Part shown: positions 1-64,000 of the stretch, one piece after another
Layout: each line of letters opens with the position of its first letter
How positions within the stretch are numbered: the stretch's first letter is position 1
Assembly: GCA_902564025.1 (NCBI GenBank)
Contig: CACEZK010000002.1
Span: forward strand, 15,227 to 79,226
DNA: 64,000 bases
Source of the DNA: an uncultured Pelagibacteraceae bacterium
Lineage (GTDB): Bacteria; Pseudomonadota; Alphaproteobacteria; Pelagibacterales; AG-422-B15
Direction: 5' to 3'
Program-made: the position numbers and the translations under genes
The notes under the pieces: generated by a model
What the model was told of the DNA's origin: nothing
The model's database searches: none
The model's input: only the letters and a program-made list of their open reading frames with translations

Positions 1-1820
1 GACTCATAAGGCGCAACTCCTCTTGTGCCGCATGATTCTAACAGTGATGAATGAAACCAACCTCTGTGTTGATCTGTTCCTTCAAGATAAATAGATGCTG
101 GCCAGATTTGATCATTTTTTCCATCTAAAACAAATGCATGTGTACAGCCTGAGTCAAACCATACATCTAAAATATCATTAACTTTTTTATATTCTTCCGG
201 ATTATAATTTGAGCCTAATAATTCTTCTTTTGAATATTTAAACCACGCATCTGAGCCTTCTTTTTCATAAAGTTTAATAATTTTTTCATTTATTTCCTTA
301 TCAACCAGCGGCTTTCCTGTTTTAATATTGTAAAAGATAGATAAAGGTACGCCCCATGCCCGTTGTCTTGACACTACCCAATCAGGTCTTTCTTCAATCA
401 TTGAATAAATTCTATTTTTTCCCTGTTTTGGATACCATTTAACCTTTTCAATTTCGTTCAACGCTTTTTCTCTCAATTGATTTTTTTCCATACTGATGAA
501 CCATTGTGGAGTATTTCTAAAGATGACAGGAGCTTTTGATCTCCATGAATGAGGGTAGCTATGACGCAATGAACCCTTGCCTGCTAAATTTTCATGCTTT
601 TTTAGCTCAATGATAACTGCAACGTTTGCATCAGCATCTGATCCATCTTCATTAAAAATCTTTTTACCATTAAATAATGGTACGTGCGGAAAGTATTCAC
701 CATTTTCGTCTACTGTATCAGGTACTTCGATACCATTTGTAATACCCAAATTATAGTCATCAGCTCCATGACCAGGTGCTATATGAACAAAACCCGTGCC
801 TTGCTCCAAAGTAACAAAATCAGCATCAAAAATTCTTACTTCAAAATCATAACCAGATTTTTTAAAAGGGTGATTACAAATAATTTTGTCTAAGTTTTTT
901 ACTTCTGATATTTTTTTTAATTCTCTAATTTTGCATTGAACTTTTACATTATCTAAAAGTTCATCTGCAATTATAATTTTATCACCATCTTGTAAAGTAC
1001 TGTGTTCTTCTAAACTTACTACTTCAAACATTGAATACGTTATTGATTTACTGTAAGCAATTGCTCTGTTTCCTGGAATTGTCCATGGAGTTGTAGTCCA
1101 TATAATTACGGATGCATCTTGACAATTTGCATCTGAACTCTCTTTTACTGGGAACTTTACGCAGATAGTTGTTGATTTATGTTCTTTATATTCAATCTCA
1201 GCTTCAGCTAATGCAGTCTTTTCAACAGTTGACCACATAACGGGCTTTGACCCACGATATAAACTTTCGTTCTCAAGAAACTTAAAAAATTCTCTTACAA
1301 TTATAGACTCTGCCTCATATGACATTGTAGTATAGGGAGAGTACCAATCTCCATTTATTCCTAAGCGAATAAATTCTTCTCTTTGTATATCAATCCATTT
1401 TTCAGCAAATTCTCTGCATTCTTTTCTAAATTTTATAATATCGACATCATCTTTATTCTTTCCCTGTTCTCTATATTGCTCTTCTATTTTCCACTCAATT
1501 GGCAAGCCATGACAATCCCAGCCAGGAATATAAGAACTATCATTTCCAAGCATTTGTTGTGATCTTACAACAAAGTCTTTTAGTATCTTATTCAGGGCGT
1601 GCCCCATGTGTAAATGGCCGTTAGCGTAAGGGGGGCCATCATGTAATACGAATTTTTTTCTACTTTTTGATTTTTCCCTTAATTTTTCATAAATATTATC
1701 CTTTGACCAGCCATCTAGAATTTTTGGCTCTTGCTCGGGCAGGCCAGCACGCATCGCAAAGGATGTCTTTGGTAAAAATAGAGTTTCACTAAAGTCTATT
1801 TTATCATTTTTAGTGTTCAT
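1..1820 (-). CDS. ileS: Isoleucyl-tRNA synthetase, N-terminal ~606 codons (gene continues past the left edge)
   Basis: Own translation of the minus strand from the ATG at 1820-1818: MNTKNDKIDFSETLFLPKTSFAMRAGLPEQEPKILDGW...HDGPPYANGHLHMGHALNKILKDF (class I HIGH motif), later WTTTPWTIPGNRAI. The frame stays open to position 1. It is absent from the ORF track because no stop lies in the window. ribF sits immediately upstream. Confidence 0.9.
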   Translation of the reverse strand, partial: MNTKNDKIDFSETLFLPKTSFAMRAGLPEQEPKILDGWSKDNIYEKLREKSKSRKKFVLHDGPPYANGHLHMGHALNKILKDFVVRSQQMLGNDSSYIPGWDCHGLPIEWKIEEQYREQGKNKDDVDIIKFRKECREFAEKWIDIQREEFIRLGINGDWYSPYTTMSYEAESIIVREFFKFLENESLYRGSKPVMWSTVEKTALAEAEIEYKEHKSTTICVKFPVKESSDANCQDASVIIWTTTPWTIPGNRAIAYSKSITYSMFEVVSLEEHSTLQDGDKIIIADELLDNVKVQCKIRELKKISEVKNLDKIICNHPFKKSGYDFEVRIFDADFVTLEQGTGFVHIAPGHGADDYNLGITNGIEVPDTVDENGEYFPHVPLFNGKKIFNEDGSDADANVAVIIELKKHENLAGKGSLRHSYPHSWRSKAPVIFRNTPQWFISMEKNQLREKALNEIEKVKWYPKQGKNRIYSMIEERPDWVVSRQRAWGVPLSIFYNIKTGKPLVDKEINEKIIKLYEKEGSDAWFKYSKEELLGSNYNPEEYKKVNDILDVWFDSGCTHAFVLDGKNDQIWPASIYLEGTDQHRGWFHSSLLESCGTRGVAPYE

Positions 1821-1825
1821 TTTGC

Positions 1826-2785
1826 TTAATTTAGAATTTTTTGTGCTTTAGATATATCTGATTTTAGTTGTTTTTTTAAGGCCTCTACTCCTGAAAATTT
1901 CTTTTCATGCCTTATAAATTCAACAAAGTCGACTTTTAGCAAAGAATTATAAATATTCAATTTAAATCTAAATAGATGAACTTCCAAAATTTCAGTGTTC
2001 TTATGAAATGTTGGTCTGATACCAAAATTCGCAATTCCTTTAAGAGTTCTTTTCTTTGAATTTTTCAGGAATGAGGCTTCAATAGCATATACTCCATATT
2101 TTGGTGCCACGTATTCATTTATATTTAGATTAGCAGTTGGAACGCCAATTTTTCGGCCTCGTTGATCTCCTTTTATAACTTTTGACGTTATACTAAAATT
2201 GTTTCCCAAAAAATTTTTTGCCAATCTTACATTACCGTTTGAAATAAGTTTTCTAATATTTGTAGACGAATATATTTTCATCTTTGTTTTATTAAAAAGA
2301 TGATTTGGTGTTTTTAATAATTTCACCGGGTTTACGTAAAATTGATTTTCTTTACCAAAATTCAGAAGAAACTTATAGTCGCCTGATCGTTTATTGCCAA
2401 ATTTAAAATTTTTACCAACTAAAATGTATTTCATTGATATTCCTCTAAGTAATATTTTTTTACAAAAGTCATTAGGTGTCATAGAGGATATTCTTTTATT
2501 AAATTTTATTATTATTGCATAATCGATACCGTAAGATTTTAAGATTTCGAGACGCTCGTTTAACTCTGTTAATAAGAAACTTTTAATATTTTTGTTAAAA
2601 TATTTCCGTGGATGCGGATCAAAAAGTAATACACCTATTTTTGTTTTTTGTTTATTTGCAATTTTTTTTGCTGAATTAATTATTGATTGGTGCCCTTTAT
2701 GAACTCCATCAAGATTTCCAATAATTAATACAGAATTCTTTGTATAATTTAATGATCTTCTATTTAAACTTTTAAAAACTTTCAT
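1826..2785 (-). CDS. ribF: Bifunctional riboflavin kinase / FMN adenylyltransferase
   Basis: 319 aa. N-terminal nucleotidyltransferase motif IGNLDGVHKGHQ and C-terminal riboflavin-kinase motif GDQRGRKIGVPTANL. Conserved ribF-ileS arrangement. Confidence 0.9.
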   Translation of the reverse strand: MKVFKSLNRRSLNYTKNSVLIIGNLDGVHKGHQSIINSAKKIANKQKTKIGVLLFDPHPRKYFNKNIKSFLLTELNERLEILKSYGIDYAIIIKFNKRISSMTPNDFCKKILLRGISMKYILVGKNFKFGNKRSGDYKFLLNFGKENQFYVNPVKLLKTPNHLFNKTKMKIYSSTNIRKLISNGNVRLAKNFLGNNFSITSKVIKGDQRGRKIGVPTANLNINEYVAPKYGVYAIEASFLKNSKKRTLKGIANFGIRPTFHKNTEILEVHLFRFKLNIYNSLLKVDFVEFIRHEKKFSGVEALKKQLKSDISKAQKILN

Positions 2786-2792
2786 TTTTTAA

Positions 2793-3647
2793 TTAATTTA
2801 AAATTTCAGTATACATTAGAGTTTTGCAAGTTTCAGGTAAATTAGCTTTTGATATTCTCATTAAATCGTCATCATTTGCAATTTCAGTTTTATGAATACC
2901 ATTTTTTATAAATAAAAAATCTAAATCCGAGTTGTGTGCCCCTAAGCAATCTGTTTTTAGGCTATCGCCTATAGCTAATATTTCGTTTTTATTTGTTGTA
3001 TCTTTAGACAATAAATCAGTCATTACAAAATCATATATTTCTGGATAAGGTTTTCCGTAGTAAGTTACTTTACCTCCTAGTTTTTCGTAATATTTTCCAA
3101 GAGCACCTGCACAATATATGCGTGCCTGACCCCGGTAGACTATTTCATCTGGATTAACACATACTATTTCTAAATTTTTTTTGAGAAAATCCTCAAAAAT
3201 ATTTTTATAGTCCTCTGGGTGTTCATCCTTGTCATTATATAAGCCTGTGCAGACAACAAATTCTGAGGTCTCTATGTCATTAGTTTTTTGAATATTTATA
3301 TTTTCTAACAAATCATAATCTTTTTCTGGTCCCAAATGATAATATGATTGTCCATGAACTTTAGAATTTATGTACTGTGTGCCTGTATCGCCTGAAGTAT
3401 AAATTTTTTTAAATAATTCGGGATTGAGATTAAGTTTATTTATTAATCCATTTCTTACTACTGCTTCAGGTCTCGGGGCATTAGAAATCAAATAAACATC
3501 AATATTATTTTCCTTCATTGCCTCAAGATAGGATTTTGCATTAGAGAATACTTCAACACCATTATGAATAACGCCCCAAAGATCACAAAGTATGATTCTA
3601 TAAGAAAGTGAAAATTCAGTAGCGCTTACGATTTTTTTAATTTCCAT
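2793..3647 (-). CDS. HAD-superfamily (class IIA-like) hydrolase
   Basis: 284 aa. N-terminal DLWGVIHNG (HAD motif I, DxxG type) and C-terminal GDSLKTD (motif IV-like). Confidence 0.65.
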   Translation of the reverse strand: MEIKKIVSATEFSLSYRIILCDLWGVIHNGVEVFSNAKSYLEAMKENNIDVYLISNAPRPEAVVRNGLINKLNLNPELFKKIYTSGDTGTQYINSKVHGQSYYHLGPEKDYDLLENINIQKTNDIETSEFVVCTGLYNDKDEHPEDYKNIFEDFLKKNLEIVCVNPDEIVYRGQARIYCAGALGKYYEKLGGKVTYYGKPYPEIYDFVMTDLLSKDTTNKNEILAIGDSLKTDCLGAHNSDLDFLFIKNGIHKTEIANDDDLMRISKANLPETCKTLMYTEILN

Positions 3648-3711
3648 AATTATATTGAAATTATCCTATAAATTTATAATCTTCTTATAAATTATTATGA
3701 TATTTTATTAA

Positions 3712-4479
3712 ATGACACTTTTTAACTTAAAAGATAAAAATGCTATAATCACAGGATCTTCGAGAGGAATAGGCAAAGCTATAGCCTACAGAATGGCAGA
3801 GCATGGTGCAAAAGTCATTATCACAAGTCGAAAGCTTGATGCATGTGAAGCAGTCGCTAAAGAGATAAATGATACATTTGGAGAGGGACATGCAACGGCA
3901 ATTTCATGTAATATTTCGGACAAAGAGCAATTAAAAAATCTTTACAAAAAATCGTTAGACTTCTGTGGCAATATTTCCACTCTTGTATGTAATGCTGCAA
4001 TCAATCCATATTTTGGACCATCAAATAATATACCTGACGAGGCGTTTGAAAAAATAATGAAGTCAAACGTGCAAAGTAATTTTTGGCTCTGTAATGAGGT
4101 GCTCCCAGATATGATCAAAATGAAAAATGGTTCAATTATAATTATTTCCTCGATCGCAGGTTTACGCGGCAACAGCATGTTGGGTGCTTATGCTATATCA
4201 AAAGCTGCAGATTCCCAGTTGGCAAGAAATATATCAGTGGAATATGGAAGAGATAATATTCGTGCAAATTGTATCTCACCTGGTTTAATAAAAACTGATT
4301 TTGCCAGAGCTTTATGGGAGAACGAGAGTATTTTAAAATCTATGACTGCCAAAGCAGCCTTAAAAAGGATAGGAATGCCTGACGAAATTGCAGGCGCTGC
4401 AGTATATTTGGCTTCTGAAGCTGGATCTTTTATGACTGGTCAAAACATCGTAATTGATGGCGGTGAATCAGAACAATAG
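3712..4479 (+). CDS. Short-chain dehydrogenase/reductase (SDR)
   Basis: 255 aa. TGSSRGIGKAIA cofactor motif, NAAI, catalytic S...YAISKAA (YxxxK). Confidence 0.85.
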   Translation: MTLFNLKDKNAIITGSSRGIGKAIAYRMAEHGAKVIITSRKLDACEAVAKEINDTFGEGHATAISCNISDKEQLKNLYKKSLDFCGNISTLVCNAAINPYFGPSNNIPDEAFEKIMKSNVQSNFWLCNEVLPDMIKMKNGSIIIISSIAGLRGNSMLGAYAISKAADSQLARNISVEYGRDNIRANCISPGLIKTDFARALWENESILKSMTAKAALKRIGMPDEIAGAAVYLASEAGSFMTGQNIVIDGGESEQ

Positions 4480-4540
4480 CAAATTATTGAAAATACTCGT
4501 TTTTTCGCTAATTCCAATAAAATCGAAATTTTTTCCACCC

Positions 4541-4570
4541 CTTGACACACTTGCCCTAGATCACTATATG
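4541..4570 (+). promoter_or_regulatory. Candidate groESL promoter (heat-shock-like -35 CCCCTTGACA, AT-rich -10 CTATAT)
   Basis: ccaccccTTGACAcacttgccctagatcaCTATATg lies ~45 nt upstream of the groES ATG. The CCCTTGA -35 resembles sigma-32 type -35 elements, but the -10 match is imperfect. No CIRCE inverted repeat is visible. Confidence 0.35.
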
Positions 4571-4615
4571 CCTAGGTAATTAAGCTTTGTGCAAACATAT
4601 TTAGGAGATTAAGAC

Positions 4616-4930
4616 ATGAATTTTAGACCTTTACACGATCGTGTACTCGTTAGAAGACTGGATACTGAAGAAAAAACAGCAGGCGGTATTATTATACCAG
4701 ACACTGCTCAGGAAAAACCTCAAGAAGGCCAAATTGTAGCCGTCGGAAACGGAACTAAAAGTGAAGATGGTAAAGTAACACCGCTTGATCTAAAGGTTGG
4801 CGATATCGTTCTTTTTGGTAAATGGTCTGGAACAGAAGTAAAGGTTGATGGTGAAGAACTCTGTATTATGAAAGAGTCAGACATCATGGGCGTTATAGAT
4901 ACAAAATCTAAATCAAAAAAGAAAAAATAA
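4616..4930 (+). CDS. groES: Co-chaperonin GroES
   Basis: 104 aa. [14 protein letters not shown]...[20 protein letters not shown] is canonical Cpn10. A GGAG RBS lies upstream. Confidence 0.97.
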
Positions 4931-4937
4931 ATATTAA

Positions 4938-6602
<1,665 letters not shown>

Positions 6603-6623
6603 GTTGAGCTCATTAAAGCTAAT

Positions 6624-6655
6624 CTAAAAAAACCCGGCCTAGCCGGGTTTTTTTA
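6624..6655. terminator. Bidirectional intrinsic terminator between groEL and hisG
   Basis: aaaaaaaCCCGGcctagCCGGGttttttt. A GC stem (6633-6637 / 6643-6647) is flanked by an A-run and a T-run, between convergent genes. Confidence 0.75.
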
Positions 6656-7354
6656 TGAAATCCTATCTATAAAATAATTGAGTGTATTTTCTAAATTTTT
6701 ATTCCACTCAGCTACATTTGAAGTAAAAATGTTTGCAGACGACTCTAGTATAAGTCCATCATCAAGTACTCTTAGATTATTAGCTCTTAATGTTTCTCCT
6801 GATGATGTGATGTCAGTAATTATTTCTGCAAAGCCATTGAATGGAGCACTCTCGGTTGATCCATCACTTTCTACAGTCCTATAATCAACAACCCCACAAT
6901 TTGAAAAATATTCATTTGTTAAATTCTTATACTTTGTTGCAACTCTAAGTCTTTTAGAGAATTTGGTTCTGTGCAAATGGCAGATTTCTTCTAAGTCGGC
7001 CATTGTCATTACGTCAATCCATATTTCTGGTATAGCAACAACTAAATTTGCTTTACCAAAATTTAACTTAAGTTTTTTTGAAACCTTCTGGTTATAATTA
7101 GTTATTTTTTCTTGTACTAAATCGTCACCAGTTAAACCAACATGAATGGATCCTTCATCAAGTCGATTTGTAATTTCTTTAGCACTTAAGAAATAAACAA
7201 TTGCATTATCAAGACCCTCTATTGCTGCAATATACTCTCTATCATTTTCAAGATTACTAAAAATTATTTTTTTTTCTTCAAACAAAGACACCATGTCTGT
7301 TCTCAATCTACCTTTACTTGGCAATGCAATCCGAAGTTTATTTTGTATATTCAT
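6653..7354 (-). CDS. hisG: ATP phosphoribosyltransferase, short (HisZ-dependent) form
   Basis: 233 aa. N-terminal LRIALPSKGRL signature. Immediately downstream of hisZ and hisS. Confidence 0.88.
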   Translation of the reverse strand: MNIQNKLRIALPSKGRLRTDMVSLFEEKKIIFSNLENDREYIAAIEGLDNAIVYFLSAKEITNRLDEGSIHVGLTGDDLVQEKITNYNQKVSKKLKLNFGKANLVVAIPEIWIDVMTMADLEEICHLHRTKFSKRLRVATKYKNLTNEYFSNCGVVDYRTVESDGSTESAPFNGFAEIITDITSSGETLRANNLRVLDDGLILESSANIFTSNVAEWNKNLENTLNYFIDRIS

Positions 7355-7356
7355 TC

Positions 7357-8484
7357 CTAAATCAGCTCAATTATATTGTTATTATTAGTTGCAAATCCTA
7401 CTGCTGATAAGTTCGATTTAGAGCCTAAATCTTTAAGCAATTTATCATACCGCCCTCCACTGATTAATTCACTTTGATTATCAGGATTATAAATTTCAAA
7501 CATCATGCCGTCATAAAATTCAATTGAATGACCAAAGTCATTATCAAAATAATATTTTTCTATATTACTTTTTTCTGATACAGCATTCACAAAATTCTCC
7601 ATTTCCTCTACTTCACTCTCAAATGAAGAAACATTATTTGATTTAGTAAATTCGCGAAGTAGTGATGGAAATTCCGAAAGGTTACAACTTAATTTTAAGA
7701 AATTATTAATTAAATCAACAAATTTTTTTCCATCTTTCTGACTTATTACATTTAGGCTTTTTAATTGAAATCGATCAACAATTTCCTCAACAGTTCGAGC
7801 ACCTAAACCTCGAACATTTTGTTTATTAATTAAATCAGTCAAGCCTTTGTCAGATACGTCATCTATATTAAATTTCTCTTGAAGCATGCTATGCTTTTTT
7901 TCATTATCATACCCTACACCTACACCTAATCTATCAAGTAAACTCCCGAAATATTTTCTTCTAAAAAAATGTCTTACTAATCTCTGTTTCCATCTAATTG
8001 GCAGCTCTAATTTGTTGATAAACTGATTAAATAATTTAATGCTACCAATTTTAATTTTATAGTTATCAATATTTAATTGACACATTGTATCTTCAGCTGT
8101 CTTTAAAATGTAAGCATCCATCTCATGTATATTATTTAAATTTTTTTCAGAAAAAATGATCTCAATACCTGACTGATTTAATTCAATAGAATTATTTGAT
8201 AACTCATCGGATGATCTGAATACAGGACCGCTGTAACATAACTTTGACTCACTGGATTTACTATTACTTGCAATAAAATTTTGACATGTTGGTACAGTCA
8301 TGTCTGGTCTCAAACATTTTTCTTTTCCTGAAGTATCAGTAAACGAATACATCTTTCTTCTAATTTCTTCACCTGAAGTTTCAAAAAATATATCCGCATC
8401 AAACAGCAATGGAAGTTCAATATAATTAAAACCAGAATTAATAAAATAATTCTTTAGATTGATATTTAATTCTTGAAGTGACAT
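7357..8484 (-). CDS. hisZ: ATP phosphoribosyltransferase regulatory subunit (HisRS paralogue)
   Basis: 375 aa HisRS-like catalytic core (GGRYD near the C-terminus) without an anticodon-binding domain. Located between hisS and hisG. Confidence 0.8.
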   Translation of the reverse strand: MSLQELNINLKNYFINSGFNYIELPLLFDADIFFETSGEEIRRKMYSFTDTSGKEKCLRPDMTVPTCQNFIASNSKSSESKLCYSGPVFRSSDELSNNSIELNQSGIEIIFSEKNLNNIHEMDAYILKTAEDTMCQLNIDNYKIKIGSIKLFNQFINKLELPIRWKQRLVRHFFRRKYFGSLLDRLGVGVGYDNEKKHSMLQEKFNIDDVSDKGLTDLINKQNVRGLGARTVEEIVDRFQLKSLNVISQKDGKKFVDLINNFLKLSCNLSEFPSLLREFTKSNNVSSFESEVEEMENFVNAVSEKSNIEKYYFDNDFGHSIEFYDGMMFEIYNPDNQSELISGGRYDKLLKDLGSKSNLSAVGFATNNNNIIELI

Positions 8485-8490
8485 TTTATT

Positions 8491-9879
8491 TTAATTCAAA
8501 ATTTCATTTAATGCTGTCATCAGGTCAGAGCGATTAATTGTTTGTTGTCCAGCTTTTGCCTCTTTCCATTTGTCTCTATCGACAATATCTTTTGAAACCT
8601 CTTTACCTTTATTTAAATCCTTAATTGATATTTCACCCTTTTTTAATTCTTCATCACCAGCAATGATCACAATATCTGCACCTTTGCGATCGCAATACTT
8701 TAATTGCTTTCCAAGGTTTTTAGTTCCAAATGATATTTCACATGAAATACCTTCATTTCTAATTTCTTTAGCCATTGAAATATAATCCGGCATATTTTGA
8801 TTATCTAAATTTGCAATTACAACTAATGGATTTTTCTTATTATCTAAAAGGTCTAATTGATTTAACGCCACAATTAATCTATCAACACCTATAGATATAC
8901 CAGTAGCTGGAACATCCTCTTTCCCAAATCTTGAAATAAGTCTGTCATATCTTCCACCGCCAGCAACTGATCCAAATACAATTTTTTCACCTTTCTCATT
9001 TTTAATATCAACAAGAAGCTCTGCTTCAAAAATCATTCCAGTGTAATAGTCGAGACCGCGAACAACTGATGAGTCAAAACGAATTGGATAATCTGGGAAA
9101 TTTTTTATATAGGAGTTGAATTCTTCCATCTGGGCGTTTGATTGGTTTGAATTGGTTATAAAAGAAATAATTTTATCAGCATCTGTCTCGCTTAAGCCCA
9201 CGCCCTCCATAAAGTCACCAGATACATCTTTTCTTCCTTTTTGAAGCAATTCATTAACGCCCTCTATACCTAATCGATCTTTTTTATCTACTGCTCTAAG
9301 AATTTTTGGCAAATCGTCCTCTTTAACATCTAAGTTCGAAAAAAGTTCTGTCCAAATTTCCCTATTTGAAAATTTTATTTCAAATTGTGAAGTATTTAGG
9401 CCAAGGTCAATTAAAATATCACATACCATTACACACAGCTCTGCATCAATTAGTGTTGAATCAACTCCCACCACGTCAGCATCAAACTGAAAAAATTCTC
9501 TGTATCTACCTGGTCCTGGTTTTTCATTTCTCCAAACTAGTCCTGATTGATAACGTTTAAATGGCTTAACGAGGTCTTGATAATTTTGAGCTACGTATCT
9601 TGCTAAGGGGGCCGTTAAGTCATATCTCAGTGATAGCCATTTCTCATCATCGTCTTGAAACGAAAATACACCCCCACTAGGCCTGTCTACATCAGGAAGA
9701 AACTTGCCAATGCTCTCAGTATATTCAATTGTGGATGTATCTAATTCAATAAATCCATACTTTAGACATTCCTTCTCTATTATCTTAGAAACTTTTTTTC
9801 TAAGATTTAAAATTTCAATGTCACTGTCTTTAAAACCCTTCGGCAAAATTGCCTTTGGATTATTTTTAATTTTACTCAT
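8491..9879 (-). CDS. hisS: Histidyl-tRNA synthetase
   Basis: 462 aa. Class II motifs RYREFFQFDADVVG and GGGRYD, plus a C-terminal anticodon-binding-like domain. GGGAG RBS before the ATG. Confidence 0.93.
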   Translation of the reverse strand: MSKIKNNPKAILPKGFKDSDIEILNLRKKVSKIIEKECLKYGFIELDTSTIEYTESIGKFLPDVDRPSGGVFSFQDDDEKWLSLRYDLTAPLARYVAQNYQDLVKPFKRYQSGLVWRNEKPGPGRYREFFQFDADVVGVDSTLIDAELCVMVCDILIDLGLNTSQFEIKFSNREIWTELFSNLDVKEDDLPKILRAVDKKDRLGIEGVNELLQKGRKDVSGDFMEGVGLSETDADKIISFITNSNQSNAQMEEFNSYIKNFPDYPIRFDSSVVRGLDYYTGMIFEAELLVDIKNEKGEKIVFGSVAGGGRYDRLISRFGKEDVPATGISIGVDRLIVALNQLDLLDNKKNPLVVIANLDNQNMPDYISMAKEIRNEGISCEISFGTKNLGKQLKYCDRKGADIVIIAGDEELKKGEISIKDLNKGKEVSKDIVDRDKWKEAKAGQQTINRSDLMTALNEILN

Positions 9880-9968
9880 TTTACTCCCGCTGTAAGTAAG
9901 ATACTACAAAGTGTGTTTATTTAATATAAAAAGGGGTTATTGCCCGCTGATTGTTTTTTTCAGCGAAC

Positions 9969-10004
9969 TTAGATATGATAGTGATGATGTTTAAATTTAA
10001 ACAT
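9969..10004 (-). promoter_or_regulatory. Candidate His-rich leader peptide ORF (MFKFKHHHYHI) upstream of hisS-hisZ-hisG
   Basis: Own reading of the minus strand: ATG TTT AAA TTT AAA CAT CAT CAC TAT CAT ATC TAA. A 9-bp hairpin (GUUCGCUGA/UCAGCGGGC, 9945-9968) starts 1 nt after the stop. It is followed by GGG..CCCC and a U5 run (9928-9945). Confidence 0.4.
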
Positions 10005-10098
10005 GAAGCTGAAATGCCTTATTTATTAATAAAAGTCAAATAATTTTAAATTTTTCTTAAAGTTTATAATAATTGCACTATTTTTATCGAAAGTAGTT

Positions 10099-11289
10099 AT
10101 GGAAAATGATAGCAAATTAACAGTCACGTATGCCGCCTTAGGTCACTTACTAATGCATATGTTTGCTGCATTCTATTTTGTTATAGTTCTAGCAATTGAA
10201 GACGACTGGAAGCTTAGCTACGATGAATTACTAAATCTTTGGTTTTTAGGATCTTTACTTGTGGGTTTGGGAGCCCTTCCTGCTGGATGGATCAGTGACA
10301 GATGGAGTCGTTCTGGAATGATTGCAATTATGTTCATTGGCTTGGGAATTAGTTCATTATTATGTGGCTTGAGCGGAAATAAAGTTTCTTTATTTATCAG
10401 TTTATCATTGCTTGGATTGTTTTGCGCTATCTATCACCCCGCTGGAATTTCATGGGTTGTTAACACTTCAAAGGAAACTGGTAAAGCGCTTGGCTTTAAT
10501 AATATTTTTGGGGGAGTAGGTATTGGATTAGGTGCCTTTTTTGCGGGTGTATTAATTGAACAATTTAATTGGCAAGCTGCCTTTATGCTACCCGGATTGA
10601 TCTCATTAGTAGTTGGACTAAGTCTAACCTATCATCTTAAATCAGGAAAAATATCATTAAAGAATATATCTTCAGAGCAATTTAGAGATAATCCTGAAAA
10701 AAATCAGATGCTAAAAATTGCAATTATTATGCTGTTAAGTATTACATGTTTGAGCTTTGTTTATCAAATTCTTCAGACAAGTCTTCCAAAGGCAATTGAT
10801 ATCAGACTTACTGATAGTCTTGATTTATCTACTTCAGATATCGGCTACATAGTTGCCGCGATATATATTGTAAGTGGTTTAATGAATTATGTTGGAGGTA
10901 TTTTAACAGATAGATATTCTGAAAAGCTGATTTATTCAATTGGAATAGTTGGCCAAGGACTCCTCTTGCTCTTAATTGTTAGTCTTTCAAATTACTGGTT
11001 AATTGCAATAAGTCTTGCAATCGTTGCTTTTAATTCAAGTATACTGCCTGCAGAAAATTTATTACTTGCAAAATTTTCACCTGAAAAATATCAAAGCCTA
11101 GTCTATGGTATTAAATTTATTGTATCATTTACAGTTGGTCCTATTGCACTGATCATGATTTCGAGAAGCTATGATTTAACGGGTGAATTTGGTGTACTCT
11201 ACTTAGCTTTTGGGTTTGTGATGATAATTATGTTTTTGATTGTATTAACTTTACCTGTAAAAAAAGTAATTACTGGTACAGCTGGGTAG
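10099..11289 (+). CDS. MFS transporter
   Basis: 396 aa, about 12 hydrophobic helices. MFS motif-A-like GWISDRWSRSG after TM2. Confidence 0.8.
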   Translation: MENDSKLTVTYAALGHLLMHMFAAFYFVIVLAIEDDWKLSYDELLNLWFLGSLLVGLGALPAGWISDRWSRSGMIAIMFIGLGISSLLCGLSGNKVSLFISLSLLGLFCAIYHPAGISWVVNTSKETGKALGFNNIFGGVGIGLGAFFAGVLIEQFNWQAAFMLPGLISLVVGLSLTYHLKSGKISLKNISSEQFRDNPEKNQMLKIAIIMLLSITCLSFVYQILQTSLPKAIDIRLTDSLDLSTSDIGYIVAAIYIVSGLMNYVGGILTDRYSEKLIYSIGIVGQGLLLLLIVSLSNYWLIAISLAIVAFNSSILPAENLLLAKFSPEKYQSLVYGIKFIVSFTVGPIALIMISRSYDLTGEFGVLYLAFGFVMIIMFLIVLTLPVKKVITGTAG

Positions 11290-11350
11290 ATTCGAACTAC
11301 CGACCTCCTGAACCACAACCAGGCGCTCTAACCAACTGAGCTACAGCTGC
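11274..11350 (-). tRNA. tRNA-His (anticodon GTG), encoded CCA, A73, no encoded G-1
   Basis: Reverse complement: GCAGCTG TA GCTC AGTTGGTTA GAGC G CCTGG TTGTGGT TCAGG AGGTC GGTAG TTCGAAT CTACC CAGCTGT A CCA. Full cloverleaf with canonical D and T loops. The base at -1 is T. Confidence 0.9.
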
Positions 11351-11355
11351 ATAAG

Positions 11356-11431
11356 TGGTGGCTCGAGGTGGAATTGAACCACCGACACAAGGATTTTCAG
11401 TCCTTTGCTCTACCAACTGAGCTATCGAGCC
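11356..11431 (-). tRNA. tRNA-Phe (anticodon GAA), encoded CCA
   Basis: Reverse complement: GGCTCGA TA GCTC AGTTGGTA GAGC A AAGGA CTGAAAA TCCTT GTGTC GGTGG TTCAATT CCACC TCGAGCC A CCA. Confidence 0.93.
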
Positions 11432-11500
11432 ATTTAATTAGTGATCCTAGTCTTTTATTCTATAACATTAATTCGTGCAAAGAAAATATTCTGCATACAG

Positions 11501-11857
11501 TTAATCCAGAAAAACCTTTAATCTACTGATTAATTGGTCAACATTATCAAATGAATTCATCTCATGGGAATTAATTATTAATTTAAATTCATCCTTCTCA
11601 TTAATAAAAACACATGGTAGCTCTGTTTTATCATCAACAAAATCAAGTTCTTTTAGATGATCAATATAGTAAAATCGGCTATGTGCATTTATATTATTAA
11701 GAAATTCTTTCCACTTTATTTCTTTACCTAAATTATTGTATGTAATTGAGCATAAGTTGCAGTCATAAGTTTTTGGCGATATTATTTTATGCGCCCAATC
11801 TATAAAGGCATTTCCGATACCACTTTTTGCATTATAAATAAAAATTAATTCAATCAT
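11501..11857 (-). CDS. Hypothetical protein (possible thioredoxin-fold, CxLC motif)
   Basis: 118 aa ORF whose start overlaps the maf stop by 4 nt. Contains YDCNLCSITY. No family recognised with confidence. Confidence 0.5.
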   Translation of the reverse strand: MIELIFIYNAKSGIGNAFIDWAHKIISPKTYDCNLCSITYNNLGKEIKWKEFLNNINAHSRFYYIDHLKELDFVDDKTELPCVFINEKDEFKLIINSHEMNSFDNVDQLISRLKVFLD

Positions 11858-12420
11858 TTATATCCAGCTGAAATAAGGAGATTTTTGACTTCAAATAAGG
11901 GTAAACCGACTACATTTGAGTAAGATCCATTTAGGGATTTGATAAAAGACTCTGCCATCCCTTGAATTTTATATGACCCTGCAACACCTTGCCAGTCATT
12001 AGTTTTCATATAATCTTCTATATCTTGACCGCTTAATACTTTAAAACTAACAACTGTCGTAACGGTTTTTTTAAATATTCTATTTTCTAGATTTCTTATA
12101 CAAATGGAAGTGCTGACTCTATGTCTTTTTCCCGATAGTCGAAGTAAGTTTTTATAAGCAATATTTTCGTCATCTGTTTTATCTATGAGTTTTCTACCAG
12201 TATAGGCAATCGTATCAGCAGTTAAAATTACTGAGTCTTTATACTTATTTTGAAAATATTTTAGTTTCTCATGTGCTATACGTTTACAATATTGAAGAGG
12301 TAGCTCATTACTTTTAATGGACTCATCTATATTTGGGGAAACTATCTCACTTGGATTAATGTTAAGTTTTGCCAATAACTCAAGTCTTCGTGGAGATGCG
12401 CTGCCTAGAATTAGCTTCAA
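11854..12420 (-). CDS. maf: Maf-like nucleoside triphosphate pyrophosphatase
   Basis: 188 aa. N-terminal LILGSASPRRLELL and GSYKIQG motifs. Confidence 0.9.
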   Translation of the reverse strand: MKLILGSASPRRLELLAKLNINPSEIVSPNIDESIKSNELPLQYCKRIAHEKLKYFQNKYKDSVILTADTIAYTGRKLIDKTDDENIAYKNLLRLSGKRHRVSTSICIRNLENRIFKKTVTTVVSFKVLSGQDIEDYMKTNDWQGVAGSYKIQGMAESFIKSLNGSYSNVVGLPLFEVKNLLISAGYK

Positions 12421-12432
12421 AATAATCTCAAA

Positions 12433-12651
12433 CTACTTATATCGAAATATTATTCTGCCTTTGGTTAGATCGTAAGGTGTAACCTGAACAAGAACCTCAT
12501 CCCCGGCAAGTACTCTGATTCTATTTTTTCTCATTCTTCCTGCTGTATGTGCTAATACTTCATGGCCATTTTCTAACTCTACTTTAAACATTGCGTTGGG
12601 AAGTAAATCTGTAACCTTACCCTTGAACTCTAATATTTCTTCTTTTGACAT
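12433..12651 (-). CDS. infA: Translation initiation factor IF-1
   Basis: 72 aa. ...[56 protein letters not shown]. Confidence 0.97.
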
Positions 12652-12654
12652 AAA

Positions 12655-13950
12655 TTATTTTTTTGTAAGCCTATATTCTATTGATCTTGAATGCCCGTCA
12701 AGACCTTCATTATCTGCGATTTTAATAGCACTATCTCCAACTTGTTCAATACCTTCTTTTGAAAATTCAACAAGTGATATTTTTTTGAGAAAATCAAAAA
12801 CAGATAGTCCAGAAGAAAATTTAGCACTTCTAGAAGTGGGAAGTACATGGCTTGGACCTGCTAAATAGTCTCCAAGTGCCTCAGGTGTGTTACGGCCCAT
12901 AAAAACTGCTCCAGCATTTTTTATTCTTTTAAGAATATCTTCCGGATTATCAACTAATAATTCCAAGTGTTCTGGTGCTAATTTATTAGATAATAAAACA
13001 GCTTCTTCAAGATTTTGAGTGATAATTATCTTTCCATTATTTTCCCAGCTTGAAGCCGCTATATCCTTTCGAGGAAGGGAATCTATCTGGTTCTCAACTT
13101 CTTTATTTACAGCATCTCCTAATTTCTGATCAGTTGTTAAAAGTATACTTTGTGCGCTTTGGTCATGTTCAGCTTGAGCAATGAGGTCGGCTGCAACAAT
13201 TTTTGGATCATTTTTTTCATCAGCAATAATGACTACCTCTGATGGGCCGGCAAACATATCGATGCCTATGAAACCTGAAACTTGTCTTTTCGCTTCAGCA
13301 ACATAAATATTGCCTGGTCCAACAATTTTATTAACAGATTTTATGGTCTTGGTTCCATATGCCAGAGCAGCAACAGCCTGGGCACCTCCTATACAGTATA
13401 TTTTTTTTATTCCACAAATTTTTGCGGCATATAACACTGAAGAACTTATAGCGGTATTAGTCATTGGTGTAACCATGGTGATATCTTCAACACCGGCTAC
13501 AACCGCTGGTATTGTGTTCATAATTACTGTACTTGGATAACTTGCAGTACCACCTGGGACATAAACACCCACTGACTCAACTGGACGCCAAACATATCCT
13601 AACTTTGAGTTAAGATTGTCTTCATAAACTAAATCATTCGGTAATTGCTTTTCATGATAAGTGCGAACACGATCCATTGATACTTTAAGCGCATCACAAA
13701 GATCACTCGGCACGTCACGTGATTGCCTTTCAATTTCATCTTCTTCAAGCAGTATGTTGTTAATATCAAGGCTATTTTTATCAAATTGATGAGTATATTT
13801 CAAAAGCGCTTCATCTCCGTTTTTTCTAATATCGTCAATGATCGCTGCCACAGTCTGAGTAACGTCCGAGTCACTTGATCTGTTCATTGTGAGAAGATTA
13901 TTAAAATCATTCTCAAAATTTTGATCTACAGAATTAATTATTTTTGTCAT
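12655..13950 (-). CDS. hisD: Histidinol dehydrogenase
   Basis: 431 aa. AGPSEV..IAD, QAEHD and GPSHVLPT motifs. Confidence 0.95.
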   Translation of the reverse strand: MTKIINSVDQNFENDFNNLLTMNRSSDSDVTQTVAAIIDDIRKNGDEALLKYTHQFDKNSLDINNILLEEDEIERQSRDVPSDLCDALKVSMDRVRTYHEKQLPNDLVYEDNLNSKLGYVWRPVESVGVYVPGGTASYPSTVIMNTIPAVVAGVEDITMVTPMTNTAISSSVLYAAKICGIKKIYCIGGAQAVAALAYGTKTIKSVNKIVGPGNIYVAEAKRQVSGFIGIDMFAGPSEVVIIADEKNDPKIVAADLIAQAEHDQSAQSILLTTDQKLGDAVNKEVENQIDSLPRKDIAASSWENNGKIIITQNLEEAVLLSNKLAPEHLELLVDNPEDILKRIKNAGAVFMGRNTPEALGDYLAGPSHVLPTSRSAKFSSGLSVFDFLKKISLVEFSKEGIEQVGDSAIKIADNEGLDGHSRSIEYRLTKK

Positions 13951-14356
13951 TCTCTATTTTTTCAATATTCCAGGGTTCACCCTGATCTTCTAACTTGCAT
14001 CTTATTATTTCAGTTTCGAGCTTTATAATTGCATCATTTTTGAAAAGCAATTCAATTTCTATATTTTTAGAATTGTTAGGATAATAATTAAAAGTTACGA
14101 GTTCTAGTGTCTTATTTTTGTTCAATTGGTCTATATTTTTTGAGTAAACCGATAAAACATCTTCAAAGCTTAGTACTGCTTTTATTCTTTGATCTACTTT
14201 ATTTACTATTTTTTCCTCCCACATAAATCTAGTAATCATAAGAAAAAATGACCTAATTGATGGCAAATATTTGATATCGTTTACTTCAATAAGTCCGTCT
14301 TGAAGTATGGTTGAGATAATTTTTAGCTCGTCAGTATCAATTGCATTAAGATTCAT
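13934..14356 (-). CDS. DUF2948-like conserved alphaproteobacterial protein
   Basis: An ORF between murA and hisD, a position typical of alphaproteobacteria. The likely start is the internal MNLNAIDTDELK, which avoids overlap with murA. The track ORF extends to 14392. Confidence 0.55.
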   Translation of the reverse strand: MNLNAIDTDELKIISTILQDGLIEVNDIKYLPSIRSFFLMITRFMWEEKIVNKVDQRIKAVLSFEDVLSVYSKNIDQLNKNKTLELVTFNYYPNNSKNIEIELLFKNDAIIKLETEIIRCKLEDQGEPWNIEKIENDKNN

Positions 14357-14361
14357 TGATC

Positions 14362-15624
14362 CTAATTTATTCTCCGAATATCTGCACCACAAGCTTGCAA
14401 TTTTTTCTCTATTTTCTCATAACCTCGATCAAGATGATAAATTCGGTTCAATGTTGTTTCACCTTTAGCAACCAATCCAGCTAAAATTAAACTTACCGAG
14501 GCCCGTAAATCAGTTGCCATGACTTGAGCTGAAATAAACCCTTTGCATGGATTAATAATTGCTGTTTTCCCTTTGGTTTCAATATTAGCGCCCATACGGT
14601 TTAGTTCTGGAACATGCATGAATCTGTTTTCAAAAATGTTTTCGGTTATTTGTGATTTAGATTTTCCAAGAGATAATAAAACCATCATTTGTGCTTGTAC
14701 ATCAGTTGGGAACCCTGGATATTCCATTGTATTAATATCAATACCATCAGAGATCTCGGATTGATTAACAATAATGCTATTCTCACCCATTGAGTAATTA
14801 ATAGATAGCTCATTCAATAATTCCAATACATTGCTGATATGCTCAAGGTTCAGATTTGTAATCTTGAGATCGTTACCAATTATAGTTCCTCCAATTATAT
14901 ATGTGATTGCTTCTATGCGATCAGGGATAATTGAGTGGACAGCACCTTGAAGCTGGTCAACGCCTTGAATGTGAACATTTCTGTTTTCTCCTAATTCAAT
15001 TTTAGCGCCCATCTTATTAAGACAGTCAATAAGATCCATAACCTCAGGCTCAACTGCGATATTTCTAATTTCACTTTCTCCTCGAGCAAGCGATGCAGCC
15101 ATAATTATGTTTTCAGTAGCTCCTACTGATACTTTTGAAAAATTAATTTTATTTCCTTTTAAGCCATTAGGCGCGCTACATTTAATATATCCACCATCTA
15201 ATTCAAATGCTGCGCCAAGTTTCGTTAATGCATCTATGTGCAAATCTACTGGTCGAGCACCTATTGCGCACCCCCCTGGAAGAGATACGCTAGCGTGCCT
15301 TTTACGTGCAAGTAATGGCCCAAGAACTAATATACTAGCCCTCATCTTTCTAACTAAATCATACTCCGCTATTGTACTTTCAGAGTCTGCATAACGAAGT
15401 GTAAGATGATTTGTATTAACATCTTTTTTTGTAACATTGACACCAAGCGATGATAAAACTGCTGACATTGTATTTACATCAACTAAATCAGGTACGTTTT
15501 CGAGTTCTAAATTTTCATTAGTAAGAATACTTGCAGCCATTATTGGGAGAGATGCATTTTTTGATCCACTGACAGGAACAGAACCCTGGAGAAGGTTTCC
15601 TCCATTTATCAATATCTTTTGCAT
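14362..15624 (-). CDS. murA: UDP-N-acetylglucosamine 1-carboxyvinyltransferase
   Basis: 420 aa. L.GSVPVSGSKNASLPIMAA and the active-site loop PGGCAIGARPVDLH. Confidence 0.96.
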   Translation of the reverse strand: MQKILINGGNLLQGSVPVSGSKNASLPIMAASILTNENLELENVPDLVDVNTMSAVLSSLGVNVTKKDVNTNHLTLRYADSESTIAEYDLVRKMRASILVLGPLLARKRHASVSLPGGCAIGARPVDLHIDALTKLGAAFELDGGYIKCSAPNGLKGNKINFSKVSVGATENIIMAASLARGESEIRNIAVEPEVMDLIDCLNKMGAKIELGENRNVHIQGVDQLQGAVHSIIPDRIEAITYIIGGTIIGNDLKITNLNLEHISNVLELLNELSINYSMGENSIIVNQSEISDGIDINTMEYPGFPTDVQAQMMVLLSLGKSKSQITENIFENRFMHVPELNRMGANIETKGKTAIINPCKGFISAQVMATDLRASVSLILAGLVAKGETTLNRIYHLDRGYEKIEKKLQACGADIRRIN

Positions 15625-15631
15625 GAACGAT

Positions 15632-16186
15632 TTAAAGCTTAGGTAAAGTAACCCCTGTTTGCATCATATATTTACCTTTACGATCTTTATATGAAACTTC
15701 TGGTGGCGCTTCTCCCTTATAGAATAAAAACTGGCACGCTCCCTCATTAGCATAAATTTTTGCAGGTAATGGAGTTGTATTAGAAAATTCTAAAGTTACG
15801 TGACCCTCCCACTCTGGCTCAAGAGGAGTAACATTTACGATAATGCCACATCTTGCATAAGTTGATTTTCCTAAACAAACTACAAGAACATCGCGAGGAA
15901 TTCTAAAATACTCAACGGTTCTTGCTAATGCAAATGAGTTAGGTGGAATTATGCATTCTTTACCTGGCCGATCTACAAACCCTTTATCATCAAAGTTTTT
16001 TGGATCGACTAAAGCAGAATCTACATTAGTAAAAATTTTAAATTCTTCTGAAACTCTTGCATCGTATCCATATGATGAAAGACCAAATGAAATTGTGCCT
16101 TCTTTTTTTTGTCCATCAACGAACGGTTCAATCATTCCTTCTTCCAAGGCTTTTTTCTTTATCCAGTTATCCGACATGATTGTCAT
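15632..16186 (-). CDS. dcd: dCTP deaminase
   Basis: 184 aa. MSDNWIKK..., GLSSYGYD, and the conserved C-terminal Y.D..GKY..Q. Confidence 0.95.
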
Positions 16187-16187
16187 A

Positions 16188-16322
16188 TTAATCTTCTTTC
16201 TTTTGCCTTCTTTGAAACTCTTTTCTTTTTCTTAAATTTTGCCTTAGTGCCTCAGCAAGCCTTTCTGTGCTGTCGAGCTTTTTATCCTTTTGCTCTTCCT
16301 TCGAGGAATTGTTTGATTTCAT
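16188..16322 (-). CDS. Possible 44-aa basic small protein (unlisted ORF)
   Basis: Own translation: [44 protein letters not shown]. Its stop TAA lies 1 nt before the dcd ATG. It overlaps the 3' end of the 73-aa ORF in another frame. Confidence 0.25.
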
Positions 16323-16503
16323 CTTTATTTAACCCTGCTTTTTTTAATTCTTTGATGAGCTTTTCTTCTTCTTTTTTATCCGTGTTATCAGAAAACTTAG
16401 CCTCACGTTTCTGCTGCTTGGCCATCGCTCTCTCCCCACGTTTTGATTTATAATCGTGATGAATACCCATAATTAACTCCATGAATTGCGCTACTTTATA
16501 CAA
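16282..16503 (-). CDS. Small Lys/Glu-rich hypothetical protein
   Basis: 73-aa ORF. The true start may be the internal MGIHHDYKSKRGERAMAKQQ. No family recognised. Confidence 0.4.
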   Translation of the reverse strand: MYKVAQFMELIMGIHHDYKSKRGERAMAKQQKREAKFSDNTDKKEEEKLIKELKKAGLNKDEIKQFLEGRAKG

Positions 16504-16555
16504 TATTTAATGGATTCTCTAGTAAAAACAAGGGACGCTCATTCCCAGTTATCTG

Positions 16556-17725
16556 CTACTCTTTTATGAATAAATCGCTTGAGAAATCTGAAAACTTTTC
16601 TGAGCCACTTTCTGTAACACGTAATGAGTGACTTGCCTCTACTCCCCAATCACCAAATTGCATAACAGCAATCATATGAAAGGTTACGTTTGGTTGTAAA
16701 ATAGTTGGATCACCTTTTGATATGTTTATTGTGTGCTCACCCCAATCAGGTGGATAACCAATTCCAATGGAGTATCCAGTCCGAGATTCCTTTTTGATAT
16801 CGTATTTATCTAATACTGCCCAAAATTTTTGCGCAACATCATCTGCTGTATTGCCTGGCTTTATGGCTGATATACCCTCATTTAGCGCCTCATTAGTTGC
16901 ATTTATGGCGTCAATTTTTTTTTGTTCTGCTTTTCCAAGCAGAACTGTTCTTGCAAGTGGTGCATGATACCTTTTATAAACACCGGCAATTTCAATTATT
17001 GTTGCTTCGCCCTTAACAAATCTTTCCTGCGTAGCCGTTAGATGTGAGGCAGAAGTTCCAGCTCCTGTTGGAAGTAAAGTTGCTATGCTTGAATATTCTC
17101 CTCCATACTCTGGAGTTCCATAAAACATTGCTTTTTGTATCTCTCCAACAGCATCACATTGTCTAACACCTGGATTGATAACATCAATTGCAGTTTGCAT
17201 TGATGTATCAGTAATTAAAGCAGCGTTTTTCATTAGATCAATTTCTGCATCTGATTTCACAAATCGTACCCAATTCACAAGGCGCTCACAATCTTTCAGT
17301 GTGGCATCAGGAAGCCCGTCTAATAATTTTTTATAACAAAATGCTGTGAAATAATGACTGTCCATTTCAAGTCCAATTGAAAGTTTGTCCCAATTTTTAT
17401 TTTTAATTATTTCAATCAAATAATCATAAGGATGATTTGGCCATGTATGTATATATTTTTCAGCGTATACAATTATATTTTCTTGTGACCAGCAGTTTTG
17501 AAGGAATGCCCCTCCAGCATCTTGATCACGTACGAAAAGTAAAGGTTCTTCTGAGTCTACATGTATAATTACACATTGAGCGTAATAAAAAGACCATGCA
17601 TCATAACCGGTAAGGTAATTTATGTTTGCTGTATCTTGAGAGACTAATAAATCAATACCCTTTTCTTGCATTGATTTTTTTACTTTATTTAGTCTCTCAA
17701 TATACTCACTTTTAGAAAATATCAT
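16556..17725 (-). CDS. M24-family peptidase/hydrolase (creatinase/Xaa-Pro peptidase/ectoine-hydrolase-like)
   Basis: 389 aa. Creatinase-type N-terminal domain plus a pita-bread C-terminal fold (IIEIAGVYKRYHAPL, TGYSIGIGYPPDWGEH). The start overlaps the upstream M20 gene by 1 nt. Confidence 0.8.
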   Translation of the reverse strand: MIFSKSEYIERLNKVKKSMQEKGIDLLVSQDTANINYLTGYDAWSFYYAQCVIIHVDSEEPLLFVRDQDAGGAFLQNCWSQENIIVYAEKYIHTWPNHPYDYLIEIIKNKNWDKLSIGLEMDSHYFTAFCYKKLLDGLPDATLKDCERLVNWVRFVKSDAEIDLMKNAALITDTSMQTAIDVINPGVRQCDAVGEIQKAMFYGTPEYGGEYSSIATLLPTGAGTSASHLTATQERFVKGEATIIEIAGVYKRYHAPLARTVLLGKAEQKKIDAINATNEALNEGISAIKPGNTADDVAQKFWAVLDKYDIKKESRTGYSIGIGYPPDWGEHTINISKGDPTILQPNVTFHMIAVMQFGDWGVEASHSLRVTESGSEKFSDFSSDLFIKE

Positions 17726-18888
17726 TAATCATTAAGTCTTTCTTCAACAAGTTTAGACCAAAATGATGAACCAATGACAAGAAGCTTGTCGTTAAAATCA
17801 TAATTTGAAGAATGTAAAGATTGTCCATGAGTTCCTTCTGTTCCATTTCCAATTAAAATATAGCATCCAGGCTTAACCATTAGCATCTGGGCAAAATCCT
17901 CAGAAAATAATTTTGGATCACAATTTCCATCTACTTTATCCTCTCCAAATAGGTCAGCTGCAACCTTACTTGCAAAAGCTGCTTGATCTTTAGAATTAAT
18001 TGTCATGTTTGTTCTTGTGAGGTAGTTGAAATCATAATCAACACCATGTGCTTTCGCCGTTCCATCTACAATATCTTTCATGCTGCGTTCAATAATTTGA
18101 TTGGCTTCTGGTGACAACGCACGTGCATCACCTGAAATGATAGAATGACCGGGTAGTATATTTTCATTGCCATCAGACTCAAATTTTGTGACTGAAACAA
18201 CACCATTCATAGCTGGATTAATTTTTCTCGAAACAATTGATTGAAGAGCTGTTATTATTTGAGTGCCTACTGTAATAGTATCAACACCCATGTGTGGCAA
18301 GGCTGAATGACCTCCCTGACCTCTTAATTCAATTTTAAATAAACTTTCGCTTGCAGTGATAGTTCCTGCTCTTGTTGCAAAGGTTCCAAGTTCCATACCA
18401 GGCAAATTATGAAAAGCATATACCTCATCCATTGGGAACTTTTCAAACAGCCCATCATCTATCATTGCTTGAGCTCCCTGAGTTTTTTCTTCATCAGGTT
18501 GAAAAATAAAATAAACAGTTCCGTTAAAATTTTTTGTATTACATAAATATTTAGCCGCACCTAGAGCCATTGCTGTATGACCATCGTGACCACACGCATG
18601 CATTTTACCTTCGTGATTGGACTTATACGTGCAGTCATTTTCCTCTGTTACCGGTAATGCATCCATATCTGCTCGAATACCAATACTTTTATTACTGTTT
18701 CCATTTTTGAGAACAGCAACAATTCCGGTCTTACCTATGCCTTCATGTACTTCCAGTCCAAAACTCTTTAAAATATTTGCAACTTTTGATGAGGTTATAT
18801 CTAAGTCAAAATTTAGCTCAGGATGCGCATGAAAATCATGACGCCACTCAAGCATTTCCTTCTCATAATTTTGTGTAACTGAATTCAT
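17725..18888 (-). CDS. M20D-family amidohydrolase (hippurate hydrolase / N-acyl-amino acid amidohydrolase-like)
   Basis: 387 aa. WRHDFHAHPEL, RADMDALP and MHACGHDGH motifs. Confidence 0.85.
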   Translation of the reverse strand: MNSVTQNYEKEMLEWRHDFHAHPELNFDLDITSSKVANILKSFGLEVHEGIGKTGIVAVLKNGNSNKSIGIRADMDALPVTEENDCTYKSNHEGKMHACGHDGHTAMALGAAKYLCNTKNFNGTVYFIFQPDEEKTQGAQAMIDDGLFEKFPMDEVYAFHNLPGMELGTFATRAGTITASESLFKIELRGQGGHSALPHMGVDTITVGTQIITALQSIVSRKINPAMNGVVSVTKFESDGNENILPGHSIISGDARALSPEANQIIERSMKDIVDGTAKAHGVDYDFNYLTRTNMTINSKDQAAFASKVAADLFGEDKVDGNCDPKLFSEDFAQMLMVKPGCYILIGNGTEGTHGQSLHSSNYDFNDKLLVIGSSFWSKLVEERLND

Positions 18889-18898
18889 ACGGAATAAT

Positions 18899-20041
18899 TT
18901 ATAATTTTTTTCTTAGCCAGCTGTGAAATCTTTTAATTTCATACTCTTCAGGCATTAATGTTCCGTTTTTTCTTGTTGGATTATGTATGCCTTTTTGATT
19001 CAGTTCGCAAGCTTCTGCATCTTGTTTCATGACTAATACAGCAAAATCAACAACATTTTTCATTGAATATTTTTTATCCTTAAGAGTTTCTTTTCTAAAT
19101 ACCCACTCTGCTGTAACTTCTGTAAGTTCCTCTGATAAAGGAAGAATACGAACCATTCTTATATGGTCAGTAAATATTGCTAAAAACATAGAAGGCCAAG
19201 TAGTCATGTAAATGTAACCAGGAAAATCGGTTTGATTTTCCAAGTACTCTACTCGATGACCTTGTGCGCTTCCATTCATTGACCAAGTTTCAGTACCTTT
19301 TTTCATTCCACCTTTATACTTTGGATCATCATAATGAGTGAAACGTTTCCAGTTTGGATCATCTTTAATATCTACTAACCTTCTTCCATAAATAGGGACT
19401 AGGTCAGATAGTTCAGGATGAAGATTGGGACAATGTAAACATTCACTATAATTTTCCCAAAATATTTTCCAATTACACTTAATTTGCTTCTTCCAGGTAT
19501 GACCTATTTTATAGTCACTGACATTGAGTTGAGAAAAAGCATCGCTGTAATCTGGAAAAACTTTTTTTGCATTCCATTTAGCGTTTTTATTCATGTTAAT
19601 AAAAACTAACCCATTCCAAACTTTAATTTTTACTTTTATTAGACAATTTTCATCTTTTCTAAAATTTTTAGGATCAATAATAGATGTAGTTCTAACTAAA
19701 TTTCCATTGCTGGCGTTATATGACCATTGATGGTATGGGCAAACTAGTAAATTTGATTTTAGTTTGCCACTTTTTTCTTTTTTTAAAATTGAACCTCGAT
19801 GACTACATGAATTATAAAAAGCATTTATTTCTCCTTCTTTATCACGAACAATAAGTATATTAAATTTGCTAATTTCAACTGTGTGAAAAGATAAAGGTTT
19901 TGAAATAGTATCCACGTGGCAAACATATAGCCACTCTTTAGACAAAACTTTTGAAATCTCTTTATCAAATTGCTTTTGATTGAAATACCAATTTAAAGGT
20001 AGAGATTTTTCAGTTTTTTTTAAAATATATCCTTCTGACAT
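18899..20041 (-). CDS. Rieske [2Fe-2S] non-haem iron oxygenase, alpha-subunit type
   Basis: 380 aa. Rieske motif CSHRGS...CPYHQWSY, with a C-terminal catalytic domain (NYSECLHCPNLHP). Confidence 0.85.
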   Translation of the reverse strand: MSEGYILKKTEKSLPLNWYFNQKQFDKEISKVLSKEWLYVCHVDTISKPLSFHTVEISKFNILIVRDKEGEINAFYNSCSHRGSILKKEKSGKLKSNLLVCPYHQWSYNASNGNLVRTTSIIDPKNFRKDENCLIKVKIKVWNGLVFINMNKNAKWNAKKVFPDYSDAFSQLNVSDYKIGHTWKKQIKCNWKIFWENYSECLHCPNLHPELSDLVPIYGRRLVDIKDDPNWKRFTHYDDPKYKGGMKKGTETWSMNGSAQGHRVEYLENQTDFPGYIYMTTWPSMFLAIFTDHIRMVRILPLSEELTEVTAEWVFRKETLKDKKYSMKNVVDFAVLVMKQDAEACELNQKGIHNPTRKNGTLMPEEYEIKRFHSWLRKKL

Positions 20042-20086
20042 GCTTGTAAAAATTTTATACCCTTATATTGTCTATGACTAGATATT

Positions 20087-22015
20087 ATGAGAAAAATTCA
20101 TTGGATTATTCTACTCAGTACATTAGGTTTTTTGATTTTAATTGGTTCTCTTTATTTATACAACTTATACAATGTACCTGTCTTATCAAAGGAAGATATT
20201 CAAAAACTATCCGAAGAGGCAAAAGAGCAAAGAGAGAATATTACTAAGCAAACCGTTCTTGAACCATTTGAGTTTAAAAAGCCAAGTAAAAATAAAAATG
20301 TGTACTTTGGTGATCTTCATGTTCACTCCAGTTTATCATTCGACTCATATATTTTTGGAAATCGTTACGGCCTAGAAGAGACTTATAATTTTGCAAAAGG
20401 TGAACCAATGCAGAATATGTTTGGTGAAACAATGCAAATATCAAGACCACTTGACTTTGCAGCTGTTACTGATCACGCAGAAACATTTGGCCTTCAAGAA
20501 AGTTGTGCTGACCCAGAAATTACTGATGAGTCACGACTTACATGTGAAAGACTGGAGTCCCCTAGCTATCGTTTTTTTTATGGTCTGCGTGAAACTTCCG
20601 TTGCGCGACCGCCGGTCAGTATCATGTCCGAAGCAATAGGAGATGAGGAAAAAGAAGAGCGGTTTGTAAGATCAACATGGGATAAAATTATAAAAGCTGC
20701 AGATCTTCATTATGAACCTGGGAAATTTACAACTTTCGTTGCATACGAATATTCACCTACGTTACCTGATGGTGGATACAATCACAGGAACGTCATATTT
20801 AAAAATAATACAGTTCCAGAAAAAGCTTATTCGCTGTTTGATGCACATACTGCCATTGATTTGTGGAAAAAATTGATAGAAAATTGCAATCATCCATGTG
20901 AATTTATGACAATACCGCACAACGGTAATAGATCATGGGGATATGCGTTTGCAAATCACACCATAGACAATGATAAATATACAATTGATGATTGGAAACT
21001 AAGAAATGATAACGAACCGTTAGTTGAAATTTTTCAAGATAAAGGAAGTTCTGAGTGCAGTACATTTTTTGGAAGCACAGATGAAGAATGTGATATTGAG
21101 CAGTTTTATCCAAAGTGTAAAAAGGAAAATGATACTCTTTGTATTCAGGAAACTTCTATGGCACGTGATGGTCTAAAAATTGGACTGACTCTCGAAGATG
21201 AAATAGGCTTTAATCCACTTGATTTTGGTATGATTGGTAGTTCTGACTCACATAATTCAAATCCTGGGGATACTGAGGAATGGGATTACAGAGGTCGCAC
21301 AAGTTTTGTTGGACCATCTAAAGTGAGAGTGAAGGATGGTTTACTTTTAACTCAACTAGTAAATAACCCAGGCGGACTAGCTGCAATTTGGGCTGAAGAA
21401 AATAATAGAGTTACATTGTTTGAGGCAATGCAAAAAAAAGAAGTGTATGCGACCAGTGGTACACGAATTAAATTAAGATTTTTTTTAAATTTCAATGGCA
21501 CTGAAGAATTACTAAACTCATTAGACCCAATAGCTGAGTCTTATAAAAATGGTCATCCAATGGGTAGTACGGTAATGAATGGTTCGATGCAACAACCTAA
21601 ATTTTATATCACTGCTGAGAGAGATACGTTGAGTGCTCCTTTAGACAAAATTCAAATTATCAAAGGGTGGACTGAGAATGGAAAAATAAATGAAGTTGTT
21701 TACGATGTGATTTGTAGCGATGATAGAGAAATAAATAATAGAAACAACAAATGTAAGGAAACTAAAGCAAGTGTAAATTTTGAAAATTGTTCTTTCGATG
21801 AAAACTATGGATCTGATCGATTAGAAGTAATTTGGACTGATACTGAGTATACACCTGATCAAAATACATTTTATTATGCAAGAGCTATCGAAAATCCTAC
21901 TTGTCGTTGGTCAACTTATGATAGCATTAGAATTGATGAAAAACCTGCTAAAAATTATCCAAAAATTATGCGTGAGATGGCATGGTCTTCACCTATTTGG
22001 ATAAAAAATAAATAA
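20087..22015 (+). CDS. DUF3604-like secreted/anchored metal-dependent protein
   Basis: 642 aa. N-terminal hydrophobic anchor, then YFGDLHVHSSLSFDSY (PHP-like metal site) and TDHAE. Family named from memory of this signature. Confidence 0.6.
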   Translation: MRKIHWIILLSTLGFLILIGSLYLYNLYNVPVLSKEDIQKLSEEAKEQRENITKQTVLEPFEFKKPSKNKNVYFGDLHVHSSLSFDSYIFGNRYGLEETYNFAKGEPMQNMFGETMQISRPLDFAAVTDHAETFGLQESCADPEITDESRLTCERLESPSYRFFYGLRETSVARPPVSIMSEAIGDEEKEERFVRSTWDKIIKAADLHYEPGKFTTFVAYEYSPTLPDGGYNHRNVIFKNNTVPEKAYSLFDAHTAIDLWKKLIENCNHPCEFMTIPHNGNRSWGYAFANHTIDNDKYTIDDWKLRNDNEPLVEIFQDKGSSECSTFFGSTDEECDIEQFYPKCKKENDTLCIQETSMARDGLKIGLTLEDEIGFNPLDFGMIGSSDSHNSNPGDTEEWDYRGRTSFVGPSKVRVKDGLLLTQLVNNPGGLAAIWAEENNRVTLFEAMQKKEVYATSGTRIKLRFFLNFNGTEELLNSLDPIAESYKNGHPMGSTVMNGSMQQPKFYITAERDTLSAPLDKIQIIKGWTENGKINEVVYDVICSDDREINNRNNKCKETKASVNFENCSFDENYGSDRLEVIWTDTEYTPDQNTFYYARAIENPTCRWSTYDSIRIDEKPAKNYPKIMREMAWSSPIWIKNK

Positions 22016-22019
22016 GTAA

Positions 22020-22643
22020 ATGTTACCAAAAGATCTCATCAATAAATACAGAGACTGGAAAGAAAGCTCTTTCGCGCAAGAAAAAGATCACTTTGAAAGA
22101 CTTGCAAAAGAAGGTCAGTCACCTAAATACATGATCATATCGTGCGTAGATTCAAGGGTTGATCCGAATGCTATATTCAAATCAAAAGCTGGTGAAATGC
22201 TAGTTCATAGAAATATCGCTAATATAGTGCCACCCTATAGTCAATTAACGGAACATAGCGGAACAATTGCAGCTATCGAATTTGGTGTAACAGCATTAAA
22301 TATTAAAAATATTATTATAATTGGACACTCAGGATGTGGAGGTATCAAGAATGGGTATCATATGTGTCATGAAAATAATTTTGATGATAACTCATCTATT
22401 TCTAATTGGCTTAAGTTACTAAAACCAGTGTACGATAAAATTTCAGGCGAAGGAAACGATGAGAAAGTTAAGTACATGGAGAAAGAAAGCATTATCGTAT
22501 CATTAGAGAATTTAAGTAAATATCCCTTTATAAATACTGAAGTAAAGTCAGGTGAAATTATGCTTTATGGGGTTTGGAATGATATTGGATCTGGATTTAT
22601 AGAGACTTATGATTTTGAGAAAAAAAAGTTTGACTTGATTTAA
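22020..22643 (+). CDS. Beta-class carbonic anhydrase
   Basis: 207 aa. CVDSRV and GHSGCGG zinc-ligand motifs. Starts 4 nt after the DUF3604-like gene. Confidence 0.9.
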   Translation: MLPKDLINKYRDWKESSFAQEKDHFERLAKEGQSPKYMIISCVDSRVDPNAIFKSKAGEMLVHRNIANIVPPYSQLTEHSGTIAAIEFGVTALNIKNIIIIGHSGCGGIKNGYHMCHENNFDDNSSISNWLKLLKPVYDKISGEGNDEKVKYMEKESIIVSLENLSKYPFINTEVKSGEIMLYGVWNDIGSGFIETYDFEKKKFDLI

Positions 22644-22644
22644 T

Positions 22645-23292
22645 CTAATTTAATTTAAGAACTTCTGGAGAATATACAGAATTTAAATACTCCGGATGAT
22701 CAAGTTTCATTAATATTGAAGGACCATTTAGGGCAGAATCAGGTGTGCGATGAAGTATACCATTGCTACCACCGGTAAATATTGCAATGTTCCATTTATC
22801 AATAAAATTTAATTTACTTTTATCTCTAACGATCTTTTCATTTGGTTCACCTGCCTCATAGGCTAGACGGTCAGCATCCTGATTTTGTATCCATTCTGTA
22901 CCTTGTCCAGCATAAGTGACCAAAAGACGTCTTGGTACGTTATCAACATGATAACGTCTACACTCTCGTTTTGTCCCAAGCCAAAAGCAAAGTGTATCAG
23001 TTTTTTCAATCAGTAAGAATGTCCTGCAAACGGTTTCCATATCTGCAAGCCAATAATTATAAAACTCAGTTGAACTTAACTGGTTAGGAATTATTTCCTG
23101 GACCAAATTTTTTAAATCTTCTTTCAAATTAATTGAACTAAGAGTACCCTCAATTCCAAAGTCATTTTTCATTAATTTTTGAAAGAAAGAATCTGCACCT
23201 TCAGGTTGTTCACGCTCCAGTATACCTAATTTATAGTCTGTATCCTTGAATTCTTCTAAAGATTCTAGATTGTCAGCTTTAAATAAGCTCAT
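22645..23292 (-). CDS. Hypothetical protein, DUF1826-like, co-transcribed with znuA
   Basis: 215 aa, 18 nt downstream of znuA on the same strand. The family is suggested from context: DUF1826 genes are known neighbours of zinc-regulon genes. Not verifiable without an HMM search. Confidence 0.45.
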   Translation of the reverse strand: MSLFKADNLESLEEFKDTDYKLGILEREQPEGADSFFQKLMKNDFGIEGTLSSINLKEDLKNLVQEIIPNQLSSTEFYNYWLADMETVCRTFLLIEKTDTLCFWLGTKRECRRYHVDNVPRRLLVTYAGQGTEWIQNQDADRLAYEAGEPNEKIVRDKSKLNFIDKWNIAIFTGGSNGILHRTPDSALNGPSILMKLDHPEYLNSVYSPEVLKLN

Positions 23293-23310
23293 GAAAAATA
23301 TTTTTTAGAG

Positions 23311-24774
23311 TTAGCAACTTTCAAATGAAGAAGAGAGATCATTTATAAGTTCAAAATATAGATCTTTTCCTAATTCTAATTCTGCCCCTAGTGGATCGAT
23401 AACCGCGGCTTTTACACCTGTATCAGCTGCAATTGTCTCTGCAATAGTTGGGTTAAATTGTGGTTCAGAAAATAGACAATTAACATTTTCATGTTCAATA
23501 GCTTCTCTTATTTCAGATAATTGTTTTGCGCCTGGTAAAACTTCAGGATTAACAGTTAAAGCTCCAACAACTTCTATACCAAATCTTTTTTCGAAGTATT
23601 GATAAGCATCATGAAATACTACGTATTTAGCATTACTATTAATTTTACCCTTTGTAGCCGCTATTAATTGATCAATTTCAGATAAAGCTTTTGTCGCGTT
23701 TGAATTGTAAATTGACGCATTTGAGGGATCAAGTTCTGAAAGTTCACTAGATACAATCATTACAATTGTTTTTGCAATTTCAGGATCAAGCCAAAAGTGA
23801 ATATCAAATTCTCCATGCGCATGTCCGTGATGATGATCATGATGTCCAGAGTCTGGCTCTTGAGCAATAGGTTCGACATCGTTACCAGATAAATCCTTGA
23901 AAAAGTGTTCATCAGCTTCAAACTCAAATGGCATATGCTCTGTGAAGAATGCATATTTTCCAGCTTCTTTAATCTCAACGCTAAAAACTGTAGTTTCCCT
24001 ACTTTCGTCAAAATTTAACATGAAAGCTGAGTCATTGGCAGAAAGTGTACTACTATGATTTCTATCTGTTGAACTGCTTGATTCTAATAATTCTTCAGCT
24101 CTCTCTTCAGAGGACTCAATCTCATCAGACATAAGGATTACCATTTTCATCGCAGGGTCAGCATATTCACCACCTACTTTTGCAAATGACCAATTATAAG
24201 TTCCTTCAGTTAAGTCGAAAACTCCTGCCCATTCAAATCCATGATCGCCATGATCTCCGTGACCGTCTGCATGATCGTCACCATGTTCGTCTGCATGATC
24301 GTCATGTTCATCATGATCGTCACCATGTTCGTCTGCATGATCTTCATGTTCATCATGATCGTCACCATGTTCGTCTGCATGATCGTCATGATCGTCATGG
24401 TCTTCAAAGATATTTTTTTCTCTAAATTTTAATAGTTCGATTTCATCCGACTCCATCAATGCTATGTGCTTTGAATTTGTAGCTATTGATTCTAGAGGAG
24501 ACTCTAAAAATGATTCTAAGTCCTCGCCTATCCAAAAAATAATATCAGCTTCTTGCAACATTTCAGCGTGAGAGGGTTTAAGTTGGAAAGTATGTGGAGA
24601 GGAACTTCCATCTACAAGGATTCCTGGCTTGCCAACGCCATCCATCACGTAACTAACCAATGAATGCAATGGTTTAATTGAGGCAATAACTTTTGTTTCA
24701 GCGTTTGCAAACGATACGTAAGACAAAATAGATATAGTTGATAATATAAGTCCAAATTTAAGTTGTAATTTCAT
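23311..24774 (-). CDS. znuA: Zinc ABC transporter periplasmic binding protein ZnuA with a ~200-aa His/Asp-rich plus globular insertion
   Basis: 487 aa. Signal peptide, cluster-9 SBP core (IKPLHSLV, SPHTFQLKPS, FHDAYQYF, EPQF). Internal HDDHDDHADEHG... tract and GHHDHHHGHAHG. Divergent from znuCB-zur. Confidence 0.9.
   Translation of the reverse strand: MKLQLKFGLILSTISILSYVSFANAETKVIASIKPLHSLVSYVMDGVGKPGILVDGSSSPHTFQLKPSHAEMLQEADIIFWIGEDLESFLESPLESIATNSKHIALMESDEIELLKFREKNIFEDHDDHDDHADEHGDDHDEHEDHADEHGDDHDEHDDHADEHGDDHADGHGDHGDHGFEWAGVFDLTEGTYNWSFAKVGGEYADPAMKMVILMSDEIESSEERAEELLESSSSTDRNHSSTLSANDSAFMLNFDESRETTVFSVEIKEAGKYAFFTEHMPFEFEADEHFFKDLSGNDVEPIAQEPDSGHHDHHHGHAHGEFDIHFWLDPEIAKTIVMIVSSELSELDPSNASIYNSNATKALSEIDQLIAATKGKINSNAKYVVFHDAYQYFEKRFGIEVVGALTVNPEVLPGAKQLSEIREAIEHENVNCLFSEPQFNPTIAETIAADTGVKAAVIDPLGAELELGKDLYFELINDLSSSFESC
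24238..24402 (-). repeat. In-frame tandem repeat (~42-nt unit, about 3 copies) encoding DHADEHGDDHDEHE-type His/Asp tract in ZnuA
   Basis: catgatcgtcaccatgttcgtctgcatgatcgtcatgttcat recurs. It translates to HDDHDDHADEHGDDHDEHEDHADEHGDDHDEHDDHADEHGDDHADGHGDHGDHG. Confidence 0.85.
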
Positions 24775-24807
24775 AGATTTATTGCTTTCATTGTAAGTTG
24801 AAGATAG

Positions 24808-24822
24808 TGTTATAATATAACA
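24808..24822. promoter_or_regulatory. Candidate Zur box (perfect palindrome TGTTATAATATAACA) in the znuA / znuCB-zur divergent promoter
   Basis: 7-1-7 perfect inverted repeat, 34 nt from the znuA ATG and 24 nt from the znuC ATG. The identical 15-mer recurs at 30442-30456 and a variant at 26815-26829. Confidence 0.8.
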
Positions 24823-24845
24823 AATTATTTAATCAAGCTTTTTTT

Positions 24846-25595
24846 ATGAATACAAGTGATACTTTAGTAAGATTATCTAAGGCAGGAATTTATAAAGATA
24901 AAAAATGGCTTGTTCGAGATGTTGATTTAGAAATAAATAGAGGAAAAATTGTAACATTGATTGGCCCGAATGGTTCGGGTAAGACGACAACTGCAAAGAT
25001 AGCTTTGGGACTTTACAAAAGCATAAGTGGAAACGTTGAACGAAATACACAAAATATTTCATACGTACCTCAAAAAGTATCAATTGATTGGACTTTACCA
25101 GTGAGAGTTATTGACTTCATGGTATTAACGCAAAATCTTAAACAAGATGATATATTAGAAGCTCTAGATTTAACTGGTGTAAAGCATTTGAAGAGAAGCA
25201 ATCTTAGGGATTTATCTGGTGGAGAATTTCAACGAGTTTTATTAGCACGCGCTATAGCAAAAAAGCCTGACCTTTTGGTCTTAGACGAGCCCGTACAGGG
25301 AGTAGATTTTACAGGAGAAGTTGCTCTATATTCTCTAATAAAAGAAATTTCAGAGAAGTTAAATTGTGGAATTCTTTTAATTTCTCATGATTTACATGTA
25401 GTAATGTCTGCTACAGACTATGTGGTTTGTCTGAATGGACATGTTTGTTGTTGTGGAACACCTAAAGACGTTGCACAAAGTAAGTATTACAAAGAACTGT
25501 TTGGTGAGAAATCAGCTGAACTATTATCAATATATGAACATAATCATGATCATGTGCATTCCTCAGATGGTAACATTATAAAGGAAATAAAATAG
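24846..25595 (+). CDS. znuC: Zinc ABC transporter ATP-binding protein
   Basis: 249 aa. Walker A GPNGSGKTT, signature LSGGEFQRV, Walker B LLVLDEP, His-rich tail HNHDHVH. Confidence 0.9.
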   Translation: MNTSDTLVRLSKAGIYKDKKWLVRDVDLEINRGKIVTLIGPNGSGKTTTAKIALGLYKSISGNVERNTQNISYVPQKVSIDWTLPVRVIDFMVLTQNLKQDDILEALDLTGVKHLKRSNLRDLSGGEFQRVLLARAIAKKPDLLVLDEPVQGVDFTGEVALYSLIKEISEKLNCGILLISHDLHVVMSATDYVVCLNGHVCCCGTPKDVAQSKYYKELFGEKSAELLSIYEHNHDHVHSSDGNIIKEIK

Positions 25596-25597
25596 AT

Positions 25598-26398
25598 ATG
25601 TTAGATGATTTTCTAGTTAGAGCTATAATAGCTGGTATTGGTATAGCGCTCGTTACAGGACCACTTGGTTGCTTTGTTGTCTGGAGACGTTTATCTTTTT
25701 TTGGTGACACACTTGCTCATTCTGCATTACTAGGCGTCTTACTATCAATATCTTTAAATATAAACGTCTCATTAACAATTTTTGTTGTTTCATCTCTGGT
25801 TGCACTAATTTTACTTAGATTAGAAAAGTCAACGAATTTGGCTGGAGACTCTCTGCTTGGCTTAATTTCACATTCCTCATTAGCAATCGGATTAGTGATA
25901 CTGGGTTTTTTGTCTTTTATTAGATTCGATGTTTTAGGTGTATTATTTGGCGATATTCTCTCAGTAAACACTAATGACTTACTCTTTATTTGGATTGGTG
26001 GAGGATTGATACTTGCTGTCTTATTTTATATTTGGAAACCTTTATTTGCATCAACAGTCAATTATGAACTAGCTGAAGCAGAAGGCATGAACCCTGAAAG
26101 AGTAAATGCTATATTTACAATTTTATTAGCAGCTTTAATCGCTATATCAATCAAGATGATTGGCGTATTGCTTATCACTGGCCTATTGATCATACCAACA
26201 GCAATGGCTCGTAATTTATCGAACAATCCAAAGCAGATGGTTGTCCTATCAATAATTGGGGGATTGCTCTCTGTATTTATTGGATTATATGCATCATTTG
26301 AAATAAATACTGCTTCAGGGCCATCAATTGTTGTTGTTGCTCTAATTTTGTTTATCTTATCGTTATTAAGAATCGGTAAAAAGAATTATGAAAAATAA
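25598..26398 (+). CDS. znuB: Zinc ABC transporter permease
   Basis: 266 aa polytopic membrane protein of the ABC-3 type (FFGDTLAHSALLGV). Confidence 0.9.
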   Translation: MLDDFLVRAIIAGIGIALVTGPLGCFVVWRRLSFFGDTLAHSALLGVLLSISLNINVSLTIFVVSSLVALILLRLEKSTNLAGDSLLGLISHSSLAIGLVILGFLSFIRFDVLGVLFGDILSVNTNDLLFIWIGGGLILAVLFYIWKPLFASTVNYELAEAEGMNPERVNAIFTILLAALIAISIKMIGVLLITGLLIIPTAMARNLSNNPKQMVVLSIIGGLLSVFIGLYASFEINTASGPSIVVVALILFILSLLRIGKKNYEK

Positions 26399-26783
26399 GA
26401 AAAATGAATTAACTAAAAATCAAAAAATTGTCCTAGATTTCATTCAAAAAAGCAATAAACCAGTAAAGGCATATTCTATTTTGTCGAATGTTAGTAAAAA
26501 AGGATTGAAAGCTCCTCCTCAAGTTTATAGAGCTCTAGAAAAATTAATTGAAGTTGGTGAAGTTCATAAAATTGAAAGCCTCAATTCATTTGTGGCATGT
26601 AATTCAAAATGTATTGAACCAAATGGTACAATATTTTCAATCTGCAAAAGTTGTGATCAAACAACAGAAGTTAGTAATGCAGATCTTGCTAAATTTTTAT
26701 CAGATTTTAAGGATATGAATGGGACTCAATTTAGTGGATTCAATTTGGAATTATTTGGAACTTGCAAATCTTGCAAGACATGA
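26388..26783 (+). CDS. zur: Fur-family zinc uptake regulator
   Basis: 131 aa. N-terminal winged-helix region and C-terminal CxxC pairs (CKSCDQ...CKSCKT). Overlaps the znuB end by 11 nt, the znuCB-zur operon layout typical of alphaproteobacteria. Confidence 0.8.
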   Translation: MKNKKNELTKNQKIVLDFIQKSNKPVKAYSILSNVSKKGLKAPPQVYRALEKLIEVGEVHKIESLNSFVACNSKCIEPNGTIFSICKSCDQTTEVSNADLAKFLSDFKDMNGTQFSGFNLELFGTCKSCKT

Positions 26784-26814
26784 GGTTATCAAAGTAAATT
26801 GAAAATTTAAAAGG

Positions 26815-26829
26815 TGTTATAAAATAACA
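26815..26829. promoter_or_regulatory. Candidate Zur box (TGTTATAAAATAACA) upstream of the zrgA-like gene
   Basis: 6-3-6 palindrome with the same TGTTAT/ATAACA arms as the other two boxes. 66 nt upstream of the ATG at 26895. Confidence 0.7.
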
Positions 26830-26894
26830 TTTATCTAGACACGTAAAAATTTTTTAACTAAAATTTTTTCAATTAATCATACTAAGGAGTATAA

Positions 26895-27599
26895 ATGAGA
26901 AAAAATATTTACTATTCATTACTTTTATCAGCGCTAGTAACGGTCTCAGTAGCTGAAGAAACAAGGCAGGTTGATAAACACGAGCATGGAGTTGGTGAAT
27001 TAAATATTGCTGTAGAAGGAAATTCTATAGATCTAGAATTTATGATTCCAGGTGCGGATATAGTTGGTTTTGAGTATAAAGCAAAAAGTGAGGCTGATAT
27101 AGCTTTGGTTAAAGACGCTCTCATAAAATTTGACGAATTTAATAATATTTTTTCAATTCCTAGTGCCTCAAATTGTAATTTAGTTGAAGCTGACATAAGT
27201 ATTAATCAAGGCGATAATCACAAAGATGAACATAATCATGATGAACACGATGATCATGATGAACACGAAGATGATCATGATGAACACGATGATCATGATG
27301 AGCACGATGATCATGATGAACACGATGATCATGATGAACACGAAGATGAACATGATCATGACGATCATGGTGAGCACGACGATCATGACGAGCATGATGA
27401 AGAAGCTCATAACGAGTTTGTTGCACACTACTCATTTAATTGCGGAAATATAAAAGAAATTGACAGAATTAGCTTTCCATATTTTACTACTTTTCCAAAC
27501 TCTGGAGAACTTGAGGTACAATTTGTATCAGAGATTGGTTCGACAAGTTTTGAAGTGGAGGGAGATGAGCCTTTCATAGACTTAAAAGGAAAAATCTAA
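26895..27599 (+). CDS. zrgA: DUF2796/ZrgA-like periplasmic His/Asp-rich metal-binding protein
   Basis: 234 aa. Signal peptide, conserved HEHGVGELNIA start, central HKDEHNHDEHDDHDEHEDDHDEH... tract. Followed by ABC ATPase, FtsX-type permease and DUF3299, as in the ZrgABCD system of Vibrio. Confidence 0.7.
   Translation: MRKNIYYSLLLSALVTVSVAEETRQVDKHEHGVGELNIAVEGNSIDLEFMIPGADIVGFEYKAKSEADIALVKDALIKFDEFNNIFSIPSASNCNLVEADISINQGDNHKDEHNHDEHDDHDEHEDDHDEHDDHDEHDDHDEHDDHDEHEDEHDHDDHGEHDDHDEHDEEAHNEFVAHYSFNCGNIKEIDRISFPYFTTFPNSGELEVQFVSEIGSTSFEVEGDEPFIDLKGKI
27216..27410 (+). repeat. In-frame 12/24-nt periodic repeat encoding (HDDHDE)n
   Basis: gatgaacacgatgatcatgat units are repeated. They translate to HKDEHNHDEHDDHDEHEDDHDEHDDHDEHDDHDEHDDHDEHEDEHDHDDHGEHDDHDEHDEEAH. 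Confidence 0.85.
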
Positions 27600-28298
27600 T
27601 TGGATGAAAGTATAATTAAAATTGATTCAGTAAGATTTTATTGGTCAAAAAAAAGTAATTTCAAGATATTTGTTCCAAACCTAGAAATTAAAAAAGGTGA
27701 AAAAGTTCTCTTATTGGGAGAAAGCGGCTCAGGCAAAACCACACTCCTTTCCCTAATGTGTGGTTTTCTTAATCCATTATCTGGAAATATAAGTATTAAC
27801 GGTAACACTATTAACCAACTTTCATCTAAAACTAGGGATGAGTATCGTGCTGATAATATAGGAATTATTTTCCAACAATTTAACTTGCTGCCTTATGCAA
27901 ATGTTGTTGATAATGTTTTACTACCTTTATATTTTTCAAAAGTAAGATCAAACAACGTTTCCAACAAAAAAGAAAAGGTAATTGAACTTTTTAAACAATT
28001 GAGATTACCAGATGATATTGCACAATTTAGGGCAAGTAGTTTAAGTATGGGTCAGCAACAAAGAGTGGCAGTGGCTCGGGCACTAATTGGGAACCCATCG
28101 CTGATCATTGCTGACGAACCAACTTCCTCACTTGATGCAGATGCGCAAAAGATTTTTTTAAATTTGATGTTTGAACAAATTTCAGAGAATAACTCTACGT
28201 TATTGATGGTTTCACATGATAAATCGCTCTCTAATCAATTTGATCGATTAATTGACATAAACGAAATACTCATAAGGGAAGATAAGTCATGTTATTAA
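27600..28298 (+). CDS. zrgB: ABC transporter ATP-binding protein (MacB/LolD-type), ZrgB-like
   Basis: 232 aa. Walker A GESGSGKTT, signature LSMGQQQRV, Walker B LIIADEP. Apparent TTG start directly after the zrgA stop. Confidence 0.8.
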   Translation: MDESIIKIDSVRFYWSKKSNFKIFVPNLEIKKGEKVLLLGESGSGKTTLLSLMCGFLNPLSGNISINGNTINQLSSKTRDEYRADNIGIIFQQFNLLPYANVVDNVLLPLYFSKVRSNNVSNKKEKVIELFKQLRLPDDIAQFRASSLSMGQQQRVAVARALIGNPSLIIADEPTSSLDADAQKIFLNLMFEQISENNSTLLMVSHDKSLSNQFDRLIDINEILIREDKSCY

Positions 28299-29539
28299 AA
28301 CTTTCATTCAGTTCTCTTTATGCGCGCTTAGTTACTGTGGGTATGACAATTCTTGCAATTTCAGTATCCCTTATGCTTTATATGAGTGTAGAAAAGTTAA
28401 GAACTTCAGCATATACAAGTTTTACCGATACAATCTCACAGACTGATTTAATTGTTGGCGCAAGAGCTAGTTCAGTGCAACTGTTGTTATATTCAGTTTT
28501 TAGAATTGGAAACGCTACGAATAATATAACATGGGAGAGTTATTTAGACTTAGTGAGTAAAGAAGAAGTTGATTGGACAGTTCCAATTTCGTTGGGAGAT
28601 AGCCATAAGGGATTTAGAGTAATGGGTACCAACAAAGAATTTTTTTCTCGATATAAATATAGAGGTAATCAGTCTGTAAGTATTGATAAAGGTTATTTAT
28701 TTGAGGATCTATATGACGTCGTTTTGGGTGCTGGGGTTGCTGAAAAACTAGGATATAAAATCGGTACTTCACTTGTAGTTTCCCATGGACTAAAGTCTTT
28801 TTCAGATCACGATGATCAACCTTTTAGAGTATCAGGGATACTTAAAAAGACAGGAACACCTGTAGATAATACCGTAATCGTCAGCCTGGCTGCTATTGAA
28901 GCAATTCATGTTGATTGGTCAACTGGAGCTAAAATACCAGGACAACTAACACCTATTGATGAGATACGCGAAATGGATCTAACTCCTAAAAATATCACTG
29001 CTGCACTAGTAGGTGTTAAATCAAAATTAACTATCTTTCAACTTCAGCGCTGGATCAATGAGTATCCTGAAGAAGCGATGACTGCAATTCTTCCTGGCGC
29101 TGCACTGCAGGAGTTATGGCGAGTAGTTGGAGTGATTGAAAACTTATTATTAGGGATATCGGTGGTTGTAATATTCACAACACTCGTTGGGATGGCAGCG
29201 ATTATGTTTTCAAGTTTAAGTGAGAGAAGAAGAGAAATGGCAATCTGGAGAGCTATGGGTGCATCTCCTTTCACGGTGATTGGTTTATTAATGCTTGAAG
29301 CAATATTTATTTCAATTCTAAGTATTACATTCAGTGTAGTTTTATTATTTTGTGTGTTAAATTTATTACAACCATGGATTGATTACAATTATGGTATCTT
29401 AGTAAACATTGAAATGTTAGCTATAAAAGATATGTATGTTTTTGCTCTGTTTATCATTGCCTCAATAACAGTCAGTTTATTACCAGCAATAAGAGCCTAC
29501 TGGTTTTCTATTAATGATGGTATGACAATTAAATTATGA
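28289..29539 (+). CDS. zrgC: FtsX/MacB-type ABC permease, ZrgC-like
   Basis: 416 aa. N-terminal TM helix, large periplasmic domain, C-terminal 3-TM FtsX-like module. Overlaps both neighbours. Confidence 0.78.
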   Translation: MLLKLSFSSLYARLVTVGMTILAISVSLMLYMSVEKLRTSAYTSFTDTISQTDLIVGARASSVQLLLYSVFRIGNATNNITWESYLDLVSKEEVDWTVPISLGDSHKGFRVMGTNKEFFSRYKYRGNQSVSIDKGYLFEDLYDVVLGAGVAEKLGYKIGTSLVVSHGLKSFSDHDDQPFRVSGILKKTGTPVDNTVIVSLAAIEAIHVDWSTGAKIPGQLTPIDEIREMDLTPKNITAALVGVKSKLTIFQLQRWINEYPEEAMTAILPGAALQELWRVVGVIENLLLGISVVVIFTTLVGMAAIMFSSLSERRREMAIWRAMGASPFTVIGLLMLEAIFISILSITFSVVLLFCVLNLLQPWIDYNYGILVNIEMLAIKDMYVFALFIIASITVSLLPAIRAYWFSINDGMTIKL

Positions 29540-30000
29540 TTAAAAAATTAAAAATCTTTTTAATTATTTTTATTTTTATTCCGCTTTCTGCTTACTCAGC
29601 GCCAAAAGAAATAGACTGGGATGACCTAATACCATGGACATCCGTTTTTAGCCCCGGCGAGGTAAAGTTTAATAAAAATCTCGAAGATAAGGAAGTTAAG
29701 ATCCCTGGTTATGTTTTGCCATTGGATATGTACGGCCGTGGTATTAACACCTTTTTGTTAGTTCCATACATTGGAGCATGCATCCATGTCCCTCCACCAG
29801 CGCCTAATCAAATCGTTTATGTAGAAGCGGAGAATCCTTGGGAAGGTCTAGCCTGGTGGGAACCTGTTTACGTAACCGGAAAAATTAAAATTGAAAATCA
29901 AAATATTGAAGACCTTGCAATCGTTGGCTATGAATTAGCTGCAAACAATATCGAATATTATCGTGGTGAAACAGGGGTTCACGGATTCTTTGATTGGTAG
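29536..30000 (+). CDS. zrgD: DUF3299/ZrgD-like periplasmic protein
   Basis: 154 aa. Signal peptide and the signature FLLVPYIGACIHVPPPAPNQIVYV. Confidence 0.72.
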   Translation: MIKKLKIFLIIFIFIPLSAYSAPKEIDWDDLIPWTSVFSPGEVKFNKNLEDKEVKIPGYVLPLDMYGRGINTFLLVPYIGACIHVPPPAPNQIVYVEAENPWEGLAWWEPVYVTGKIKIENQNIEDLAIVGYELAANNIEYYRGETGVHGFFDW

Positions 30001-30004
30001 GATT

Positions 30005-30424
30005 TTACGAGTCTATTAACTTATCCTTAAAGTACTCAATTATATCTGATTTATAATCAAGAGGTGGGAATCTTCCAATAATATTTGATTGATAGTTCCT
30101 TGGTCTATCTCTTCTTCTGAGAAACCCATCTTTAGCTTTTGTATACGATGATACTAACTTTTTTAGAGATGAAATATATAATGGTTTTTTTGGGTCTATA
30201 TCTCCAAAAACGTAAGTAAAACGCTTATCGGCAGACAGAGAGATTGCACAAGACCGCTTGCAGCAACTCATACAATTTACACCTCTGATGATAACGTCAT
30301 CTTGTCTTTTGAAACTGTTCACAATTTTTTTTGCAAAGCGCTCGCCTCCTCGAGAATTATATTGTTCTTCTCGTCCATCTCGACAAGTTAAACAGATCGA
30401 TAAAACAGGTTTAGTGTTGCTCAT
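30005..30424 (-). CDS. DUF1636-like Cys-rich metal-binding protein
   Basis: 139 aa. Cys pattern CLTC...CMSCCKRSC. Divergent from the COG0523 gene across a Zur-box-containing gap. Confidence 0.55.
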   Translation of the reverse strand: MSNTKPVLSICLTCRDGREEQYNSRGGERFAKKIVNSFKRQDDVIIRGVNCMSCCKRSCAISLSADKRFTYVFGDIDPKKPLYISSLKKLVSSYTKAKDGFLRRRDRPRNYQSNIIGRFPPLDYKSDIIEYFKDKLIDS

Positions 30425-30441
30425 AAATTGCTAAATTTAAT

Positions 30442-30456
30442 GTTATAATATAACAA
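30442..30456. promoter_or_regulatory. Candidate Zur box (TGTTATAATATAACA) in the DUF1636-like / COG0523 divergent promoter
   Basis: Identical 15-mer to 24808-24822. 18 nt from the minus-strand ATG (30424) and 62 nt from the plus-strand ATG (30518). Confidence 0.8.
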
Positions 30457-30517
30457 CTTGTATAATGCTTTTTTTTTAATTACAAGGTATGTTTAAAAAA
30501 AACTAATTTTGTAAAAT

Positions 30518-31492
30518 ATGGAAAATAGTTCATCGCAAGTACCAGTCACTGTATTAACAGGTTTTTTAGGAGCAGGTAAAACTACTTTATTAAATCGTAT
30601 TTTAACTGAGCAACACGGTCGTCGTTATGCTGTAATTGTTAATGAGTTTGGTGAGCAAGGAATAGACAATGATCTCGTAGTTGATGCTGATGAAGAAGTT
30701 TTTGAAATGAACAATGGATGTATTTGTTGCACAGTTAGGGGTGATTTAATACGTATACTTGGAGGTCTGATGAAGCGTGCAGATCAGCTGGATGCAATAA
30801 TTGTAGAGACAACTGGACTTGCTGACCCTGCGCCCGTTGCTCAAACATTTTTTGTCGATCAAGATGTTGCAGACCGAACTAAATTAGACGCTATTGTCAC
30901 TGTCGCAGATGCTGTCCACCTTAGTTCTCAACTAGGAGAACATCATGAGGCTGAAGAGCAAATTGCTTTTGCAGATGTAGTACTGCTCAATAAGATTGAT
31001 TTAGTTGATCAAAGTCAGATTACCGGCGTTAAGGATCGCATTCGAAAAATTAATCCTTATACAAAAATAATTGAAACAAACAGATGTGCGGCTCCTCTTG
31101 ATGAAGTTCTTGGTCTTAATGCTTTTAGTCTTGATCGCGTCTTAGAGGTTGAACCTGATTTTTTGGACTCCGATCATGATCATGAACATGATGACGATGT
31201 TACCAGTGTTTCTTTTGTTTCTGACACTCCGCTTGACTTAGAAAAATTTGAGAAGTGGTTTGGAAACCTATTACAGACGCATGGTCAAAATATTCTTAGA
31301 TCAAAGGGCATTCTTGATTTTAAGAATGAAAAAGATCGCTACGTATTTCAAGGGGTTCATATGCTCATGGATGCATCTCCTATGGGTCCATGGCCTGAGA
31401 AAAGTATTCGAAATTCCCGGGTTGTATTTATTGGTCGCAAATTAGAGACAATGAATTTGAAAGAGGGCTTCGAAAGTTGTAAATCAGATTAG
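30518..31492 (+). CDS. COG0523-family G3E GTPase metallochaperone (ZigA/ZagA/YeiR-like)
   Basis: 324 aa. Walker A GFLGAGKTTLLN, metal-binding GCICCT (CxCC), ETTGLADP, NKIDL, linker DSDHDHEHDDD. Confidence 0.9.
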   Translation: MENSSSQVPVTVLTGFLGAGKTTLLNRILTEQHGRRYAVIVNEFGEQGIDNDLVVDADEEVFEMNNGCICCTVRGDLIRILGGLMKRADQLDAIIVETTGLADPAPVAQTFFVDQDVADRTKLDAIVTVADAVHLSSQLGEHHEAEEQIAFADVVLLNKIDLVDQSQITGVKDRIRKINPYTKIIETNRCAAPLDEVLGLNAFSLDRVLEVEPDFLDSDHDHEHDDDVTSVSFVSDTPLDLEKFEKWFGNLLQTHGQNILRSKGILDFKNEKDRYVFQGVHMLMDASPMGPWPEKSIRNSRVVFIGRKLETMNLKEGFESCKSD

Positions 31493-31503
31493 TTCTGCTT
31501 TAG

Positions 31504-32523
31504 ATGAATAACGAATCTGTCATAAAATCCCGCTTTGAAGAAAATGGAAAGGTCTTTGAAACAGGCGCTCCTGTTACAGGTGCAGTTTCAATAGAGAATG
31601 CTGTTGCAGTTGGATTTGGAGACGGATCAATAAGGTTTTTTTGGCCAGATAATGATCCCTTAGAAGTTCGAGCTCACTCTGGTGCAATACTAAGCATAGC
31701 TTCAAGTAATGATGGGGTCATAACAGGCGGGCAAGATGGTCGTTTTTTAAAAATATCGACAAATGCTGAGGTCGAGGAAATTTACAATTTTGGAACGCGT
31801 TGGGTAGATAATGTAGCGGCATATGAAAGTATGGTTTTATGTTCATCTGGAAAAAATGTCTACATCTGGTCAGATGAAAATGATAAGCCAAAAATATTAG
31901 AGCATCAAAGTACGATAGGTGGTATCGCAATTGATCAAAATGGAAGGAGAATTGCTGTCTCATGTTATGGAGGAGTAACTTTGTGGAGATTAGAAAAAAA
32001 CAAATGGAAATCATCAAAATTTGCTTGGAAAGGTTCACACGGTAAAGTTGGGTTTAGTCCAGATGGGAAGTATCTGGTGACAACAATGCAAGAAAATGAG
32101 CTTCATGCTTGGCGAATTCGAGATAAAGCAAGTTTTGCAATGTCAGGTTACCCGTCAAAAGTAAAAAGTTTTACATGGGCCGGGGACAACCCTTATCTAG
32201 TAACAGCGGGTGCAAAAGAAGCTATATGCTGGCCATTCGATGGTAAGGAGGGTCCAAAAGGACGTAAGCCCCTTTGCATTGCAAGTGGTGGTCAACAAAA
32301 CGCAACTTTTGTTGAATCATTGCCAGGGGAGAAAGCAGTTTTTGCTGGATTTCGAAATGGCATGGTTCTTCTCTCAGAATTATCAGAACATCCAAATGAC
32401 GTCCTCATTCAAAATCCTACAGGATCAGAAGTATCAAATATTAGTATTTCACCCGATCGATCACATATATTAGTCGGAGACTCAAAAGGCCAAATTTTAT
32501 GGTCACCTCTTTGGGAGCAGTAA
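31504..32523 (+). CDS. WD40/beta-propeller repeat protein
   Basis: 339 aa with about 7 recurring ~40-aa units: HSGAILSIASSNDGVITGGQDGRFLKI, GVTLWRL, ELHAWRI, ...ILWSPLW. 11 nt after the COG0523 gene. Confidence 0.7.
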   Translation: MNNESVIKSRFEENGKVFETGAPVTGAVSIENAVAVGFGDGSIRFFWPDNDPLEVRAHSGAILSIASSNDGVITGGQDGRFLKISTNAEVEEIYNFGTRWVDNVAAYESMVLCSSGKNVYIWSDENDKPKILEHQSTIGGIAIDQNGRRIAVSCYGGVTLWRLEKNKWKSSKFAWKGSHGKVGFSPDGKYLVTTMQENELHAWRIRDKASFAMSGYPSKVKSFTWAGDNPYLVTAGAKEAICWPFDGKEGPKGRKPLCIASGGQQNATFVESLPGEKAVFAGFRNGMVLLSELSEHPNDVLIQNPTGSEVSNISISPDRSHILVGDSKGQILWSPLWEQ

Positions 32524-32524
32524 A

Positions 32525-32791
32525 ATGGAGGGTATGTTTAAGAAAAAAAAATCAAATAAAAGTGCTACTCAAAATTTAAAAAATCTAATCATAGAGAAAT
32601 TTAGATTAAATGAAGATACTACTGTAAGCATTGCTGAACTAAGCTGTCATGAACCAAATTGCCCACCAAAAGAAACAATTATTACGATTCATAAAGCTAA
32701 AGGAATTACTTCCAACTTACGCATTCATAAACCTCTAAATCAGATAAAGAGAGAAGACGTTGAGACATTAAAACGTGAAGAAAATTTTTAA
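32525..32791 (+). CDS. Small hypothetical protein with CHEPNCPP motif
   Basis: 88 aa. Starts 1 nt after the WD40 stop, so likely translationally coupled. Cys-x5-Cys plus His could ligate metal. Confidence 0.5.
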   Translation: MEGMFKKKKSNKSATQNLKNLIIEKFRLNEDTTVSIAELSCHEPNCPPKETIITIHKAKGITSNLRIHKPLNQIKREDVETLKREENF

Positions 32792-32793
32792 TC

Positions 32794-32825
32794 TTTTCGG
32801 TGCCAGTACAACCGTACCGAAAGGA
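32794..32825. terminator. Hairpin between convergent small ORFs (candidate bidirectional terminator)
   Basis: CTTTTCGGT (32794-32802) pairs with ACCGAAAGG (32817-32825): 9 bp including one G-U, with a 14-nt loop. A weak T-run follows on the plus strand. Confidence 0.4.
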
Positions 32826-32827
32826 TT

Positions 32828-33007
32828 TTAGCCACTAATGGAGAAAAACATCAAGCCAAGAAAACCTGTCGCGATCACAAAGCTTGATAAAAGTTTAGGG
32901 GTTCTAGAAAGTTTAAGCTTTGTGGTTGAAGGAATAATCACGAGAGTCGACTCACCGTTATAGGATTGTCTTCTTATGTACTGAGGCTTCATTTTCGACT
33001 TTTTCAT
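32828..33007 (-). CDS. Possible 59-aa tail-anchored small membrane protein (below ORF-track cutoff)
   Basis: Own translation: MKKSKMKPQYIRRQSYNGESTLVIIPSTTKLKLSRTPKLLSSFVIATGFLGLMFFSISG. Basic N-terminus and hydrophobic C-terminal helix. It fills an otherwise empty 320-nt gap. Confidence 0.3.
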   Translation of the reverse strand: MKKSKMKPQYIRRQSYNGESTLVIIPSTTKLKLSRTPKLLSSFVIATGFLGLMFFSISG

Positions 33008-33112
33008 GTTTGATAAATATGTACCTAAAAAGCAAGGCTTAATTTTGATAAAAATATGTTCAAAACAAGATAGAAGTGTTTATTTTCAAAAATTTGCTGA
33101 TATAAGAGACCG

Positions 33113-34036
33113 ATGCAAAATGTCGTCTCAGTAAAGAATTTATCTAAAACTTACAGTAATCAATTTCAGGCACTAAATAATGTAAATATAGATATCAAAC
33201 AGAATGAAATATTTGCACTACTTGGACCAAATGGTGCAGGAAAAACAACTTTGATCAGTATAATTTGTGGAATAGTAACGCCAAGTATTGGGACAGTTGA
33301 GGTTGGTAACTACGATATTATTAAAGATTATAGAAAAACTAGATCACAAATTGGACTTGTCCCTCAAGAGTTAACTTTAGAACAATTTGAAATTGTTTAT
33401 AACAATGTATCCTACACGAGAGGCTTATACGGCAAACCTCCTAATCCTCAGCATATTGAAAAAATACTAAAAGATTTAAGTCTGTGGGATAAAAAAGATT
33501 CCAAAATCAATGAGCTTTCTGGTGGAATGAAAAGAAGAGTCTTGATTGCTAAGGCTCTTTCTCATGAACCTTCAGTCTTATTTCTTGATGAGCCAACAGC
33601 GGGGGTTGATGTCGAATTAAGAAAAGACATGTGGGAAGTTATTAAGAATTTAAAAAATAAAGGTGTTACAATAATTTTAACAACCCATTATATAGAAGAA
33701 GCAGAAGCAATAGCTGACCGGGTAGCAGTAATTAATAAAGGTGAGATGATAATAGTTGATGAGACTTCAAATTTAATAAAAAGTTTAGGCCAGAAAACTC
33801 TAACAATTGATTTACATGAAACAGTTAAGACATTACCTGAATCACTTAAAAATTATAAACTTACTATAGTTAATGAAGGTTTATCAATTGATTACCAATA
33901 CGATACACAAAGCAAACAAACTGGAATAACCTCTCTCTTGCAAGATATGAAGGAGGCTGGATTAAAATTAAAAGATTTAAATACTGAACAAAGTTCTCTT
34001 GAAAAGATCTTTGTAGAATTGGTGAAGGAAAAATAA
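33113..34036 (+). CDS. ABC-2-type transporter ATP-binding protein
   Basis: 307 aa. Walker A GPNGAGKTT, signature LSGGMKRRV, Walker B LFLDEPTAGVD. Confidence 0.9.
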   Translation: MQNVVSVKNLSKTYSNQFQALNNVNIDIKQNEIFALLGPNGAGKTTLISIICGIVTPSIGTVEVGNYDIIKDYRKTRSQIGLVPQELTLEQFEIVYNNVSYTRGLYGKPPNPQHIEKILKDLSLWDKKDSKINELSGGMKRRVLIAKALSHEPSVLFLDEPTAGVDVELRKDMWEVIKNLKNKGVTIILTTHYIEEAEAIADRVAVINKGEMIIVDETSNLIKSLGQKTLTIDLHETVKTLPESLKNYKLTIVNEGLSIDYQYDTQSKQTGITSLLQDMKEAGLKLKDLNTEQSSLEKIFVELVKEK

Positions 34037-34797
34037 TGAATTTATACGCAATCAGAGCAATTTATTTTCATGAAATGGATCGAATGAGAAGAACTCTTTT
34101 TCAAAGCGTGCTTTCGCCTGTGCTTTCGACTTCTTTATATTTCATTGTATTTGGTTCAGTTATTGGGGGTATGATTCCGCAAATTGAAGGAGTTAGTTAT
34201 GGATCATTCATTGTGCCTGGTTTATTAATGCTGACTTTGTTAACTCAAAGTATATCAAACTCTTCATTTGGAATATTTTTTCCAAAATTTACTGGATCGA
34301 TTTATGAGGTTCTTGCTGCACCCATTTCCTCTTTAGAAATTATCATTGGTTTTGTAGGTGCCAGTGCGACTAAATCACTTATTGTTGGCGTCATTATACT
34401 CATGACTGCAACTTTTTTTGTTGAACTAAAAATTCAATATCCCTTATTAATGCTTTTTCTTCTGGTATTAACATGTCTTACATTTAGTCTTTTTGGATTT
34501 CTAATTGGACTACTCAGTGAAAATTTTGAACAGTTGCAAGTTGTACCACTTATCATCGTCACTCCTTTAGTTTTTTTAGGCGGTAGTCTCTATACTGTAG
34601 AAATGCTTCCAGAATTTTGGCAAAATGTAACTTACTTTAATCCTGTTTTATATCTTGTGAATGGTATGAGATGGTCTTTTTACGGGGCATCCGATATTAA
34701 TATTTGGGTCAGTGTAATTTCTTTAGTTGCTTTCTTAAGCATTTGTGTTGCTGGCGTGGCAATTGCTATTACAAAAGGCTATGGTACTAAGGAGTAA
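34036..34797 (+). CDS. ABC-2-type transporter permease (YadH-like)
   Basis: 253 aa, 6 hydrophobic helices. ATG overlaps the ATPase stop (TAATG). Confidence 0.85.
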   Translation: MNLYAIRAIYFHEMDRMRRTLFQSVLSPVLSTSLYFIVFGSVIGGMIPQIEGVSYGSFIVPGLLMLTLLTQSISNSSFGIFFPKFTGSIYEVLAAPISSLEIIIGFVGASATKSLIVGVIILMTATFFVELKIQYPLLMLFLLVLTCLTFSLFGFLIGLLSENFEQLQVVPLIIVTPLVFLGGSLYTVEMLPEFWQNVTYFNPVLYLVNGMRWSFYGASDINIWVSVISLVAFLSICVAGVAIAITKGYGTKE

Positions 34798-34807
34798 TTT
34801 CTACTAA

Positions 34808-34881
34808 GCCCCTATCGCTTAATAGTAAAGCAGGTCATTGGTAATGATCAGCCGCTGGAGCGTAACCAGCTAGGGGCACCA
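34808..34881 (+). tRNA. tRNA-like cloverleaf, formally tRNA-Thr(GGT) with encoded ACCA but non-canonical D and T loops
   Basis: GCCCCTA TC GCTT AATAGTA AAGC A GGTCA TTGGTAA TGATC AGCC GCTGG AGCGTAA CCAGC TAGGGGC A CCA. All four stems pair (21 bp, one G-U). The T loop is AGCGTAA rather than TTCRANY, and the D loop lacks GG. Confidence 0.55.
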
Positions 34882-36990
34882 CTAAAAACCACTTTCTCTG
34901 ATTAATGTTGATGAAACCAAATTAAATAGATTTTGAAAAATATTATAGTTTTCAGTCTGAATTTTTACTTTACCTGCTGTTTGCCATTGAGCAGTCTCAA
35001 CTTCAGTACTTGTAGAAAAATTAAGCTGGTATAATGCTTCTTCTGGTCGATAAATAACTTTTCCATCTCCCTTAACTTCACGTGATGCAATTGATCCACC
35101 AAAAGTAGATACTAATGATAAGTAAGGAAGTTCTTCTGTCGATGTATTATTTTGTGAAACCAAAACAACTTCTGCTTCATCAAATTCATTATTTTTTGGA
35201 ACAAAATAACCACTTGTATTACCTTCAAGTTTGTCCAAATCATTTTCGCTTATAAATGCGACAACTTTTGCGTCATTGAATTGAACAATAGAAAATAATT
35301 TTTCTTTTATATTCACCCATTGGCCATTATTTAAATACTTAAGATCTTTTATCACCCCACTCATTGGTGCATAAATTGATAGATTTTCATTTTCCTCTTT
35401 AAGACTTTTAAGAATTTCAAATTCTACTTTTAATTGGTTTTCTAATATCATGAGGTTGTTCATATCAGCCTCTGATCCGATTCGACGATCCAGTTTTTGT
35501 TGTATCATCTTTACACGCTCAATTGCCTTATCAACTTTATTTGATAAGGACGGACTCATCATTGTAATTAATAAATCACCTTTTGCGACTTGTTGATCTG
35601 AGATAACAAAAATCTCTTTTATCTCAGAATCTTCTGTTGGATAGATATCGACCACTTCACCACGATCAATTACCGCTGGAAGACTGAGTGAACTTCGCCA
35701 TGGTACTAACATTGCTGCCAAAAATAATGAAAAAATAAAAATTGATCTCAATGAATACCAATTAAAGCGCATGTACCTTCTAAGTCCCCACCACTGTTTA
35801 ATTTCTCTCCAAATTGGAAGTAAAATGAACCAAACAATCTCAATAAGGAACAGAATTATGCCAAGAATTTTGAATGTTAGATAATAAACCAATAAGGCAA
35901 TTCCAATAAATATAAAGAAGCGATATATCCATGTCATCCATGCGTAAATGATAAAAGTCCACCGTCTTTGACTCATGAGTTGTTCGGGTGGTTGGAATTT
36001 AAATCCAAAGATCCATTCTCTAATCTGCCATCGACCTAAAGCAAAAGAGCGCGGTTGAAGATTTTCCGCTTTAAGAAAATCTGAGAGCACATAGTATCCG
36101 TCAAATCGCATAAACGGGCTAATATTAATAAGAAGTGATGATATCCAGCTTGAAGTTGCAATAAAAAATGAAGCACTTTTAATAACACCTTCAGGGCTAA
36201 CAGCCCAAACAAATGTAGCAAGAAGGGCAAGGTGCAATTCAGTCAGCATGCCAGCAAAATTAATTAGTAATCGTTTTCTATGGTCAGTTAATTTGTACGC
36301 ATCAGTAGTGTCAGTGTATAAAAATGGAAAAAAAACGAGCATTGCAAGTCCAATTGAAGAAACTTTGCATTTATAATATGTTGCAACATAAGCATGCCCA
36401 AGTTCGTGCAAGGCTTTAACAAAAACAATCGTTATACCAAACAAAATCAATCCATTAACATTAAAGAAATAGGAAAATGTTGTTAAAAATGTTTCATAAT
36501 TTTGGATTGTTAAAAAAATACCAATAATCCCGAAAATATAGATTATAAGTCTGCTGGTTTGCGATCCAAGAAACAATGCAAGAGGCAAACTGTTTTCAAG
36601 ACCATTTCCTGGTTTAAATAATGGGATTTTAAAGAACAAATAATTATGAATAATTTTTAACAGCCAATGCTTGTTAAGTTTCTCTTTTTGAACAACTAAA
36701 GATTTAACTTCATCGCCTGTTTTTTTAATAGTTAAATTATTGAGATTTAGAAAACTAATAAATTCTTCAATTTCTTCTTGTGTTATAGAAAGATTACTTT
36801 TTTTAATTTTTTCAATAAATTCTGTTGTCTCAATTCCACTTGACCAATTTTTAAGGAGATCAAATGCTTTTTTGTTAATCGAAAAGTATTTATTTCTTAA
36901 AGAGTCATAAAGAAGCCACGACGCTGAACCGTCCTCTTTCTTTGGTCCCTCACTGAGTTTTAAATCTTGTCGAATAGACGGTACTATCAT
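34882..36990 (-). CDS. Fusion protein: PqqD-like N-domain + polytopic M50 (site-2 protease family) metalloprotease + HlyD-like membrane-fusion domain
   Basis: 702 aa. aa ~20-90 WLLYDSLRNKYFSINKKAFDLLKNW...EEIEEFISFLNLNNL (PqqD/RRE-like pattern). HELGH at 36394-36408 within multiple TM helices. C-terminal half has a lipoyl-like VAKGDLLITM, a coiled coil and a beta-barrel typical of HlyD. Confidence 0.78.
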   Translation of the reverse strand: MIVPSIRQDLKLSEGPKKEDGSASWLLYDSLRNKYFSINKKAFDLLKNWSSGIETTEFIEKIKKSNLSITQEEIEEFISFLNLNNLTIKKTGDEVKSLVVQKEKLNKHWLLKIIHNYLFFKIPLFKPGNGLENSLPLALFLGSQTSRLIIYIFGIIGIFLTIQNYETFLTTFSYFFNVNGLILFGITIVFVKALHELGHAYVATYYKCKVSSIGLAMLVFFPFLYTDTTDAYKLTDHRKRLLINFAGMLTELHLALLATFVWAVSPEGVIKSASFFIATSSWISSLLINISPFMRFDGYYVLSDFLKAENLQPRSFALGRWQIREWIFGFKFQPPEQLMSQRRWTFIIYAWMTWIYRFFIFIGIALLVYYLTFKILGIILFLIEIVWFILLPIWREIKQWWGLRRYMRFNWYSLRSIFIFSLFLAAMLVPWRSSLSLPAVIDRGEVVDIYPTEDSEIKEIFVISDQQVAKGDLLITMMSPSLSNKVDKAIERVKMIQQKLDRRIGSEADMNNLMILENQLKVEFEILKSLKEENENLSIYAPMSGVIKDLKYLNNGQWVNIKEKLFSIVQFNDAKVVAFISENDLDKLEGNTSGYFVPKNNEFDEAEVVLVSQNNTSTEELPYLSLVSTFGGSIASREVKGDGKVIYRPEEALYQLNFSTSTEVETAQWQTAGKVKIQTENYNIFQNLFNLVSSTLIRESGF

Positions 36991-38328
36991 TTATATTCCC
37001 AAAAATTGTCTGCTGGTATTGATTGGAACTCTGAAGATATAATAAAAAAGAGATGTTCGATCTCCGTAAATTTTTGCTGAACCTCGCAATCCAATACGCG
37101 GTGGATCAATATTATCCTCAAGGCTAGCGTGTATTTTATAAGCTAAAATATTCTCTGCTGTTAACTCAGGCTTGTAAGAAGTTCTTAATATTTTACCTTC
37201 AATCGAGCTTAGTGGACTACTGTCTAAAAACACCTTAACTCTCGCTGATTTTTCAATAAAAAGTGAGTCTTTTGTTGGTAGGTAAATTAAGAACTCAATA
37301 TCGTCTGAATTTGCTATAGTTAGTATCTTTTCACCTATATTTACAGGACGGCCTTGCCAGTCAATAAAATCCTCAACAACAGCAACGCCTGAAACCTCAG
37401 CTTTGATAACTGAATATTTTAACTGTTCCTCAGCATAGGTGACTTGCTTTTTTTTCAACGCAACTTGAGTTGATAATTCAACTAGCTTTGCTTTTGCTTC
37501 ATCATTTGTGAATGAGGATTGCTTGGCTCTAAGTAATTCTGCCTCAGCAACTTCTAATTCTTGCAAGCTTATTTCGTATTGGGATTTAAAATTGAGATCA
37601 TCTAATTTTATAAGCTCCGTACCAATATCAACAACATCATTAGTATTTACTAATACTTTTTTTACTACACCATTCACTGGTGATGTAACAACTGACGGAT
37701 TTTTAGCGATAACCTCAACTGGAGCTACTGCGGATATATTAATTGGCATAAACATTGATAGCGCGATTGCTACTAATATTAGCCACTTTAGCCAACCTGA
37801 AAAAATTCTACCGATGAAAGATAAAATTGATCCCCTTGATAAAAATGAGTCCAATGCGTGGCTGAATGTTTCAGCAATGTGTTGCAGTAGTTCTTTTTCT
37901 GTATTTGAAACTTTAGTAGATCTTACAATAACAAGAGAACCCAAGTCGCCCTTTGTTCTTGAAATTAATGGAACAACCATTAATTCGTTTGGAAAATTTT
38001 CAGGTAAATCTAAATTTGAACTGTCCTCTTTTAAATCATTAATTGAAACTTCTGAAAAAACTCCAGTTTCAAATTTCTTTTTATTTATTAATCTTTCAAC
38101 AAAAGTAACTGTCGGCGCTGTTCTATCAACAACTGAAATATCTGAAATTGTTTGGACTTTCTGTCGACCCGTAGCAGATTTTGTAAGAAAAAATAAAAAA
38201 TTATAATCAACAACACTTCTTAACTCATTCGCACAAATAAATCCAAGTTCGGATAAGTTTTCTGCTGTCCGAAATTTTTTTTCAAGAGTAATTAATCTTG
38301 CTATTTTTATTGAAGTATTATCATTCAA
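36991..38328 (-). CDS. HlyD-family membrane-fusion protein with N-terminal cytoplasmic GAF-like domain
   Basis: 445 aa. ~170-aa soluble N-domain, one TM helix (WLKWLILVAIALSMFMPI), then SPVNGVVKKVLVNTNDVVDIGTELIKLD, a coiled coil and a beta-barrel. Apparent TTG start overlapping the upstream stop. Confidence 0.7.
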   Translation of the reverse strand: MNDNTSIKIARLITLEKKFRTAENLSELGFICANELRSVVDYNFLFFLTKSATGRQKVQTISDISVVDRTAPTVTFVERLINKKKFETGVFSEVSINDLKEDSSNLDLPENFPNELMVVPLISRTKGDLGSLVIVRSTKVSNTEKELLQHIAETFSHALDSFLSRGSILSFIGRIFSGWLKWLILVAIALSMFMPINISAVAPVEVIAKNPSVVTSPVNGVVKKVLVNTNDVVDIGTELIKLDDLNFKSQYEISLQELEVAEAELLRAKQSSFTNDEAKAKLVELSTQVALKKKQVTYAEEQLKYSVIKAEVSGVAVVEDFIDWQGRPVNIGEKILTIANSDDIEFLIYLPTKDSLFIEKSARVKVFLDSSPLSSIEGKILRTSYKPELTAENILAYKIHASLEDNIDPPRIGLRGSAKIYGDRTSLFYYIFRVPINTSRQFLGI

Positions 38329-39044
38329 AACGTTGCTGTCCCACTCATGCCTGGCAGTAATGTATCATAATTTTCGTCAAATTTTGCAGTAATGTCGATG
38401 GTTTGGCTTACAGGATCAATATCAACACCAATAGTATGAATTTTGGCGCTATATGTTTGACCATTTTCATCAATGCTGATTTTCATCGGAAAGCCCTCAT
38501 CAATCCAAGCCAACCATTTACTTGAAACAATCAATTTCGCCTCAAGAATGCCTGAACCAATAATTTCGACCAATGGCTGCTGTCTTTCAATGCTCTCAAA
38601 CTCATTGACAAACACTTTGGATACTTTGCCATCATAAGGGGCTTTAATTATACATCGATCTGTATTGAGTTTAGCAATCTGTAATTCAGCTTCTGCACGC
38701 TTTACATCGATTTCTGATAACTGAACCTCATATTCACCAATGGATCTCATCAAGGCAAGTTCTTGATTGCTCTTTAGAGTTACTCTTGCACTCTCTAATT
38801 GTGCTTCAACAACTTTTCGTTGTTCTTCAAAAAATGAACAATCAAACTTAATTAAAATATCAGACTCCTTAAATTCGGATCCTTCATCAATTGGAATTGA
38901 ATCAACTTTTGCAGCAAGTTCACTTGAGAGCGTTGCCTCTTCAGTTGCAATTACTAAAACACGTGTTGAATATTCTTCTGCTGACGTATTATAAGGCAGT
39001 AATATGCAGCAAGCCGCTACTGCAAATGTTACAATTTTGTTCAT
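38325..39044 (-). CDS. Short periplasmic membrane-fusion (HlyD/RND-adaptor-like) protein
   Basis: 239 aa. Signal peptide, lipoyl-like halves (KVDSIPIDEGSEFKESDILIKFD ... IKAPYDGKVSKVFVNEFE) flanking a hairpin coiled coil. Confidence 0.7.
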   Translation of the reverse strand: MNKIVTFAVAACCILLPYNTSAEEYSTRVLVIATEEATLSSELAAKVDSIPIDEGSEFKESDILIKFDCSFFEEQRKVVEAQLESARVTLKSNQELALMRSIGEYEVQLSEIDVKRAEAELQIAKLNTDRCIIKAPYDGKVSKVFVNEFESIERQQPLVEIIGSGILEAKLIVSSKWLAWIDEGFPMKISIDENGQTYSAKIHTIGVDIDPVSQTIDITAKFDENYDTLLPGMSGTATF

Positions 39045-39055
39045 AAACGTAATTA

Positions 39056-42000
39056 TTAACTTACAAGAGATACAATTTTTTCGCCATAGCTATCTGCTGC
39101 TTTAGCATGAAGCTTTAATTGCTCATCTAGTGGAATGAAGGAAATTTCATCGTCTGTTGCTGAGTTTTCTTCATCAGACTCACTTCCTGTTATTTCATTA
39201 AGATCAAGCTCAACTTCAATAATTCTTTCTTTTCCATCTTCATCCTCAGCAATAATTTTTAGTTCAAGAACTTGAAGGCTTTCAGTTAAGAATGCTGGAG
39301 CCGCTGAGCCTGTTCTTCCTTTTGAAGGGTCAGCCGCAATTTTTCCAGTTTCAGGATCAATTGTAATCCAATCAGGTAGTACGCCACCACCTTTGAGCTC
39401 TGCTTTGTATATTTTCACATTTGACTGATTATCGTCAATTACATCAAATGTAAATTGGCCTGCATCCATTTGAAGGCTGCTTAACTTCATTGTGCCTTCA
39501 AAATCTGTTTGAGCATTCAAATTATTATTTGCTGTATTACTTGATGCATTATTGTTCTCCCTGATCAAATTTACATTTGCATCATTATCAACAACTACTC
39601 TTGCCTGATCAACGGCTCCCCTTGCGAAGTCTTGGTCGCCTTTAATTTTAGCTTTATCCAATACAATATTAATATCTCTGGTATTACCATCCTTATCGAG
39701 AGCCACTAATTGAACCTCAACTGCGTCAATACCTTCTGGAATGTCTGCAGTTGTTTCTCCTGTTTCAGGGTTAACTTTAATCCATTCAGGCAAAACTTCA
39801 CCGTTAGAGAGCTGACCTGAATACAATTCAACATTTTTCTGATTATCATCATTTAGTTTAACTCCAACTTTTAAATCAGACTCTGTATCACCAGAAACTT
39901 CACTTGCAACAGCATCCATCAATCTCAACCCACCGTTAAACTTTAATGGTTTTGATAAAGACGCAGTATCTGCAATTGAAACTGTATCAAGTGTGAATCC
40001 ATCGTTACTGTCAATTGATGAACCCTGACTAATTGTTTCTTTTATAGCTGCTAGAAAGTCTTTCTTAGGTTTAACGATTACTGGATCAAGGTTTCCAAAA
40101 GTTTCTTCAGCTATTATCTCGCTATCATTCGAATAACCTGGTGCTGGATGAACAGTAATAGTAAAAGTATGGTCTGCAAATAGTCCTGCGCCATCTATCG
40201 CTCTTATAGTAATTGTATATGTACCGGGCTCACTGAGTCTTCCAGTTAACTTGTTATTTTTCAGTCTTAATCCATCTGGCAAACTTGTTTCAGCTTCTGT
40301 TTCTGGATCAACAATTTTATATTCTGTGATATCGAAAATACCTCTGTCAGGGTCATTAAAAATTTGTTTATGCTTAATATTTATTTGCTGACCTGTGAAT
40401 ACTGGAGGTAAATCAACAGGATAAACCACTTCAGGTGGATCATTTTTACCAGTTACAGTAATTGCAATCTCCGCTGCAACAGAGGAATCGTTATCTGTTG
40501 CGGTATAGGTAAAATATTCGGTAAATACGTCTCCAGGATTAAGTCGCTTGGCTTTGTTTGCTGTATAAGTATAACTTCCATCAGAATTTATGGTTAGATC
40601 ACCAAATATTCCTGAGAGGGGTTCACCTACCGTACCCACTTCACCTGTTTTATTCTCTCGGCCAGCTTTAATAGTATCAACAGTTAATGTATCTCCATCA
40701 GGGTCAGTATCATTTATCAATACACCTTGAGTTGCATCTTTTTCTGTTTGTGCACCTGCATCGATTTCTAATATGTCATCAACGGGTTCGGGTGGGTCAC
40801 TGATACCTTCAACTGTAATTGCAATTACTCCGGTGTCTGTTCTTGTTCCATCGGACACTGTATAGTTGAAATAATCAATGGCACTATCTCCTCGTTTAAG
40901 GACATTGGCAGCATCCTGGTCTGCTGCGTAGGTATAACTACCATCAGCATTTAAAGTTAAAGTACCATAAGTTCCTATCAGAGTAGTACCAACTTTACCG
41001 GCACCTCCTTTACCACCACCTTCAACTTGACCTGTTCGCACTTCAGAAATGGTTAGAGTCTCTCCGTCGGCATCCGTATCATCTGCATTAATTGCAAGCG
41101 TTGAGTCCTTAGCACGGGAGATTGATGCGTCCCGTTTAACAGTATCCGTGTCATCTACGGCCACTGGATTATTGTCATTGATGCCTGTAACGGTGAATGT
41201 AAGCTCAGCTGTTGAAGTTGCGGTGCCATCACTCACTGTGTATGTAAATGTATCAGTTCCTGTTTGGTTTGTTACCAATTGATCTGATTTATCTTGATCC
41301 GCAACGTAGGTATACGAACCATCTGCATTAACAGTAAGAGTTCCAAATTCACCCGTAAGTGCAACACCAACTGTACCATCAGTTCCAGTTCCATCCTTTG
41401 GACCAGTTCTGATATCAGTAATTGTAAAGTTTCCACTTGTGTCATCCCCATCAACATCTGTATCGTCGTGATCAAGTTCTTGGTCGTCACTGATTAATCT
41501 TGTAACCGTTGCATCCTCGTTAACGCTATCTGTATCATCAACAGCAACGATTGCATCGTTAGCTCCATTGATTGTAAATGTGAGCGTTGCAGTTGATGAA
41601 TTTTTGTCATCATCATCCTTTACAGTATAAGTAAATACTTCGGTAACACTGTCACCTGCATCCAATGCTTCTGCAGCGGCTGTGTTTGGTGTGTATGTGT
41701 AACTTCCATTAGCTGCAATAGTCAAAGTACCATACGTCCCTAAAACACCTTGACCAGCAGTGCCTGTATTACCGGTACCACCTGACGAAATATTTGTAAC
41801 GGCGAGACTTTCTCTATCTCCACCTGTATCGTTTGTTAATACACCACCTGCCTCATTAACTGTTAATGTCTGACTCTCAGTTGCTGTAGCTGTATCTGCT
41901 GAACCAACGGGTCCCTTACCGGTTACCGTAATGGTCAGAGTTGCAGTGGCAGTAGCGTTCTCATTATCTGTGACCGTGTAAGTAAATACGTCATTTGCCG

Positions 42001-45000
42001 TAGCGTTATGTGCCAGTGCATCAGCAGCGGCTTTGTCAGCAGTATACGAATAACTACCATCAGAATTAAGGGTCAGAGTACCATAAGTTCCATCTGTTGA
42101 TCCACCAACTGTGCCAGCTGATGCACCGGTAATTGCTGTCACCGTCATGCTTGAACCCGTGTCAACATCACTATCGTTTGAAAGTACTCCTGCTCCAGCA
42201 TTTTTTGTTGCTGTAGCATCTTCATCAACAGCATTCGTATCATTGCTTGCGCTTGGAGCATCATTCACTCCTAAAACAGTAATGGTTATTGTGGCAGTAT
42301 CTGTACCACCATTGCCATCACTGACTGTATAAGTAAAGACGTCAGTTGCTGTTGCATCTTTTGCTATCGAGTTTGCGTTGTTTGCATTGTAGGTGTAATT
42401 ACCGGTGCTTTGAATTGTTAACGTTCCGTAAGTTCCTGTCGCAGCGCCACCAACAGATCCTCCTGAAATAGCTGAAACTGTAAGTGTGTCTCCATCTACA
42501 TCTGTATCATTATTTAAAACGTCCCCTGTATTATCTCCACTTTCATTATTTTTATTACCATCGGTTCCTGAAACCCCGGTTGAGCCATCGCCAACTGTTA
42601 ATGTTTGATCTTCTGTTATGTATCCTGTTGCAGGATTACTATCTACTGCTGGGTCATCAGCTACAGGAGGAGTATTATTTGAACCGGTAATTGTAATTGT
42701 AAGTGTTGCAGTATCGGTATCATTTGGACTGCTTGTATGATCTCGAACTGTGTAAGTAAAGACATCAGTTGCTTGGACACCGTTGCCTAAACTCGTTGAA
42801 CCGTTTTGATCAGCTATATAAGTATAGGAACCATTTGCATTGACAGTTAATCTACCTTTTGATGTCGTAATTTCTTGACCGGGGTTATAATCATCAGAAC
42901 CATGTCTGATATTGGTAATAGTAAAGCTACCTGATGCATCATCGGCATCAGGGTCAGTATCGTCGTGATCGAGTTCTTGTGTATCACTTTCACTTCTAGT
43001 GATTGTAGATCCAGCGTTTACAGCATCAGTATCAGCAACCGCGGTAATATCATCATTAACACCAGTCACCGTAATAGTTAACGTTGCGATACTTGCATTT
43101 TTATCTGCATCATCTTTAACCGTGTAGGTGAATACATCATCAACTGTATCACCATGATCAAGGGCTTCGGCTGCTGCTTGGTTAGCAACATATTCATAGC
43201 TACCGTCAGCTGCCATAGTTAAAACACCGTAAGTACCAGTAACAGCCTGTGCAGCATTACCACTATTTCCAGTAGCGGCATGATTAATGCCAGTTACAGC
43301 TAAACTCTCAACATCAAAGCTTGCGTTATCATCATCGTTACTGATAACGCCAGATGCTTCGTTTACTGTTAGAGTGGCATTTTCATTGACCGCACCGGTG
43401 TCAGCAACCGCTTGTGGACCTACACCGGTTACTGTGATGACTAAATCCGCTGAACCAGTTGTTCCACCATTATTATCACTTACGGTATAAGTAAATGTAT
43501 CAGTTGCTGTGGCATCGGCAGCGAGTCCATCTTCACCTCTGCCATTTGCAACATATGTGTAACTACCATCTGAATTCAAAGTTAGAACACCGTATGTTCC
43601 ATTTAATGCTGCACCCACTGTTCCTCCATCAATGCCTGAAACTGTTAAGGTTGAACTAGCGTCTACGTCAGTATCGTTTACTAAAACACCACTTCCAGCA
43701 CTGACAGTAAGAGTTTTATCCTCGTTAATAGCCCCTGCATCATTACTGCCAGCTGGATCATCGTCAAGACCTGTTATCGTAATCGTAAGAGTTGCTGTAT
43801 CTGCATTAACCCCATTGTCATCTTTGACAGTGTAGGTAAAAATATCAGTAACGGAGTCATTTAAATCCAGAGCTTCGGCTGCTGCTGTATTAGCAACATA
43901 AGTGTAACTGCCATCAGCTGCGACGGTTAGCGTACCATATGTTCCGAGAACACCTTGAGTAGCGTTTCCACTGTTTCCAGTAGAATTTGAACTGATTTCA
44001 GTAACTGCAAGATTTTCTGTATCACCACCTGAATCATTACTGATTACACCTGCACCAGCATTTGCAGTTAAAGTTGCATTCTCATTGACACTACCAGTAT
44101 CATTGCTTGCACTTGGACCAACCCCTGTCACAGTTATTGCAAGTTCAGCCGTATCTGTATCGTTTGGACTACTTGCGTGATCTCTGACCGTATACGTAAA
44201 GTAATCTATTGCAGTGGCGCCTGCAGCAAGTGTATCTTCACTTCTATTATTTGCAACATATGTGTAACTACCGTTTGCATTAACAGTTAATACACCATAG
44301 GTACCATTTAAAGCTTGTCCAACTGTACCAACTGTTGCTCCACTGCTAGAAGATTCTCTTCCTGTTCTGATTGCCGTAATGGTAAAGCTACCAGACACAT
44401 CATCGCCGTCTGGATCGGTATCGTCATGATCAAGTTCTTGTGTGTCTGAAACACTTCGAGTAATAGTTGCATCTTCATTCACAGAGTCTGTATCGTTTAT
44501 AGCTGTTATTGGATCATTTAAACCTGCAATAGTAATAGTGATTGTTGCGGTAGCGTCATCAGTTTGATCAGTAACAGTGTAAGTAAAGGTATCAGTGTTC
44601 GTTTCACCAGGATCTAATCGGTCTGCAGCAGTTTTATTGGCTTCGTATACGTATCGACCAGATGAATAGAGTGTTAATGTACCATAAGTGCCATCAACTG
44701 GTGATCCAAGAGATCCTCCATTGATGGATTTAACAGTCAGTGTATCACCATCAGCATCAGTATCATTTAATAAAACATCACCGGTATGTTCACCTGATGT
44801 ATCAGGTGTGGCATCATTTGCGCTGGCATCATCAGCAACAGTCAATGTGGCGTCTTCGTTAATGTAACCGGCATCATTATTACCAACGGGGGGATTATTT
44901 GTTTCTGCAGCTCGTGTGACCACACGAATGAAGTCACCTTTTTCTCCGTTATCAGCTGAAAGGGTTATTCGTTTATTGGAATTAGAAACAGACCAACCAT

Positions 45001-46144
45001 CACTGTTCGATGTTAAACTTCCTGGTGCACCACCAGAGTATTCAAAATCCCTTTTACCGATTTTCTGGGCACTCATGGTAGGATAAGCGGAGCTTCCTAG
45101 GTCCGTATAACCTGACATGAAAATGGTATTATCGGGTATCGTGAAAACACCGATAATGTCATAAGTAAAGTCAACTATACCTCGTGCACTCGATCCTCGT
45201 CGATTGATTTCATCATTCAAATAGACCATGTAAACGTTTACCGGTCCATGTATATCTGGATCCCAACTGTTTGCAGTCACGCCAACATCAAAGTTTAGTG
45301 TGTCACCAGTACTCACATTCGCTTTTTCTTGTGTGATGATCCATCGCTTGCTGCTGTCCTGTTGTCCGTTCTTATTACCTGAGAAATTTCCACCACCTGC
45401 TTTTAAATTGGTCGCATTATGTTTTTCAACAGCATTTGAAATGGCAGTAACATCATTGCTCAGAGAATGATTATAATTGATAACACTCACATTTTGAGTT
45501 TCTACAATGCCAACATGCTTTTCAAGATCCCAATCTCCACCTTGACCTGTAATATCATCAGATGCTGCAATATCTGCTTGCATGATATCAGCAAGTTGTT
45601 TAATGAAGATTTCTCCATTTAGATCAGCTGCAACATTACAACCATAAAATAAAATGTCACCCTGCTCAGTTAGACTCAACCCAATAGTTTTTAAAGTGTC
45701 TCTGTAAGTATCAAGTGTATCATTGTTTAAGACAGCAGTTCCAAATGCTATTTGCCCAACACTACCGTGACCAATAATATGTAATGCATCAATATCAGAC
45801 TCGTTAGATAAAATATTTTCAATTTCAGCAAACCCGTCTTGTTCACTTTGTATGATATATACTTCAGTACTGTCATCAAAACTTTCAATTAAAACTTCGA
45901 TATCATCAACCGCACTGTCGATAAATACAAATTGTTTGGTTCTAGCATTCTGATTTGTACTTTCACGATTAACGAATGGAAGTTTTGTATCTTGATCGGT
46001 TTTAAAATTATTTTCTTTTGTTTTTTTGTCTAAGTCAGTCTTATCCAAGTTCACTAAATCATCTATCGTGTCAATTGCTGTTGCAACTGCAGCTCCATCG
46101 AGCATCATGCGCGGTTCGAGTGCCTGAATAAGTTTTTTAGTCAT
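39056..46144 (-). CDS. Giant (2362 aa) DUF4347-domain / VCBS (tandem-95-type) repeat surface protein with C-terminal cadherin-like modules
   Basis: N-terminus MTKKLIQALEPRMMLDGAAVATA. aa ~71-210 FIDSAV...ALHIIGHGS.G...GDILFYGCNVA...ADIAASDD.TG..GGDWDLE (DUF4347 signature). About 12 repeats with NEDATLTV...NDTD.DGD.LTV...GTYGTLT...DGSYTY...TD.FTYTV.D...TATLTITVTG.ND. C-terminal LP(D/E)W...PETG... modules. No Sec signal and no GGxGxD RTX repeats are visible. Confidence 0.9.
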   Translation of the reverse strand: MTKKLIQALEPRMMLDGAAVATAIDTIDDLVNLDKTDLDKKTKENNFKTDQDTKLPFVNRESTNQNARTKQFVFIDSAVDDIEVLIESFDDSTEVYIIQSEQDGFAEIENILSNESDIDALHIIGHGSVGQIAFGTAVLNNDTLDTYRDTLKTIGLSLTEQGDILFYGCNVAADLNGEIFIKQLADIMQADIAASDDITGQGGDWDLEKHVGIVETQNVSVINYNHSLSNDVTAISNAVEKHNATNLKAGGGNFSGNKNGQQDSSKRWIITQEKANVSTGDTLNFDVGVTANSWDPDIHGPVNVYMVYLNDEINRRGSSARGIVDFTYDIIGVFTIPDNTIFMSGYTDLGSSAYPTMSAQKIGKRDFEYSGGAPGSLTSNSDGWSVSNSNKRITLSADNGEKGDFIRVVTRAAETNNPPVGNNDAGYINEDATLTVADDASANDATPDTSGEHTGDVLLNDTDADGDTLTVKSINGGSLGSPVDGTYGTLTLYSSGRYVYEANKTAADRLDPGETNTDTFTYTVTDQTDDATATITITIAGLNDPITAINDTDSVNEDATITRSVSDTQELDHDDTDPDGDDVSGSFTITAIRTGRESSSSGATVGTVGQALNGTYGVLTVNANGSYTYVANNRSEDTLAAGATAIDYFTYTVRDHASSPNDTDTAELAITVTGVGPSASNDTGSVNENATLTANAGAGVISNDSGGDTENLAVTEISSNSTGNSGNATQGVLGTYGTLTVAADGSYTYVANTAAAEALDLNDSVTDIFTYTVKDDNGVNADTATLTITITGLDDDPAGSNDAGAINEDKTLTVSAGSGVLVNDTDVDASSTLTVSGIDGGTVGAALNGTYGVLTLNSDGSYTYVANGRGEDGLAADATATDTFTYTVSDNNGGTTGSADLVITVTGVGPQAVADTGAVNENATLTVNEASGVISNDDDNASFDVESLAVTGINHAATGNSGNAAQAVTGTYGVLTMAADGSYEYVANQAAAEALDHGDTVDDVFTYTVKDDADKNASIATLTITVTGVNDDITAVADTDAVNAGSTITRSESDTQELDHDDTDPDADDASGSFTITNIRHGSDDYNPGQEITTSKGRLTVNANGSYTYIADQNGSTSLGNGVQATDVFTYTVRDHTSSPNDTDTATLTITITGSNNTPPVADDPAVDSNPATGYITEDQTLTVGDGSTGVSGTDGNKNNESGDNTGDVLNNDTDVDGDTLTVSAISGGSVGGAATGTYGTLTIQSTGNYTYNANNANSIAKDATATDVFTYTVSDGNGGTDTATITITVLGVNDAPSASNDTNAVDEDATATKNAGAGVLSNDSDVDTGSSMTVTAITGASAGTVGGSTDGTYGTLTLNSDGSYSYTADKAAADALAHNATANDVFTYTVTDNENATATATLTITVTGKGPVGSADTATATESQTLTVNEAGGVLTNDTGGDRESLAVTNISSGGTGNTGTAGQGVLGTYGTLTIAANGSYTYTPNTAAAEALDAGDSVTEVFTYTVKDDDDKNSSTATLTFTINGANDAIVAVDDTDSVNEDATVTRLISDDQELDHDDTDVDGDDTSGNFTITDIRTGPKDGTGTDGTVGVALTGEFGTLTVNADGSYTYVADQDKSDQLVTNQTGTDTFTYTVSDGTATSTAELTFTVTGINDNNPVAVDDTDTVKRDASISRAKDSTLAINADDTDADGETLTISEVRTGQVEGGGKGGAGKVGTTLIGTYGTLTLNADGSYTYAADQDAANVLKRGDSAIDYFNYTVSDGTRTDTGVIAITVEGISDPPEPVDDILEIDAGAQTEKDATQGVLINDTDPDGDTLTVDTIKAGRENKTGEVGTVGEPLSGIFGDLTINSDGSYTYTANKAKRLNPGDVFTEYFTYTATDNDSSVAAEIAITVTGKNDPPEVVYPVDLPPVFTGQQINIKHKQIFNDPDRGIFDITEYKIVDPETEAETSLPDGLRLKNNKLTGRLSEPGTYTITIRAIDGAGLFADHTFTITVHPAPGYSNDSEIIAEETFGNLDPVIVKPKKDFLAAIKETISQGSSIDSNDGFTLDTVSIADTASLSKPLKFNGGLRLMDAVASEVSGDTESDLKVGVKLNDDNQKNVELYSGQLSNGEVLPEWIKVNPETGETTADIPEGIDAVEVQLVALDKDGNTRDINIVLDKAKIKGDQDFARGAVDQARVVVDNDANVNLIRENNNASSNTANNNLNAQTDFEGTMKLSSLQMDAGQFTFDVIDDNQSNVKIYKAELKGGGVLPDWITIDPETGKIAADPSKGRTGSAAPAFLTESLQVLELKIIAEDEDGKERIIEVELDLNEITGSESDEENSATDDEISFIPLDEQLKLHAKAADSYGEKIVSLVS
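40430..44896 (-). repeat. About 12 tandem ~100-135-aa VCBS/tandem-95-like coding repeats
   Basis: Repeat boundaries are marked by ITITIAGLND, LAITVTGVGP, LTITITGLDD, LVITVTGVGP, LTITVTGVND, LTITITGSNN, ITITVLGVND, LTITVTGKGP, LTFTINGAND, LTFTVTGIND, IAITVEGISD, IAITVTGKND. Confidence 0.85.
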
Positions 46145-46351
46145 GTTAATTTATATAAATAAAATTTAGTAATTTGTTGATAAATATACCTTTTCTATAT
46201 ACAGCAGTAATGCTACCAAATGTAGCAAGATCGCAAAAAAAACCCAAAATGGGCGGTTATATATACACTGAACTTAGTAAAGTTTGGTATTACTTGCGCC
46301 GGATACGGTTACCCGTTAAGACAGTATCTTGGTTTTTATTAAAAAAAATAA

Positions 46352-49120
46352 ATGGTCAATCCAATAAAAAAATTATTTATAGTTTTCATATGTTTGGCGT
46401 TCGTTGCTTGTGCGCGATCTCCAAAAGTAATTGATTCAGAGTCATTAAGCATTTCAATTGCTGAAGAAATTGCCGAACTAGAAATTGATGCATCTTTAAA
46501 AAATATTGATTTGCATACTGCAATTGCAATTGCAGTTAGAAACAATCGCGACTTAAGGATAAGTGTGATGGAATCCGCATTGGCAAATAGACAGAGGGAT
46601 CTTCAGAAATTTGATATGCTTCCAGATATAGCACTTACTGCAGGTTATTCAGAATTTACAGAACTACAACCATCTACGAGTAAGAGTGTTCTGCTTGATA
46701 CCGGTTCTGCCCCACCACTTGATGGGACAGAGAGTTATACAATTTCAAGGGATAAAATTCAGGAAACCAGAGGAATCGAATTTACCTGGAATGCTCTTGA
46801 CTTTGGCCTGTCATACATAAGGGCTGGTCAACAAGCTGACAGATATTTAATTGCTAAAGAATTAGAAAGAAAAGCAGTTCAAAACATTACTCGAGATATC
46901 ATCAGATCATACTGGAAAGCTCAAGCATCAGAAAACCTTCTTAATAAGCTTAATCCCCTATTAAAAAGAGTTGATGATGCCCTCGCAGACTCACAATACA
47001 TAGAAGAATTGCTGATTTCAGCGCCAATGGACTCATTGCTATATCAAAAAGAATTGTTAGATGTTCAACGAACACTACAAACTCAACAACGAGCACTAAT
47101 TAATTCTAAAAACGAATTGGCTGCATTAATGGGATTGTTACCAAACCAAAAATTCACGCTAACTGATAATGAGTCATATTTAACAAATTTAAGTATGGAT
47201 ATTCAAACAATGGAGGAAATAGCACTTATTTCAAGACCTGAGTTGATGGAAAGCAGATATCAAAAAAGAATTTCAAGCAAGGATACACGCGCGGCTATGT
47301 TAGCCCTAATTCCAAGTTTAAAATTTAATGCGGCTTATGGTTACACGGATAATGACTACTTGATGAACCAAGATACTACTGAGTACGGAGCATCAATTGG
47401 AGGTAATTTATTTGATATTTTTTCTGTCGGTGCAACAAGAAAAGCTTCAAAAGCAAATCAAGAATTGATTGCAGAAAGACATTTAGCAATAGCTATGACA
47501 GTTCTTTCACAAGTTCATTTATCAAACATCAATTACGATTTAGCAATCGAGGAATATGATACTGCACAAAGATATTTGGACGTAGCACGAAGAATTAGTA
47601 AGCAAGTTCAGAATGCTCAAAAAGTATCAAGATTTGGTGAGCTTGAAGTGATCAGAGAAGAAGCAAGTCTATTAGTAGCAGAATTAAGGAAAGATTTAGC
47701 ATTTTCAGAAATGCAGCATAGTATTGGTCAGATTTACGCATCAATTGGTAAAGATATACTGCCTGAAAATCATCAAAACCTTTCAATTGAAGATCTAGGC
47801 AATAGCATTAAAGCCAATTTAGCTGAGTGGGGCGTAACTTATCAAGCTGCAGTCAATATTCCTTTAAATGATCAAAACCCGCAACTTATAGTCATTACAG
47901 ACCCTATAAATACAAAACAATCCAGCAACAAATTTAAGATATCTAAAAATACATTTAATATTACTGGTCCAGGTAAATTAAGATACTCGGTAACGCAACA
48001 AGACGGCAGTGATTTGCCTCGATGGCTTGCATTCCTAACGTCAGACTTATCGATAGTTGGTAACCCGCCAGAGGATGTATCAGGTATAAAACTAAAAATC
48101 TCTGTTGCTAATGCTCTGGTTTCTGCAGAGGACAAATTCATTTTGAAATTTGTTGATGAAGAAACATATCTTGCAAATGAAAGTCAGAAGGCAAGTGAAG
48201 AATTAGCGCAAATGAGCAAATTGAGCAACGAAAATAATGAAGGTTTACCCGTTGAGCAGGTGGAAGATACGATTGAGACAACAGCAATTGACGAAGCAAT
48301 GGAAGCTGAAGAAAATATACCTGAGCCAATGGAAACAGAATATGAGTTTAGTAATGTATCAGCTGAGGATTTAAATAATCTTTTAGATTCAGTTGATCAG
48401 CTACTTGAGGGGTCGCTTGACCAATTGAACAATGAACAGGCCGCACTAGAGTTTAATAATCAAGTTTTTGATGAAAGTGTTGATGCTAATACTACTAACG
48501 AAGCTGAAGAAAATAATATTTTGCCAACAAAAAAAATTATTCAAGAAAACGAACAGCTTATAGCTGACAATAAGGAACTGCTCTCTGAAGCAACTGAAGC
48601 AAAAGAAGAATTAGCTCGATTAATTGAAGAAAATAAACAAAAAGAATTAGAAGATATAAAGGCTCAAGAAGAGCTTGAAGAAAAGTTAGCTAAAGAGGCT
48701 GAAGAGGCGTTGGCAAACTTGAATGAACTTATGGATACAAGTATTGACGCTGAAACTAATTCATTCAGCGCTCAAGCGAGTGAAGCAACAGATTTATCTG
48801 ATAATAATATCTCAAATGGTTCATCAAATGCAGAGTATGCATATATTAAGATCGGATCGTATAAACGTGGAAACTCGGCGAATAGCCTAATGAATTACGT
48901 ATACGATTTAATGGGCTTTGATACCCGTTTCCTCAAATACGATATTAATGTAGAAAAATTTAACAAAAATGACTTCTCAGTAGTAATTGGCCCAGTTCCA
49001 ATGGTTGAGGCTAAATCGATGCTAGAAGAACTTGATACTCAATTAAGTTCAGAAAATACCTCAATTGTTGATGCTGAACTAACTTGTAATGAAGAAGTCA
49101 TTTTAATGTGCTCAATTTAA
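46352..49120 (+). CDS. TolC-like outer-membrane channel lipoprotein fused to a cadherin-like module, an acidic coiled-coil linker and a SPOR-like domain
   Basis: 922 aa. Lipobox LAFVAC. aa ~50-470 has two OEP-type repeats (LHTAIAIAVRNNRDLR..., ISRPELMESRYQ...). aa ~525-600 LRYSVTQQDGSDLPRWLAF...GNPPEDVSGIKLKISV. aa ~600-810 is E/D/N-rich. aa ~828-897 YAYIKIGSYKRGNSANSL...FSVVIGPVPMVEAKSMLEEL (SPOR-like pattern). Confidence 0.78.
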   Translation: MVNPIKKLFIVFICLAFVACARSPKVIDSESLSISIAEEIAELEIDASLKNIDLHTAIAIAVRNNRDLRISVMESALANRQRDLQKFDMLPDIALTAGYSEFTELQPSTSKSVLLDTGSAPPLDGTESYTISRDKIQETRGIEFTWNALDFGLSYIRAGQQADRYLIAKELERKAVQNITRDIIRSYWKAQASENLLNKLNPLLKRVDDALADSQYIEELLISAPMDSLLYQKELLDVQRTLQTQQRALINSKNELAALMGLLPNQKFTLTDNESYLTNLSMDIQTMEEIALISRPELMESRYQKRISSKDTRAAMLALIPSLKFNAAYGYTDNDYLMNQDTTEYGASIGGNLFDIFSVGATRKASKANQELIAERHLAIAMTVLSQVHLSNINYDLAIEEYDTAQRYLDVARRISKQVQNAQKVSRFGELEVIREEASLLVAELRKDLAFSEMQHSIGQIYASIGKDILPENHQNLSIEDLGNSIKANLAEWGVTYQAAVNIPLNDQNPQLIVITDPINTKQSSNKFKISKNTFNITGPGKLRYSVTQQDGSDLPRWLAFLTSDLSIVGNPPEDVSGIKLKISVANALVSAEDKFILKFVDEETYLANESQKASEELAQMSKLSNENNEGLPVEQVEDTIETTAIDEAMEAEENIPEPMETEYEFSNVSAEDLNNLLDSVDQLLEGSLDQLNNEQAALEFNNQVFDESVDANTTNEAEENNILPTKKIIQENEQLIADNKELLSEATEAKEELARLIEENKQKELEDIKAQEELEEKLAKEAEEALANLNELMDTSIDAETNSFSAQASEATDLSDNNISNGSSNAEYAYIKIGSYKRGNSANSLMNYVYDLMGFDTRFLKYDINVEKFNKNDFSVVIGPVPMVEAKSMLEELDTQLSSENTSIVDAELTCNEEVILMCSI

Positions 49121-50178
49121 TTCGTTAAATCTTCATAAATATTGAAATAAAAATTCATCATTTCAGTAAAAGTCAACTCTTTGTATTTCAAAAATACATC
49201 CACTTCTCCATTGAGTTTTGGGTAGTTAACACGATAAATACTTCTGCCTTTTTTCTCTAAATGTTTCAATTCAATTAATTTCTTACTAGACCGTCTAACG
49301 GTTTCACGCGGCATTTTTGCTGCCTCAGAAATTGAGGATAGATTTGTTGGAAGAAGATGTCCACTCTCGTATAGATCTTCTATGGAATTATATTTTAATA
49401 TACCGTGTCTGTTTTTAAAATACACAGCGGCTGAGAGTATTATGCGATCTGCTGGTAAAAGTGATTTATCGCTTCCTTCTAAAGTAAGAATTCTTACCCA
49501 GAAGTGGTATAAATGTAATCGTACTCTGTTCCATTTAGGCTGAGATAATTTTTTTGTATTGATTGAAGTTAGAGGCTTTAAATTGAAATTGATTTTAAAA
49601 TAATCTTCTAAATTTAATATGAAATCATTTAATGAGCGCATGACTGATTTATAGATATTACTTAATGAATTGGTAAATATATACGCCTGATAGGCGTCAA
49701 AATTTACAAGATATCCATATTTTGGGTCTTTAGTTATTAAATCACTTTCTAAAACTGAATTTAAGTATCTTCTCATACTTTCTTTTGGAATATTGAAATG
49801 AGTTGAAAGTGAAATAATGGTAATTTTTTTGCCAATGAATTTACTAAACGATGACTGATAAATTGAGTCATTAAGAAAATCCTCTGGATGCATTGCTAAT
49901 ATTTCATTTCTATGTTCTTTGAATAAATTTTCATCATGATATGCGTTTGTAAATGAAAAAAGTATTACAAAAGATAAAATGGCAATTACTTCATCTTGCA
50001 GCCTTTGATCTTTTGTAATCCAACCTGTTGGGCTATCTTCCCAATCTGACGGTTCGTGAATAAATAGATTTTGATGACGAGAAAGTTGAATTAACAATAA
50101 TAGAGCGAGTTGGTCATTGTCCAACTTTAAAGTGTGCTCAATTACAGAGTCTTTAATTTTTTTTAAATTAGAATCCAT
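49117..50178 (-). CDS. Hypothetical protein with two winged-helix-like DNA-binding segments
   Basis: 353 aa. FNIPKESMRRYLNSVLESDLITKDPKYGYLVN and ISEAAKMPRETVRRSSKKLIELKHLEKKGRSIYRVN resemble wHTH modules. No family recognised. Confidence 0.45.
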   Translation of the reverse strand: MDSNLKKIKDSVIEHTLKLDNDQLALLLLIQLSRHQNLFIHEPSDWEDSPTGWITKDQRLQDEVIAILSFVILFSFTNAYHDENLFKEHRNEILAMHPEDFLNDSIYQSSFSKFIGKKITIISLSTHFNIPKESMRRYLNSVLESDLITKDPKYGYLVNFDAYQAYIFTNSLSNIYKSVMRSLNDFILNLEDYFKINFNLKPLTSINTKKLSQPKWNRVRLHLYHFWVRILTLEGSDKSLLPADRIILSAAVYFKNRHGILKYNSIEDLYESGHLLPTNLSSISEAAKMPRETVRRSSKKLIELKHLEKKGRSIYRVNYPKLNGEVDVFLKYKELTFTEMMNFYFNIYEDLTN

Positions 50179-50247
50179 TTTTAATTATACCCAATATGGG
50201 TTTTTTGCTCAAATATCAATAAACATTTACCTATTGAATAATCATCA

Positions 50248-51588
50248 ATGCTGCGCATAATTCTTCCAATGGGAAAAAGCTTAGAAAAAATTGCAAAACA
50301 AAAGAAAATCAAATATTTCCTAGTCACATTTGTTGATCTTTTTGGAGTGCAAAGGGCGAAACTCGTGCCAACTCGAGCTATTGGAGAAATGCAGAAAACA
50401 GGCGCGGGCTTTGGCGGATTTGCAACATATTTGGATCTTTCATTTTCTGAACCTGATATGTTTGCATTGCCTGACCCAGATAGCCTCATTCAATTACCCT
50501 GGCAACCTGACGTTGGCTGGTTGGCAAGTGACCTGGTCATGAATAATAAATTCATGGACCAATGTCCTCGTGTGATTTTAAAAAACCAAATTAATAATCT
50601 AGAAAAGTTGAACCTTAAAATGATGACCGGGGTTGAATGTGAGTTTTTTATTTTAAATGAAGATGGCAGTGAAGTCGCTGACACTCGCGATGATGCTTTA
50701 AAGCCTTGCTATGATGTGGCCGCTTTAATGAGACGCTTCGATGTATTAAGCGAAATTTGTGACTCCATGATTAAGTTGGGTTGGAACCCTTATCAAAATG
50801 ACCACGAAGATGCTAATGGTCAGTTTGAAATGAATTGGGATTATACTGACTGCCTAACCACAGCAGATCGTCATGTATTTTTCAAGTTTATGGTAAAATC
50901 TATAGCTGAAAAGCACGGGTTGAGAGCAACATTTATGCCTAAGCCATTTACTCAATTAACAGGCAATGGTTGTCATGCACATGTTTCTATATGGGATAAA
51001 AAAAAGGAAAAAAACTTATTTCATGACTCTTCTGAACAGTTAGGCCTATCAAAAATGGGTTATCAATTCATTGGCGGTATTATGAAATCAGTAGACTCAT
51101 TTGCTGCATGGCTGAATCCGTGTCTAAACAGTTATGAGCGATTGAATGCAAAAACAACAAACTCTGGATCAACATACTCTCCCACTGCTGTGACATATTC
51201 TGGAAATAATCGCACACACATGATTAGAATTCCAGCTGAAGGACGGTTTGAGTTTCGAGCTGCAGATGGTGCTGTTAACCCTTACTTGCTTCAATCAGGT
51301 ATTATAGCAATGGGTTTGGATGGATTAAAAAATAAACACAGCCCTGGAAAACGGCTTGATATAAATATGTATACACAGGGTCACAAGCTTAAAAGGGTTA
51401 AAAAGCTACCTAACAGCCTGGAACAAGCTCTAAAAAAATTCAATAATGATGCTGTTGTTAGAAAATCAATTGGTACAAAAGTTGTATCAAAGTACCTAAA
51501 ATTGAAGAAAAGAGAATTAAAGGAATTTAGTCAAGTAAGTGAAGCAAACAAAGCAAGCTGGATGCGTAAAAATATAATTGATTGTTAA
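50248..51588 (+). CDS. Glutamine synthetase-family ligase (PuuA/GmaS-like gamma-glutamyl-amine synthetase candidate)
   Basis: 446 aa. GVECEFF, GNGCHAHVSIW, NSYERL and R.P..GRFEFR motifs of the GS catalytic domain. The start could instead be the Met at 50269. Confidence 0.85.
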   Translation: MLRIILPMGKSLEKIAKQKKIKYFLVTFVDLFGVQRAKLVPTRAIGEMQKTGAGFGGFATYLDLSFSEPDMFALPDPDSLIQLPWQPDVGWLASDLVMNNKFMDQCPRVILKNQINNLEKLNLKMMTGVECEFFILNEDGSEVADTRDDALKPCYDVAALMRRFDVLSEICDSMIKLGWNPYQNDHEDANGQFEMNWDYTDCLTTADRHVFFKFMVKSIAEKHGLRATFMPKPFTQLTGNGCHAHVSIWDKKKEKNLFHDSSEQLGLSKMGYQFIGGIMKSVDSFAAWLNPCLNSYERLNAKTTNSGSTYSPTAVTYSGNNRTHMIRIPAEGRFEFRAADGAVNPYLLQSGIIAMGLDGLKNKHSPGKRLDINMYTQGHKLKRVKKLPNSLEQALKKFNNDAVVRKSIGTKVVSKYLKLKKRELKEFSQVSEANKASWMRKNIIDC

Positions 51589-51590
51589 AT

Positions 51591-52190
51591 TTATTTTGTA
51601 CCTAAAACGGTGGCTACCAAGTGAATTCTATCCTCTTCACCTCCATTAATAGCTGTGTGATATTTAGTGTTATCAGTTAAATAAATATTTCCATCAGCAG
51701 GAATGTGATGGCCAGTATGTTCAATGAACATTCGAGCTCCGTAGTTGGTTTTGATTGCAATATGAAGTCTTCTTTCAGGATCTCTATGCCAGCTTAAAGT
51801 GGTGCGTGGTGGCATCTTAATCACACGACATCTGCCTATATCAAAAAACTCATTTATTTTTTCATATACATACTTGAAGTAAGTATTGTTTAATTTTGGG
51901 TTAAAGAGCGTATACCTTGTTTCATCAATGTATGGCTCTCTCTCCATTTCTTCAAATGAAGAGTCTGGTTTTGTCCAATATTTACCCCTAATATTGCCAC
52001 CAAACCATTCATCCAGCTCTTTCTCATCATAATTAAGACAAATAGCATTTGATTTAAGCATGCCTGGTTTTTGTTCAGAATTTTCGAAAGGTCTGATCTT
52101 TATCAAATCGCTAACAGCTTCATTTAATTTATCAACATCAAATGAGATGTTCTCAAGTCTTTCGATATATTGGTTAATTGGCGTGTACAT
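51591..52190 (-). CDS. Cupin-fold protein, aspartyl/asparaginyl beta-hydroxylase-like
   Basis: 199 aa. LSWHRDPERRLHIAIKTN ... TKYHTAINGGEEDRIHL resembles the H-x-D...H 2OG/Fe(II) cupin pattern of that family. Confidence 0.45.
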   Translation of the reverse strand: MYTPINQYIERLENISFDVDKLNEAVSDLIKIRPFENSEQKPGMLKSNAICLNYDEKELDEWFGGNIRGKYWTKPDSSFEEMEREPYIDETRYTLFNPKLNNTYFKYVYEKINEFFDIGRCRVIKMPPRTTLSWHRDPERRLHIAIKTNYGARMFIEHTGHHIPADGNIYLTDNTKYHTAINGGEEDRIHLVATVLGTK

Positions 52191-52382
52191 ATTTTTTGTT
52201 AGTATCCAAATTCAATATAGTATTTTCTATGATAATTAAAAGATCTACAGAGAATGAACCATGCTTAAATTGTCGCAGTTTTTTCCTCAAAATAGAGGAA
52301 ATTAGGTAAAAATTGCAATTTATTTGTTTGCATTGAACCCTTGGTAAGAGATAAGTAAGAGTTATAACTCAAAAGCTGATTT

Positions 52383-53354
52383 ATGAATTATAGAATCGAT
52401 AATCTTCAGTATTGTAATTGGAATGAAGATATATTTAAGATTAACAGGCAAGCAAAATTAGATGCCGTTCATGTCACAATTGCATATCATGAAGACTATG
52501 ATGAAGTTCAAAAAAATATTGACGAATGGGACACTTATTTTGAGAAATTCAATGAATTAATATTTCACGGTAAGTCATATGAAGATATCGAGAGAGCTAA
52601 TGAGGAAAATAAGACTGCTATTTTTTTTGGTTTTCAAAACTGCTCACCAATAGAGGATGATATAAGTTTGGTTGATGCTGTTCACAAAATGGGAACAGTA
52701 TTTATGCAATTAACTTACAATAATCAGTCTTTATTAGCTACAGGTTGCTATGAAGAAAATGACAGTGGCGTTACTAGAATGGGAAAAGAAGTTATTAAAG
52801 AAATGAATCGTGTTGGAATTATAGTTGATATGTCACACTCAGCAGAAAAATCTACTTTGGATGCAATTGAAATTTCTGATAAGCCAATTGCCATAACACA
52901 TGCCAACCCTTCTTTCTGGCATGAGGCAAAAAGAAATAAATCTGAGACATTACTCAGAGAATTGAGTCAATCAAATGGAATGATTGGACTCTCACTTTAC
53001 CCCCATCATCTGTCGAACGGCACAAATTGTACTCTTGAGAGTTTTTGTGAAATGGTTGCCCGAACTGCAGACATTATGGGAGCAGAACACATTGGTATTG
53101 GATCTGATTTATGCTTAAATCAACCTGACTCAGTGGTAGATTGGATGCGAAACGGAACTTGGACTAAAACAAAAGATTATGGCGAAGGCTCAAGAGATAA
53201 TGCAGCTTTTCCAAAACAGCCAGAATGGTTCAAAAATGCTACTGGCTTTGACAATATTGAGAATGGATTAGAAAGTGTAGGGTTTAATAAAGATGAGACA
53301 AATGGCATCTTAGGCAATAATTGGTTTAATTTTTATAAAAACTATATTGGTTAA
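52383..53354 (+). CDS. M19 (renal/membrane dipeptidase) family metallohydrolase
   Basis: 323 aa. VHVTIAYHE, VDMSHSAEKST, ITHANP and IGIGSDL motifs. Confidence 0.82.
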   Translation: MNYRIDNLQYCNWNEDIFKINRQAKLDAVHVTIAYHEDYDEVQKNIDEWDTYFEKFNELIFHGKSYEDIERANEENKTAIFFGFQNCSPIEDDISLVDAVHKMGTVFMQLTYNNQSLLATGCYEENDSGVTRMGKEVIKEMNRVGIIVDMSHSAEKSTLDAIEISDKPIAITHANPSFWHEAKRNKSETLLRELSQSNGMIGLSLYPHHLSNGTNCTLESFCEMVARTADIMGAEHIGIGSDLCLNQPDSVVDWMRNGTWTKTKDYGEGSRDNAAFPKQPEWFKNATGFDNIENGLESVGFNKDETNGILGNNWFNFYKNYIG

Positions 53355-55014
53355 TATTATGACAATTAAAGTTCAGCACAGAGATCCAAACCAAATTATG
53401 AAGCTCAGTCGATTAGGTTGTTTCCATCAATCTAAGCTATCATTTTTAAGAAGTTTTGTAAGAGAGTTTAAGAATTGGGAGTTTAAAAACGAGATCTTTG
53501 AGCTTGATAAAGATGGTTATGGAACTGCTGTATATTCTGTTTCAAATGAGGAACGCACATACTCTCTTGTATGCTTTGCAAACAAATTAGATGACACTGA
53601 AAGATCTGATCGAGTGATAGCCACTAAATGGGATGCAGCATTCGTAATTCATGATGGACTTCCTAGTAAGGATGATATTGAAAGACTTCGTGAAAATGTT
53701 CCAAAACAAGAAGTGGGAAGATGTTCATTTAAGGAACTTGCTTTATCAAGGGCAAATCGCTCCTTAAGAGTTTTTAACCATGTAATTGATAGCCTATCAA
53801 ATGGAATTCAACCCAACAAAAAACTACTTTCTGAAGTAGGCTACTTATATAGAACCACTGCAGTTTATGGATCAGGTAAATTTGGATTAGCAGATAGATA
53901 TAGAATTAAAGATCGTGATGAAATAAATGGTCCATTTAGAATTGAAATGATGCTTGTTTATTTGGTTCGTCAGTTTACGTTTGATCAAGTTAATCACATT
54001 GCTCATAAAAAAAATCCTAATAAATCTGTTAAACTAGACCTTGAATTGTCCAGGCAACTTGGTATTGGCAACTCAACTGGGCTTGGAATGGCTCCCTTTA
54101 TTATTAATCATCCAGCTCTCCTACATCAATGGATTTATGTGAGAGAGGAAGCTTTAAAGCAAATTAGAGAAATTAAAAATGTATCAATCGGTGATATTGA
54201 AATATTTAAAAAATTCTTAGAACTTTCAAAGAAAAATATAAAATATTGGAATACAGATAGCAAATATCAAAATATAAAGATTACTCAATTAAAAGAAGAT
54301 ATTAAAAAATTTGAGGAGAACTATCTCTGCAATGTAACTTTTGATGAAGAATATTTTTGGAATGAAATGTATAAGTGGGTTGAGAAGAATTTAACTCATG
54401 AGGGCGTAGAGTACATAGTTTCTCTCATGATGGAACCATACGATAACATTATTAATTTACTAGTTCCTCAAATGAGTTCAGATGAAGATCAATATTTTTA
54501 TATACCTACAAATAGAAGCACAGATCAATTAAAATCATCAATTGAAAAATCTTATCCAGATATAATTAGAATGGACTTCTCAATTGATAAAAGTAATGAA
54601 AATTTTTGGTATATTTCAAAAAATAAGGAGGAGCCTCGACTGGCACGTCGCTTTGATGAGCCGGGATCGGAATTAGAGCAACCTCTAGCAATTGCGAGAG
54701 ATATTAAAGAACTTCATGCAAGATTATCATCTTATAAAAATAAAGAACTATCTAAATTTTTAGAGGAAAATAGCGACCTAAGACATATTGTTAGAAGATG
54801 CCACATTGTCGAAAAGTTGCCTTATGCAGAAATTCAAGACAACTCCATTGGTTCAGAGCTGATGCCTATTGATATGCTAAGACTAAAATTATCTTTTTTT
54901 GGAGCCCAAAAATTTGATCCTCGATCAGACAAGTGGCTGAGAATTTGCATGTATCAGGGAGCACCATTGATGCACGAAATAAACAAATCAAATGACACAT
55001 GGATTTACAATTAA
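53347..55014 (+). CDS. Conserved hypothetical protein (555 aa), no recognisable domain
   Basis: Long uninterrupted ORF overlapping the M19 gene end by 8 nt and the next gene by 16 nt. Composition is typical of soluble proteins. Confidence 0.6.
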   Translation: MVNIMTIKVQHRDPNQIMKLSRLGCFHQSKLSFLRSFVREFKNWEFKNEIFELDKDGYGTAVYSVSNEERTYSLVCFANKLDDTERSDRVIATKWDAAFVIHDGLPSKDDIERLRENVPKQEVGRCSFKELALSRANRSLRVFNHVIDSLSNGIQPNKKLLSEVGYLYRTTAVYGSGKFGLADRYRIKDRDEINGPFRIEMMLVYLVRQFTFDQVNHIAHKKNPNKSVKLDLELSRQLGIGNSTGLGMAPFIINHPALLHQWIYVREEALKQIREIKNVSIGDIEIFKKFLELSKKNIKYWNTDSKYQNIKITQLKEDIKKFEENYLCNVTFDEEYFWNEMYKWVEKNLTHEGVEYIVSLMMEPYDNIINLLVPQMSSDEDQYFYIPTNRSTDQLKSSIEKSYPDIIRMDFSIDKSNENFWYISKNKEEPRLARRFDEPGSELEQPLAIARDIKELHARLSSYKNKELSKFLEENSDLRHIVRRCHIVEKLPYAEIQDNSIGSELMPIDMLRLKLSFFGAQKFDPRSDKWLRICMYQGAPLMHEINKSNDTWIYN

Positions 55015-55628
55015 TGCAATCATCAAGTGAAATTAATACCGTATCAAAGAGAGCTGCAAGAGCGGTTGGTTATTCGTGGGGAGTAGCTGAAGAAGTTGGA
55101 AAATGTATAAGTTCAATAGAGATGTTTGGAATTTCTGGAGTAGAAAATTTAAATAATTATTTTAAAACCATTAAAGACATTGAACCAGAAGGTCCAAAGC
55201 AAATTGAAAAAACTAATAAATTGAATGATAAAAGTCTCTGCCCTATCTATACAGGATTAAAATTAATTGATAACTACAAATCTGTAGATGGAATGAAAAC
55301 ATTAAAATTTATAAACCTGAATTATCCATTGTTACTTTTACCTTTCGTAAATAAACTTTCATATTTAATTGGTAAGAGAATTGAAATTTCTATTGATGAC
55401 ATCAATGCAGAATGCAATCTAAACACATGTGTACTTGCTGATCATCAAATCAAATCTTTAATTATTAAAAAAGCTAATACAGTGAAAATTAACATTTTAG
55501 AAAATGAAGATAGTTTTTCCAGCAAAACTTGGAATGAGCTATATGAAATATCAACAGAGACCTTTGTTGAGGAAACAGAACAATCAAAACAAACTGGGGC
55601 TGGGGCCGGTCTTCGCGATAACGATTAA
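54999..55628 (+). CDS. Hypothetical protein, DUF3726-like
   Basis: 209 aa. N-terminal ARAVGYSWGVAEEVGK pattern recalled from DUF3726. Translationally coupled to the upstream ORF. Confidence 0.45.
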   Translation: MDLQLMQSSSEINTVSKRAARAVGYSWGVAEEVGKCISSIEMFGISGVENLNNYFKTIKDIEPEGPKQIEKTNKLNDKSLCPIYTGLKLIDNYKSVDGMKTLKFINLNYPLLLLPFVNKLSYLIGKRIEISIDDINAECNLNTCVLADHQIKSLIIKKANTVKINILENEDSFSSKTWNELYEISTETFVEETEQSKQTGAGAGLRDND

Positions 55629-55631
55629 TAT

Positions 55632-57065
55632 TTAAAGTTGTATACCAACGTTCTTCAGCTGCAAGTAGCTTTTAATTGCTTGTTGACCTTTCTCACGACT
55701 GTAACCTGATTGTTTATAACCTCCAAAAGGAGTTGCGATACTTCCTGTGAACCAACTATTTACGTAAACTTGACCACCATTTAAACGTGAAGCCGTTTTA
55801 GTCGCCATATCAACATCTTTAGTAAACACACCAGCCGCTAAGCCGTAATCTGTATCATTTGCAATATGGATTGCTTCTTCATGATCTTCATAATCTAAAA
55901 CAGATAAGAATGGTCCAAAGATTTCCTCCTGTGCTATTGTCATATCTGGCTTAACATCTGAATAAATCGTAGGTTCAAAGAAGAAACCTTTTCTATCTAC
56001 TCTATTTCCACCTGAGACTGCTTTTGCACCAGCTTGTAATCCTGAGCGTGCATAATTTTCTATTTTTTGTAATTGCTCTTCAGATATGACAGGCGTTAGA
56101 TCGACGCCTTCTTCATCACCAGGGCCTACTTTTATTGAAGCCGCTAATTTTGATAACTTCTCAAGTACTTCATCTTTAATGGATTTATGAACTATCATTC
56201 TCGACATCGCAGAACAAATTTGTCCAGCTTGGCTAAAAATTCCGACTTTAGTTGCATTAACAACTTTATCAATATCTGCATCCGGTAAAACAACAGCAGC
56301 AGATTTTCCTCCCAACTCAACAACAGCGGGCACAGCTCTTTCAGCAGCAGCATGTAAAATTGCTTTTCCAGTTTTTACAGATCCAGTAAAAGTTATTTGT
56401 GCAACGTCCTGATGAGCAGTAAGCGCAGCTCCAGCTTCACTTCCATAACCCGTGACTATATTTATTAAGCCTTTTGGAACTTCAGCATTATGAATTGCTT
56501 GAGCGAAAAAAGATGTTGTTGCTAAAGGTGTTAGCTCAGCAGGTTTTATTACAGTAGAATTTCCTGCAGCAAACGAACACGCCAAAGAACGAGCAATCAT
56601 TGAAATTGGAAAGTTCCATGGAACAATGTGACCAGATACTCCATATGGTTCATAGATCGTATAATCCATGACCTGACTGTTTACAGGAATAGTTTGGCCT
56701 TCTATTTTATCTGTTAAGCCACTGTAGTAATCAAAGTAGTTTGCCGCATCAACAAATTCATATTCAGAAGAGGCAAGCAGTTTCCCATTTTCAGCACAAA
56801 GTAATGCCCCACCTTCTTTACTGACCTTGCGAAGCTCTTCAGCAATGCGTCGCATAAGTTTTGCTCGTTCCATCGGATTCATATCCACAAGAATACGAGA
56901 CTCGTAAGCTTTTTTTGCGGACTCTACAGCTTTATTAATATCTTCATCTTTACCACAAGTTATCTCACCAATTATTTCCTCGTTTGCAGGATTTAAAACT
57001 GGTATGAGGTCTTTGCTTGAGGAATCGGTCCATTCACCGTTTATATAGTGCTGGTATTTTTTCAT
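55632..57065 (-). CDS. NAD(P)-dependent aldehyde dehydrogenase
   Basis: 477 aa. VVELGGKSA, catalytic GQICSA, EEIFGP and FGGYKQSG motifs. Confidence 0.93.
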   Translation of the reverse strand: MKKYQHYINGEWTDSSSKDLIPVLNPANEEIIGEITCGKDEDINKAVESAKKAYESRILVDMNPMERAKLMRRIAEELRKVSKEGGALLCAENGKLLASSEYEFVDAANYFDYYSGLTDKIEGQTIPVNSQVMDYTIYEPYGVSGHIVPWNFPISMIARSLACSFAAGNSTVIKPAELTPLATTSFFAQAIHNAEVPKGLINIVTGYGSEAGAALTAHQDVAQITFTGSVKTGKAILHAAAERAVPAVVELGGKSAAVVLPDADIDKVVNATKVGIFSQAGQICSAMSRMIVHKSIKDEVLEKLSKLAASIKVGPGDEEGVDLTPVISEEQLQKIENYARSGLQAGAKAVSGGNRVDRKGFFFEPTIYSDVKPDMTIAQEEIFGPFLSVLDYEDHEEAIHIANDTDYGLAAGVFTKDVDMATKTASRLNGGQVYVNSWFTGSIATPFGGYKQSGYSREKGQQAIKSYLQLKNVGIQL

Positions 57066-57175
57066 AAGTTAGAGTCTTTCTTGTTAAATACTGATCTATT
57101 TTCATAATAAGGTCAGCTTTAATTTAGTTTAAAAATTCCTAGATTCCCAACTATTTTTACCTTAGTCTTACCGAC

Positions 57176-58264
57176 ATGAATTCAAAAAAGTCTGATTTTG
57201 TTAAATTTGAACAGGTCGACAAAAGTTATGATGGAAAAGAGCTTGTAGTTAAAGGACTCGACTTAGATATTGCAGAAGGAGAGTTTCTTACCTTACTTGG
57301 TCCATCTGGATCTGGCAAAACAACAACTCTCATGATGCTTGCTGGCTTTGAAACTCCAACGAATGGAGAAATATATTTTGATGGACGTCCAATAAATAAT
57401 ATTCCTCCACACAAACGTGGAATTGGTATGGTTTTTCAAAATTATGCTTTGTTTCCGCATTTATCAGTTTATGAAAATTTAGCTTTTCCTCTCAAAGTAA
57501 GAAAAGTTGATAAATCAGAAATCGAAGAAAGAATTAATAAAACTTTGAAAATGGTTTCATTAACTGGTTTTGAAAACAGAATGCCTGCACAATTATCTGG
57601 TGGTCAGCAACAGAGAGTTGCTGTTGCTCGCGCGCTTGTATTTGATCCAAAACTAGTATTAATGGATGAGCCTCTTGGAGCTCTTGATAAGAATTTACGA
57701 GAGAGTATGCAGTATGAATTAAAGCATATTCACGAGTCATTAGGTGTGACTGTTGTTTATGTCACACACGATCAGGGTGAAGCATTGACCATGTCAAACC
57801 GAATTGCTGTTTTTAATGACGGTAAGGTTCAACAGCTTTCCGGGCCAAATGAATTATATGAAACGCCTGTGAATTCGTTTGTTGCAAGTTTTATTGGAGA
57901 AAATAATACTTTCACTGGAACTGTGAAGGAAATTGCATCTGGCTCAGCAAAGATTGAAACTGATTCTGGTGAAACAATTGTTGCTAATCCTATTGCCGTG
58001 AACTCTTCAGGAGAAAAATCCAGAATTTCTCTTAGACCCGAGCGAGTGAGTATTGACCCAAATGAACAACTTGAAAATAAATTCACAAGTGAGATCCGCG
58101 AAATTATCTATCATGGAGATCATACCAGAGTGCGAGTAAATCTTCTTGGTAATGATGACTTTATTTTAAAAGTTCCAAACGCGAGCAGTGATTTAAAGCT
58201 TAACGTCGGCGATAAATTAAACCTTGGCTGGTCATCTCATGACTGCAGAGCTCTAGATTACTAA
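57176..58264 (+). CDS. PotA-type polyamine/opine-class ABC transporter ATP-binding protein
   Basis: 362 aa. Walker A GPSGSGKTT, LSGGQQQRV, LLMDEP-like LVLMDEP, and a C-terminal TOBE-like regulatory domain. Confidence 0.9.
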   Translation: MNSKKSDFVKFEQVDKSYDGKELVVKGLDLDIAEGEFLTLLGPSGSGKTTTLMMLAGFETPTNGEIYFDGRPINNIPPHKRGIGMVFQNYALFPHLSVYENLAFPLKVRKVDKSEIEERINKTLKMVSLTGFENRMPAQLSGGQQQRVAVARALVFDPKLVLMDEPLGALDKNLRESMQYELKHIHESLGVTVVYVTHDQGEALTMSNRIAVFNDGKVQQLSGPNELYETPVNSFVASFIGENNTFTGTVKEIASGSAKIETDSGETIVANPIAVNSSGEKSRISLRPERVSIDPNEQLENKFTSEIREIIYHGDHTRVRVNLLGNDDFILKVPNASSDLKLNVGDKLNLGWSSHDCRALDY

Positions 58265-58385
58265 TTCTTTGATACTACATGTAGATTCAACATTAATTTG
58301 TTGAAAAATAATCTTTTTTTTTGTTGCGTTTTTGCTCAAGGCCTTGTGTAATATTTCTTTATATAAAAAAAGGAGACGATTAATC

Positions 58386-59507
58386 ATGTCTAGATTAACT
58401 AAACTAATCTCTTTGGCTGCTTTATTAGTGGCTCCATCTATGGCTACAGCCGCGGAAGTAAACGTGGTGTCATGGGGAGGCGCTTATACAGAAAGTCAAA
58501 AGCTAGGTTACGGGGACCCATATCAGGAAATGAGTGGCGTCCAAGTAAACTGGATCGACTACAGTGGAGGTTTGAGTGAAATTAAAGCTCAAGTCGAGTC
58601 TGGAGCGATTACTTGGGACATTATCGATGTGTATGCACGTGATACAATTATCGGATGTGACGAAGGATTGTTTGTAGAATTCGATTTCGATAACGACTTC
58701 CCTGCTGGTGTTAACGGTATGAAAGCAAGTGACGATTTCTTTGCTCCAATGCCTAGTGATTGTGCTGTGGGTAACATTCTTTATTCATGGAACTACGCTT
58801 ACAACACTGACAATGTAAATTTTGACGGAAGTTATCCAGATTCTATGGAAGACTTCTTTAACCCAGATAAATATCCAGGAGTAAGATCTATCTACTCTTC
58901 AGCTATGTCAAACTTAGAGTTTGCTCTAGTTGCTGATGGTGTTCCTGCATCTGATGTGTATGACTACATGGAAGACAATGGAATTGATAGAGCTCTTGAT
59001 AAGCTTACAGATCTTTGCACAAACCCTAACGGTGGATGCATTTTCTGGTCAGCTGGTGCACAACCACCTGAACAGTTAGTTTCTGGTGAAGCTATCATGG
59101 CTACTGGTTGGAATGGACGTCACTTCAATGCCATCGTGAACGAAGGTTCACCAATGAAAATGGTATGGGATGGTCAGATCCTTGACTATGAGTACTTCGT
59201 ACTTGTTAAAGGTGGACCAAACCAAGAAGAAGCTATGAAAGCTCTTCAGTACTTCACTAGTTCCGAAGGTTTAGCTGGAAGTGCTAAGCACATTGCTTAC
59301 GCTCCTTTCCGTATCTCATCTCTTGATGTGATCATGGCTGATGAGCCGTGGTTCTATTCTGAGCAAGCAGGTGCTGTTGAGATTATGCCTCACATGCCTA
59401 CTGCTCCAGCAAATACTGAGAACTACGTTCTTATGAACCCTGAGTGGTACGCTGATAACAACACTGAGATCAACGACGCTTGGGAAGCTTGGAAAGCTAA
59501 CCTATAA
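58386..59507 (+). CDS. Periplasmic solute-binding protein (family 1, PotD/PotF-like)
   Basis: Start chosen at MSRLTKLISLAALLVAPSMATA (signal peptide) with an AGGAG RBS at 58372-58376 upstream. The track ORF begins upstream at 58332. Confidence 0.85.
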   Translation: MSRLTKLISLAALLVAPSMATAAEVNVVSWGGAYTESQKLGYGDPYQEMSGVQVNWIDYSGGLSEIKAQVESGAITWDIIDVYARDTIIGCDEGLFVEFDFDNDFPAGVNGMKASDDFFAPMPSDCAVGNILYSWNYAYNTDNVNFDGSYPDSMEDFFNPDKYPGVRSIYSSAMSNLEFALVADGVPASDVYDYMEDNGIDRALDKLTDLCTNPNGGCIFWSAGAQPPEQLVSGEAIMATGWNGRHFNAIVNEGSPMKMVWDGQILDYEYFVLVKGGPNQEEAMKALQYFTSSEGLAGSAKHIAYAPFRISSLDVIMADEPWFYSEQAGAVEIMPHMPTAPANTENYVLMNPEWYADNNTEINDAWEAWKANL

Positions 59508-59515
59508 GGTTTAAA

Positions 59516-59541
59516 CTTGGGCAACCTATGGGTTGCCCAAG
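59516..59541 (+). other. Strong intercistronic stem-loop between the SBP and permease genes
   Basis: CTTGGGCAACC tatg GGTTGCCCAAG, an 11-bp perfect stem. No following T-run. Confidence 0.7.
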
Positions 59542-59568
59542 TACCTCAAATTAAGTATCCTTTTAAAT

Positions 59569-60816
59569 ATGACTGCCGAAATAAGAACCTCGGATGGAGA
59601 ACTTCTATCCGTCAAACTCAAAAAAGTTGAGAGAAGACGCAGAACTACTGCTTTTTTACTGGCCGCTCCACTCCTATTCTTCATTGTTTTTGCATACGTA
59701 ATTCCTATTTTTCAGATGTTGGGGCGAAGTATTGATAACGCTGAAATGAACTCGTTTCTTACAGAAACACACGAGGTTATGCAGACATGGGATGGCAGTG
59801 AAATGCCTGGCGAGGATGTAACCTCAACTTTTTATTATGAATTGAAGACTGCTGTAGAAAATAAATACCACGGTAAGATTGCAACTCGTTTAAACTATGA
59901 AAAAGGTGGCTTTACAAGTCTGATTAAAAAGACGTCACGTAAACTTAAAAACTTTGATGAAAATGCTAACTTTCTAGACCAATTCATTGATGTTCATAAA
60001 AAATGGGGTGACATTGAATATTGGCAAGCATTAAAGAGAGGAACTGACGCTTATCATTTTCGAAAATATTTAACGACATTTGATTATGAACAAAAGTTTG
60101 ATGGCTCAATTGAAAGGATTCCTGAAAAGCTTAGAATTAATGTAACCTTGTGGTTGCGAACAATATTTGTTGCCGTTGGAGTAACTTTCTGCTGCTTTAT
60201 TTTAGCTTACCCGATTTCACACTTACTTTCAGTCTTACCGACTCGTTATTCAAATCTATTGATGATTTGTGTTCTATTGCCTTTTTGGACGTCTCTGCTT
60301 GTTAGAACATCCAGTTGGATGGTTCTATTACAAAAACAAGGAGTGTTAAATGACACCTTAGTGTCGCTTGGATTTGTTGCAGATGAATCGAGACTTGAGC
60401 TCATGTATAATATGACAGGCACATTCATTGCAATGACACAAATCCTATTGCCATTCATGGTTTTGCCTCTTTATAGTGTAATGAAAACAATTTCACCAAG
60501 TTTAATGCGCGCTGCAACGTCAATGGGTGCAACACCTTTTCACGCTTTTAGAAAAATATATTTTCCTCTGACATACGCGGGAATTAGTGCAGGATCAATT
60601 TTAGTATTTGTTTTAGCGATTGGTTATTACATAACACCTGCATTGGTTGGTGGAGCAAAAGGAATTTTAATTAGTAATAGAATAGCATATCACATGCAGC
60701 AATCACTAGACTGGTCTCTTGCAACAGCGATGGCGACAGTTCTTTTAATAGCAGTGCTGGTGGTATACTGGCTGTACAATAAGATTGTTGGCATAGATAA
60801 CATGAGGCTTGGATAA
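59569..60816 (+). CDS. ABC transporter permease (PotB-like) with long N-terminal periplasmic insert
   Basis: ATG at 59569 (MTAEIR...) preferred over the TTG at 59533, which lies inside the hairpin. EAA-like loop MRAATSMGATPFHAFRKIYFPL. Confidence 0.82.
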   Translation: MTAEIRTSDGELLSVKLKKVERRRRTTAFLLAAPLLFFIVFAYVIPIFQMLGRSIDNAEMNSFLTETHEVMQTWDGSEMPGEDVTSTFYYELKTAVENKYHGKIATRLNYEKGGFTSLIKKTSRKLKNFDENANFLDQFIDVHKKWGDIEYWQALKRGTDAYHFRKYLTTFDYEQKFDGSIERIPEKLRINVTLWLRTIFVAVGVTFCCFILAYPISHLLSVLPTRYSNLLMICVLLPFWTSLLVRTSSWMVLLQKQGVLNDTLVSLGFVADESRLELMYNMTGTFIAMTQILLPFMVLPLYSVMKTISPSLMRAATSMGATPFHAFRKIYFPLTYAGISAGSILVFVLAIGYYITPALVGGAKGILISNRIAYHMQQSLDWSLATAMATVLLIAVLVVYWLYNKIVGIDNMRLG

Positions 60817-61679
60817 TGGCATTACCAAAATATACAGAAATGAGATACAGAGTTTGGCACTACTCTTATTTAGTAATTTGTACTGCAGTTTTCGTATTTT
60901 TGATTGCGCCTCTTTTTGTGATCATACCACTATCATTCAATGCTGAGCAGTATATCCACTTCTCTGACGGCATGCTTGCATTACAGCCTGAGGCATTTTC
61001 ACTTAGGTGGTATGAAGACATGATTTATGGAACTAAAAATCCATGGGGAATCGCAGCTCGAAACAGTGTTTATTACGCTTTTTTCTCAACTATTGGAGCA
61101 ACTGTACTTGGAACTGTTGCAGCATTGGGCCTAAGCAGTCGTTACATGCCTTACAAACAATTAATCATGAGTGTATTAATTTCGCCGATGATTATTCCAC
61201 TAATTATTTCTGGCTCAGCTATCTTTTTTTCACTTGCAAAATTAGGATTAGCTGCAACTTTTCCTGGAATCGTCATTGCACATATTATTTTAGGTACACC
61301 ATTTGTTGTAATAACAGTTACCGCAACCTTGAGTGGATTTGATGACAGTATTACGCGTGCAGCATCAAGTCTCGGCAGCACACCAACTAACACTTTTTTT
61401 AAAATTACATTACCTCTAATAACGCCCGGTATAATCTCTGGTGCTTTATTTGCATTTGTAACTTCTTTTGATGAAATCGTTGTAATTCTTTTCGTGGCTG
61501 GAGGAGATAGAAATCTTACAACTATACCACTTCAAATGTGGACTGGTTTAAGAGAACAGCTCAGCCCAACGATCATGGCTGTTGCTACATGCTTAATAGT
61601 GCTTTCAACATTAATCCTGATTGTGACTGAGTTGTTAAGGAGAAGATCTGAGAGGATAAGAGGAATTTCAGCTCAATAA
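60816..61679 (+). CDS. ABC transporter permease (PotC-like)
   Basis: 287 aa, 6 TM helices. EAA loop TRAASSLGSTPTNTFFKITLPL. ATG overlaps the upstream stop. Confidence 0.88.
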   Translation: MALPKYTEMRYRVWHYSYLVICTAVFVFLIAPLFVIIPLSFNAEQYIHFSDGMLALQPEAFSLRWYEDMIYGTKNPWGIAARNSVYYAFFSTIGATVLGTVAALGLSSRYMPYKQLIMSVLISPMIIPLIISGSAIFFSLAKLGLAATFPGIVIAHIILGTPFVVITVTATLSGFDDSITRAASSLGSTPTNTFFKITLPLITPGIISGALFAFVTSFDEIVVILFVAGGDRNLTTIPLQMWTGLREQLSPTIMAVATCLIVLSTLILIVTELLRRRSERIRGISAQ

Positions 61680-61704
61680 AAGTTACGACAAGTCGTTAAA
61701 TATA

Positions 61705-62343
61705 CTATAACTCAAGTCCATCTTTTTTTAATACTCTTAAAAGATCATTAAATCTGTCTTGCCCAAAGAAAAACTTGTCTTTATAGACTGTTAATGGGAC
61801 TCCATGATGACCTGCCTCTAATTGTTCCTTTTGGTTTAATTTTATTTCATCAATCAAACTTTGCTCAGCTTCTGTTCGTTTTTTTTCAATATCATTATGA
61901 TTTAAGCCTAATTTTGATGACGACTCAGAAATTGATACATCAGAATTCCAATTCTTCATGCCACTCCAAATCTTACTTGAAACTTCTACGGCAAAATCAA
62001 GTTGTCTATCTTTTTCTATTGCCTGACAGTAATGACATAATTTAAATATACGTGGCTGATCATCAGAAATTTTACCGGTTAGCATATTTTGTTTTATTGG
62101 ATCTGGATTTGGTGTTTTAAATACCATGCCTAGTTTTTTTGACTGTAAAAAATAATCAAATCGTTTTAGAAGAAAATATGTAAATAAGTTCTTACCTTTA
62201 AAGAATTCTGGTTCTCTTATTGCTAACGGATAGACTTGTTTAAAATTTATATCAACACCGTGCTTATCTCTTAACAAAACGATACGTGGTAAGATTAAAT
62301 AAGAGTATGGGCTTCTAAAAGAGAAATATAAATCTACTTTCAT
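61705..62343 (-). CDS. DsbA-fold 2-hydroxychromene-2-carboxylate isomerase-like protein
   Basis: 212 aa. N-terminal VDLYFSFRSPYSYL and C-terminal HGVPLTVY...FFGQDRF. Confidence 0.68.
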   Translation of the reverse strand: MKVDLYFSFRSPYSYLILPRIVLLRDKHGVDINFKQVYPLAIREPEFFKGKNLFTYFLLKRFDYFLQSKKLGMVFKTPNPDPIKQNMLTGKISDDQPRIFKLCHYCQAIEKDRQLDFAVEVSSKIWSGMKNWNSDVSISESSSKLGLNHNDIEKKRTEAEQSLIDEIKLNQKEQLEAGHHGVPLTVYKDKFFFGQDRFNDLLRVLKKDGLEL

Positions 62344-62345
62344 AT

Positions 62346-63386
62346 CTAAAATATTAACCTTTCACATCCAGTATCTTTAAGAAGATCATTCACTTTTATC
62401 TGATCATTATCTTCAAGCATTTTATATTCTTCGTTAAGCCACTTTAAACACTTTGCCTGGTAAGGAAATGATTTTTGTTTCCACAGACATCCATCAATCT
62501 CTGTTTGCCATTCTTTATCGCCATTTTCTATTGCTTTAGCGTTTGCTAGTTGTGCAGGCACATAACCCTTACCAATTTCTGCAAGTAATTCCTTTACCGT
62601 TGACGGTAAAGTATCAATTGATCCCCATTGTTCATCATCTACCTCAATACCAGATTGATCTTCAATTAAACCAACCCACGCGACTGTCCTAAGAGATACT
62701 TCATGACAAATTTCTCTTGGCGTGGGATCAAAGTTTACAAGTTGAGACAGTTGACCATACATTGCAAAATCACTTGATGAGGGTCTATTGCTTATCAAAT
62801 AAGGTGTTGATGTGAAATGTTTCTCAAGTATACCCAATAAACGTCTGAAACTTGCGTCTATGATAGGAGCTGTATCATTGTTGGAACCCACTACCCATAA
62901 CCTGTCTATCTGCCTTTTGCTTATCATTCCCTTTAAATTATCTAGCATTTCATTTGGCATCATTCCTACGGTTTGAAGAGGTAAAATTGTTCCTGCATTT
63001 TCAGCATCTTTTTGATCATGCCATCTATAATGAAACATATATTTCGTCCCCCACTCATCAGCAAAATCTTCAATTAAATAATTTATAAACGCAAGTGCAG
63101 GATCAGATGGAATAGTGCTTCGCCTACTAACCTCTTTATCAATCCTTCTTATTAACGGAGTCGAATCTGTTACAGCTTTTAAATTTCCATTTTCATCAGG
63201 TAGGATAAATGTTGGCAGTAATCCAGGCTTGGGCTTTTCAATACCCTCTTGATCAAGATATTTTGAAGGGTCTCCCCAAATCATTTTATGAGGAATGCGT
63301 TTATACCTAAGATATGAGAGCATCTTACGCGTATAGGGTGAGCCAACACCGCCGAGAACAACTAATGGATTTGGTAAGCTCATCAT
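62346..63386 (-). CDS. Glutathione S-transferase-like protein (long form)
   Basis: 346 aa. Thioredoxin-like N-domain (LGGVGSPYTRKMLSYLRYKRIPH) and a helical C-domain. Confidence 0.55.
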   Translation of the reverse strand: MMSLPNPLVVLGGVGSPYTRKMLSYLRYKRIPHKMIWGDPSKYLDQEGIEKPKPGLLPTFILPDENGNLKAVTDSTPLIRRIDKEVSRRSTIPSDPALAFINYLIEDFADEWGTKYMFHYRWHDQKDAENAGTILPLQTVGMMPNEMLDNLKGMISKRQIDRLWVVGSNNDTAPIIDASFRRLLGILEKHFTSTPYLISNRPSSSDFAMYGQLSQLVNFDPTPREICHEVSLRTVAWVGLIEDQSGIEVDDEQWGSIDTLPSTVKELLAEIGKGYVPAQLANAKAIENGDKEWQTEIDGCLWKQKSFPYQAKCLKWLNEEYKMLEDNDQIKVNDLLKDTGCERLIF

Positions 63387-63393
63387 TATCCTC

Positions 63394-64000
63394 CTACTTC
63401 TGAATTATTTTTGAACCAGTATCGGTTAGATCTTTTGACTGTTTCATATTTCTCATCAACTCCATAATATCAATTGGTACTGCAACACCTTTTTTGCAAG
63501 CCGGTCTATCTTCCATCATCTGCATCCATCTTTTTACACCTTCAAGACCGTCGATATTCACACCTGACCATTTATATGTTCTTACCCAACACCAATTTGC
63601 AATATCAGCTATACTAAAATCATCAGCAAGATACTCATTTTCTTTTAAGCGTGTCTCCATAACTTCAAACAAGCGTCTTCCTTCGTTTTGATAGCGGTCA
63701 ATTGCTGGTTGTATTTTTTCTCCAGGCCAATAACGAAAGAAAACATTGGCCTGCCCCATCATCGGACCAATTCCTCCCATTTGAAACATTAACCACTGAA
63801 TAACTTTTGAACGTGCAATTGACTCTGTAGGCAATAATTTGCCTGCTTTCTCAGCTAAATAAATTAGTTGTGCGCCGCTTTCCATTATTGAAAGGTTATC
63901 GTTTTCAGTATCAACTATGACAGGGATACGCCCGTTGGGATTCATTGCTAAAAATTCGGGCTTCTTTTGATCACCAGCTTGTAAATTCACAACATGAACA
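63394..64000 (-). CDS. Glutathione S-transferase (YghU/Nu-class-like), C-terminal part; 5' end beyond the right edge
   Basis: [17 protein letters not shown]...[15 protein letters not shown]... is the GST N-domain core. The frame is open to position 64000. Confidence 0.8.

Follow-up and report, generated by a model that had tools for sequence, protein, structure and literature searches.

The hisS-hisZ-hisG operon of the Pelagibacteraceae (SAR11) is preceded by a short conserved leader, composed of an 11-codon open reading frame (mini-ORF) with a cluster of histidine codons and an RNA hairpin (P1) that starts at its stop codon, and this leader, as judged by comparison of related loci, is in all likelihood a leader-peptide sensor of charged tRNA-His. 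The sensor reading is preferred because an ORF of fixed length, of the kind expected of a translated sequence, is joined to a hairpin ahead of the genes for histidyl-tRNA synthetase (HisRS) and the first committed enzyme of histidine biosynthesis. It is considered reasonably probable that the leader acts as a ribosome-mediated histidine sensor, similar to hisL, for hisS-hisZ-hisG across the Pelagibacteraceae, with a predicted output step that would depend on occupancy of the leader by a ribosome. The leader was described in an earlier note on the window (the whole stretch of 64,000 nucleotides of DNA that was analysed, from a genome of the Pelagibacteraceae), which proposed that it works by classical attenuation.

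On the minus strand of the window, matches to NCBIfam models identify hisS (9879-8491, beginning with its ATG at 9879), hisZ (8484-7357, of the type that encodes a regulatory subunit) and hisG (7354-6653), in agreement with the identities that the earlier note had given to the genes downstream of the leader; the intergenic gaps are 6 nt between hisS and hisZ and 2 nt between hisZ and hisG. A gene for an MFS transporter, divergent to hisS, starts at 10099, and this order of a divergent MFS gene followed by hisS-hisZ-hisG is common to all SAR11 loci examined. The operon ends in the intrinsic terminator AAAAAAACCCGGCC-TAG-GGCCGGGTTTTTTT, in which 14 pairs, including a GC-rich core of 7 bp, are followed by T7, and which serves as a model of the form of an intrinsic terminator in the source genome. 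Weak matches in the window to the Rfam 'Thr/Leu leader' families correspond to this same terminator. No gene has been called at the position of the mini-ORF in any of the public SAR11 assemblies that were retrieved. The coordinates of the leader, the operon and the flanking elements are collected in Table 1.

Table 1. Features of the hisS-hisZ-hisG locus, in positions of the window.
Feature	Coordinates	Strand	Remarks
TTGACT, -35-like hexamer	10034..10039	-	5' edge of conservation; putative promoter element
CATTTC, weak -10-like hexamer	10011..10016	-	CA(T/A)(T/A)(T/C)(C/G) across lineages
Leader mini-ORF MFKFKHHHYHI*, 11 codons plus stop	9969..10004	-	conserved in 29/29 leaders
Hairpin P1	9942..9968	-	GUUCGCUGA (9968-9960), 9-nt A-rich loop, UCAGCGGGC (9950-9942)
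G-poor, C-containing spacer from P1 to AGUA	9906..9941	-	candidate Rho loading region; Rho role putative
Invariant ACCCC	9933..9937	-	alignment columns; probably single-stranded
P2 region	9890..9909	-	invariant AGUA at 9905-9902, where the spacer ends
Shine-Dalgarno sequence of hisS, GGGAG	9888-9884	-	
Operon hisS-hisZ-hisG	6653..9879	-	NCBIfam matches; putative target of leader regulation
Intrinsic terminator ending the operon	6625..6655	-	canonical; bidirectional, shared with groEL

The leaders used for comparison were sampled through HisS. A scan of reference genomes returned single-cell genomes of the Pelagibacteraceae with 96-100% identity to HisS of the window, one with 82% and the next with 43%, and this gap was filled with HisS homologues at 81, 69, 68, 66, 65, 63, 62, 60 and 57-58% identity together with their contigs; one metagenome scan was added to the sample of hisS loci. 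The collection contains 29 distinct sequences from upstream of hisS, at HisS identities to the window of 57-100%, and the breadth of the SAR11 sample is therefore expressed as HisS identity and not by named subclades. Comparisons of terminators, GGG and runs of five U (U5) were made in 13 deep lineages, refolding was done for 12 lineages, and the stability of a second hairpin (P2) was calculated for 14 sequences. The outgroup comprised 25 hisS loci outside SAR11, taken from further Alphaproteobacteria and from additional relatives of low GC content.

The mini-ORF of the window (ATG at 10004-10002; TTT AAA TTT AAA CAT CAT CAC TAT CAT ATC; TAA at 9971-9969) encodes the peptide that the earlier note had read from the minus strand, with four His codons of which three are consecutive, namely codons 6, 7 and 8 (9989-9981) and codon 10 (9977-9975). 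The distance from its stop codon to the hisS ATG is 89 nt in the window and 89-103 nt across the SAR11 loci examined. Conservation of a His-rich mini-ORF upstream of hisS in related genomes, which the note had put forward as a check of its proposal, extends to all 29 distinct SAR11 leaders: each has an ORF of exactly 11 codons with the pattern M-x4-H-H-h-x-H-I-stop and at least three His among codons 6-10, and 21 of the 29 have four. The peptides include MFKFKHHHYHI, MFNFKHHHYHI, MIVFTHHHIHI, MFIIKHHHLHI, MFIIKHHCLHI, MFIIKHHQLHI and MFIFKHHHLHI as well as MLIIKHHHSHI, MFNFKHSHFHI, MFNFKHHTAHI, MIKLLHHHYRI, MITLLHHHYHI and MITKLHHHYHI. Codons 2-5 and 9 vary freely, synonymous exchanges of CAT with CAC and of ATC with ATT are found among the SAR11 leaders, as are exchanges of TAA with TGA at the stop, and the entropy over the His and Ile codons is highest at the third codon position (0.23, 0.31 and 0.62 at positions 1, 2 and 3, respectively). 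The mini-ORF is the best-conserved segment of the region upstream of hisS, with a mean pairwise identity of 0.76, while hisS itself reaches 0.67 over its first 90 nt. This pattern of substitution indicates that the mini-ORF is under coding-type constraint, which applies to its length, its start, its stop and its His codons.

Within the constrained part, codon 8 tolerates C, Q, T, P or Y, the total being 3-4 His codons per leader, and the replacements H7Y, H8P and H8Y occur in three near-identical single-cell genomes. The replaced His codons and the variability of codon 8 imply either that three His codons seem to be enough or that some of the replacements are amplification errors. Clusters of this kind are rare in the window: a search of the 64 kb in all six frames for at least four His in five codons gave no more than three loci, which are the mini-ORF, the His-rich loop of a ZnuA protein and an out-of-frame match at 42307. 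A covariance model built from the ORF, P1 and the ACCCC motif that follows P1 finds exactly one copy per SAR11 locus, upstream of hisS, and no further or diverged copy elsewhere in the 64 kb window. His clusters upstream of hisS are essentially absent from the 25 non-SAR11 loci, in which there were two matches (L040 and L041). The match in L041 lies upstream of a tRNA-His gene.

Conservation upstream of the mini-ORF ends sharply at a promoter-like element. The sequence TTGAC followed by T or A is present in all 29 leaders, always 35-36 nt before the ATG of the mini-ORF, and pairwise identity averages 0.50 over the 60 nt that precede TTGAC and 0.70 between TTGAC and the ATG. A -10-like hexamer follows TTGACT at 17 nt and is separated from the ATG by 6-7 nt, both spacings being constant in all lineages; a standard sigma-70 scan did not call the -10-like site CATTTC. 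The stretch TAAATARGGCA is also conserved as a 'spacer', and a Shine-Dalgarno sequence before the ATG is absent in almost every lineage. The arrangement TTGAC-N17-CAWWYS-N6/7-ATG and the absence of a Shine-Dalgarno sequence suggest that the transcript starts at or near the ATG of the mini-ORF, which would then be wholly or almost leaderless. Leaderless transcripts occur commonly elsewhere in the Alphaproteobacteria (PMC4117421). An internal sigma-70 promoter may lie further downstream, around the invariant AGTAT or around CCCC-TATAT, where no conserved -35 element was found by eye.

Hairpin P1 was placed by the earlier note one nucleotide after the stop codon of the mini-ORF; the hairpin is present, with covariation, and its first base directly follows the stop codon, at a distance of 0 nt in the window and in all other lineages. 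In the window P1 has 9 bp, two of which are G-U, and a P1 of 9-12 bp forms in the folds of all lineages. RNAalifold predicts nine pairs, four with compensatory changes and none broken. All of the 130 cells counted (100%) are paired, compared to 28-53% in slid controls, and the covariation score is 0.47 compared to 0.31 for shuffled alignments, none of 500 of which reached 0.47. Arms that covary between lineages include CUGA/UCAG, CUAGC/GCUAG and UUAAAA/UUUUAA. By these measures of covariation, P1 is a real conserved RNA helix.

Downstream of P1 in the window follow AAUA (9941-9938), ACCCC (9937-9933) and UUUUU (9932-9928). The motif ACCCC is separated from P1 by exactly 4 nt in all lineages. 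A conserved partner for it in the form of a run of G was not found from -230 to +150, and four lineages are without any GGG in that interval. A general role of ACCCC or of C-runs as an intergenic signal of the source genome was considered and was rejected by a genome-wide check. The spacer that begins after P1 and ends at AGUA is 30-40 nt long in all lineages, AU-rich and unpaired in most folds, and its composition is 20% C and 5% G compared to 17.8% C and 17.4% G in the window; the His-codon tract of the mini-ORF is itself free of G and rich in UC and CC steps. Beyond the spacer, most lineages have a hairpin AGUAUC...GAUACU (P2) located 5-19 nt upstream of the hisS AUG. The predicted free energy of P2 is -3.6 to -9.9 kcal/mol in 10 of the 14 sequences and -1.8 kcal/mol or weaker in the window, L020, L024 and L120. 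P2 was rejected as a universal stable hairpin, being degenerate in the lineage of the window and not more stable than shuffled sequences.

The output step proposed by the earlier note was that P1 acts as an antiterminator, that a ribosome reaching the stop codon melts it, and that the GGG released from its 3' arm then pairs with the downstream CCCC to form a terminator ending in U5. The GGG, CCCC and U5 do occur in the window as that note described, and in L024, and when the 5' arm of P1 is masked the minimum free energy fold of these two sequences forms a 3-bp GGG:CCC helix. This arrangement is peculiar to them: GGG is absent from the 3' arm in the other 11 of the 13 deep lineages, which read GCGAAC, GCAGAC, ACAAAC or ACAGAC instead, and U5 is lineage-specific, being present in 6 lineages and missing in 7, while ACCCC is invariant. 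The stem of 3-4 bp is too short, and it contrasts with the true terminator after hisG described above. A standard terminator scan found no intrinsic terminator between the mini-ORF and hisS, and a lenient scan (stem of at least 4 bp, loop of 3-10 nt, at least five U in seven) found nothing in 11 of 13 leaders and two matches without a single G-C pair. Folding of alternative structures, on which the earlier proposal depended, was carried out for 12 lineages with nt 1-34, 1-41 or 1-49 masked, corresponding to a ribosome stalled at codons 6-8, stalled at codon 10 or located at the stop codon, and no alternative helix recurred. A helix within the ORF between AUG and CAU (AUGUUUA/UAAACAU) was also rejected, as it shows no covariation and is broken in 4 lineages. 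The leader thus contains neither an intrinsic terminator nor a conserved alternative hairpin, and classical attenuation, in effect already refuted by the comparison of lineages, is exceedingly improbable; what survives of it is the sensor, in the form of the conserved His leader, and what is lost is the pair of antiterminator and terminator. Another way to couple the leader to hisS is translational attenuation of the mycobacterial poly-Cys or ermC type, in which the leader RNA would hide the ribosome-binding site of hisS until a stalled ribosome sets it free. The architecture is similar, with a sensory short ORF that is likely leaderless and lacks a terminator, the position of P2 close to the hisS AUG in most lineages would suit such a role, and the unmasked folds of several lineages show pairing between the 3' end of the ORF and the start region of hisS. 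However, in the 12 lineages the hisS start site was predicted to be equally accessible with and without masking; a duplex of the His tract with the sequence around the start of hisS, in which CAU would complement AUG, was no better than in shuffled sequences of the same 12 lineages; and P2 was unchanged by masking, besides its degeneracy in the lineage of the window and its lack of stability above shuffles. These results make translational attenuation an unlikely output.

Two further explanations dispense with a switch between RNA structures. A ribosome stalled near the 5' end might protect the hisS-hisZ-hisG mRNA from decay, with P1 as an additional stabiliser, as is known for erm leader mRNAs, which are stabilised by a ribosome stalled near the 5' end. 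Control of mRNA stability would need no alternative structures, which matches the null results of refolding and of the terminator scans, and the start of the ORF 6-7 nt after the -10-like box implies that the 5' end would lie beneath a stalled ribosome; but it is left unexplained why ACCCC is invariant and keeps a set distance from P1, and why the spacer is poor in G, and the probability assigned to this alternative is as low as that of translational attenuation. The other explanation is that the leader is no histidine sensor at all and that its His codons are incidental to a promoter or operator, to an RNA bound by a protein (for example HisRS binding P1 and ACCCC) or to a micropeptide. Genes for aminoacyl-tRNA synthetases under the control of RNA operators are known, such as thrS, and the conserved TAAATARGGCA and the invariant ACCCC and AGUA, which have no assigned role, would find a place in such a scheme, as would the His-to-Tyr and His-to-Pro changes in some close relatives. 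Against it, the three-nucleotide periodicity, the fixed length of 11 codons, the exchange of TAA and TGA and the variable codon 9 do not fit a DNA site or an RNA helix; the N-terminal half is too variable for a functional peptide; and histidine, as the cognate amino acid, agrees with the location of the ORF ahead of the genes for HisRS and the first enzyme of the his pathway. A leader without a histidine sensor is accordingly regarded as quite unlikely, slightly more so than the two preceding alternatives.

For the preferred reading, a sensor of charged tRNA-His, the predicted course of events is as follows. Transcription would start at the mini-ORF ATG or a few nucleotides from it, and a ribosome would translate the 11 leader codons. 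If charged tRNA-His is scarce, the ribosome would stall on His codons 6-8 and 10, just before P1; if histidine is plentiful, it would run to the stop codon that abuts P1, unwind P1 and leave. With no terminator and no switch helix predicted, the output would have to be set by the presence or absence of a ribosome on the ORF, and would be based on occupancy rather than on a switch between terminator and antiterminator. The candidate signal for this step is a Rho loading site made up of the His tract, UC-rich and without G, and of the G-poor spacer with its ACCCC, the two being joined by P1. Departure of the ribosome would expose this site and lead to premature termination or polarity before translation of hisS begins; stalling at the His codons would keep the site covered by the ribosome, allowing read-through and the production of more HisRS and HisZG. 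A Rho-dependent output relieved by stalling on the His codons is the favoured one, although it is held tentatively, because the composition of the leader fits a Rho loading site and because there are precedents in tnaC, speFL and cruR. The putative Rut region is short, consisting of approximately 36 nt of ORF and the 30-40 nt of spacer, split by P1 and located approximately 55 nt before hisS. Rho is broadly conserved in bacteria (PMC12360218); a rho gene was not found in the sequence searched. The series P1-N4-ACCCC may also constitute a hairpin-stabilised pause site for RNA polymerase, approximately 9-11 nt after the stem, and such a pause would couple transcription to translation of the leader. 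The strict 4-nt spacing of ACCCC fits a signal set by the geometry of RNA polymerase better than it fits a loose Rut site. The most specific version of the model, in which a ribosome stalled on a leaderless 11-codon His ORF would shield a hairpin-bridged module for Rho or pausing (His tract, P1, N4 and ACCCC), is more tentative still.

The closest counterpart of the SAR11 leader is hisL of the Gammaproteobacteria (His_leader, RF00514), which likewise places a short His-rich ORF 5' of histidine genes, with a hairpin where this ORF ends; the E. coli peptide ends in ...FKHHHHHHHPD, compared to MFKFKHHHYHI in SAR11. In enteric bacteria the hairpin at the end of the hisL ORF is also the his pause hairpin, which couples transcription to translation of the leader. 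Unlike hisL, the SAR11 ORF carries 3-4 His codons instead of 7, is probably leaderless and precedes a synthetase gene, hisS, as the first gene, and no intrinsic terminator or alternative hairpins accompany it. The Rfam model RF00514 has no match at E<=10 in positions 9000-11000 of the window and none at E<=1 in six divergent loci, and no Rfam family, the tRNA model included, matched anything in the leader. A synthetase operon under a leader peptide for the cognate amino acid is found also in E. coli pheM-pheST, which resembles the SAR11 leader in this respect; pheM, however, works through alternative hairpins and an intrinsic terminator of the classical kind, unlike the SAR11 leader. With no intrinsic terminator and no mutually exclusive hairpins, the SAR11 leader is not classified with the classical trp, his and phe attenuators.

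Histidine leader peptides have been predicted before hisZ and a paralogue of hisS in the Bacillus cereus group and in C. difficile (Naville & Gautheret 2010, PMC2965389; Korolev et al. 2016, PMC4833913), and these Firmicute leaders share with SAR11 an ORF of His codons preceding genes of the HisRS/HisZ family. They belong to another phylum and were located through premature terminators, whereas the SAR11 leader has none, and according to their authors they have no sequence similarity to proteobacterial leaders (PMC2965389; PMC4833913). For the output step, the nearest precedents are tnaC-tnaAB, speFL-speF and cruR-bfrG, in which ribosomes stalled on upstream ORFs shield Rut sites (PMC12360218). 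These Rho attenuators need no intrinsic terminator: the ribosome on the upstream ORF gates a neighbouring stretch of unstructured RNA that is rich in C and poor in G. The SAR11 leader shares with them the G-poor spacer and the G-free His tract, its Rho role being putative. The two differ in that in tnaC, speFL and cruR the nascent peptide responds to a ligand or metal and the ribosome halts at the stop codon, whereas the SAR11 ribosome would stall at sense codons for lack of charged tRNA, and the candidate Rut region is short. The leaderless poly-Cys short ORFs of mycobacteria also act as attenuators through ribosome stalling and without a terminator (Canestrari et al., 10.1101/834739). They resemble the SAR11 ORF, which is probably leaderless too, in carrying codons for the amino acid of their own pathway; in the mycobacterial Cys system, however, a duplex that sequesters the ribosome-binding site is blocked by the stalled ribosome, and no such duplex is detectable in the SAR11 leader.

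A survey of structured RNAs in Pelagibacter makes no mention of hisS or histidine (PMC2704228), and a full-text literature search for leader peptides or attenuation in SAR11 or Pelagibacter, the scope of which did not extend to Vitreschak et al. 2004, returned nothing relevant. In the searchable literature, the SAR11 His leader, as leader-peptide attenuation without a classical terminator, has not been reported. SAR11 outnumbers every other bacterial group in the ocean, and is noted for its very few transcription factors and its reliance on RNA-based control. A conserved leader sensor of hisS-hisZ-hisG would add a regulatory mechanism to the minimal SAR11 genome and provide a direct handle on how SAR11 cells sense their supply of amino acids. 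Since the sensor is kept and both the terminator and the alternative hairpins are missing, the leader would be a compact natural test case for attenuation based on ribosome occupancy, whether through Rho, pausing or decay, and its small and sharply defined parts (the 11-codon ORF, the hairpin of 9-12 bp and ACCCC at +4) are easily mutated in reporters. If the model of a hairpin-bridged Rho/pause module shielded by the stalled ribosome is true, the SAR11 leader would be the first leader-peptide attenuator of an operon for amino acid biosynthesis to rely on ribosome occupancy and Rho alone, and would represent a minimal attenuator design suited to streamlined genomes.

Two elements 3' of the leader mini-ORF, ACCCC and AGUA(U), have an invariant sequence. 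For ACCCC, no conserved complementary partner was found between positions -230 and +150, and ACCCC is not a genome-wide motif; it could be a site of polymerase pausing, of contact with Rho or of contact with a protein. In most lineages AGUA(U) forms the 5' arm of the second hairpin (P2), but the lineage of the window has retained AGUAU although its P2 has decayed, which points to a possible role of the sequence apart from P2, such as that of a -10-like TAGTAT. On the other side of the mini-ORF, TAAATARGGCA is conserved far above what is usual for the spacer of a sigma-70 promoter, which suggests that a further binding site is present or that the promoter is of an unusual kind.

Coordinates of conserved elements, terminator, leader variants and related features (window coordinates unless a locus is named)
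Feature	Position	Strand	Remarks
TAAATARGGCA	about 10015-10026	minus	in the would-be promoter spacer, 3' of TTGACT and 5' of the -10-like box
CAGCGGG, copy 1	9943-9949	minus	3' arm of P1, the hairpin abutting the mini-ORF stop
CAGCGGG, copy 2	9886-9892	minus	over the hisS Shine-Dalgarno (SD) sequence
ACCCC	9933-9937	minus	invariant; exactly 4 nt 3' of P1 in all lineages
AGUA(U)	9902-9905 and equivalents in relatives	minus	invariant; 30-40 nt after P1
groEL	4953-6602	plus	convergent with hisG
hisG	7354-6653	minus
Terminator A7-CCCGGCC-TAG-GGCCGGG-T7	6625-6655		bidirectional, intrinsic, textbook form
ZnuA-family periplasmic zinc-binding protein	23311-24774	minus	long His-rich loop
Nonsynonymous His-codon changes	L003, L007, L026: each about 2894-2902		mini-ORF codons 7-8
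Short ORF containing 2-4 His codons	L041: about 33-110; L047: 1297-1377; L042: 1262-1337		about 55 nt 5' of tRNA-His
tRNA-His(GUG) gene	L041: 166-242; L042 and L045: 1394-1470; L047: 1428-1504		directly 5' of hisS-hisZ-hisG

Because one CAGCGGG copy overlies the SD sequence and the other belongs to the 3' arm of P1, the 5' arm of P1 could pair alternatively with the SD region in the lineage of the window. The doubled motif is confined to that lineage, the SD copy reading CAGUGGG in most close relatives, and the repeat is probably incidental because it is missing from the SAR11 locus L024 and from more distant lineages. Three SAR11 loci from single-cell genomes (L003, L007, L026) with 99% identical HisS carry the replacements H7Y, H8P and H8Y in the leader, which are either genuine polymorphisms, located where constraint on the His codons is weakest, or errors of amplification. 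Elsewhere in the window, the only strong His cluster is the loop of the ZnuA-family protein (HHDHHHGHAHG near 23835). At the far end of the operon, groEL and hisG share one terminator, and the weak matches to the Rfam "Thr/Leu leader" in relatives arise from this terminator after hisG.

In a sister low-GC clade (HisS identity 46-50%), a tRNA-His gene precedes hisS-hisZ-hisG. The short ORF upstream of this tRNA gene encodes segments such as ...KHHFAHA... and ...KHSHRVHA..., enters a hairpin (GCUAGGC-UAUU-GCUUAGC) and is matched weakly (E about 2) by the covariance model of the SAR11 leader; neither its frame nor its length is conserved from one of the two subgroups to the other. Possible readings are a diverged His leader and simply the promoter of the tRNA. 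Only a few to about 30 nt separate the CCA end of the tRNA from the hisS start, and from this spacing tRNA-His and its synthetase appear to be co-transcribed in the sister clade, an arrangement that appears to replace the SAR11 leader.

What the first reader, a model, noticed from the sequence alone, without database searches (positions are those of the whole stretch)
24808..30456. Three near-identical TGTTAT-N3-ATAACA palindromes define a compact Zur regulon island
- The 15-mer TGTTATAATATAACA occurs twice exactly (24808-24822 and 30442-30456). TGTTATAAAATAACA occurs once (26815-26829).
- Each sits in one of the three promoter gaps of this block and within 18-66 nt of a start codon. The gaps are znuA<>znuCB-zur, upstream of the zrgA-like gene, and DUF1636-like<>COG0523.
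- The arms match the AT-rich palindromic Fur/Zur-box architecture known from other bacteria, and the cognate zur gene is encoded in the same block.
- Together they predict coordinated zinc-starvation control of two importers plus a metallochaperone module, about 10 kb of a streamlined genome.
Basis: partly seen in the sequence, partly recalled or inferred. Interest (0 to 1): 0.6.

Follow-up and report, generated by a model that had tools for sequence, protein, structure and literature searches.

The report
Zinc-repressor binding sites in SAR11
Three copies of a 15-base palindrome mark the DNA sites where the zinc sensor Zur most likely shuts off about 10 kb of zinc-scavenging genes in an abundant ocean bacterium (SAR11); it is a well-supported but ordinary example of a textbook regulatory motif.

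Summary
TGTTATNNNATAACA occurs exactly three times in the window, at 24808-22, 26815-29 and 30441-55. About 0.04 matches are expected by chance. A matrix built only from other SAR11 lineages scores these sites 21.6-25.4 bits, and the next best position scores 6.6 bits.

The gene calls hold: znuA-DUF1826 <> znuCB-zur, zrgA-ABC-DUF3299, and DUF1636 <> COG0523-WD40-orf88. The organism is a Pelagibacteraceae (SAR11) bacterium.

- **Conservation:** across 80 SAR11 species loci (1.33 Mb), all 102 exact copies lie in the same promoter gaps or upstream of a SaoD/DsrE-like gene. The box is present upstream of znuC in 71 of 72 loci.
- **Operon fusion:** where a box is missing, the genes are fused into an operon that has one.
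- **Known motif:** the core equals the proteobacterial Zur box (GTTA-N5-TAAC; gamma consensus AATGTTATAWTATAACATT). It is identical to the predicted Zur site of the Vibrio zrgABCDE operon.
- **Regulator:** the local Zur keeps the residues aligned with E. coli Zur's two base-reading residues, Tyr45 and Arg65.

Verdict: these are Zur operators, a new member of a known kind. Zinc-dependent binding and restriction of the regulon to this island remain untested.

The parts
24808..24822 (.). Zur box 1 (TGTTATAATATAACA) in the 71-nt znuA<>znuC gap. It contains TGnTATAAT on the + strand and TGnTATATT on the - strand.
   Evidence: 25.4 bits. A box is conserved at this position in 71 of 72 SAR11 species loci.
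26815..26829 (.). Zur box 2 (TGTTATAAAATAACA), 31 nt after the zur stop codon and 65 nt upstream of zrgA.
   Evidence: 21.6 bits. Conserved upstream of zrgA in 19 of 21 loci. The two exceptions have zrgA fused to zur.
30441..30455 (.). Zur box 3 (TGTTATAATATAACA) in the DUF1636<>COG0523 gap.
   Evidence: 24.7 bits. Retained in L022 (CGTTATAATATAACA) although the flanks are unrelated.
23311..24774 (-). znuA, the periplasmic zinc-binding protein (487 aa). It carries a His/Asp-rich repeat and an insert of about 190 aa.
   Evidence: PF01297 199 bits. NCBIfam ZnuA 267.2 bits against a cut-off of 268.
22645..23292 (-). DUF1826 gene, 18 nt downstream of znuA and probably in the same operon.
   Evidence: PF08856. 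It stays next to znuA in lineages where it is only 50-53% identical. DUF1826 appears in the legend of Haas et al.'s figure of Zur-regulated COG0523 gene clusters (PMC2770081).
24846..25595 (+). znuC (ABC ATPase).
   Evidence: NCBIfam ZnuC is the top hit at 269.9 bits, below the cut-off of 306.
25598..26398 (+). znuB (ABC-3 permease).
   Evidence: PF00950 227 bits. ZnuB is the top NCBIfam hit.
26388..26783 (+). zur (131 aa). It is the last gene of the znuCB-zur operon and overlaps znuB by 11 nt.
   Evidence: PF01475 at 24.4 bits against a cut-off of 23.1. The top NCBIfam hit is Zur. The best solved structures are Xanthomonas Zur 7dh7 and E. coli Zur 4mtd.
26836..26864 (+). Predicted zrgA promoter, TAGACA-17-TAAAAT. 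It starts 6 nt after box 2.
   Evidence: 10 of 12 matches. Both hexamers are conserved across lineages. No transcription-start data are available.
26895..27599 (+). zrgA (zinc-binding protein with an Asp/His-rich repeat).
   Evidence: NCBIfam ZrgA equivalog 206 bits against a cut-off of 185. PF10986 150 bits.
27600..28298 (+). ABC ATPase of the zrg operon.
   Evidence: PF00005. It abuts zrgA.
28289..29539 (+). MacB/FtsX-type permease of the zrg operon.
   Evidence: PF12704 and PF02687.
29536..30000 (+). DUF3299 protein (ZrgE-like).
   Evidence: PF11736 116 bits. ZrgE of Vibrio is a DUF3299 protein (PMC9817125).
30005..30424 (-). DUF1636 Cys-rich protein, transcribed divergently from box 3.
   Evidence: PF07845 87.5 bits. 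It is found only in the closest lineages.
30518..31492 (+). COG0523 GTPase (putative zinc metallochaperone). It has a GAGKTT Walker A motif, a CICC motif and a His/Asp-rich linker.
   Evidence: PF02492 and PF07683. The closest solved structure is E. coli YjiA at 1.9e-56.
31504..32523 (+). WD40 beta-propeller protein, 11 nt after COG0523.
   Evidence: It travels with COG0523 in every arrangement seen. COG0523-WD40 clustering is noted in PMC2770081.
32525..32791 (+). 88-aa ORF with a CHEPNC motif, the last gene of the COG0523 operon.
   Evidence: No family hit. It is co-inherited with COG0523-WD40 down to 49% identity.

Best explanation
The three palindromes are operators for the Zur repressor encoded in the same block.

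**Proposed mechanism (inferred).** When zinc is sufficient, a Zn-loaded Zur dimer binds each GTTAT-N3-ATAAC core and blocks RNA polymerase. When zinc falls, Zur loses its sensing-site zinc and leaves the DNA. Five transcription units are then de-repressed together:
- znuA-DUF1826
- znuC-znuB-zur, which makes zur negatively autoregulated
- zrgA-ATPase-permease-DUF3299
- DUF1636
- COG0523-WD40-orf88

**How each box would act (inferred from sequence only).**
- Boxes 1 and 3 sit in divergent gaps. They themselves read TGnTATAAT on one strand and TGnTATATT on the other. One palindrome probably serves as the -10 element for both directions and as the operator.
- Box 2 lies 6 nt upstream of a conserved TAGACA-17-TAAAAT promoter. 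It would have to repress by reaching into the -35/UP region.

**What is shown.** The sites, their rarity, their conservation, the gene identities and the conservation of Zur's DNA-reading residues.

**What is inferred.** Zur binding, zinc dependence, the promoter positions and the operon boundaries.
For: 1. **Statistics.** There are 3 exact sites against 0.04 expected. No intermediate sites exist. A matrix independent of this strain leaves a 15-bit gap to the next best position.
2. **Footprinting over 80 SAR11 species loci (1.33 Mb, Zur identity 99 to 55%).** There are 102 exact and 48 one-mismatch sites. Every exact site lies in a promoter gap of znuA/znuC, zrgA or DUF1636/COG0523, or upstream of a SaoD/DsrE-like gene. 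Only 2 one-mismatch sites are off-target. GTTATA-N-TATAAC is at least 95% conserved while the flanks diverge. The core carries 1.0-2.3 bits per position, except 0.4 at the central base, against 0.1-0.5 in the flanks.
3. **Operon-fusion logic.**
   - zrgA without a box is fused to zur (L034, L044).
   - COG0523 without a box follows DUF3299 (L011, L015) or znuA (L063, L065, L067, L068).
4. **Identity with the known motif.**
   - The gamma consensus is GAAATGTTATANTATAACATTTC, or AATGTTATAWTATAACATT in its 19-bp form (PMC2706843; PMC3516566).
   - GTTA-5N-TAAC was used to search for Zur sites in Caulobacter (PMC4176598).
   - The Vibrio parahaemolyticus zrgABCDE site is TGAGTGTTATATTATAACACCCG (PMC9817125).
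   - In a sample of metagenome contigs from diverse taxa, the same 15-mer often lies next to znuA, zur or znuC.
5. **Regulator.** The best matches are Zur proteins. The Cys4 structural site is present, as are His60, Cys71 and Glu94, which align with E. coli His77, Cys88 and Glu111. Tyr29 and Arg48 align with the base-contacting Tyr45 and Arg65 of E. coli Zur (PMC4219657).
6. **Target genes.** They are classic Zur-regulon members (PMC6103462; PMC2770081).
Against: - No binding or expression data exist for this organism.
- The Zur protein scores far below NCBIfam's Zur equivalog cut-off (61.5 against 167 bits).
- This strain's Zur has Asn79 where E. coli has the ligand His96.
- Box 2 lies upstream of the predicted -35 element. 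In Caulobacter and Streptomyces that position is associated with activation rather than repression.
- DUF1636's link to the regulon rests on one shared box in closely related strains only.
- Whether further boxes exist elsewhere in this genome could not be tested.
Confidence: 0.85

Rival explanations
1. The local Fur-family protein binds the boxes but senses manganese or another metal (a Mur/Fur-like regulator). The block would then be a Mn or mixed Mn/Zn uptake regulon rather than a zinc one.
For: - A 2026 preprint labels the SAR11 system 'Znu-like Mn2+/Zn2+' and finds it anti-correlated with the Mn exporter MntP.
- The Zur protein is below the equivalog cut-off and lacks one His ligand in this strain.
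- Hogle et al. caution that the substrate is unproven.
Against: - ZnuA scores 267 bits to the ZnuA equivalog but only 100 bits to MntC.
- ZnuA and ZrgA carry long His/Asp-rich stretches. By general knowledge these are a feature of zinc-specific binding proteins.
- ZrgA passes its zinc-uptake equivalog cut-off.
- COG0523 and DUF1826 are Zur-regulon markers.
- The box is the Zur box, not the Fur/Mur box.
- The residues aligned with E. coli Zur's Cys-containing sensing site and with its base-reading Tyr45 are present.
Confidence: 0.07
2. The palindromes are only promoter elements (AT-rich -10 / extended -10 sequences shared by divergent promoters) with no dedicated repressor, or they are chance AT-rich palindromes.
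For: - Boxes 1 and 3 contain perfect TGnTATAAT / TGnTATATT.
- The genome is about 34% G+C, so TA-rich words are common.
- The best non-island hit (11453-11467) lies 22 nt upstream of a tRNA gene and looks like a -10 element.
Against: - A -10 element does not need a palindromic partner or the strictly conserved G and C positions.
- Box 2 has no T at the last -10 position and has its own promoter downstream.
- The motif occurs at no other promoter in 64 kb, nor in the surveyed flanks of 80 related loci apart from a SaoD/DsrE-like gene in nine of them.
- Chance expectation is 0.04.
Confidence: 0.04
3. The palindromes act at the RNA level, as hairpins, terminators or attenuators.
For: Each can form a 6-bp stem with a 3-nt loop. 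Box 2 follows the zur stop codon by 31 nt.
Against: - Predicted stabilities are only -2.0 to -5.6 kcal/mol, with z-scores of -0.2 to -1.1 against shuffles.
- No terminator-like site was called there.
- Natural variants change one arm without compensation (CGTTAT...ATAACA, TGTAAT...ATAACA, TGTTAT...GTAACA).
- Boxes 1 and 3 lie in divergent gaps, where they would largely be upstream of the transcripts.
Confidence: 0.02

Closest known systems
Gammaproteobacterial Zur box (GAAATGTTATA-N-TATAACATTTC; 19-bp form AATGTTATAWTATAACATT), as footprinted in Yersinia pestis and crystallised with E. coli Zur on the znuABC operator
   Same: - The same 7-1-7 palindrome. The SAR11 consensus derived here (TAATGTTATAATATAACATTA) contains the 19-bp form exactly.
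- The same placement in a znuA<>znuC(B) divergent gap.
- The SAR11 residues aligned with the base-reading Tyr45 and Arg65 are identical.
   Different: - The host is an alphaproteobacterium.
- Outside the 15-bp core the flanks are barely conserved.
- The Asp49/Arg52 salt bridge behind E. coli's dimer-of-dimers binding is replaced by Ser33/Ser36. One dimer per box is therefore more likely.
- Distant SAR11 clades instead carry two boxes 18 bp apart.
- zur is inside the regulated operon.
Vibrio ZnuABC + ZrgABCDE dual zinc importers under Zur
   Same: - Two importers, both with a Zur site.
- The predicted Vibrio parahaemolyticus zrg site has the core TGTTATATTATAACA.
- ZrgA passes the equivalog cut-off, and a DUF3299 (ZrgE-like) protein is present.
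   Different: - No ZrgD (DUF2607) is present.
- In Vibrio the two systems are at separate loci, going by their locus tags. Here they are adjacent and joined to zur and a COG0523 module in one 10-kb block.
Alphaproteobacterial Zur boxes (Agrobacterium group GTAATGTAATAACATTAC; Rhodobacter group GATATGTTATAACATATC; Caulobacter GTTA-N5-TAAC)
   Same: - AT-rich inverted repeats built on GTTA/TAAC half-sites.
- The Caulobacter core spacing (GTTA-5N-TAAC) is the same as here.
   Different: The Agrobacterium- and Rhodobacter-group consensus boxes place the half-sites 5 bp closer together. The SAR11 box does not match them.
Zur-regulated COG0523 clusters (Haas et al. 2009), including the subfamily that clusters with WD40 proteins and znuABC
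   Same: A COG0523 GTPase with a CxCC motif lies downstream of a Zur site, next to a WD40 gene and znuABC. DUF1826 is in the same neighbourhood.
   Different: - The subfamily assignment was not tested here.
- The additional conserved 88-aa ORF and the divergent DUF1636 gene do not appear in the passages of that paper retrieved here.

Membership tests
Proteobacterial Zur box | An inverted repeat with a GTTA-N5-TAAC core that matches the published consensus. | tested here: met
   All three sites carry GTTAT-N3-ATAAC. The lineage-independent consensus equals AATGTTATAWTATAACATT.
Proteobacterial Zur box | Conserved upstream of orthologous zinc-uptake genes and rare elsewhere. | tested here: met
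   Present in 71 of 72 znuC and 19 of 21 zrgA upstream regions. All 102 exact copies lie in promoter gaps: the three kinds in the window, or upstream of a SaoD/DsrE-like gene in nine loci. Only 2 one-mismatch sites are off-target in 1.33 Mb. No other site occurs in the window.
Proteobacterial Zur box | Overlaps the -35/-10 elements of the repressed promoter. | tested here: inconclusive
   Boxes 1 and 3 contain TGnTATAAT / TGnTATATT. Box 2 ends 6 nt before a conserved -35 element. No transcription start sites are available.
Proteobacterial Zur box | Bound by Zur in a zinc-dependent way. | not testable with these tools
   This needs EMSA or footprinting.
Zur (Fur-family zinc sensor) | Fur-family fold, with Zur proteins as the closest relatives. 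| tested here: met
   PF01475 scores 24.4 bits against a cut-off of 23.1. The top NCBIfam hit is Zur. The top PDB hits are Xanthomonas Zur 7dh7 (7e-18), E. coli Zur 4mtd, and the M. tuberculosis (2o03) and S. coelicolor (3mwm) Zur proteins (organism names partly from memory).
Zur (Fur-family zinc sensor) | Reaches NCBIfam's Zur equivalog score. | tested here: not met
   61.5 bits against a cut-off of 167. The protein is short (131 aa) and divergent.
Zur (Fur-family zinc sensor) | A structural Cys4 zinc site plus a sensing site equivalent to E. coli His77, Cys88, His96 and Glu111.
   The Cys4 site is present (C86, C89, C126, C129), as are H60, C71 and E94. The position aligned with His96 is Asn79 in this strain but His in most SAR11 homologues.
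Zur (Fur-family zinc sensor) | The base-contacting residues Tyr45 and Arg65 of Gram-negative Zur. | tested here: met
   Tyr29 and Arg48 align with them and are invariant in 13 SAR11 homologues.
ZnuABC | A ZnuA-type binding protein, an ABC-3 permease and an ATPase, adjacent to one another. | tested here: met
   PF01297 and PF00950 are matched. The ZnuA, ZnuB and ZnuC equivalogs are the top hits, all below cut-off (267/268, 229/284 and 270/306 bits).
ZrgABCDE | ZrgA together with an ABC ATPase, a permease and DUF3299 (ZrgE). | tested here: met
   The ZrgA equivalog scores 206 bits against a cut-off of 185. DUF3299 scores 116 bits.
ZrgABCDE | ZrgD (DUF2607) is present. | tested here: not met
   No such gene lies in 26895-30000. 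ZrgD is also absent in V. fischeri and P. profundum.
Zur-regulated COG0523 metallochaperone | CobW/CobW_C domains, a Walker A motif, a CxCC motif and a Zur site upstream. | tested here: met
   PF02492 and PF07683 are matched. GAGKTT and CICC are read in the translation. Box 3 lies 62 nt upstream. The ZigA equivalog is not reached (196 against 600 bits).

The most novel reading that the evidence does not exclude
In this SAR11 lineage the whole zinc-starvation response may be packed into one 10-kb cassette. Its three 15-bp palindromes would act as operator and, at boxes 1 and 3, as the shared -10 element of two divergent promoters.

The cassette also appears to be exchanged between lineages by recombination. 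Alleles only 73-78% identical sit in genomes that are otherwise 96-98% identical. Some breakpoints lie in or next to the His/Asp-rich repeats of znuA and zrgA, which are inverted copies of each other. Modules such as DUF1636-COG0523-WD40-orf88 are gained or lost. If so, zinc acquisition would be a swappable niche-defining trait in the ocean's most abundant heterotroph.
Probability: 0.3. Interest if true: 0.5.

Novelty: new member of a known kind. Interest (0 to 1): 0.3.

Why it matters
**Ecological context.** By general knowledge, SAR11 is among the most abundant bacteria in the sea and has very few transcriptional regulators. Hogle et al. 2016 noted that high-affinity zinc uptake is the one metal-acquisition trait SAR11 has kept. 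They also noted that znuABC sits beside a Fur-family gene. No paper in the searched library describes the operator or the regulon.

**What the boxes provide.**
- They give a concrete, testable zinc-starvation regulon.
- Transcripts of its genes could be tested as reporters of zinc stress in ocean metatranscriptomes.

**Uncharacterised genes placed under zinc control.**
- DUF1826
- DUF1636
- a WD40 protein
- an 88-aa Cys-motif protein
- a SaoD/DsrE-family protein, in other lineages only

The mechanism itself is textbook, so the value is in annotation and ecology rather than in a new principle.

Tried and rejected
- **RNA hairpin or terminator reading.** The folds are weak and no better than shuffles, and no terminator was called. 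Rejected.
- **Purine-NNN-pyrimidine skeletons of E. coli Zur.** The boxes fit RNNNYxxxRNNNY, but that pattern occurs 57 times per kb here, so it carries no weight. The E. coli 20-mer TGWNAYRWTATAWYRTNWCA does not match any of the three sites.
- **Metagenome scan for the exact 15-mer.** It returned contigs from many taxa (24-70% G+C). Many have the motif beside znuA, zur or znuC. That supports 'generic Zur box' but does not give a SAR11 genome-wide regulon.
- **Genome-wide scan of the source genome.** Not possible.
- **Rfam over the whole window.** Only tRNAs were found. Nothing was found in the island or in the 32792-33112 gap.
- **Pfam on the ZnuA insert, and NCBIfam on DUF1826, WD40, orf88 and DUF3604.** No hits.
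- **Neighbouring metallopeptidases as COG0523 clients.** The M24 and M20 genes at 16556-18888 were considered. The M24 protein looks like ectoine hydrolase DoeA (436 bits). The idea is unsupported and was dropped.
- **Other near-matches in the window.**
  - 11453-11467 lies 22 nt upstream of tRNA-Phe and looks like a -10 element.
  - 60622-60636 lies inside a coding ORF.
  - 26652-26666 encodes CDQTT inside zur.
  - None of these is a credible site.

Full report
**Observation**

A pattern search finds TGTTATNNNATAACA exactly three times in the 64-kb window, at 24808-24822, 26815-26829 and 30441-30455. About 0.04 matches are expected from dinucleotide-preserving shuffles, and none of 100 shuffles reached three. 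The sequences are as stated.

Relaxing to three mismatches against TGTTATAWTATAACA adds no two-mismatch site. It adds only four three-mismatch sites, which is the chance rate. The three copies are therefore a discrete class, not the top of a continuum.

**Genes**

| Coordinates | Strand | Gene |
|---|---|---|
| 22645-23292 | - | DUF1826 |
| 23311-24774 | - | znuA |
| 24846-25595 | + | znuC |
| 25598-26398 | + | znuB |
| 26388-26783 | + | Fur-family gene, best match Zur |
| 26895-27599 | + | zrgA (NCBIfam equivalog passed, 206 against 185 bits) |
| 27600-28298 | + | ABC ATPase |
| 28289-29539 | + | MacB/FtsX permease |
| 29536-30000 | + | DUF3299 (ZrgE-like) |
| 30005-30424 | - | DUF1636 |
| 30518-31492 | + | COG0523 GTPase |
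| 31504-32523 | + | WD40 protein |
| 32525-32791 | + | 88-aa ORF |

Gaps within each same-strand run range from an 11-nt overlap to 18 nt. The exception is the 111-nt zur-zrgA gap that holds box 2. This gives five likely transcription units spanning 22645-32791, about 10.1 kb.

- Box 1 is 33 nt from the znuA start codon and 23 nt from the znuC start codon.
- Box 2 is 65 nt from the zrgA start codon.
- Box 3 is 16 nt from the DUF1636 start codon and 62 nt from the COG0523 start codon.

**Organism**

The exact Zur protein is encoded on many marine metagenome contigs with the same gene order. Its homologues, and the 80 genome loci recovered with it, are all Pelagibacteraceae/Pelagibacterales. The single-cell genome AG-404-P01 is 99% identical in Zur and 98.2% identical in DNA over 18.4 kb. 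The 'streamlined genome' remark is therefore apt.

**Phylogenetic footprinting**

I scanned 80 loci from different SAR11 species representatives (1.33 Mb; Zur identity from 99% down to 55%). The scan found 102 exact and 48 one-mismatch copies of the pattern.

- **Location.** Every exact copy lies in one of four places: the znuA<>znuC gap, upstream of zrgA, upstream of COG0523 (with or without DUF1636), or upstream of a 125-aa gene. That gene is absent from the window and is a SaoD/DsrE-family protein (NF040913, 199.8 bits). Only two one-mismatch copies fall elsewhere.
- **Coverage.** A box with at most one mismatch precedes znuC in 71 of 72 loci that include the region. The exception is a mis-called start. 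A box precedes zrgA in 19 of 21 loci.
- **Conservation profile.** In alignments of the intergenic regions, GTTATA-N-TATAAC is at least 95% conserved while the neighbouring bases vary freely. Information content is 1.0-2.3 bits per position across the 15-bp core, except 0.4 at the central base. It is 0.1-0.5 bits in the flanks.
- **Independent matrix.** A matrix built only from lineages other than the window's own strain group recovers the three window sites at 25.4, 24.7 and 21.6 bits. The next best position scores 6.6 bits.

The third, zinc-dependent expression, could not be tested.

**Operon-fusion evidence**

The exceptions are informative.

- In L034 and L044, zrgA follows zur directly with no box.
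- In L011 and L015, COG0523-WD40-orf88 follows DUF3299 with no box and no DUF1636.
- In L063, L065, L067 and L068, COG0523-WD40-orf88 lies downstream of znuA on the other strand.
- In L022, COG0523 has its own box (CGTTATAATATAACA) within unrelated flanks.

Whatever the arrangement, each of these genes is either preceded by a box or embedded in an operon that is. This is what a single regulon predicts. DUF1826 stays next to znuA in lineages where it is only 50-53% identical.

**What the motif is**

- The published gammaproteobacterial Zur box is GAAATGTTATANTATAACATTTC. Its 19-bp form is AATGTTATAWTATAACATT. It was confirmed by footprinting in Yersinia pestis (PMC2706843) and used in Acinetobacter (PMC3516566).
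- Caulobacter Zur sites were found with GTTA-5N-TAAC, described as conserved in many proteobacteria (PMC4176598).
- The predicted Zur site of the Vibrio parahaemolyticus zrgABCDE operon is TGAGTGTTATATTATAACACCCG (PMC9817125).
- The SAR11 consensus derived here, TAATGTTATAATATAACATTA, contains the 19-bp form exactly.
- It does not match the Agrobacterium-group (GTAATGTAATAACATTAC) or Rhodobacter-group (GATATGTTATAACATATC) boxes, whose half-sites are 5 bp closer together.
- A capped metagenome scan for the exact 15-mer returned contigs from many taxa (24-70% G+C). Many carry the motif beside znuA, zur or znuC homologues.

**The regulator**

The 131-aa protein passes the Pfam FUR threshold narrowly. 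Zur is its best NCBIfam model, although it is far below the equivalog cut-off (61.5 against 167 bits). Its best matches among solved structures are Zur proteins: Xanthomonas 7dh7 at 7e-18 and E. coli 4mtd at 1.6e-9.

Reading the alignment to E. coli Zur gives the following.

- Tyr29 and Arg48 correspond to Tyr45 and Arg65. In the crystal structure these are the only two residues that hydrogen-bond to bases, and Tyr45 is thought to discriminate Zur sites from Fur sites (PMC4219657). Both are invariant in 13 SAR11 homologues.
- The Cys4 structural site is present (C86, C89, C126, C129).
- Three of the four sensing ligands are present (H60, C71, E94). The ligand numbering for E. coli Zur is recalled from memory, not retrieved here.
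- The fourth sensing position is Asn79 here but His in most SAR11 homologues.
- The Asp49/Arg52 salt bridge that supports E. coli's dimer-of-dimers binding is Ser33/Ser36 here.

Together with the unconserved flanks, this suggests one dimer per box (inference). The more distant SAR11 clades instead carry two boxes, usually 18 bp apart, in the znuA<>znuC gap.

**Mechanism**

The following is inferred from established Zur biology (PMC6103462). Zn-Zur binds the boxes and blocks transcription initiation. Zinc depletion releases it. Because zur is the last gene of the znuCB-zur unit, it would be negatively autoregulated.

Sequence detail adds a refinement.

- Boxes 1 and 3, both in divergent gaps, read TGTTATAAT on the top strand and TGTTATATT on the bottom strand. 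These are extended -10 elements in both directions. One palindrome may therefore serve as promoter core for two operons and as operator.
- Box 2, which serves one direction only, has AAA at its centre. That removes the final T of a top-strand -10 element.
- Box 2 is followed at a fixed 6-nt distance by TAGACA-17-TAAAAT. Both hexamers are conserved across lineages.
- A site just upstream of -35 is more usual for activation. How box 2 represses is therefore the least secure step. Options are a footprint reaching -35, UP-element occlusion or oligomerisation. Transcription start mapping is needed.

**Rivals**

- **RNA hairpin or terminator.** Excluded by weak, shuffle-like folding energies, by the absence of a terminator call and by uncompensated one-arm variants.
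- **Promoter only.** This fails to explain the palindromy, the invariant G/C positions and the motif's absence from all other promoters surveyed, apart from one further gene family in other lineages.
- **Another metal.** A Mn-sensing regulator with a Mn/Zn transporter cannot be excluded without experiments. A recent preprint uses the label Mn2+/Zn2+. The ZnuA and ZrgA scores, the His/Asp-rich loops, the COG0523/DUF1826 partners and the Zur-type DNA-reading and sensing residues all favour zinc.

**Comparison and novelty**

This is a Zur box and a Zur regulon of the classical kind. The gene content (ZnuABC, ZrgABC-E, COG0523 with WD40, DUF1826) matches what is known from Vibrio and from the comparative study of Haas et al.. 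For SAR11, Hogle et al. 2016 had already reported conserved znuA synteny with a Fur-family gene. None of the full-text searches found a description of the operator or the regulon. I therefore class it as a new member of a known kind.

Its use is practical. It offers a defined zinc-starvation regulon for the most abundant marine heterotroph, and several uncharacterised proteins newly tied to zinc.

**Limits**

- There are no binding or expression data.
- The source genome could not be scanned as a whole, so 'compact' is shown only for the 64-kb window and the flanks of related loci.
- Other lineages do have one further target, the SaoD/DsrE-like gene.
- DUF1636's membership rests on close relatives only.

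**Seen in passing**

The island is a recombination mosaic.

- Against the window, L013 is about 98% identical in both flanks but 77% identical across 24264-27328.
- L011, L037 and L040 are 73-78% identical across 24240-29999, in backgrounds that are 93-98% identical.
- DUF3604 and the DUF1636-COG0523-WD40-orf88 module are present or absent depending on the strain.
- Some breakpoints lie in or next to the His/Asp-coding repeats of znuA and zrgA. These repeats are inverted copies of each other about 2.9 kb apart.

Noticed in passing
window 23805-29999, compared with L011, L013, L037 and L040: The zinc island is a recombination mosaic. The flanks are 93-98% identical between genomes, but the segment from the znuA 5' half through znuCB-zur to zrgA (or on to DUF3299) is only 73-78% identical. 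Some breakpoints lie in or next to the His/Asp-rich repeats.
   Followed up: partly
window 24239-24418 and 27187-27408: The His/Asp-coding tandem repeats of znuA (12/18-nt period, minus strand) and zrgA (9-nt period, plus strand) are inverted repeats of each other. Arms 24266-24363 and 27249-27346 are 70% complementary and lie 2.9 kb apart. Their length varies between strains: ZnuA is 465-487 aa and ZrgA is 209-234 aa.
   Followed up: partly
window 23311-24774 (ZnuA residues ~115-305): ZnuA carries an insert of about 190 aa. Beyond the His/Asp-rich stretch, a segment of about 150 aa has no Pfam match. In more distant SAR11 lineages the blastp match to znuA covers less than half of the window protein, and the space left for the gene implies a much shorter ZnuA.
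   Followed up: partly
L035 10466-10881; L057 6829-7275; L071 and L084 6888-7322 (not in the window): A 125-aa SaoD/DsrE-family protein (NF040913, 199.8 bits) is preceded by one or two exact Zur boxes in nine SAR11 species loci. It is a candidate extra regulon member of unknown function.
   Followed up: partly
window 20087-22643: The DUF3604 and beta-carbonic-anhydrase genes abut the island and stay next to it in some lineages where they are only 55-70% identical (for example L022, L048 and L010). They have no Zur box. DUF3604 is deleted in some near-identical strains (L008, L013, L014).
   Followed up: partly
window 32792-33112: A 320-nt non-coding gap after orf88, with longer G+C-containing stretches than the other gaps, has no Rfam match. 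The corresponding gap ranges from about 0.3 to 2.5 kb among otherwise near-identical strains.
   Followed up: partly
window 34808-34878 (+): Rfam calls a tRNA here (50.9 bits), directly after the ABC-2 permease gene. ARAGORN does not report it.
   Followed up: no
window 26622-26624 (Zur codon 79): This strain's Zur has Asn at the position aligned with the E. coli sensing ligand His96. Most SAR11 homologues have His and some have Arg. A nearby Cys75 is invariant.
   Followed up: partly
L049-L086, znuA<>znuC gaps: Distant SAR11 clades carry two boxes in tandem, TGTTATAATATAACA followed by TGTAATAATATAACA. They are 18 bp apart start to start in 19 cases.
   Followed up: partly
window 24775-24795: The stretch TTTATTGCTTTCAT, between the znuA start codon and box 1, is conserved across lineages with Zur identity down to about 63%. 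On the minus strand it holds an upstream ATG whose reading frame relative to znuA is not constant between lineages. The conservation is therefore probably at the DNA or RNA level.
   Followed up: no

Follow-up and report, generated by a model that had tools for sequence, protein, structure and literature searches.

The 74-nt element at positions 34808–34881 (plus strand) of the window, by which we mean the whole stretch of 64,000 nucleotides of Pelagibacteraceae (SAR11) DNA analyzed here, appears from comparative sequence evidence to be a chromosomal tRNA-Thr(GGU) gene of the SAR11 lineage. We put the probability of this reading, in which the tRNA is most likely a decoder of ACU and ACC, folds through an alternative elbow and offers its anticodon loop as an attachment site, at roughly 75%. 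Uncommon here are a natural, covarying alternative elbow that is shared with phage tRNAs, and the anchoring of islands on both sides of one anticodon loop in SAR11.

The gene, GCCCCUAUCGCUUAAUAGUAAAGCAGGUCAUUGGUAAUGAUCAGCCGCUGGAGCGUAACCAGCUAGGGGCACCA, has a cloverleaf as its minimum free energy structure (−27.8 kcal/mol, z = −3.07; 0/200 shuffles as good), with an acceptor stem of 7 bp, a D stem of 4 bp, and anticodon and T stems of 5 bp each. It carries U8, U33, the anticodon GGU (34840–34842), a discriminator A (34878) and an encoded CCA (34879–34881). A cloverleaf with these hallmarks had been part of the original prediction and stands, except that the pairing is not strictly perfect, one anticodon-stem pair being G-U. 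Rfam RF00005 aligns to the gene over model positions 1–71 of 71 with 50.9 bits (gathering score 29, E = 5.7e-8), and the canonical tRNAs of the window both score higher (His 68.0 bits, Phe 74.8 bits). At its default setting ARAGORN calls only tRNA-His and tRNA-Phe in the window and misses the tRNA-Thr; with the threshold lowered to 95% (-ps) it calls tRNA-Thr(ggt) at exactly 34808–34881. By ARAGORN and Rfam these three are the only tRNAs in the window, and the loops of the His and Phe tRNAs are canonical, as had been noted before. If our reading is true, the default miss would mean that ARAGORN-based annotation under-reports tRNA-Thr in these genomes and biases completeness checks.

The elbow formed by the T loop and D loop has been described as one of the parts of tRNA that vary least across the domains of life, the conservation of the seven T-loop positions being stressed in particular (PMC7912444). 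In the window's tRNA-Thr the T loop (34859–34865) reads AGCGUAA, that is, A54 G55 C56 G57 U58 A59 A60, which bears out the predicted exchange of 54/58 to A/U. The D loop (34821–34827) reads AAUAGUA, and both its alignment with a second SAR11 variant (variant B, described below) and the co-occurrence of A18 with G55 place A18 at 34824 and G19 at 34825. The loop was first described as lacking G18 and G19 alike; this is correct for G18, which is replaced by A18, and incorrect for G19, since the alignment to variant B gives A18 G19. The two members of the outer contact pair, G19 (34825) and C56 (34861), are therefore both retained. Of the canonical elbow set G19, C56 and G57 are present, and A18, A54, G55 and U58 deviate.

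A canonical bacterial tRNA-Thr(GGU) (RF00005; E. coli thrT type) shares with the window's gene the cloverleaf, U8, A14, G19-C56, U33, the anticodon GGU, A37, G53-C61, a purine at 57, A73, CCA, G1-C72 and C2-G71. The window's gene differs from it in having A18 for G18, A54 for U54, G55 for U55 and U58 for A58, together with a 7-nt D loop, a 4-nt variable loop and a score under the ARAGORN default threshold. With G55 instead of U55 pseudouridine 55 is impossible in this tRNA, as is m5U54 with A54 instead of U54.

Loci for comparison came from SAR11 (Pelagibacteraceae) single-cell genomes and MAGs and were retrieved through relatives of the adjacent ABC-2 permease, for which an exact-protein look-up gave no entry on record. 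In about 20 SAR11 loci the tRNA-Thr is identical to that of the window at 74/74 positions, the adjoining ABC-2 protein being 84–99% identical, and a subset of these loci has a permease just 84–87% identical to the window's. As a calibration, the window and a locus with 85% permease identity (L015) differ at 2/76 positions of tRNA-Phe and 4/77 positions of tRNA-His.

A further 74-nt tRNA-Thr(GGU), orthologous to the window's variant A and termed variant B, occupies this neighbourhood in other SAR11 loci. It is called by ARAGORN at default and scores 59.1 bits with Rfam, and between the two variants compensatory changes occur in 4/4 stems. The loops of variant B are AAUGGUA (D; G18 G19) and GUCAGUA (T; G54 U55 C56 A57 G58). 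It is therefore nearer to the canonical state at G18 G19 U55 C56 yet non-canonical at G54/G58, and judging from the sequences neither variant looks decayed. The original prediction had proposed that a canonical tRNA-Thr at this position in relatives would make the window's gene simply a decayed copy; what the syntenic position holds instead is a tRNA with G54/G58. Two loci with variant A (L025, L028) and two with variant B (L024, L027) have flanks that are 88–93% identical, the homology restarting at the first base past the CCA. Flanks of such similarity around either variant suggest that both elbow types work in near-identical backgrounds, and the restart directly after the CCA suggests that the tRNA-Thr gene was replaced as a unit.

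A metagenome scan with a degenerate pattern returned at least 120 loci, among which over 50 different tRNA-Thr(GGU) sequences share the acceptor stem; since the pattern prescribed acceptor positions 1–5 (with 66–70), the anticodon loop and the 3' end, these hold no covariation information. Stem covariation was evaluated on those sequences among the matches listed whose T loops are non-canonical, 21 in number when duplicates are counted once. In this set paired cells amount to 94.0%, as against 70.2% in shuffles (0/500 equal), 15/24 pairs have changed on both sides, and the covariation score is 0.647, compared with at most 0.097 when the partners are slid by 1–3 columns. Among the same matches, G19-C56 is found in 21/21 of the sequences with non-canonical T loops and, in a wider set, positions 19/56 covary as A19-U56 and U19-A56; the classes observed at 54/58 are U-A, G-G and A-U.

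Positions 18 and 55 change together. In the Thr(GGU) set among the matches listed G55 occurs only alongside A18, and A54/U58 loops that keep U55 (AUCGUAA, AUCGUUA) also keep G18; the window's T loop, AGCGUAA, is present in nine distinct Thr(GGU) sequences. When 351 well-folded distinct tRNAs among the matches listed were considered, a D loop with A-G rather than G-G was found in 20/23 tRNAs with G55 and 5/328 without (Fisher p = 4.7e-25). Twelve of those 20 are not Thr(GGU) and belong to ten different isoacceptors. Viral loci taken alone give 13/15 versus 3/355 (p = 1.8e-19).

Since the replacements in the elbow covary, the L-shape is presumably kept by different, equivalent contacts and not lost. 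The elbow keeps G19-C56 as its outer pair, along with purine 57 and G53-C61; we suggest that A18-G55 would take the place of the G18-U55 contact, and that A54-U58 would do the same for the U54-A58 reverse-Hoogsteen pair. The covariation points to A18-G55 and A54-U58 as probable geometric equivalents of the canonical contacts. In the work of Zagryadskaya, Doyon and Steinberg (NAR 2003), functional suppressor tRNAs selected in vivo from randomised T loops reportedly yielded G54-G58 and G54-A58, the former of which is the natural state of SAR11 variant B. The eukaryotic initiator tRNA has an A54-A58 pair (PMC7912444). These cases agree with ours in showing that other pairs can stand in for 54-58 as long as they mimic its geometry; they are laboratory selections and a eukaryotic initiator, whereas the tRNAs considered here are natural bacterial and phage elongators. 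No description of natural A54-U58, G54-G58 or A18/G55 variants, nor of the window's combination of A54-U58 with A18-G55, was found in the literature searched, which extended to SAR11 tRNA-Thr. If the interpretation is true, a covarying alternative elbow that recurs across phage tRNAs and belongs to a seemingly essential tRNA of a bacterium dominant worldwide would provide a natural test set for elbow requirements, the partners concerned being RNase P, EF-Tu, the contacts with ribosomal L1/L5, enzymes of the TruB/TrmA type and the CCA-adding enzyme. Its importance would rise if no other gene decoded ACY and if the change in the elbow altered recognition by elbow-reading factors.

Many of the non-SAR11 matches sit in dense arrays of 17–44 tRNA genes, several of them on IMG/VR viral contigs. 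Within these arrays T loops of the type AGCGU.. occur in tRNAs for Val, Ile, Met and Phe; AUCGU.. in those for His, Lys, Tyr, Gly, Gln, Met and Thr(CGU); GUC.G.. in those for Lys and Ser; and AUCGA.. (A54/A58) in those for Glu, Pro and Phe. Three viral contigs (L207, L208 and L220) carry a tRNA-Thr(GGU) with the window's pair of D and T loops, both loops being exactly as in the window in L208 and L220. The window's elbow appears to be one instance of a recurrent and internally consistent alternative elbow which is also found in many phage-array tRNAs. Unlike the phage-array tRNAs, the window's tRNA-Thr is encoded by a lone chromosomal gene at a position of conserved synteny in SAR11, and its exact sequence occurs neither in IMG/VR nor in the GenBank phage collection.

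No phage donor of the SAR11 alleles was found: the 38-nt 5' halves of variants A and B had no match in IMG/VR, and when the complete tRNAs were compared by blastn with GenBank phages no pelagiphage matched, the only matches being weak ones of variant B to Xanthomonas phage tRNA-Thr. A pelagiphage preprint describes integrase-bearing viral contigs with sequence identical to a SAR11 tRNA-Thr; none of that kind was found for variants A and B in IMG/VR or among GenBank phages. As a tentative extension, which we regard as possible and not as probable, the elbow may be shared, and possibly exchanged, with phage arrays, the alleles being swapped horizontally at a recombination hotspot, and a tRNA without the U54, U55 and A58 modification sites and with altered factor recognition might be a target or an escape route in phage-host conflict. 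Modification enzymes, RNase P and tRNA-targeting toxins could be the elbow-reading factors in such a conflict.

The features of a threonine elongator tRNA are all present (GGU, U33, A37, G1-C72, C2-G71, A73, CCA and G53-C61). From E. coli identity studies we take G1-C72 and C2-G71 to be identity elements for ThrRS; the Thr identity set (GGU with U36-A37, G1-C72 and C2-G71) is complete, positions 1–5/66–70 being invariant but fixed by the search pattern. ACU and ACC together account for 48–49% of the Thr codons in the ORFs of the window. Upstream, on the plus strand, lie genes for an ABC transporter ATPase (33113–34036; Pfam ABC_tran) and the ABC-2 permease (34036–34797; Pfam ABC2_membrane), and since the tRNA-Thr starts 10 nt past the stop codon of the latter, co-transcription is probable. 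No promoter-like site above chance was detected between the genes, nor did promoter and terminator scans near the tRNA-Thr and in the right end of the 5'-side elements described below give anything above chance. The tRNA would thus probably be transcribed together with the upstream ABC-2 operon, cut by RNase P at its 5' end, trimmed at its 3' end to the encoded CCA, and charged by ThrRS by way of G1-C72, C2-G71, G35 and U36. SAR11 genomes average about 32 tRNAs by tRNAscan-SE (bioRxiv 10.64898/2026.04.03.716430), which presumably leaves little room for redundant isoacceptors. The suggestion that this might be an unusual functional tRNA-Thr gains support from its full-length identity in diverged SAR11 genomes, the compensatory stem changes and the covarying elbow residues.

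Could the altered elbow mark a special-purpose tRNA, non-proteinogenic or regulatory, which accepts Thr beside a canonical tRNA-Thr(GGU) and is held back from EF-Tu and the ribosome, as has been proposed for the cell-wall tRNA-Gly species of staphylococci? The staphylococcal tRNA-Gly that serve as pentaglycine donors are also bacterial tRNAs with deviant elbow residues in the D and T loops; they have another residue in place of G19 and a weak affinity for EF-Tu, and the altered D- and T-loop residues of the window's gene resemble theirs (PMC4574755). However, in the Staphylococcus tRNA-Gly both G19 and the elbow contacts are lost and proteinogenic isoacceptors coexist, whereas in the tRNA-Thr G19-C56 is kept and the changed positions covary, which points to an elbow that is maintained, not lost. 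Instead of a loss of the G19-C56 and G18-U55 contacts, as would be expected of a non-proteinogenic tRNA of the tRNA-Gly type, position 19-56 is invariant in the 21 sequences among the matches listed and 18/55 covary as A-G. The small tRNA complement of SAR11 would likewise argue against a redundant isoacceptor, no tRNA-dependent transferase or peptide-synthesis enzyme is found among the annotated flanking genes, and phage arrays, which presumably serve translation, have the elbow in many of their isoacceptors. We therefore consider a special-purpose tRNA unlikely.

We think it very unlikely that the element is a tRNA-like processing or stability structure, that is, an RNase P or 3'-end signal for the ABC-2 transcript or purely an attachment site, and that it is not aminoacylated. 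Its start 10 nt past the ABC-2 stop, a CCA that abuts a convergent gene, the failure to detect a separate promoter or terminator and its clear use as an att site in relatives would all fit such a structure. They do not account for the preservation of the anticodon loop, G1-C72, C2-G71, A37, the discriminator and the CCA, nor for covariation across the whole cloverleaf, the anticodon stem included; moreover, the sequence is kept in many upstream contexts, and therefore is not tied to the ABC-2 transcript. The earlier notion of a tRNA mimic involved in processing is thus not needed by the evidence, and a side role of this type could still exist. That the gene is a decayed tRNA pseudogene, or the att relic of an old integration, is scarcely credible. 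Its 50.9 bits against 68–75 for the window's canonical tRNAs, the ARAGORN default miss and its position at an island border might be read in this way, but the sequence is 100% identical across genomes whose neighbouring proteins are about 85% identical, the stem substitutions are compensatory and not random, and the true relics, the half copies in relatives, are visibly truncated. The pseudogene proposal, advanced when the element was first noticed, was rejected because variants A and B are both conserved and their stem changes are compensatory; on conservation and covariation we also rejected the att relic and the pure tRNA mimic.

The tRNA-Thr gene also appears to be an integration hotspot, and the proposal that it is a target for islands was borne out and can be extended, since half-tRNA repeats flank cassettes on either side of the gene in relatives. 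There, in contrast to the window, variable DNA lies between the full tRNA and a direct partial copy. Repeats of the 5' half were found in eight loci. In five of these (L001, L005, L014, L093 and L174) a copy of nt 1–38 directly adjoins the upstream gene, with the full tRNA 2.6–10 kb further on; the other copies comprise nt 1–37 (L033, variant B), nt 1–20 (L019) and nt 1–38 (L023). A left end of about 150 nt is common to the elements of the five loci, and a right end of about 230 nt, with a repeated TGTGTCCTA motif inside, is common to those of L001, L005, L014 and L174. The 5'-side elements with shared ends differ in cargo. Repeats of the 3' half (nt 30/31–74) occur in L090, L131, L145, L165 and L175, 3.3–7.2 kb downstream of the full tRNA. 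The full tRNA keeps its sequence behind diverse upstream neighbours (ABC-2, ggt, sucD-like, urease and island ends).

The 5' halves stop at nt 37/38 and the 3' halves begin at nt 30/31. Both types of junction would therefore meet at the 7-nt anticodon loop (UUGGUAA, 34838–34844, with the anticodon GGU at 34840–34842) within the inverted anticodon stem, which is the geometry expected of the core site of a tyrosine recombinase. From this geometry we infer that site-specific recombination may occur in the loop, with upstream insertion duplicating nt 1–37/38 and downstream insertion duplicating nt 30/31–74. The cargo is defence or metabolic in class. It includes a PLD-SNF2 helicase with an Eco57I/MmeI-type methylase, T5orf172 and DUF4116 proteins, a type I R-M system, Mrr-ResIII helicases, CHAT/caspase-like proteins with ECF sigma factors, and a urease operon. 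A regular expression for integrase motifs, possibly too strict, found no candidates in all ORFs of all loci, and Pfam searches of representative cargo revealed no integrase, none being present in the approximately 14 cassettes examined. Behind the partial copy in L033 lies a DUF5906 primase-helicase-type gene belonging to a mobile element, which runs past the end of the locus before an integrase could come into view.

Elements of this general kind are said (Williams 2002) usually to restore the 3' part of the tRNA. A parallel is offered by the tRNA-anchored islands and tycheposons of Prochlorococcus, which have seven target tRNAs, one of them Thr(ggt) (bioRxiv 10.1101/2020.12.28.424599). The two systems share islands beside specific tRNA genes, elements bounded by complete and incomplete copies of the tRNA, cargo for defence and nutrient acquisition, and a frequent occurrence of degenerate, integrase-less remnants. 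They differ in that the host here is SAR11, that the cassettes examined contain no tyrosine recombinase, and that insertions duplicating the 5' half and those duplicating the 3' half use one anticodon loop. If this is true, the flexible content of SAR11 (defence, urease, adhesin/secretion) would be organized around a tRNA anticodon-loop site, much as in Prochlorococcus, and this organization holds though no recombinase was seen in the cassettes examined.

The window itself has none of these repeats. Neither half of the tRNA is repeated in it at up to 3 mismatches, blastn-short giving only chance words of 8–13 nt; a direct repeat of the 3' half, for which a search downstream had originally been suggested, was thus looked for and is not detectable. 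Nor does the window contain the conserved ends that the 5'-side elements share. The distance of 10 nt between the ABC-2 stop codon and the tRNA means that nothing has been inserted upstream. At its 3' end the tRNA touches the stop codon of the M50-fusion gene, as originally noted, the CCA ending at 34881 and the minus-strand TAG occupying 34882–34884.

From this point a flexible block of 14.2 kb (34882–49116) extends to the first conserved gene beyond it, which encodes 353 aa (49117–50178, minus strand). According to Pfam the block comprises genes for an M50-HlyD fusion of 702 aa (34882–36990), two HlyD proteins (36991–38328 and 38325–39044) and a cadherin-like adhesin of 2362 aa (39056–46144), all on the minus strand, and a TolC-like OEP protein of 922 aa (46352–49120) on the plus strand. 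L021 has the identical tRNA and, 1 nt beyond it, the homolog of the 353-aa gene (68% identity over 353 aa by tblastn), with homologs of 50248–55014 coming next; L022 is without the 353-aa gene as well as the block. The gene order in these two genomes indicates that, relative to them, the block is an insertion at the 3' end of the tRNA, and this synteny upholds the description of the tRNA as standing at the edge of the adhesin locus, between the ABC-2 genes and the 14-kb block. Within the window's own subclade the block is conserved, and its far junction consists of overlapping convergent stop codons.

Closely related SAR11 genomes were found to carry different alleles of tRNA-Thr(GGU). Segments 3149–3849 of L025 and 14770–15470 of L028, two of the comparison loci from SAR11 relatives and environmental sequences, were set against segments 14780–15060 of L024 and 12447–12727 of L027. 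The flanks are 88–93% identical, and variant A (the form found in the window, with A18, A54, G55 and U58 at the elbow), together with a segment of ~410 nt bearing a small ORF, lies in L025 and L028 at the exact place of variant B (G18 G19, G54/G58 and U55) in L024 and L027. Here an entire tRNA gene has been replaced.

Neither the window's gene (34808–34881) nor any of the other variant A loci was reported by ARAGORN at default settings, while all were found by Rfam/Infernal. tRNA-Thr(GGU) would therefore be missing from ARAGORN-based annotations of those SAR11 genomes which possess variant A.

Among the matches listed, the tertiary pair 19–56 of environmental tRNA-Thr(GGU) genes covaries as G-C, A-U (A19/U56 in L137, L162 and L168) and U-A (U19/A56 in L083 and L146), which is useful as a positive control, showing that real contacts are detected by the analysis of the elbow. 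A further class in this tRNA has the T loop UCCGAUU, in which C55 replaces U55. It comprises at least nine distinct sequences among the metagenome matches listed (loci L153, L170, L176, L184, L194, L196, L199, L089 and L130); the D loop has the normal G18 G19, and no D-loop change compensating C55 was seen in nine distinct sequences of this class among those matches.

Alternative T loops also occur in many isoacceptors of dense arrays of 17–44 tRNA genes (L094, L112, L117, L130, L185 and the viral contigs L201–L220), several of which are carried by IMG/VR viral contigs. The classes involved are A54/U58, G54/G58, A54/A58 and C55. The L185 array includes a tRNA with a CUA anticodon (amber suppressor-type), which ARAGORN labelled Pyl.

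In three relatives a urease operon is located between the upstream gene and tRNA-Thr (L006 and L008, 10760–16003; L019, 12615–17950), its ureD, ureC, ureE, ureF and ureG being recognised by eye from the translations. These loci have in common a conserved sequence 5' of the tRNA, and a 20-nt 5' tRNA remnant is present at the left border in L019. L100 contains two full or nearly full copies of variant A (5446–5518 and 7546–7619), 2.1 kb apart with two genes between them; the outer copy, at the contig end, may be an assembly effect.

The hypervariable region universal to SAR11 is reported to have the tRNA-Phe/tRNA-His pair as its left border (bioRxiv 10.64898/2026.04.03.716430). In the window this pair lies at 11274–11431 (−), on the strand opposite to the ABC-2 genes and 23 kb upstream of them, whereas in the relative L015 it lies at 19411–19568 (+), on the same strand as these genes and 9 kb downstream of them. 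The lineages thus differ by a rearrangement. The G+C content of the window (~33–36%, and ~40–42% inside the adhesin gene) exceeds the 28–30% reported for genus Pelagibacter (bioRxiv 10.64898/2026.04.03.716430), so that the window probably represents another subclade of SAR11.

The region 34882–49120 constitutes an unusual secretion module. It encodes a peptidase M50 fused to HlyD, two other members of the HlyD family, a TolC-like OEP protein that has an Ig-like domain, and a cadherin-repeat adhesin of 2362 aa with DUF4347 at its N-terminus. Neither an ABC protein nor any other energiser of the inner membrane was seen inside the block.

Follow-up and report, generated by a model that had tools for sequence, protein, structure and literature searches.

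A conserved N-terminal tag, LEPR-XLL, appears to mark giant, adhesin-like repeat proteins as clients of a neighboring envelope-spanning cassette, in which a RiPP recognition element (RRE) would bind the tag and an M50 metalloprotease would cut the protein that carries it. We assign this reading a probability of about 55%. Computation supports it with strong conservation of the tag, tight genomic linkage to the cassette, a predicted RRE fold, intact catalytic motifs in the protease, and the absence of an ABC exporter. The example examined here lies in the window, the whole stretch of 64,000 nucleotides from an uncultured Pelagibacteraceae bacterium that was analyzed. The tag travels with a cassette that includes a protease with a domain predicted to read peptides, so the cassette probably uses the tag as an address label, and in sequence and structural model the tag, reader, and protease seem to fit together well.

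The giant protein and its N-terminus

The giant protein of the window (2362 aa; 39056 to 46144, minus strand; ORF list and translation) begins MTKKLIQALEPRMMLDGAAVAT, and its translated N-terminus reads MTKKLIQALEPRMMLDGAAVATAIDT. The LEPR-XLL tag occupies residues 6 to 25, IQALEPRMMLDGAAVATAID (46070 to 46129, minus strand), and contains positions 46079 to 46123, which correspond to codons A8 to T22, ALEPRMMLDGAAVAT. A charged low-complexity linker follows (residues 26 to 72 of the translation; 45929 to 46069, minus strand), differing in both sequence and length among homologs, and leads into a DUF4347 domain at residues 73 to 218 (45491 to 45928, minus strand; 163.8 bits in Pfam), an order that the sequence-only reading of this DNA had already proposed. 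The remainder of the protein consists of approximately 12 cadherin-like/VCBS repeats, a He_PIG-like C-terminal region, and a tail motif. Pfam matches include Cadherin_4 (12 times), Big_9, and DUF4347, and NCBIfam matches include VCBS and a BapA/LapF-type adhesin domain.

No Sec signal peptide is present in the first 60 residues, where the highest 19-residue Kyte-Doolittle mean is 1.06; the yardstick, the real signal and membrane segments of neighboring proteins, is approximately 1.6 or more. The longest apolar run at the N-terminus is eight residues, with an Asp just before it. A twin-arginine was likewise not found at the N-terminus, which argues against a Tat-type leader. A Sec or Tat leader was rejected on these two grounds, as the sequence-only reading had anticipated.

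The C-terminus, which reads as quoted earlier, ends in a conserved motif of its own. The last 28 residues, SFIPLDEQLKLHAKAADSYGEKIVSLVS (39059 to 39142, minus strand), are represented by a tail model. At the very ends of giant ORFs in SAR11, Colwellia, Marinobacterium, Marinomonas, and Sulfurimonas loci, this model scores 15 to 47 bits, against a background of at most 7 bits. By analogy with type 1 secretion, this tail could be the real export signal.

The tag is a conserved instance of LEPR-XLL

Judged by its profile scores, the N-terminal motif is an instance of a curated NCBIfam family, NF012209, the "LEPR-XLL" domain (model name LEPR-8K), a status that had been missed. The isolated N-terminus of the giant protein scores 20.0, 21.5, and 22.6 bits, above the curated cutoff of 17; the family is not listed when the whole 2362-aa protein is scanned at E ≤ 0.01. 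As in NF012209, where the same short N-terminal motif is found on very large repetitive proteins, the match (residues 6 to 25) falls at the extreme N-terminus of a large repeat protein, here with 12 cadherin-like repeats. NF012209 is a naming model only. In the searchable literature, which excludes subscription-only papers, LEPR-XLL receives only two passing mentions, with no function, partner, or mechanism, and searches on DUF4347, M50 with HlyD, PqqD with M50, SAR11 giant proteins, and daptide returned nothing on function.

The layout of the tag is regular: a basic stretch precedes L-E-x-R and a pair of hydrophobic residues, after which come [F/L]-D-[G/A]-A and a short segment rich in Ala and Thr. 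Across 38 cassette-linked N-termini from many clades, the Glu and Arg are invariant, and conservation of the Leu, Asp, and Ala is 90% or higher; 23 of these N-termini match NF012209, the sole family matched. The motif is also specific, as a model built from related loci and run against 6020 ORFs gave 41 matches of at least 24.7 bits, all within the first ~100 residues of giant ORFs, with the next match at only 4.9 bits. Alignment of N-termini across loci bears out the earlier claim that LEPR motifs recur on giant DUF4347 proteins of unrelated bacteria, and the motif, on whose conservation among homologs that idea had been staked, is retained among DUF4347 homologs down to 34% identity. Short-query homolog searches gave proteins of similar length, mostly fragments, and full-length architectures were taken from loci.

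The tag travels with a four-gene cassette

Eighty loci were retrieved from GTDB with an alignment of the M50-HlyD fusion, the 702-aa protein of the window. They span Pelagibacteraceae, Colwellia, Nitrospira, Hyphomicrobium, Pseudomonas, Halomonas, Marinomonas, Methylobacterium, and Scalindua, as well as Desulfo-, Zeta- and Sulfurimonas representatives. Common to these loci is a cassette consisting of a TolC-like protein, an adaptor of ~260 aa, an adaptor of ~460 aa, and a fusion of an M50 protease to an HlyD domain. The co-occurrence of motif and fusion, proposed earlier as a check, is found in 38 of the 42 informative loci, those in which the N-terminus is visible, with the tagged giant ORF beside the cassette. 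In 22 others the giant ORF runs off the locus edge, and in 16 the flanks are too short. Four of the 80 loci have full flanks and no visible tag, which counts against the link between tag and cassette.

Most of the sampling for linkage started from the protease. When sampling began from the tag, the cassette lay upstream in one of six loci with usable flanks, and a likely outer-membrane component adjoined the tagged gene in two more: an OEP gene (L097) and a gene for a protein of 812 aa whose one family match, to He_PIG, is faint (L101). No clear counter-example was seen among these six.

The tag and DUF4347 can occur apart. Tagged proteins of Halomonas (L050) and Marinomonas (L077) lack DUF4347 and are accompanied by the cassette, while DUF4347 is found with neither the tag nor a visible cassette on Phaeobacter plasmids, in Acaryochloris and Dolichospermum, and in the P. 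aeruginosa T6SS cargo PA0256. The untagged Acaryochloris protein instead has a hydrophobic N-terminal leader. Since the two elements separate and the tag alone follows the cassette, it is by gene content the tag, not DUF4347, that tracks the cassette, a point that the sequence-only reading missed. The idea that the tag is part of DUF4347 was rejected for the same reason.

On E. coli IncF plasmids, an island flanked by IS elements contains only a tagged 4459-aa protein, TolC, two adaptors, and the M50-HlyD fusion; among 5426 complete E. coli genomes, 24 carry an island of this type, and NZ_CP081687.1 is one record with the module. The composition of the island indicates that the tag and cassette form a mobile, self-contained module.

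Organization of the cassette in the window

In the window, the TolC-like outer-membrane protein (922 aa; 46352 to 49120, plus strand; OEP 111.5 bits, He_PIG 26 bits) is encoded divergently from the giant gene. It has a lipoprotein-type signal and a long C-terminal extension with a He_PIG Ig domain, and among the 61 loci whose upstream flank reaches 5 kb or more, 46 have a homolog of it next to the cassette. The small periplasmic adaptor (239 aa; 38325 to 39044, minus strand; TIGR01730 104 bits, HlyD_3) has a hydrophobic N-terminus with a lipoprotein-type signal (…FAVAAC) and is conserved in 65 of the 80 loci. The second adaptor (445 aa; 36991 to 38328, minus strand; HlyD_3, HlyD_D23) is conserved in 77 of 80 and comprises a cytoplasmic N-domain of ~170 aa that has no family assignment, one membrane segment at approximately residues 172 to 201, and an HlyD-type domain. 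The last gene encodes the RRE–M50 metalloprotease–HlyD fusion (702 aa; 34882 to 36990, minus strand; Peptidase_M50, HlyD_D23).

The genes of the operon are separated by an 11-nt gap, a 4-nt overlap, and a 0-nt gap, spacing so tight that a small precursor gene could not fit in between. Neither modification enzymes nor a small precursor ORF were found in the operon by ORF list and family scan, and the giant protein is the only candidate substrate that the operon offers to the RRE-M50 protein.

An ABC exporter is likewise absent from the operon in Pfam and NCBIfam scans. A gene for a fused exporter-type ABC protein occurs within 10 kb in none of the 80 loci, and ABC-ATPase-like ORFs within that distance are limited to 8 of 80, all of 236 to 401 aa. 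An ABC-2 pair at 33113 to 34797 was rejected as the missing energizer: it is convergent, a tRNA lies between it and the operon, and it is not conserved in Pelagibacter loci. No energy-coupling component was found in the cassette, so export of a protein of 2000 to 9000 aa by the cassette alone is unexplained. The models examined contain no link between LEPR-XLL and the cassette, whose proteins match generic NCBIfam families only.

The M50 fusion and its predicted reader domain

The protease region of the 702-aa protein matches Peptidase_M50 at 38.9 bits (Pfam cutoff 27.2). A daptide-type intramembrane protease model matches residues 23 to 391 at 111 bits, a score below its cutoff of 300. Relatives of the protein number more than 2440 cluster representatives at E < 1e-30, and among the 150 matches listed most are ~700 aa. 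In an alignment of 33 diverse homologs, H195, E196, H199, N289, P292, D297, and G298 are invariant; the sequence thus indicates that both the HExxH zinc site (H195 to H199; 36394 to 36408, minus strand) and the NxxPxxxxDG motif of the M50 domain are intact.

Upstream of the protease, residues 1 to 112 are confidently predicted by modeling to form a RiPP recognition element of the PqqD-like type, with the domain itself covering residues 1 to 90 (36721 to 36990, minus strand). The AlphaFold2 model of residues 1 to 112, calculated from the 33-sequence alignment, has a pLDDT of 87.8 and shows the winged-helix fold of known RREs, three strands (11–14, 25–29, and 34–38) and then three helices (40–47, 55–64, and 71–83). 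When this model was compared with the PDB by Foldseek, the top nine matches were all RREs (probability 0.91 to 1.0, with modest E-values of 6.5e-3 to 0.09). Six are lasso-peptide B1 proteins solved with leader peptides (TbiB1, 5v1u/5v1v; lasso B1, 6jx3), and three are the RRE-bearing enzyme of entries 5why/5wgg. These results agree with the earlier claim that a PqqD-like domain is fused to the protease. The Pfam PqqD model matches only 2 of the 33 members (best E 0.01), and given this weakness at the sequence level the fold call rests on the model and Foldseek; when PDB sequences were searched with a profile of the RRE alignment, nothing meaningful emerged. Single-sequence AlphaFold2 of the whole 702-aa protein gave a pLDDT of 39 and was not usable.

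A proposed model for tag recognition and processing

RREs bind the leader peptides of RiPPs by means of an added β-strand, and there are precedents for the cutting of the tag: SpoIVFB cleaves the pro-sequence from pro-sigma-K, and both YydH and the daptide M50 enzyme are leader proteases of RiPPs. The proposed machine would combine the TolC-like channel and two adaptors, one a lipoprotein and the other with an N-domain in the cytoplasm, with the RRE-M50-HlyD fusion, which is predicted to place its RRE N-terminus in the cytoplasm, its intramembrane zinc protease in the membrane, and its HlyD-type adaptor domain in the periplasm. The binding of the tag by the RRE, the cleavage and its position, the direction of export, and the source of energy are all inferred. 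The RRE would first bind the tag as an added strand, as RREs do with RiPP leaders, and would thereby bring the start of the giant protein to the active site of the M50 domain. The protease would then cut within or just after the tag, and the three adaptor-type proteins together with the TolC-like channel would carry the giant protein across the envelope or hold it there.

Of the alternatives, the one that survives best, though we consider it unlikely, is that another part of the cassette reads the tag and that the RRE-M50 protein acts on the C-terminal tail or another peptide. The cytoplasmic domain of the 445-aa adaptor could read the tag in place of the RRE, in the way that the cytoplasmic tail of HlyD takes part in substrate recognition during hemolysin secretion. 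This N-domain is conserved in an adaptor that is itself nearly universal among the loci, and the giant proteins do carry a second conserved element at their extreme C-terminus. However, binding peptides is the dedicated role of RREs, and no short peptide of the system is conserved as strongly as the tag. The tail motif is strict in one subgroup of loci only, whereas the tag is near-universal. The operon also leaves no space for a separate small precursor as an alternative target of the RRE.

Somewhat less likely still is that the tag stays uncleaved and serves for docking or retention. It would tether the exported giant protein by its N-terminus to the inner-membrane complex and keep it on the cell until a regulated M50 cut released it, in place of constitutive leader removal. 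This logic resembles that of LapA-type adhesins, which are held by their N-terminus; the folded DUF4347 domain behind the tag could serve as a plug, and the conserved tail could supply the export signal. Against it, some tagged proteins do without DUF4347, and the cassette contains no evident regulator of the protease.

It is improbable that the tag is the pro-peptide of DUF4347 acting as a self-cleaving cysteine protease, related to the MARTX/TcdB CPD (Peptidase C80), with the link to the cassette being incidental. In the DUF4347 alignment the Cys (YGC) is invariant and the His-Gly pair is ~90% conserved, and Peptidase_C80 matches 6 of 20 members (best E 1.6e-4). All of these matches fall below the model cutoff, the window's own domain scores 16.3 bits (cutoff 23.8), and neither His is invariant, the His of SHG being replaced by Glu in Nitrospira (AEG or GEG). 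The separate occurrence of tag and DUF4347, described above, argues against this explanation in both directions.

The sequence-only reading's analogy between GAAV and a LapG-type cleavage site of LapA-like type 1 secreted adhesins, prompted by D-G-A-A-V in the window and compatible with the BapA/LapF-type domain match, fails and is very improbable: the di-alanine lacks conservation, since D-[GA]-A is followed by A, G, V, L, or S (DGAGAS in the Pelagibacter clade, DGAVAA or DASVGV in Pseudomonas); it lies at residue ~18, with no folded retention module of ~100 aa in front; a scan of 15 proteins from the operon and its surroundings found none of LapG/LapD type; and, along with an ABC exporter, RTX repeats are absent, as noted earlier, with no GG.G.D match (GGxGxD) in the entire giant protein.

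Relation to known systems

The preferred reading, recognition of the tag by the RRE and cutting by the M50 protease, has close parallels in RiPP systems (lasso-peptide B1-B2, YydH, and the daptide M50 protease, whose model is homologous to the protease region here). These likewise combine a conserved N-terminal peptide, a PqqD-like domain, and a protease. Unlike in RiPP systems, the presumed client here is a 2362-aa repeat protein (up to ~9000 aa elsewhere) rather than a short precursor, and modification enzymes are absent. In addition, one polypeptide joins reader and protease to an HlyD-type adaptor, and two more adaptors and a TolC-like channel accompany it.

In the CvaAB-TolC system for colicin V, a double-glycine leader is removed by the protease domain of a peptidase-containing ABC transporter, which works with an HlyD-type adaptor and TolC. 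The proposed system would share with it an N-terminal leader and a protease that is physically part of an export machine with an HlyD-type adaptor and TolC; however, the cassette has an M50 protease and RRE in place of a C39 cysteine protease, it contains no ABC domain, and its tag has no Gly-Gly. SpoIVFB and pro-sigma-K resemble the proposed pair in that an M50 intramembrane metalloprotease acts on a short N-terminal pro-sequence of a protein made in the cytoplasm, but SpoIVFB has no RRE, HlyD domain, or outer-membrane partner and functions in sporulation-specific signaling.

Type 1 secretion (LapA/LapBCE/LapG/LapD, BapA, SiiE) also places a giant cadherin/VCBS-repeat protein beside HlyD-type adaptors and a TolC-like protein, and a conserved C-terminal tail, which may be a secretion signal, is present here. 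The differences are that the cassette lacks an ABC transporter, with no fused exporter in any of the 80 loci, that the giant protein lacks RTX repeats and a conserved LapG site, and that there are three adaptor-type proteins, one of which is fused to an M50 protease. We suggest only tentatively, as less likely than the tag reading itself, that the cassette is a previously undescribed pathway for export or surface display in several phyla, in which an RRE would read the LEPR leader and an intramembrane M50 protease would take it off, with no dedicated ABC transporter.

Distribution and significance

LEPR-XLL is carried without a function by thousands of giant bacterial proteins in public annotation and is now tied to a four-gene cassette. 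The combination of RiPP-style leader recognition with TolC/HlyD envelope machinery looks unusual and, if confirmed, would explain how giant surface proteins that have no signal peptides or RTX/ABC systems are handled. The tag and cassette range from SAR11 to plasmids of E. coli and Citrobacter, where they sit on mobile islands. SAR11 bacteria are among the most abundant in the ocean, and the giant protein gene is among the largest in their streamlined genomes, which gives the system ecological weight; the IncF islands of E. coli make the module experimentally tractable. The tag also has a use in annotation: gene callers often choose an internal Met as the start (MLDGA… or MFDGA…), and the tag is then cut off in the annotated protein.

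A conserved N-terminal tag

Comparative evidence, all of it at the level of sequence and predicted structure, supports well the proposed relationship between a tag, a reader domain, and a protease. The tag (aa 6-25) belongs to the 2362-aa giant protein (39056-46144, minus strand), whose translated ORF begins MTKKLIQALEPRMMLDGAAVATAIDT, and is, as judged by profile matching, a member of the curated LEPR-XLL family. The isolated N-terminus scores 20-22.6 bits against NCBIfam NF012209 ("LEPR-8K"; cut-off 17), which carries the product name "LEPR-XLL domain-containing protein"; no Pfam family matches the tag. In the searchable literature, LEPR-XLL is mentioned in passing twice and DUF4347 four times, never with regard to function. 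The sequence-only reading had placed a conserved motif here (46079-46123, coding for A8-T22) instead of a signal peptide, and both halves of that claim hold. The tag is retained among DUF4347 homologues as low as 34% identity; across 38 aligned tags, the Glu and Arg never vary, and Leu, Asp, and the next Ala each reach at least 90% conservation. Within the first 60 residues, hydropathy over a 19-residue span peaks at 1.06, compared with 1.65-2.8 for true signal or membrane segments of neighbouring proteins, and a Sec or Tat leader is ruled out by N-terminal composition. Pfam identifies DUF4347 at aa 73-218 together with 12 cadherin-like repeats, and the RTX motif GGxGxD is found nowhere in the 2362 residues.

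The LE-x-R core is absent from many database entries because automatic gene calls begin at a Met inside the tag (MLDGA…/MFDGA…; e.g., MLDGAGAS…, MFDGAA…), with loss of the tag. Homologue entries clipped in this way include P0019, P0022, P0027-P0041, P0050, and P0052.

Linkage of the tag to the cassette

The giant protein gene is the first of a tight minus-strand operon, in which it is followed by a 239-aa lipoprotein-type adaptor gene after an 11-nt gap, a 445-aa adaptor gene (36991-38328) overlapping the latter by 4 nt, and, at a 0-nt gap, the gene for a 702-aa M50-protease/HlyD fusion (34882-36990). The fourth member of the cassette, a 922-aa TolC-like protein, is encoded divergently (46352-49120, plus strand).

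The fusion family is very large, with at least 2440 cluster representatives at E < 1e-30, mostly of about 700 aa among the 150 listed. Eighty loci were retrieved from species-representative genomes with an alignment of its members, spanning Pelagibacteraceae, Colwellia, Nitrospira, Hyphomicrobium, Pseudomonas, Halomonas, Marinomonas, Methylobacterium, Scalindua, Desulfobacterota, Zetaproteobacteria, and Sulfurimonas. Upstream of the fusion lie homologues of both adaptors and usually a TolC-like protein. The window itself belongs to a SAR11-type bacterium; a Pelagibacteraceae single-cell genome (L009) encodes a 702-aa protein 97% identical to the fusion in the window, and Candidatus Pelagibacter contigs preserve the order of a giant gene (4662-9101 aa), a 237-aa adaptor, a 444-aa adaptor, and a 700-aa M50 fusion.

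When 6020 ORFs were searched with a model of the tag, 41 matched at 24.7 bits or more and all others at 4.9 bits or less; every one of the 41 matches lies close to the start of a giant ORF adjoining the cassette, and locus L042 adds a variant, MEPRYLLSGD. The suggested co-occurrence of the tag with M50-HlyD fusions is found: the tag is visible in 38 of the 80 loci, the giant ORF extends past the locus edge in 22, the flanks are too short in 16, and only four have full flanks and no visible tag, three of which still contain repeat ORFs, fragmented or truncated. Sampling from the tag side recovered the cassette in one of six loci with usable flanks, the informative side being beyond reach in three; adjacent genes encode a likely outer-membrane component in L097 (OEP) and in L101 (812 aa, with only a faint He_PIG match). 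In Nitrospira (L044, 13316-20498), one cassette is followed by two separate tagged ORFs, which suggests that one cassette can serve several clients.

The module is also mobile. On E. coli IncF plasmids (IncFIA/FIB), an IS-flanked island holds five genes only, for a tagged protein, a TolC-family protein, two adaptors, and the M50 fusion (L091; NZ_CP081687.1, locus 19803-39554); its tagged protein has 4459 aa and begins MTTIKNRRLRPRAHRFALESRQLFDGAALAE. Of 5426 complete E. coli genomes, 24 carry the fusion gene at 99% identity or higher, in most cases on a plasmid. The island is present on Citrobacter, Kosakonia, and Hafnia plasmids too, and an Azospirillum plasmid carries the same gene set, with the tagged gene spanning the record's origin.

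Protease and proposed reader domain of the fusion

The PqqD-like domain attributed to the fusion is borne out by structure prediction. A model of aa 1-112 built on a 33-sequence alignment (pLDDT 87.8) has three strands and three helices, and each of its top nine matches in the PDB is a RiPP recognition element (RRE; probability 0.91-1.0, 13-15% identity), namely leader-bound TbiB1 (5v1u, 5v1v), a leader-bound lasso-peptide B1 protein (6jx3), and a sactipeptide thioether-forming enzyme (5why, 5wgg). The best-conserved residues of this region are R7, W25, D29, W49, F80, L86, and the YF of strand 3; several would fall in the part of the fold with which RREs grip leaders (strands 2-3 and helix 3), and R7 and D29 could possibly pair with the invariant Glu and Arg of the tag.

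Across 33 diverse members, neither HExxH nor NxxPxxxxDG varies. Residues 23-391 score 111 bits, short of the cut-off of 300, against a daptide intramembrane protease model, a match that connects the protease with RiPP leader proteases. The last residues of the fusion (…LIRESGF, 34885-34905) show strong conservation between phyla, unusual where an HlyD-type domain ends; R698 and E699 are the same in all 33 sequences.

Tag versus DUF4347

The distribution of the two elements shows the cassette to be tracked by the tag, not by DUF4347. Tagged giant proteins without DUF4347 adjoin the cassette in Halomonas (L050) and Marinomonas (L077), and the cassette was not seen with untagged DUF4347 proteins of Phaeobacter plasmids, Acaryochloris, Dolichospermum, or Pseudomonas aeruginosa (PA0256). 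DUF4347 occurs in 40 Phaeobacter plasmid records, and Phaeobacter is absent from the plasmid matches to the fusion. The Acaryochloris protein has a hydrophobic N-terminal leader, no tag, and an inverse-autotransporter gene alongside, and the untagged Dolichospermum protein has about 8500 aa. Untagged PA0256 is an Hcp-loaded T6SS cargo (PMC8262886; PDB 9qpe, PMC13323088); the sole solved DUF4347 structure is that of a T6SS cargo (PDB 9qpe).

In DUF4347 (45491-45928, minus strand), a Cys (…YGC…) is invariant and a His-Gly some 43 residues ahead of it is mostly conserved. Six of 20 members match Peptidase_C80, the MARTX/TcdB self-cleaving domain, weakly (best E 1.6e-4). DUF4347 may be a clan-CD-like protease domain.

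Comparison with known systems

The closest likeness by logic is to RiPP leader/RRE/protease systems fused to type-1-like TolC/HlyD machinery. The tag and cassette fit neither class because, unlike RiPP systems, they have no short precursor or modifying enzymes and, unlike type 1 secretion, no ABC transporter or RTX repeats. No ABC exporter occurs in the operon or within 10 kb in the 80 loci; only eight of these have any ABC-ATPase-like ORF in that range, all small stand-alone subunits. The ABC-2 ATPase/permease pair in the window (33113-34797, plus strand) is rejected as an energy source for the cassette, being convergent on the operon, past a tRNA gene, and not conserved. The suggested resemblance to a LapG site fails, as the di-alanine is not conserved (DGAGAS, DGAVAA, DASVGV, and DAASTA in other clades) and the site is about 18 residues from the protein start.

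Other elements at the locus

The tRNA gene (34808-34878, plus strand) lies on the strand opposite the fusion gene, 4 nt beyond its end; Pelagibacter loci have photolyase and nitrogen-metabolism genes in place of the tRNA/ABC-2 neighbours. The TolC-like gene is followed directly by a 353-aa ORF of opposite orientation with no Pfam match (49117-50178, minus strand). A conserved cytoplasmic domain at the N-terminus of the 445-aa adaptor (aa 1-170) matches no Pfam or NCBIfam family and is a candidate second substrate-recognition module.

At 922 aa, the TolC-like protein of the window is longer than its counterparts in most related loci (about 500-560 aa). Its long C-terminal extension includes a He_PIG Ig-like domain (aa 512-596) and a segment that is very acidic and resembles a coiled coil. 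The giant protein, too, contains He_PIG-like "LPDWITIDPETGKI" units close to its C-terminus.

At their extreme C-terminus, the giant proteins have a second conserved element, F-x-x-L-x-x-Q-L, 9-10 residues, and [D/N]-Y-G-x-x-L, which in the window reads SFIPLDEQLKLHAKAADSYGEKIVSLVS (39059-39142, minus strand). A model of this tail scores 15-47 bits in SAR11, Colwellia, Marinobacterium, Marinomonas, and Sulfurimonas, and background scores are at most 7; besides the window, the tail is present in L016, L042, L060, L039, and L001-L015. This tail may be an export or docking signal, and in other clades the giant protein C-termini show it more loosely, as S-L-x-Q-Q-L.
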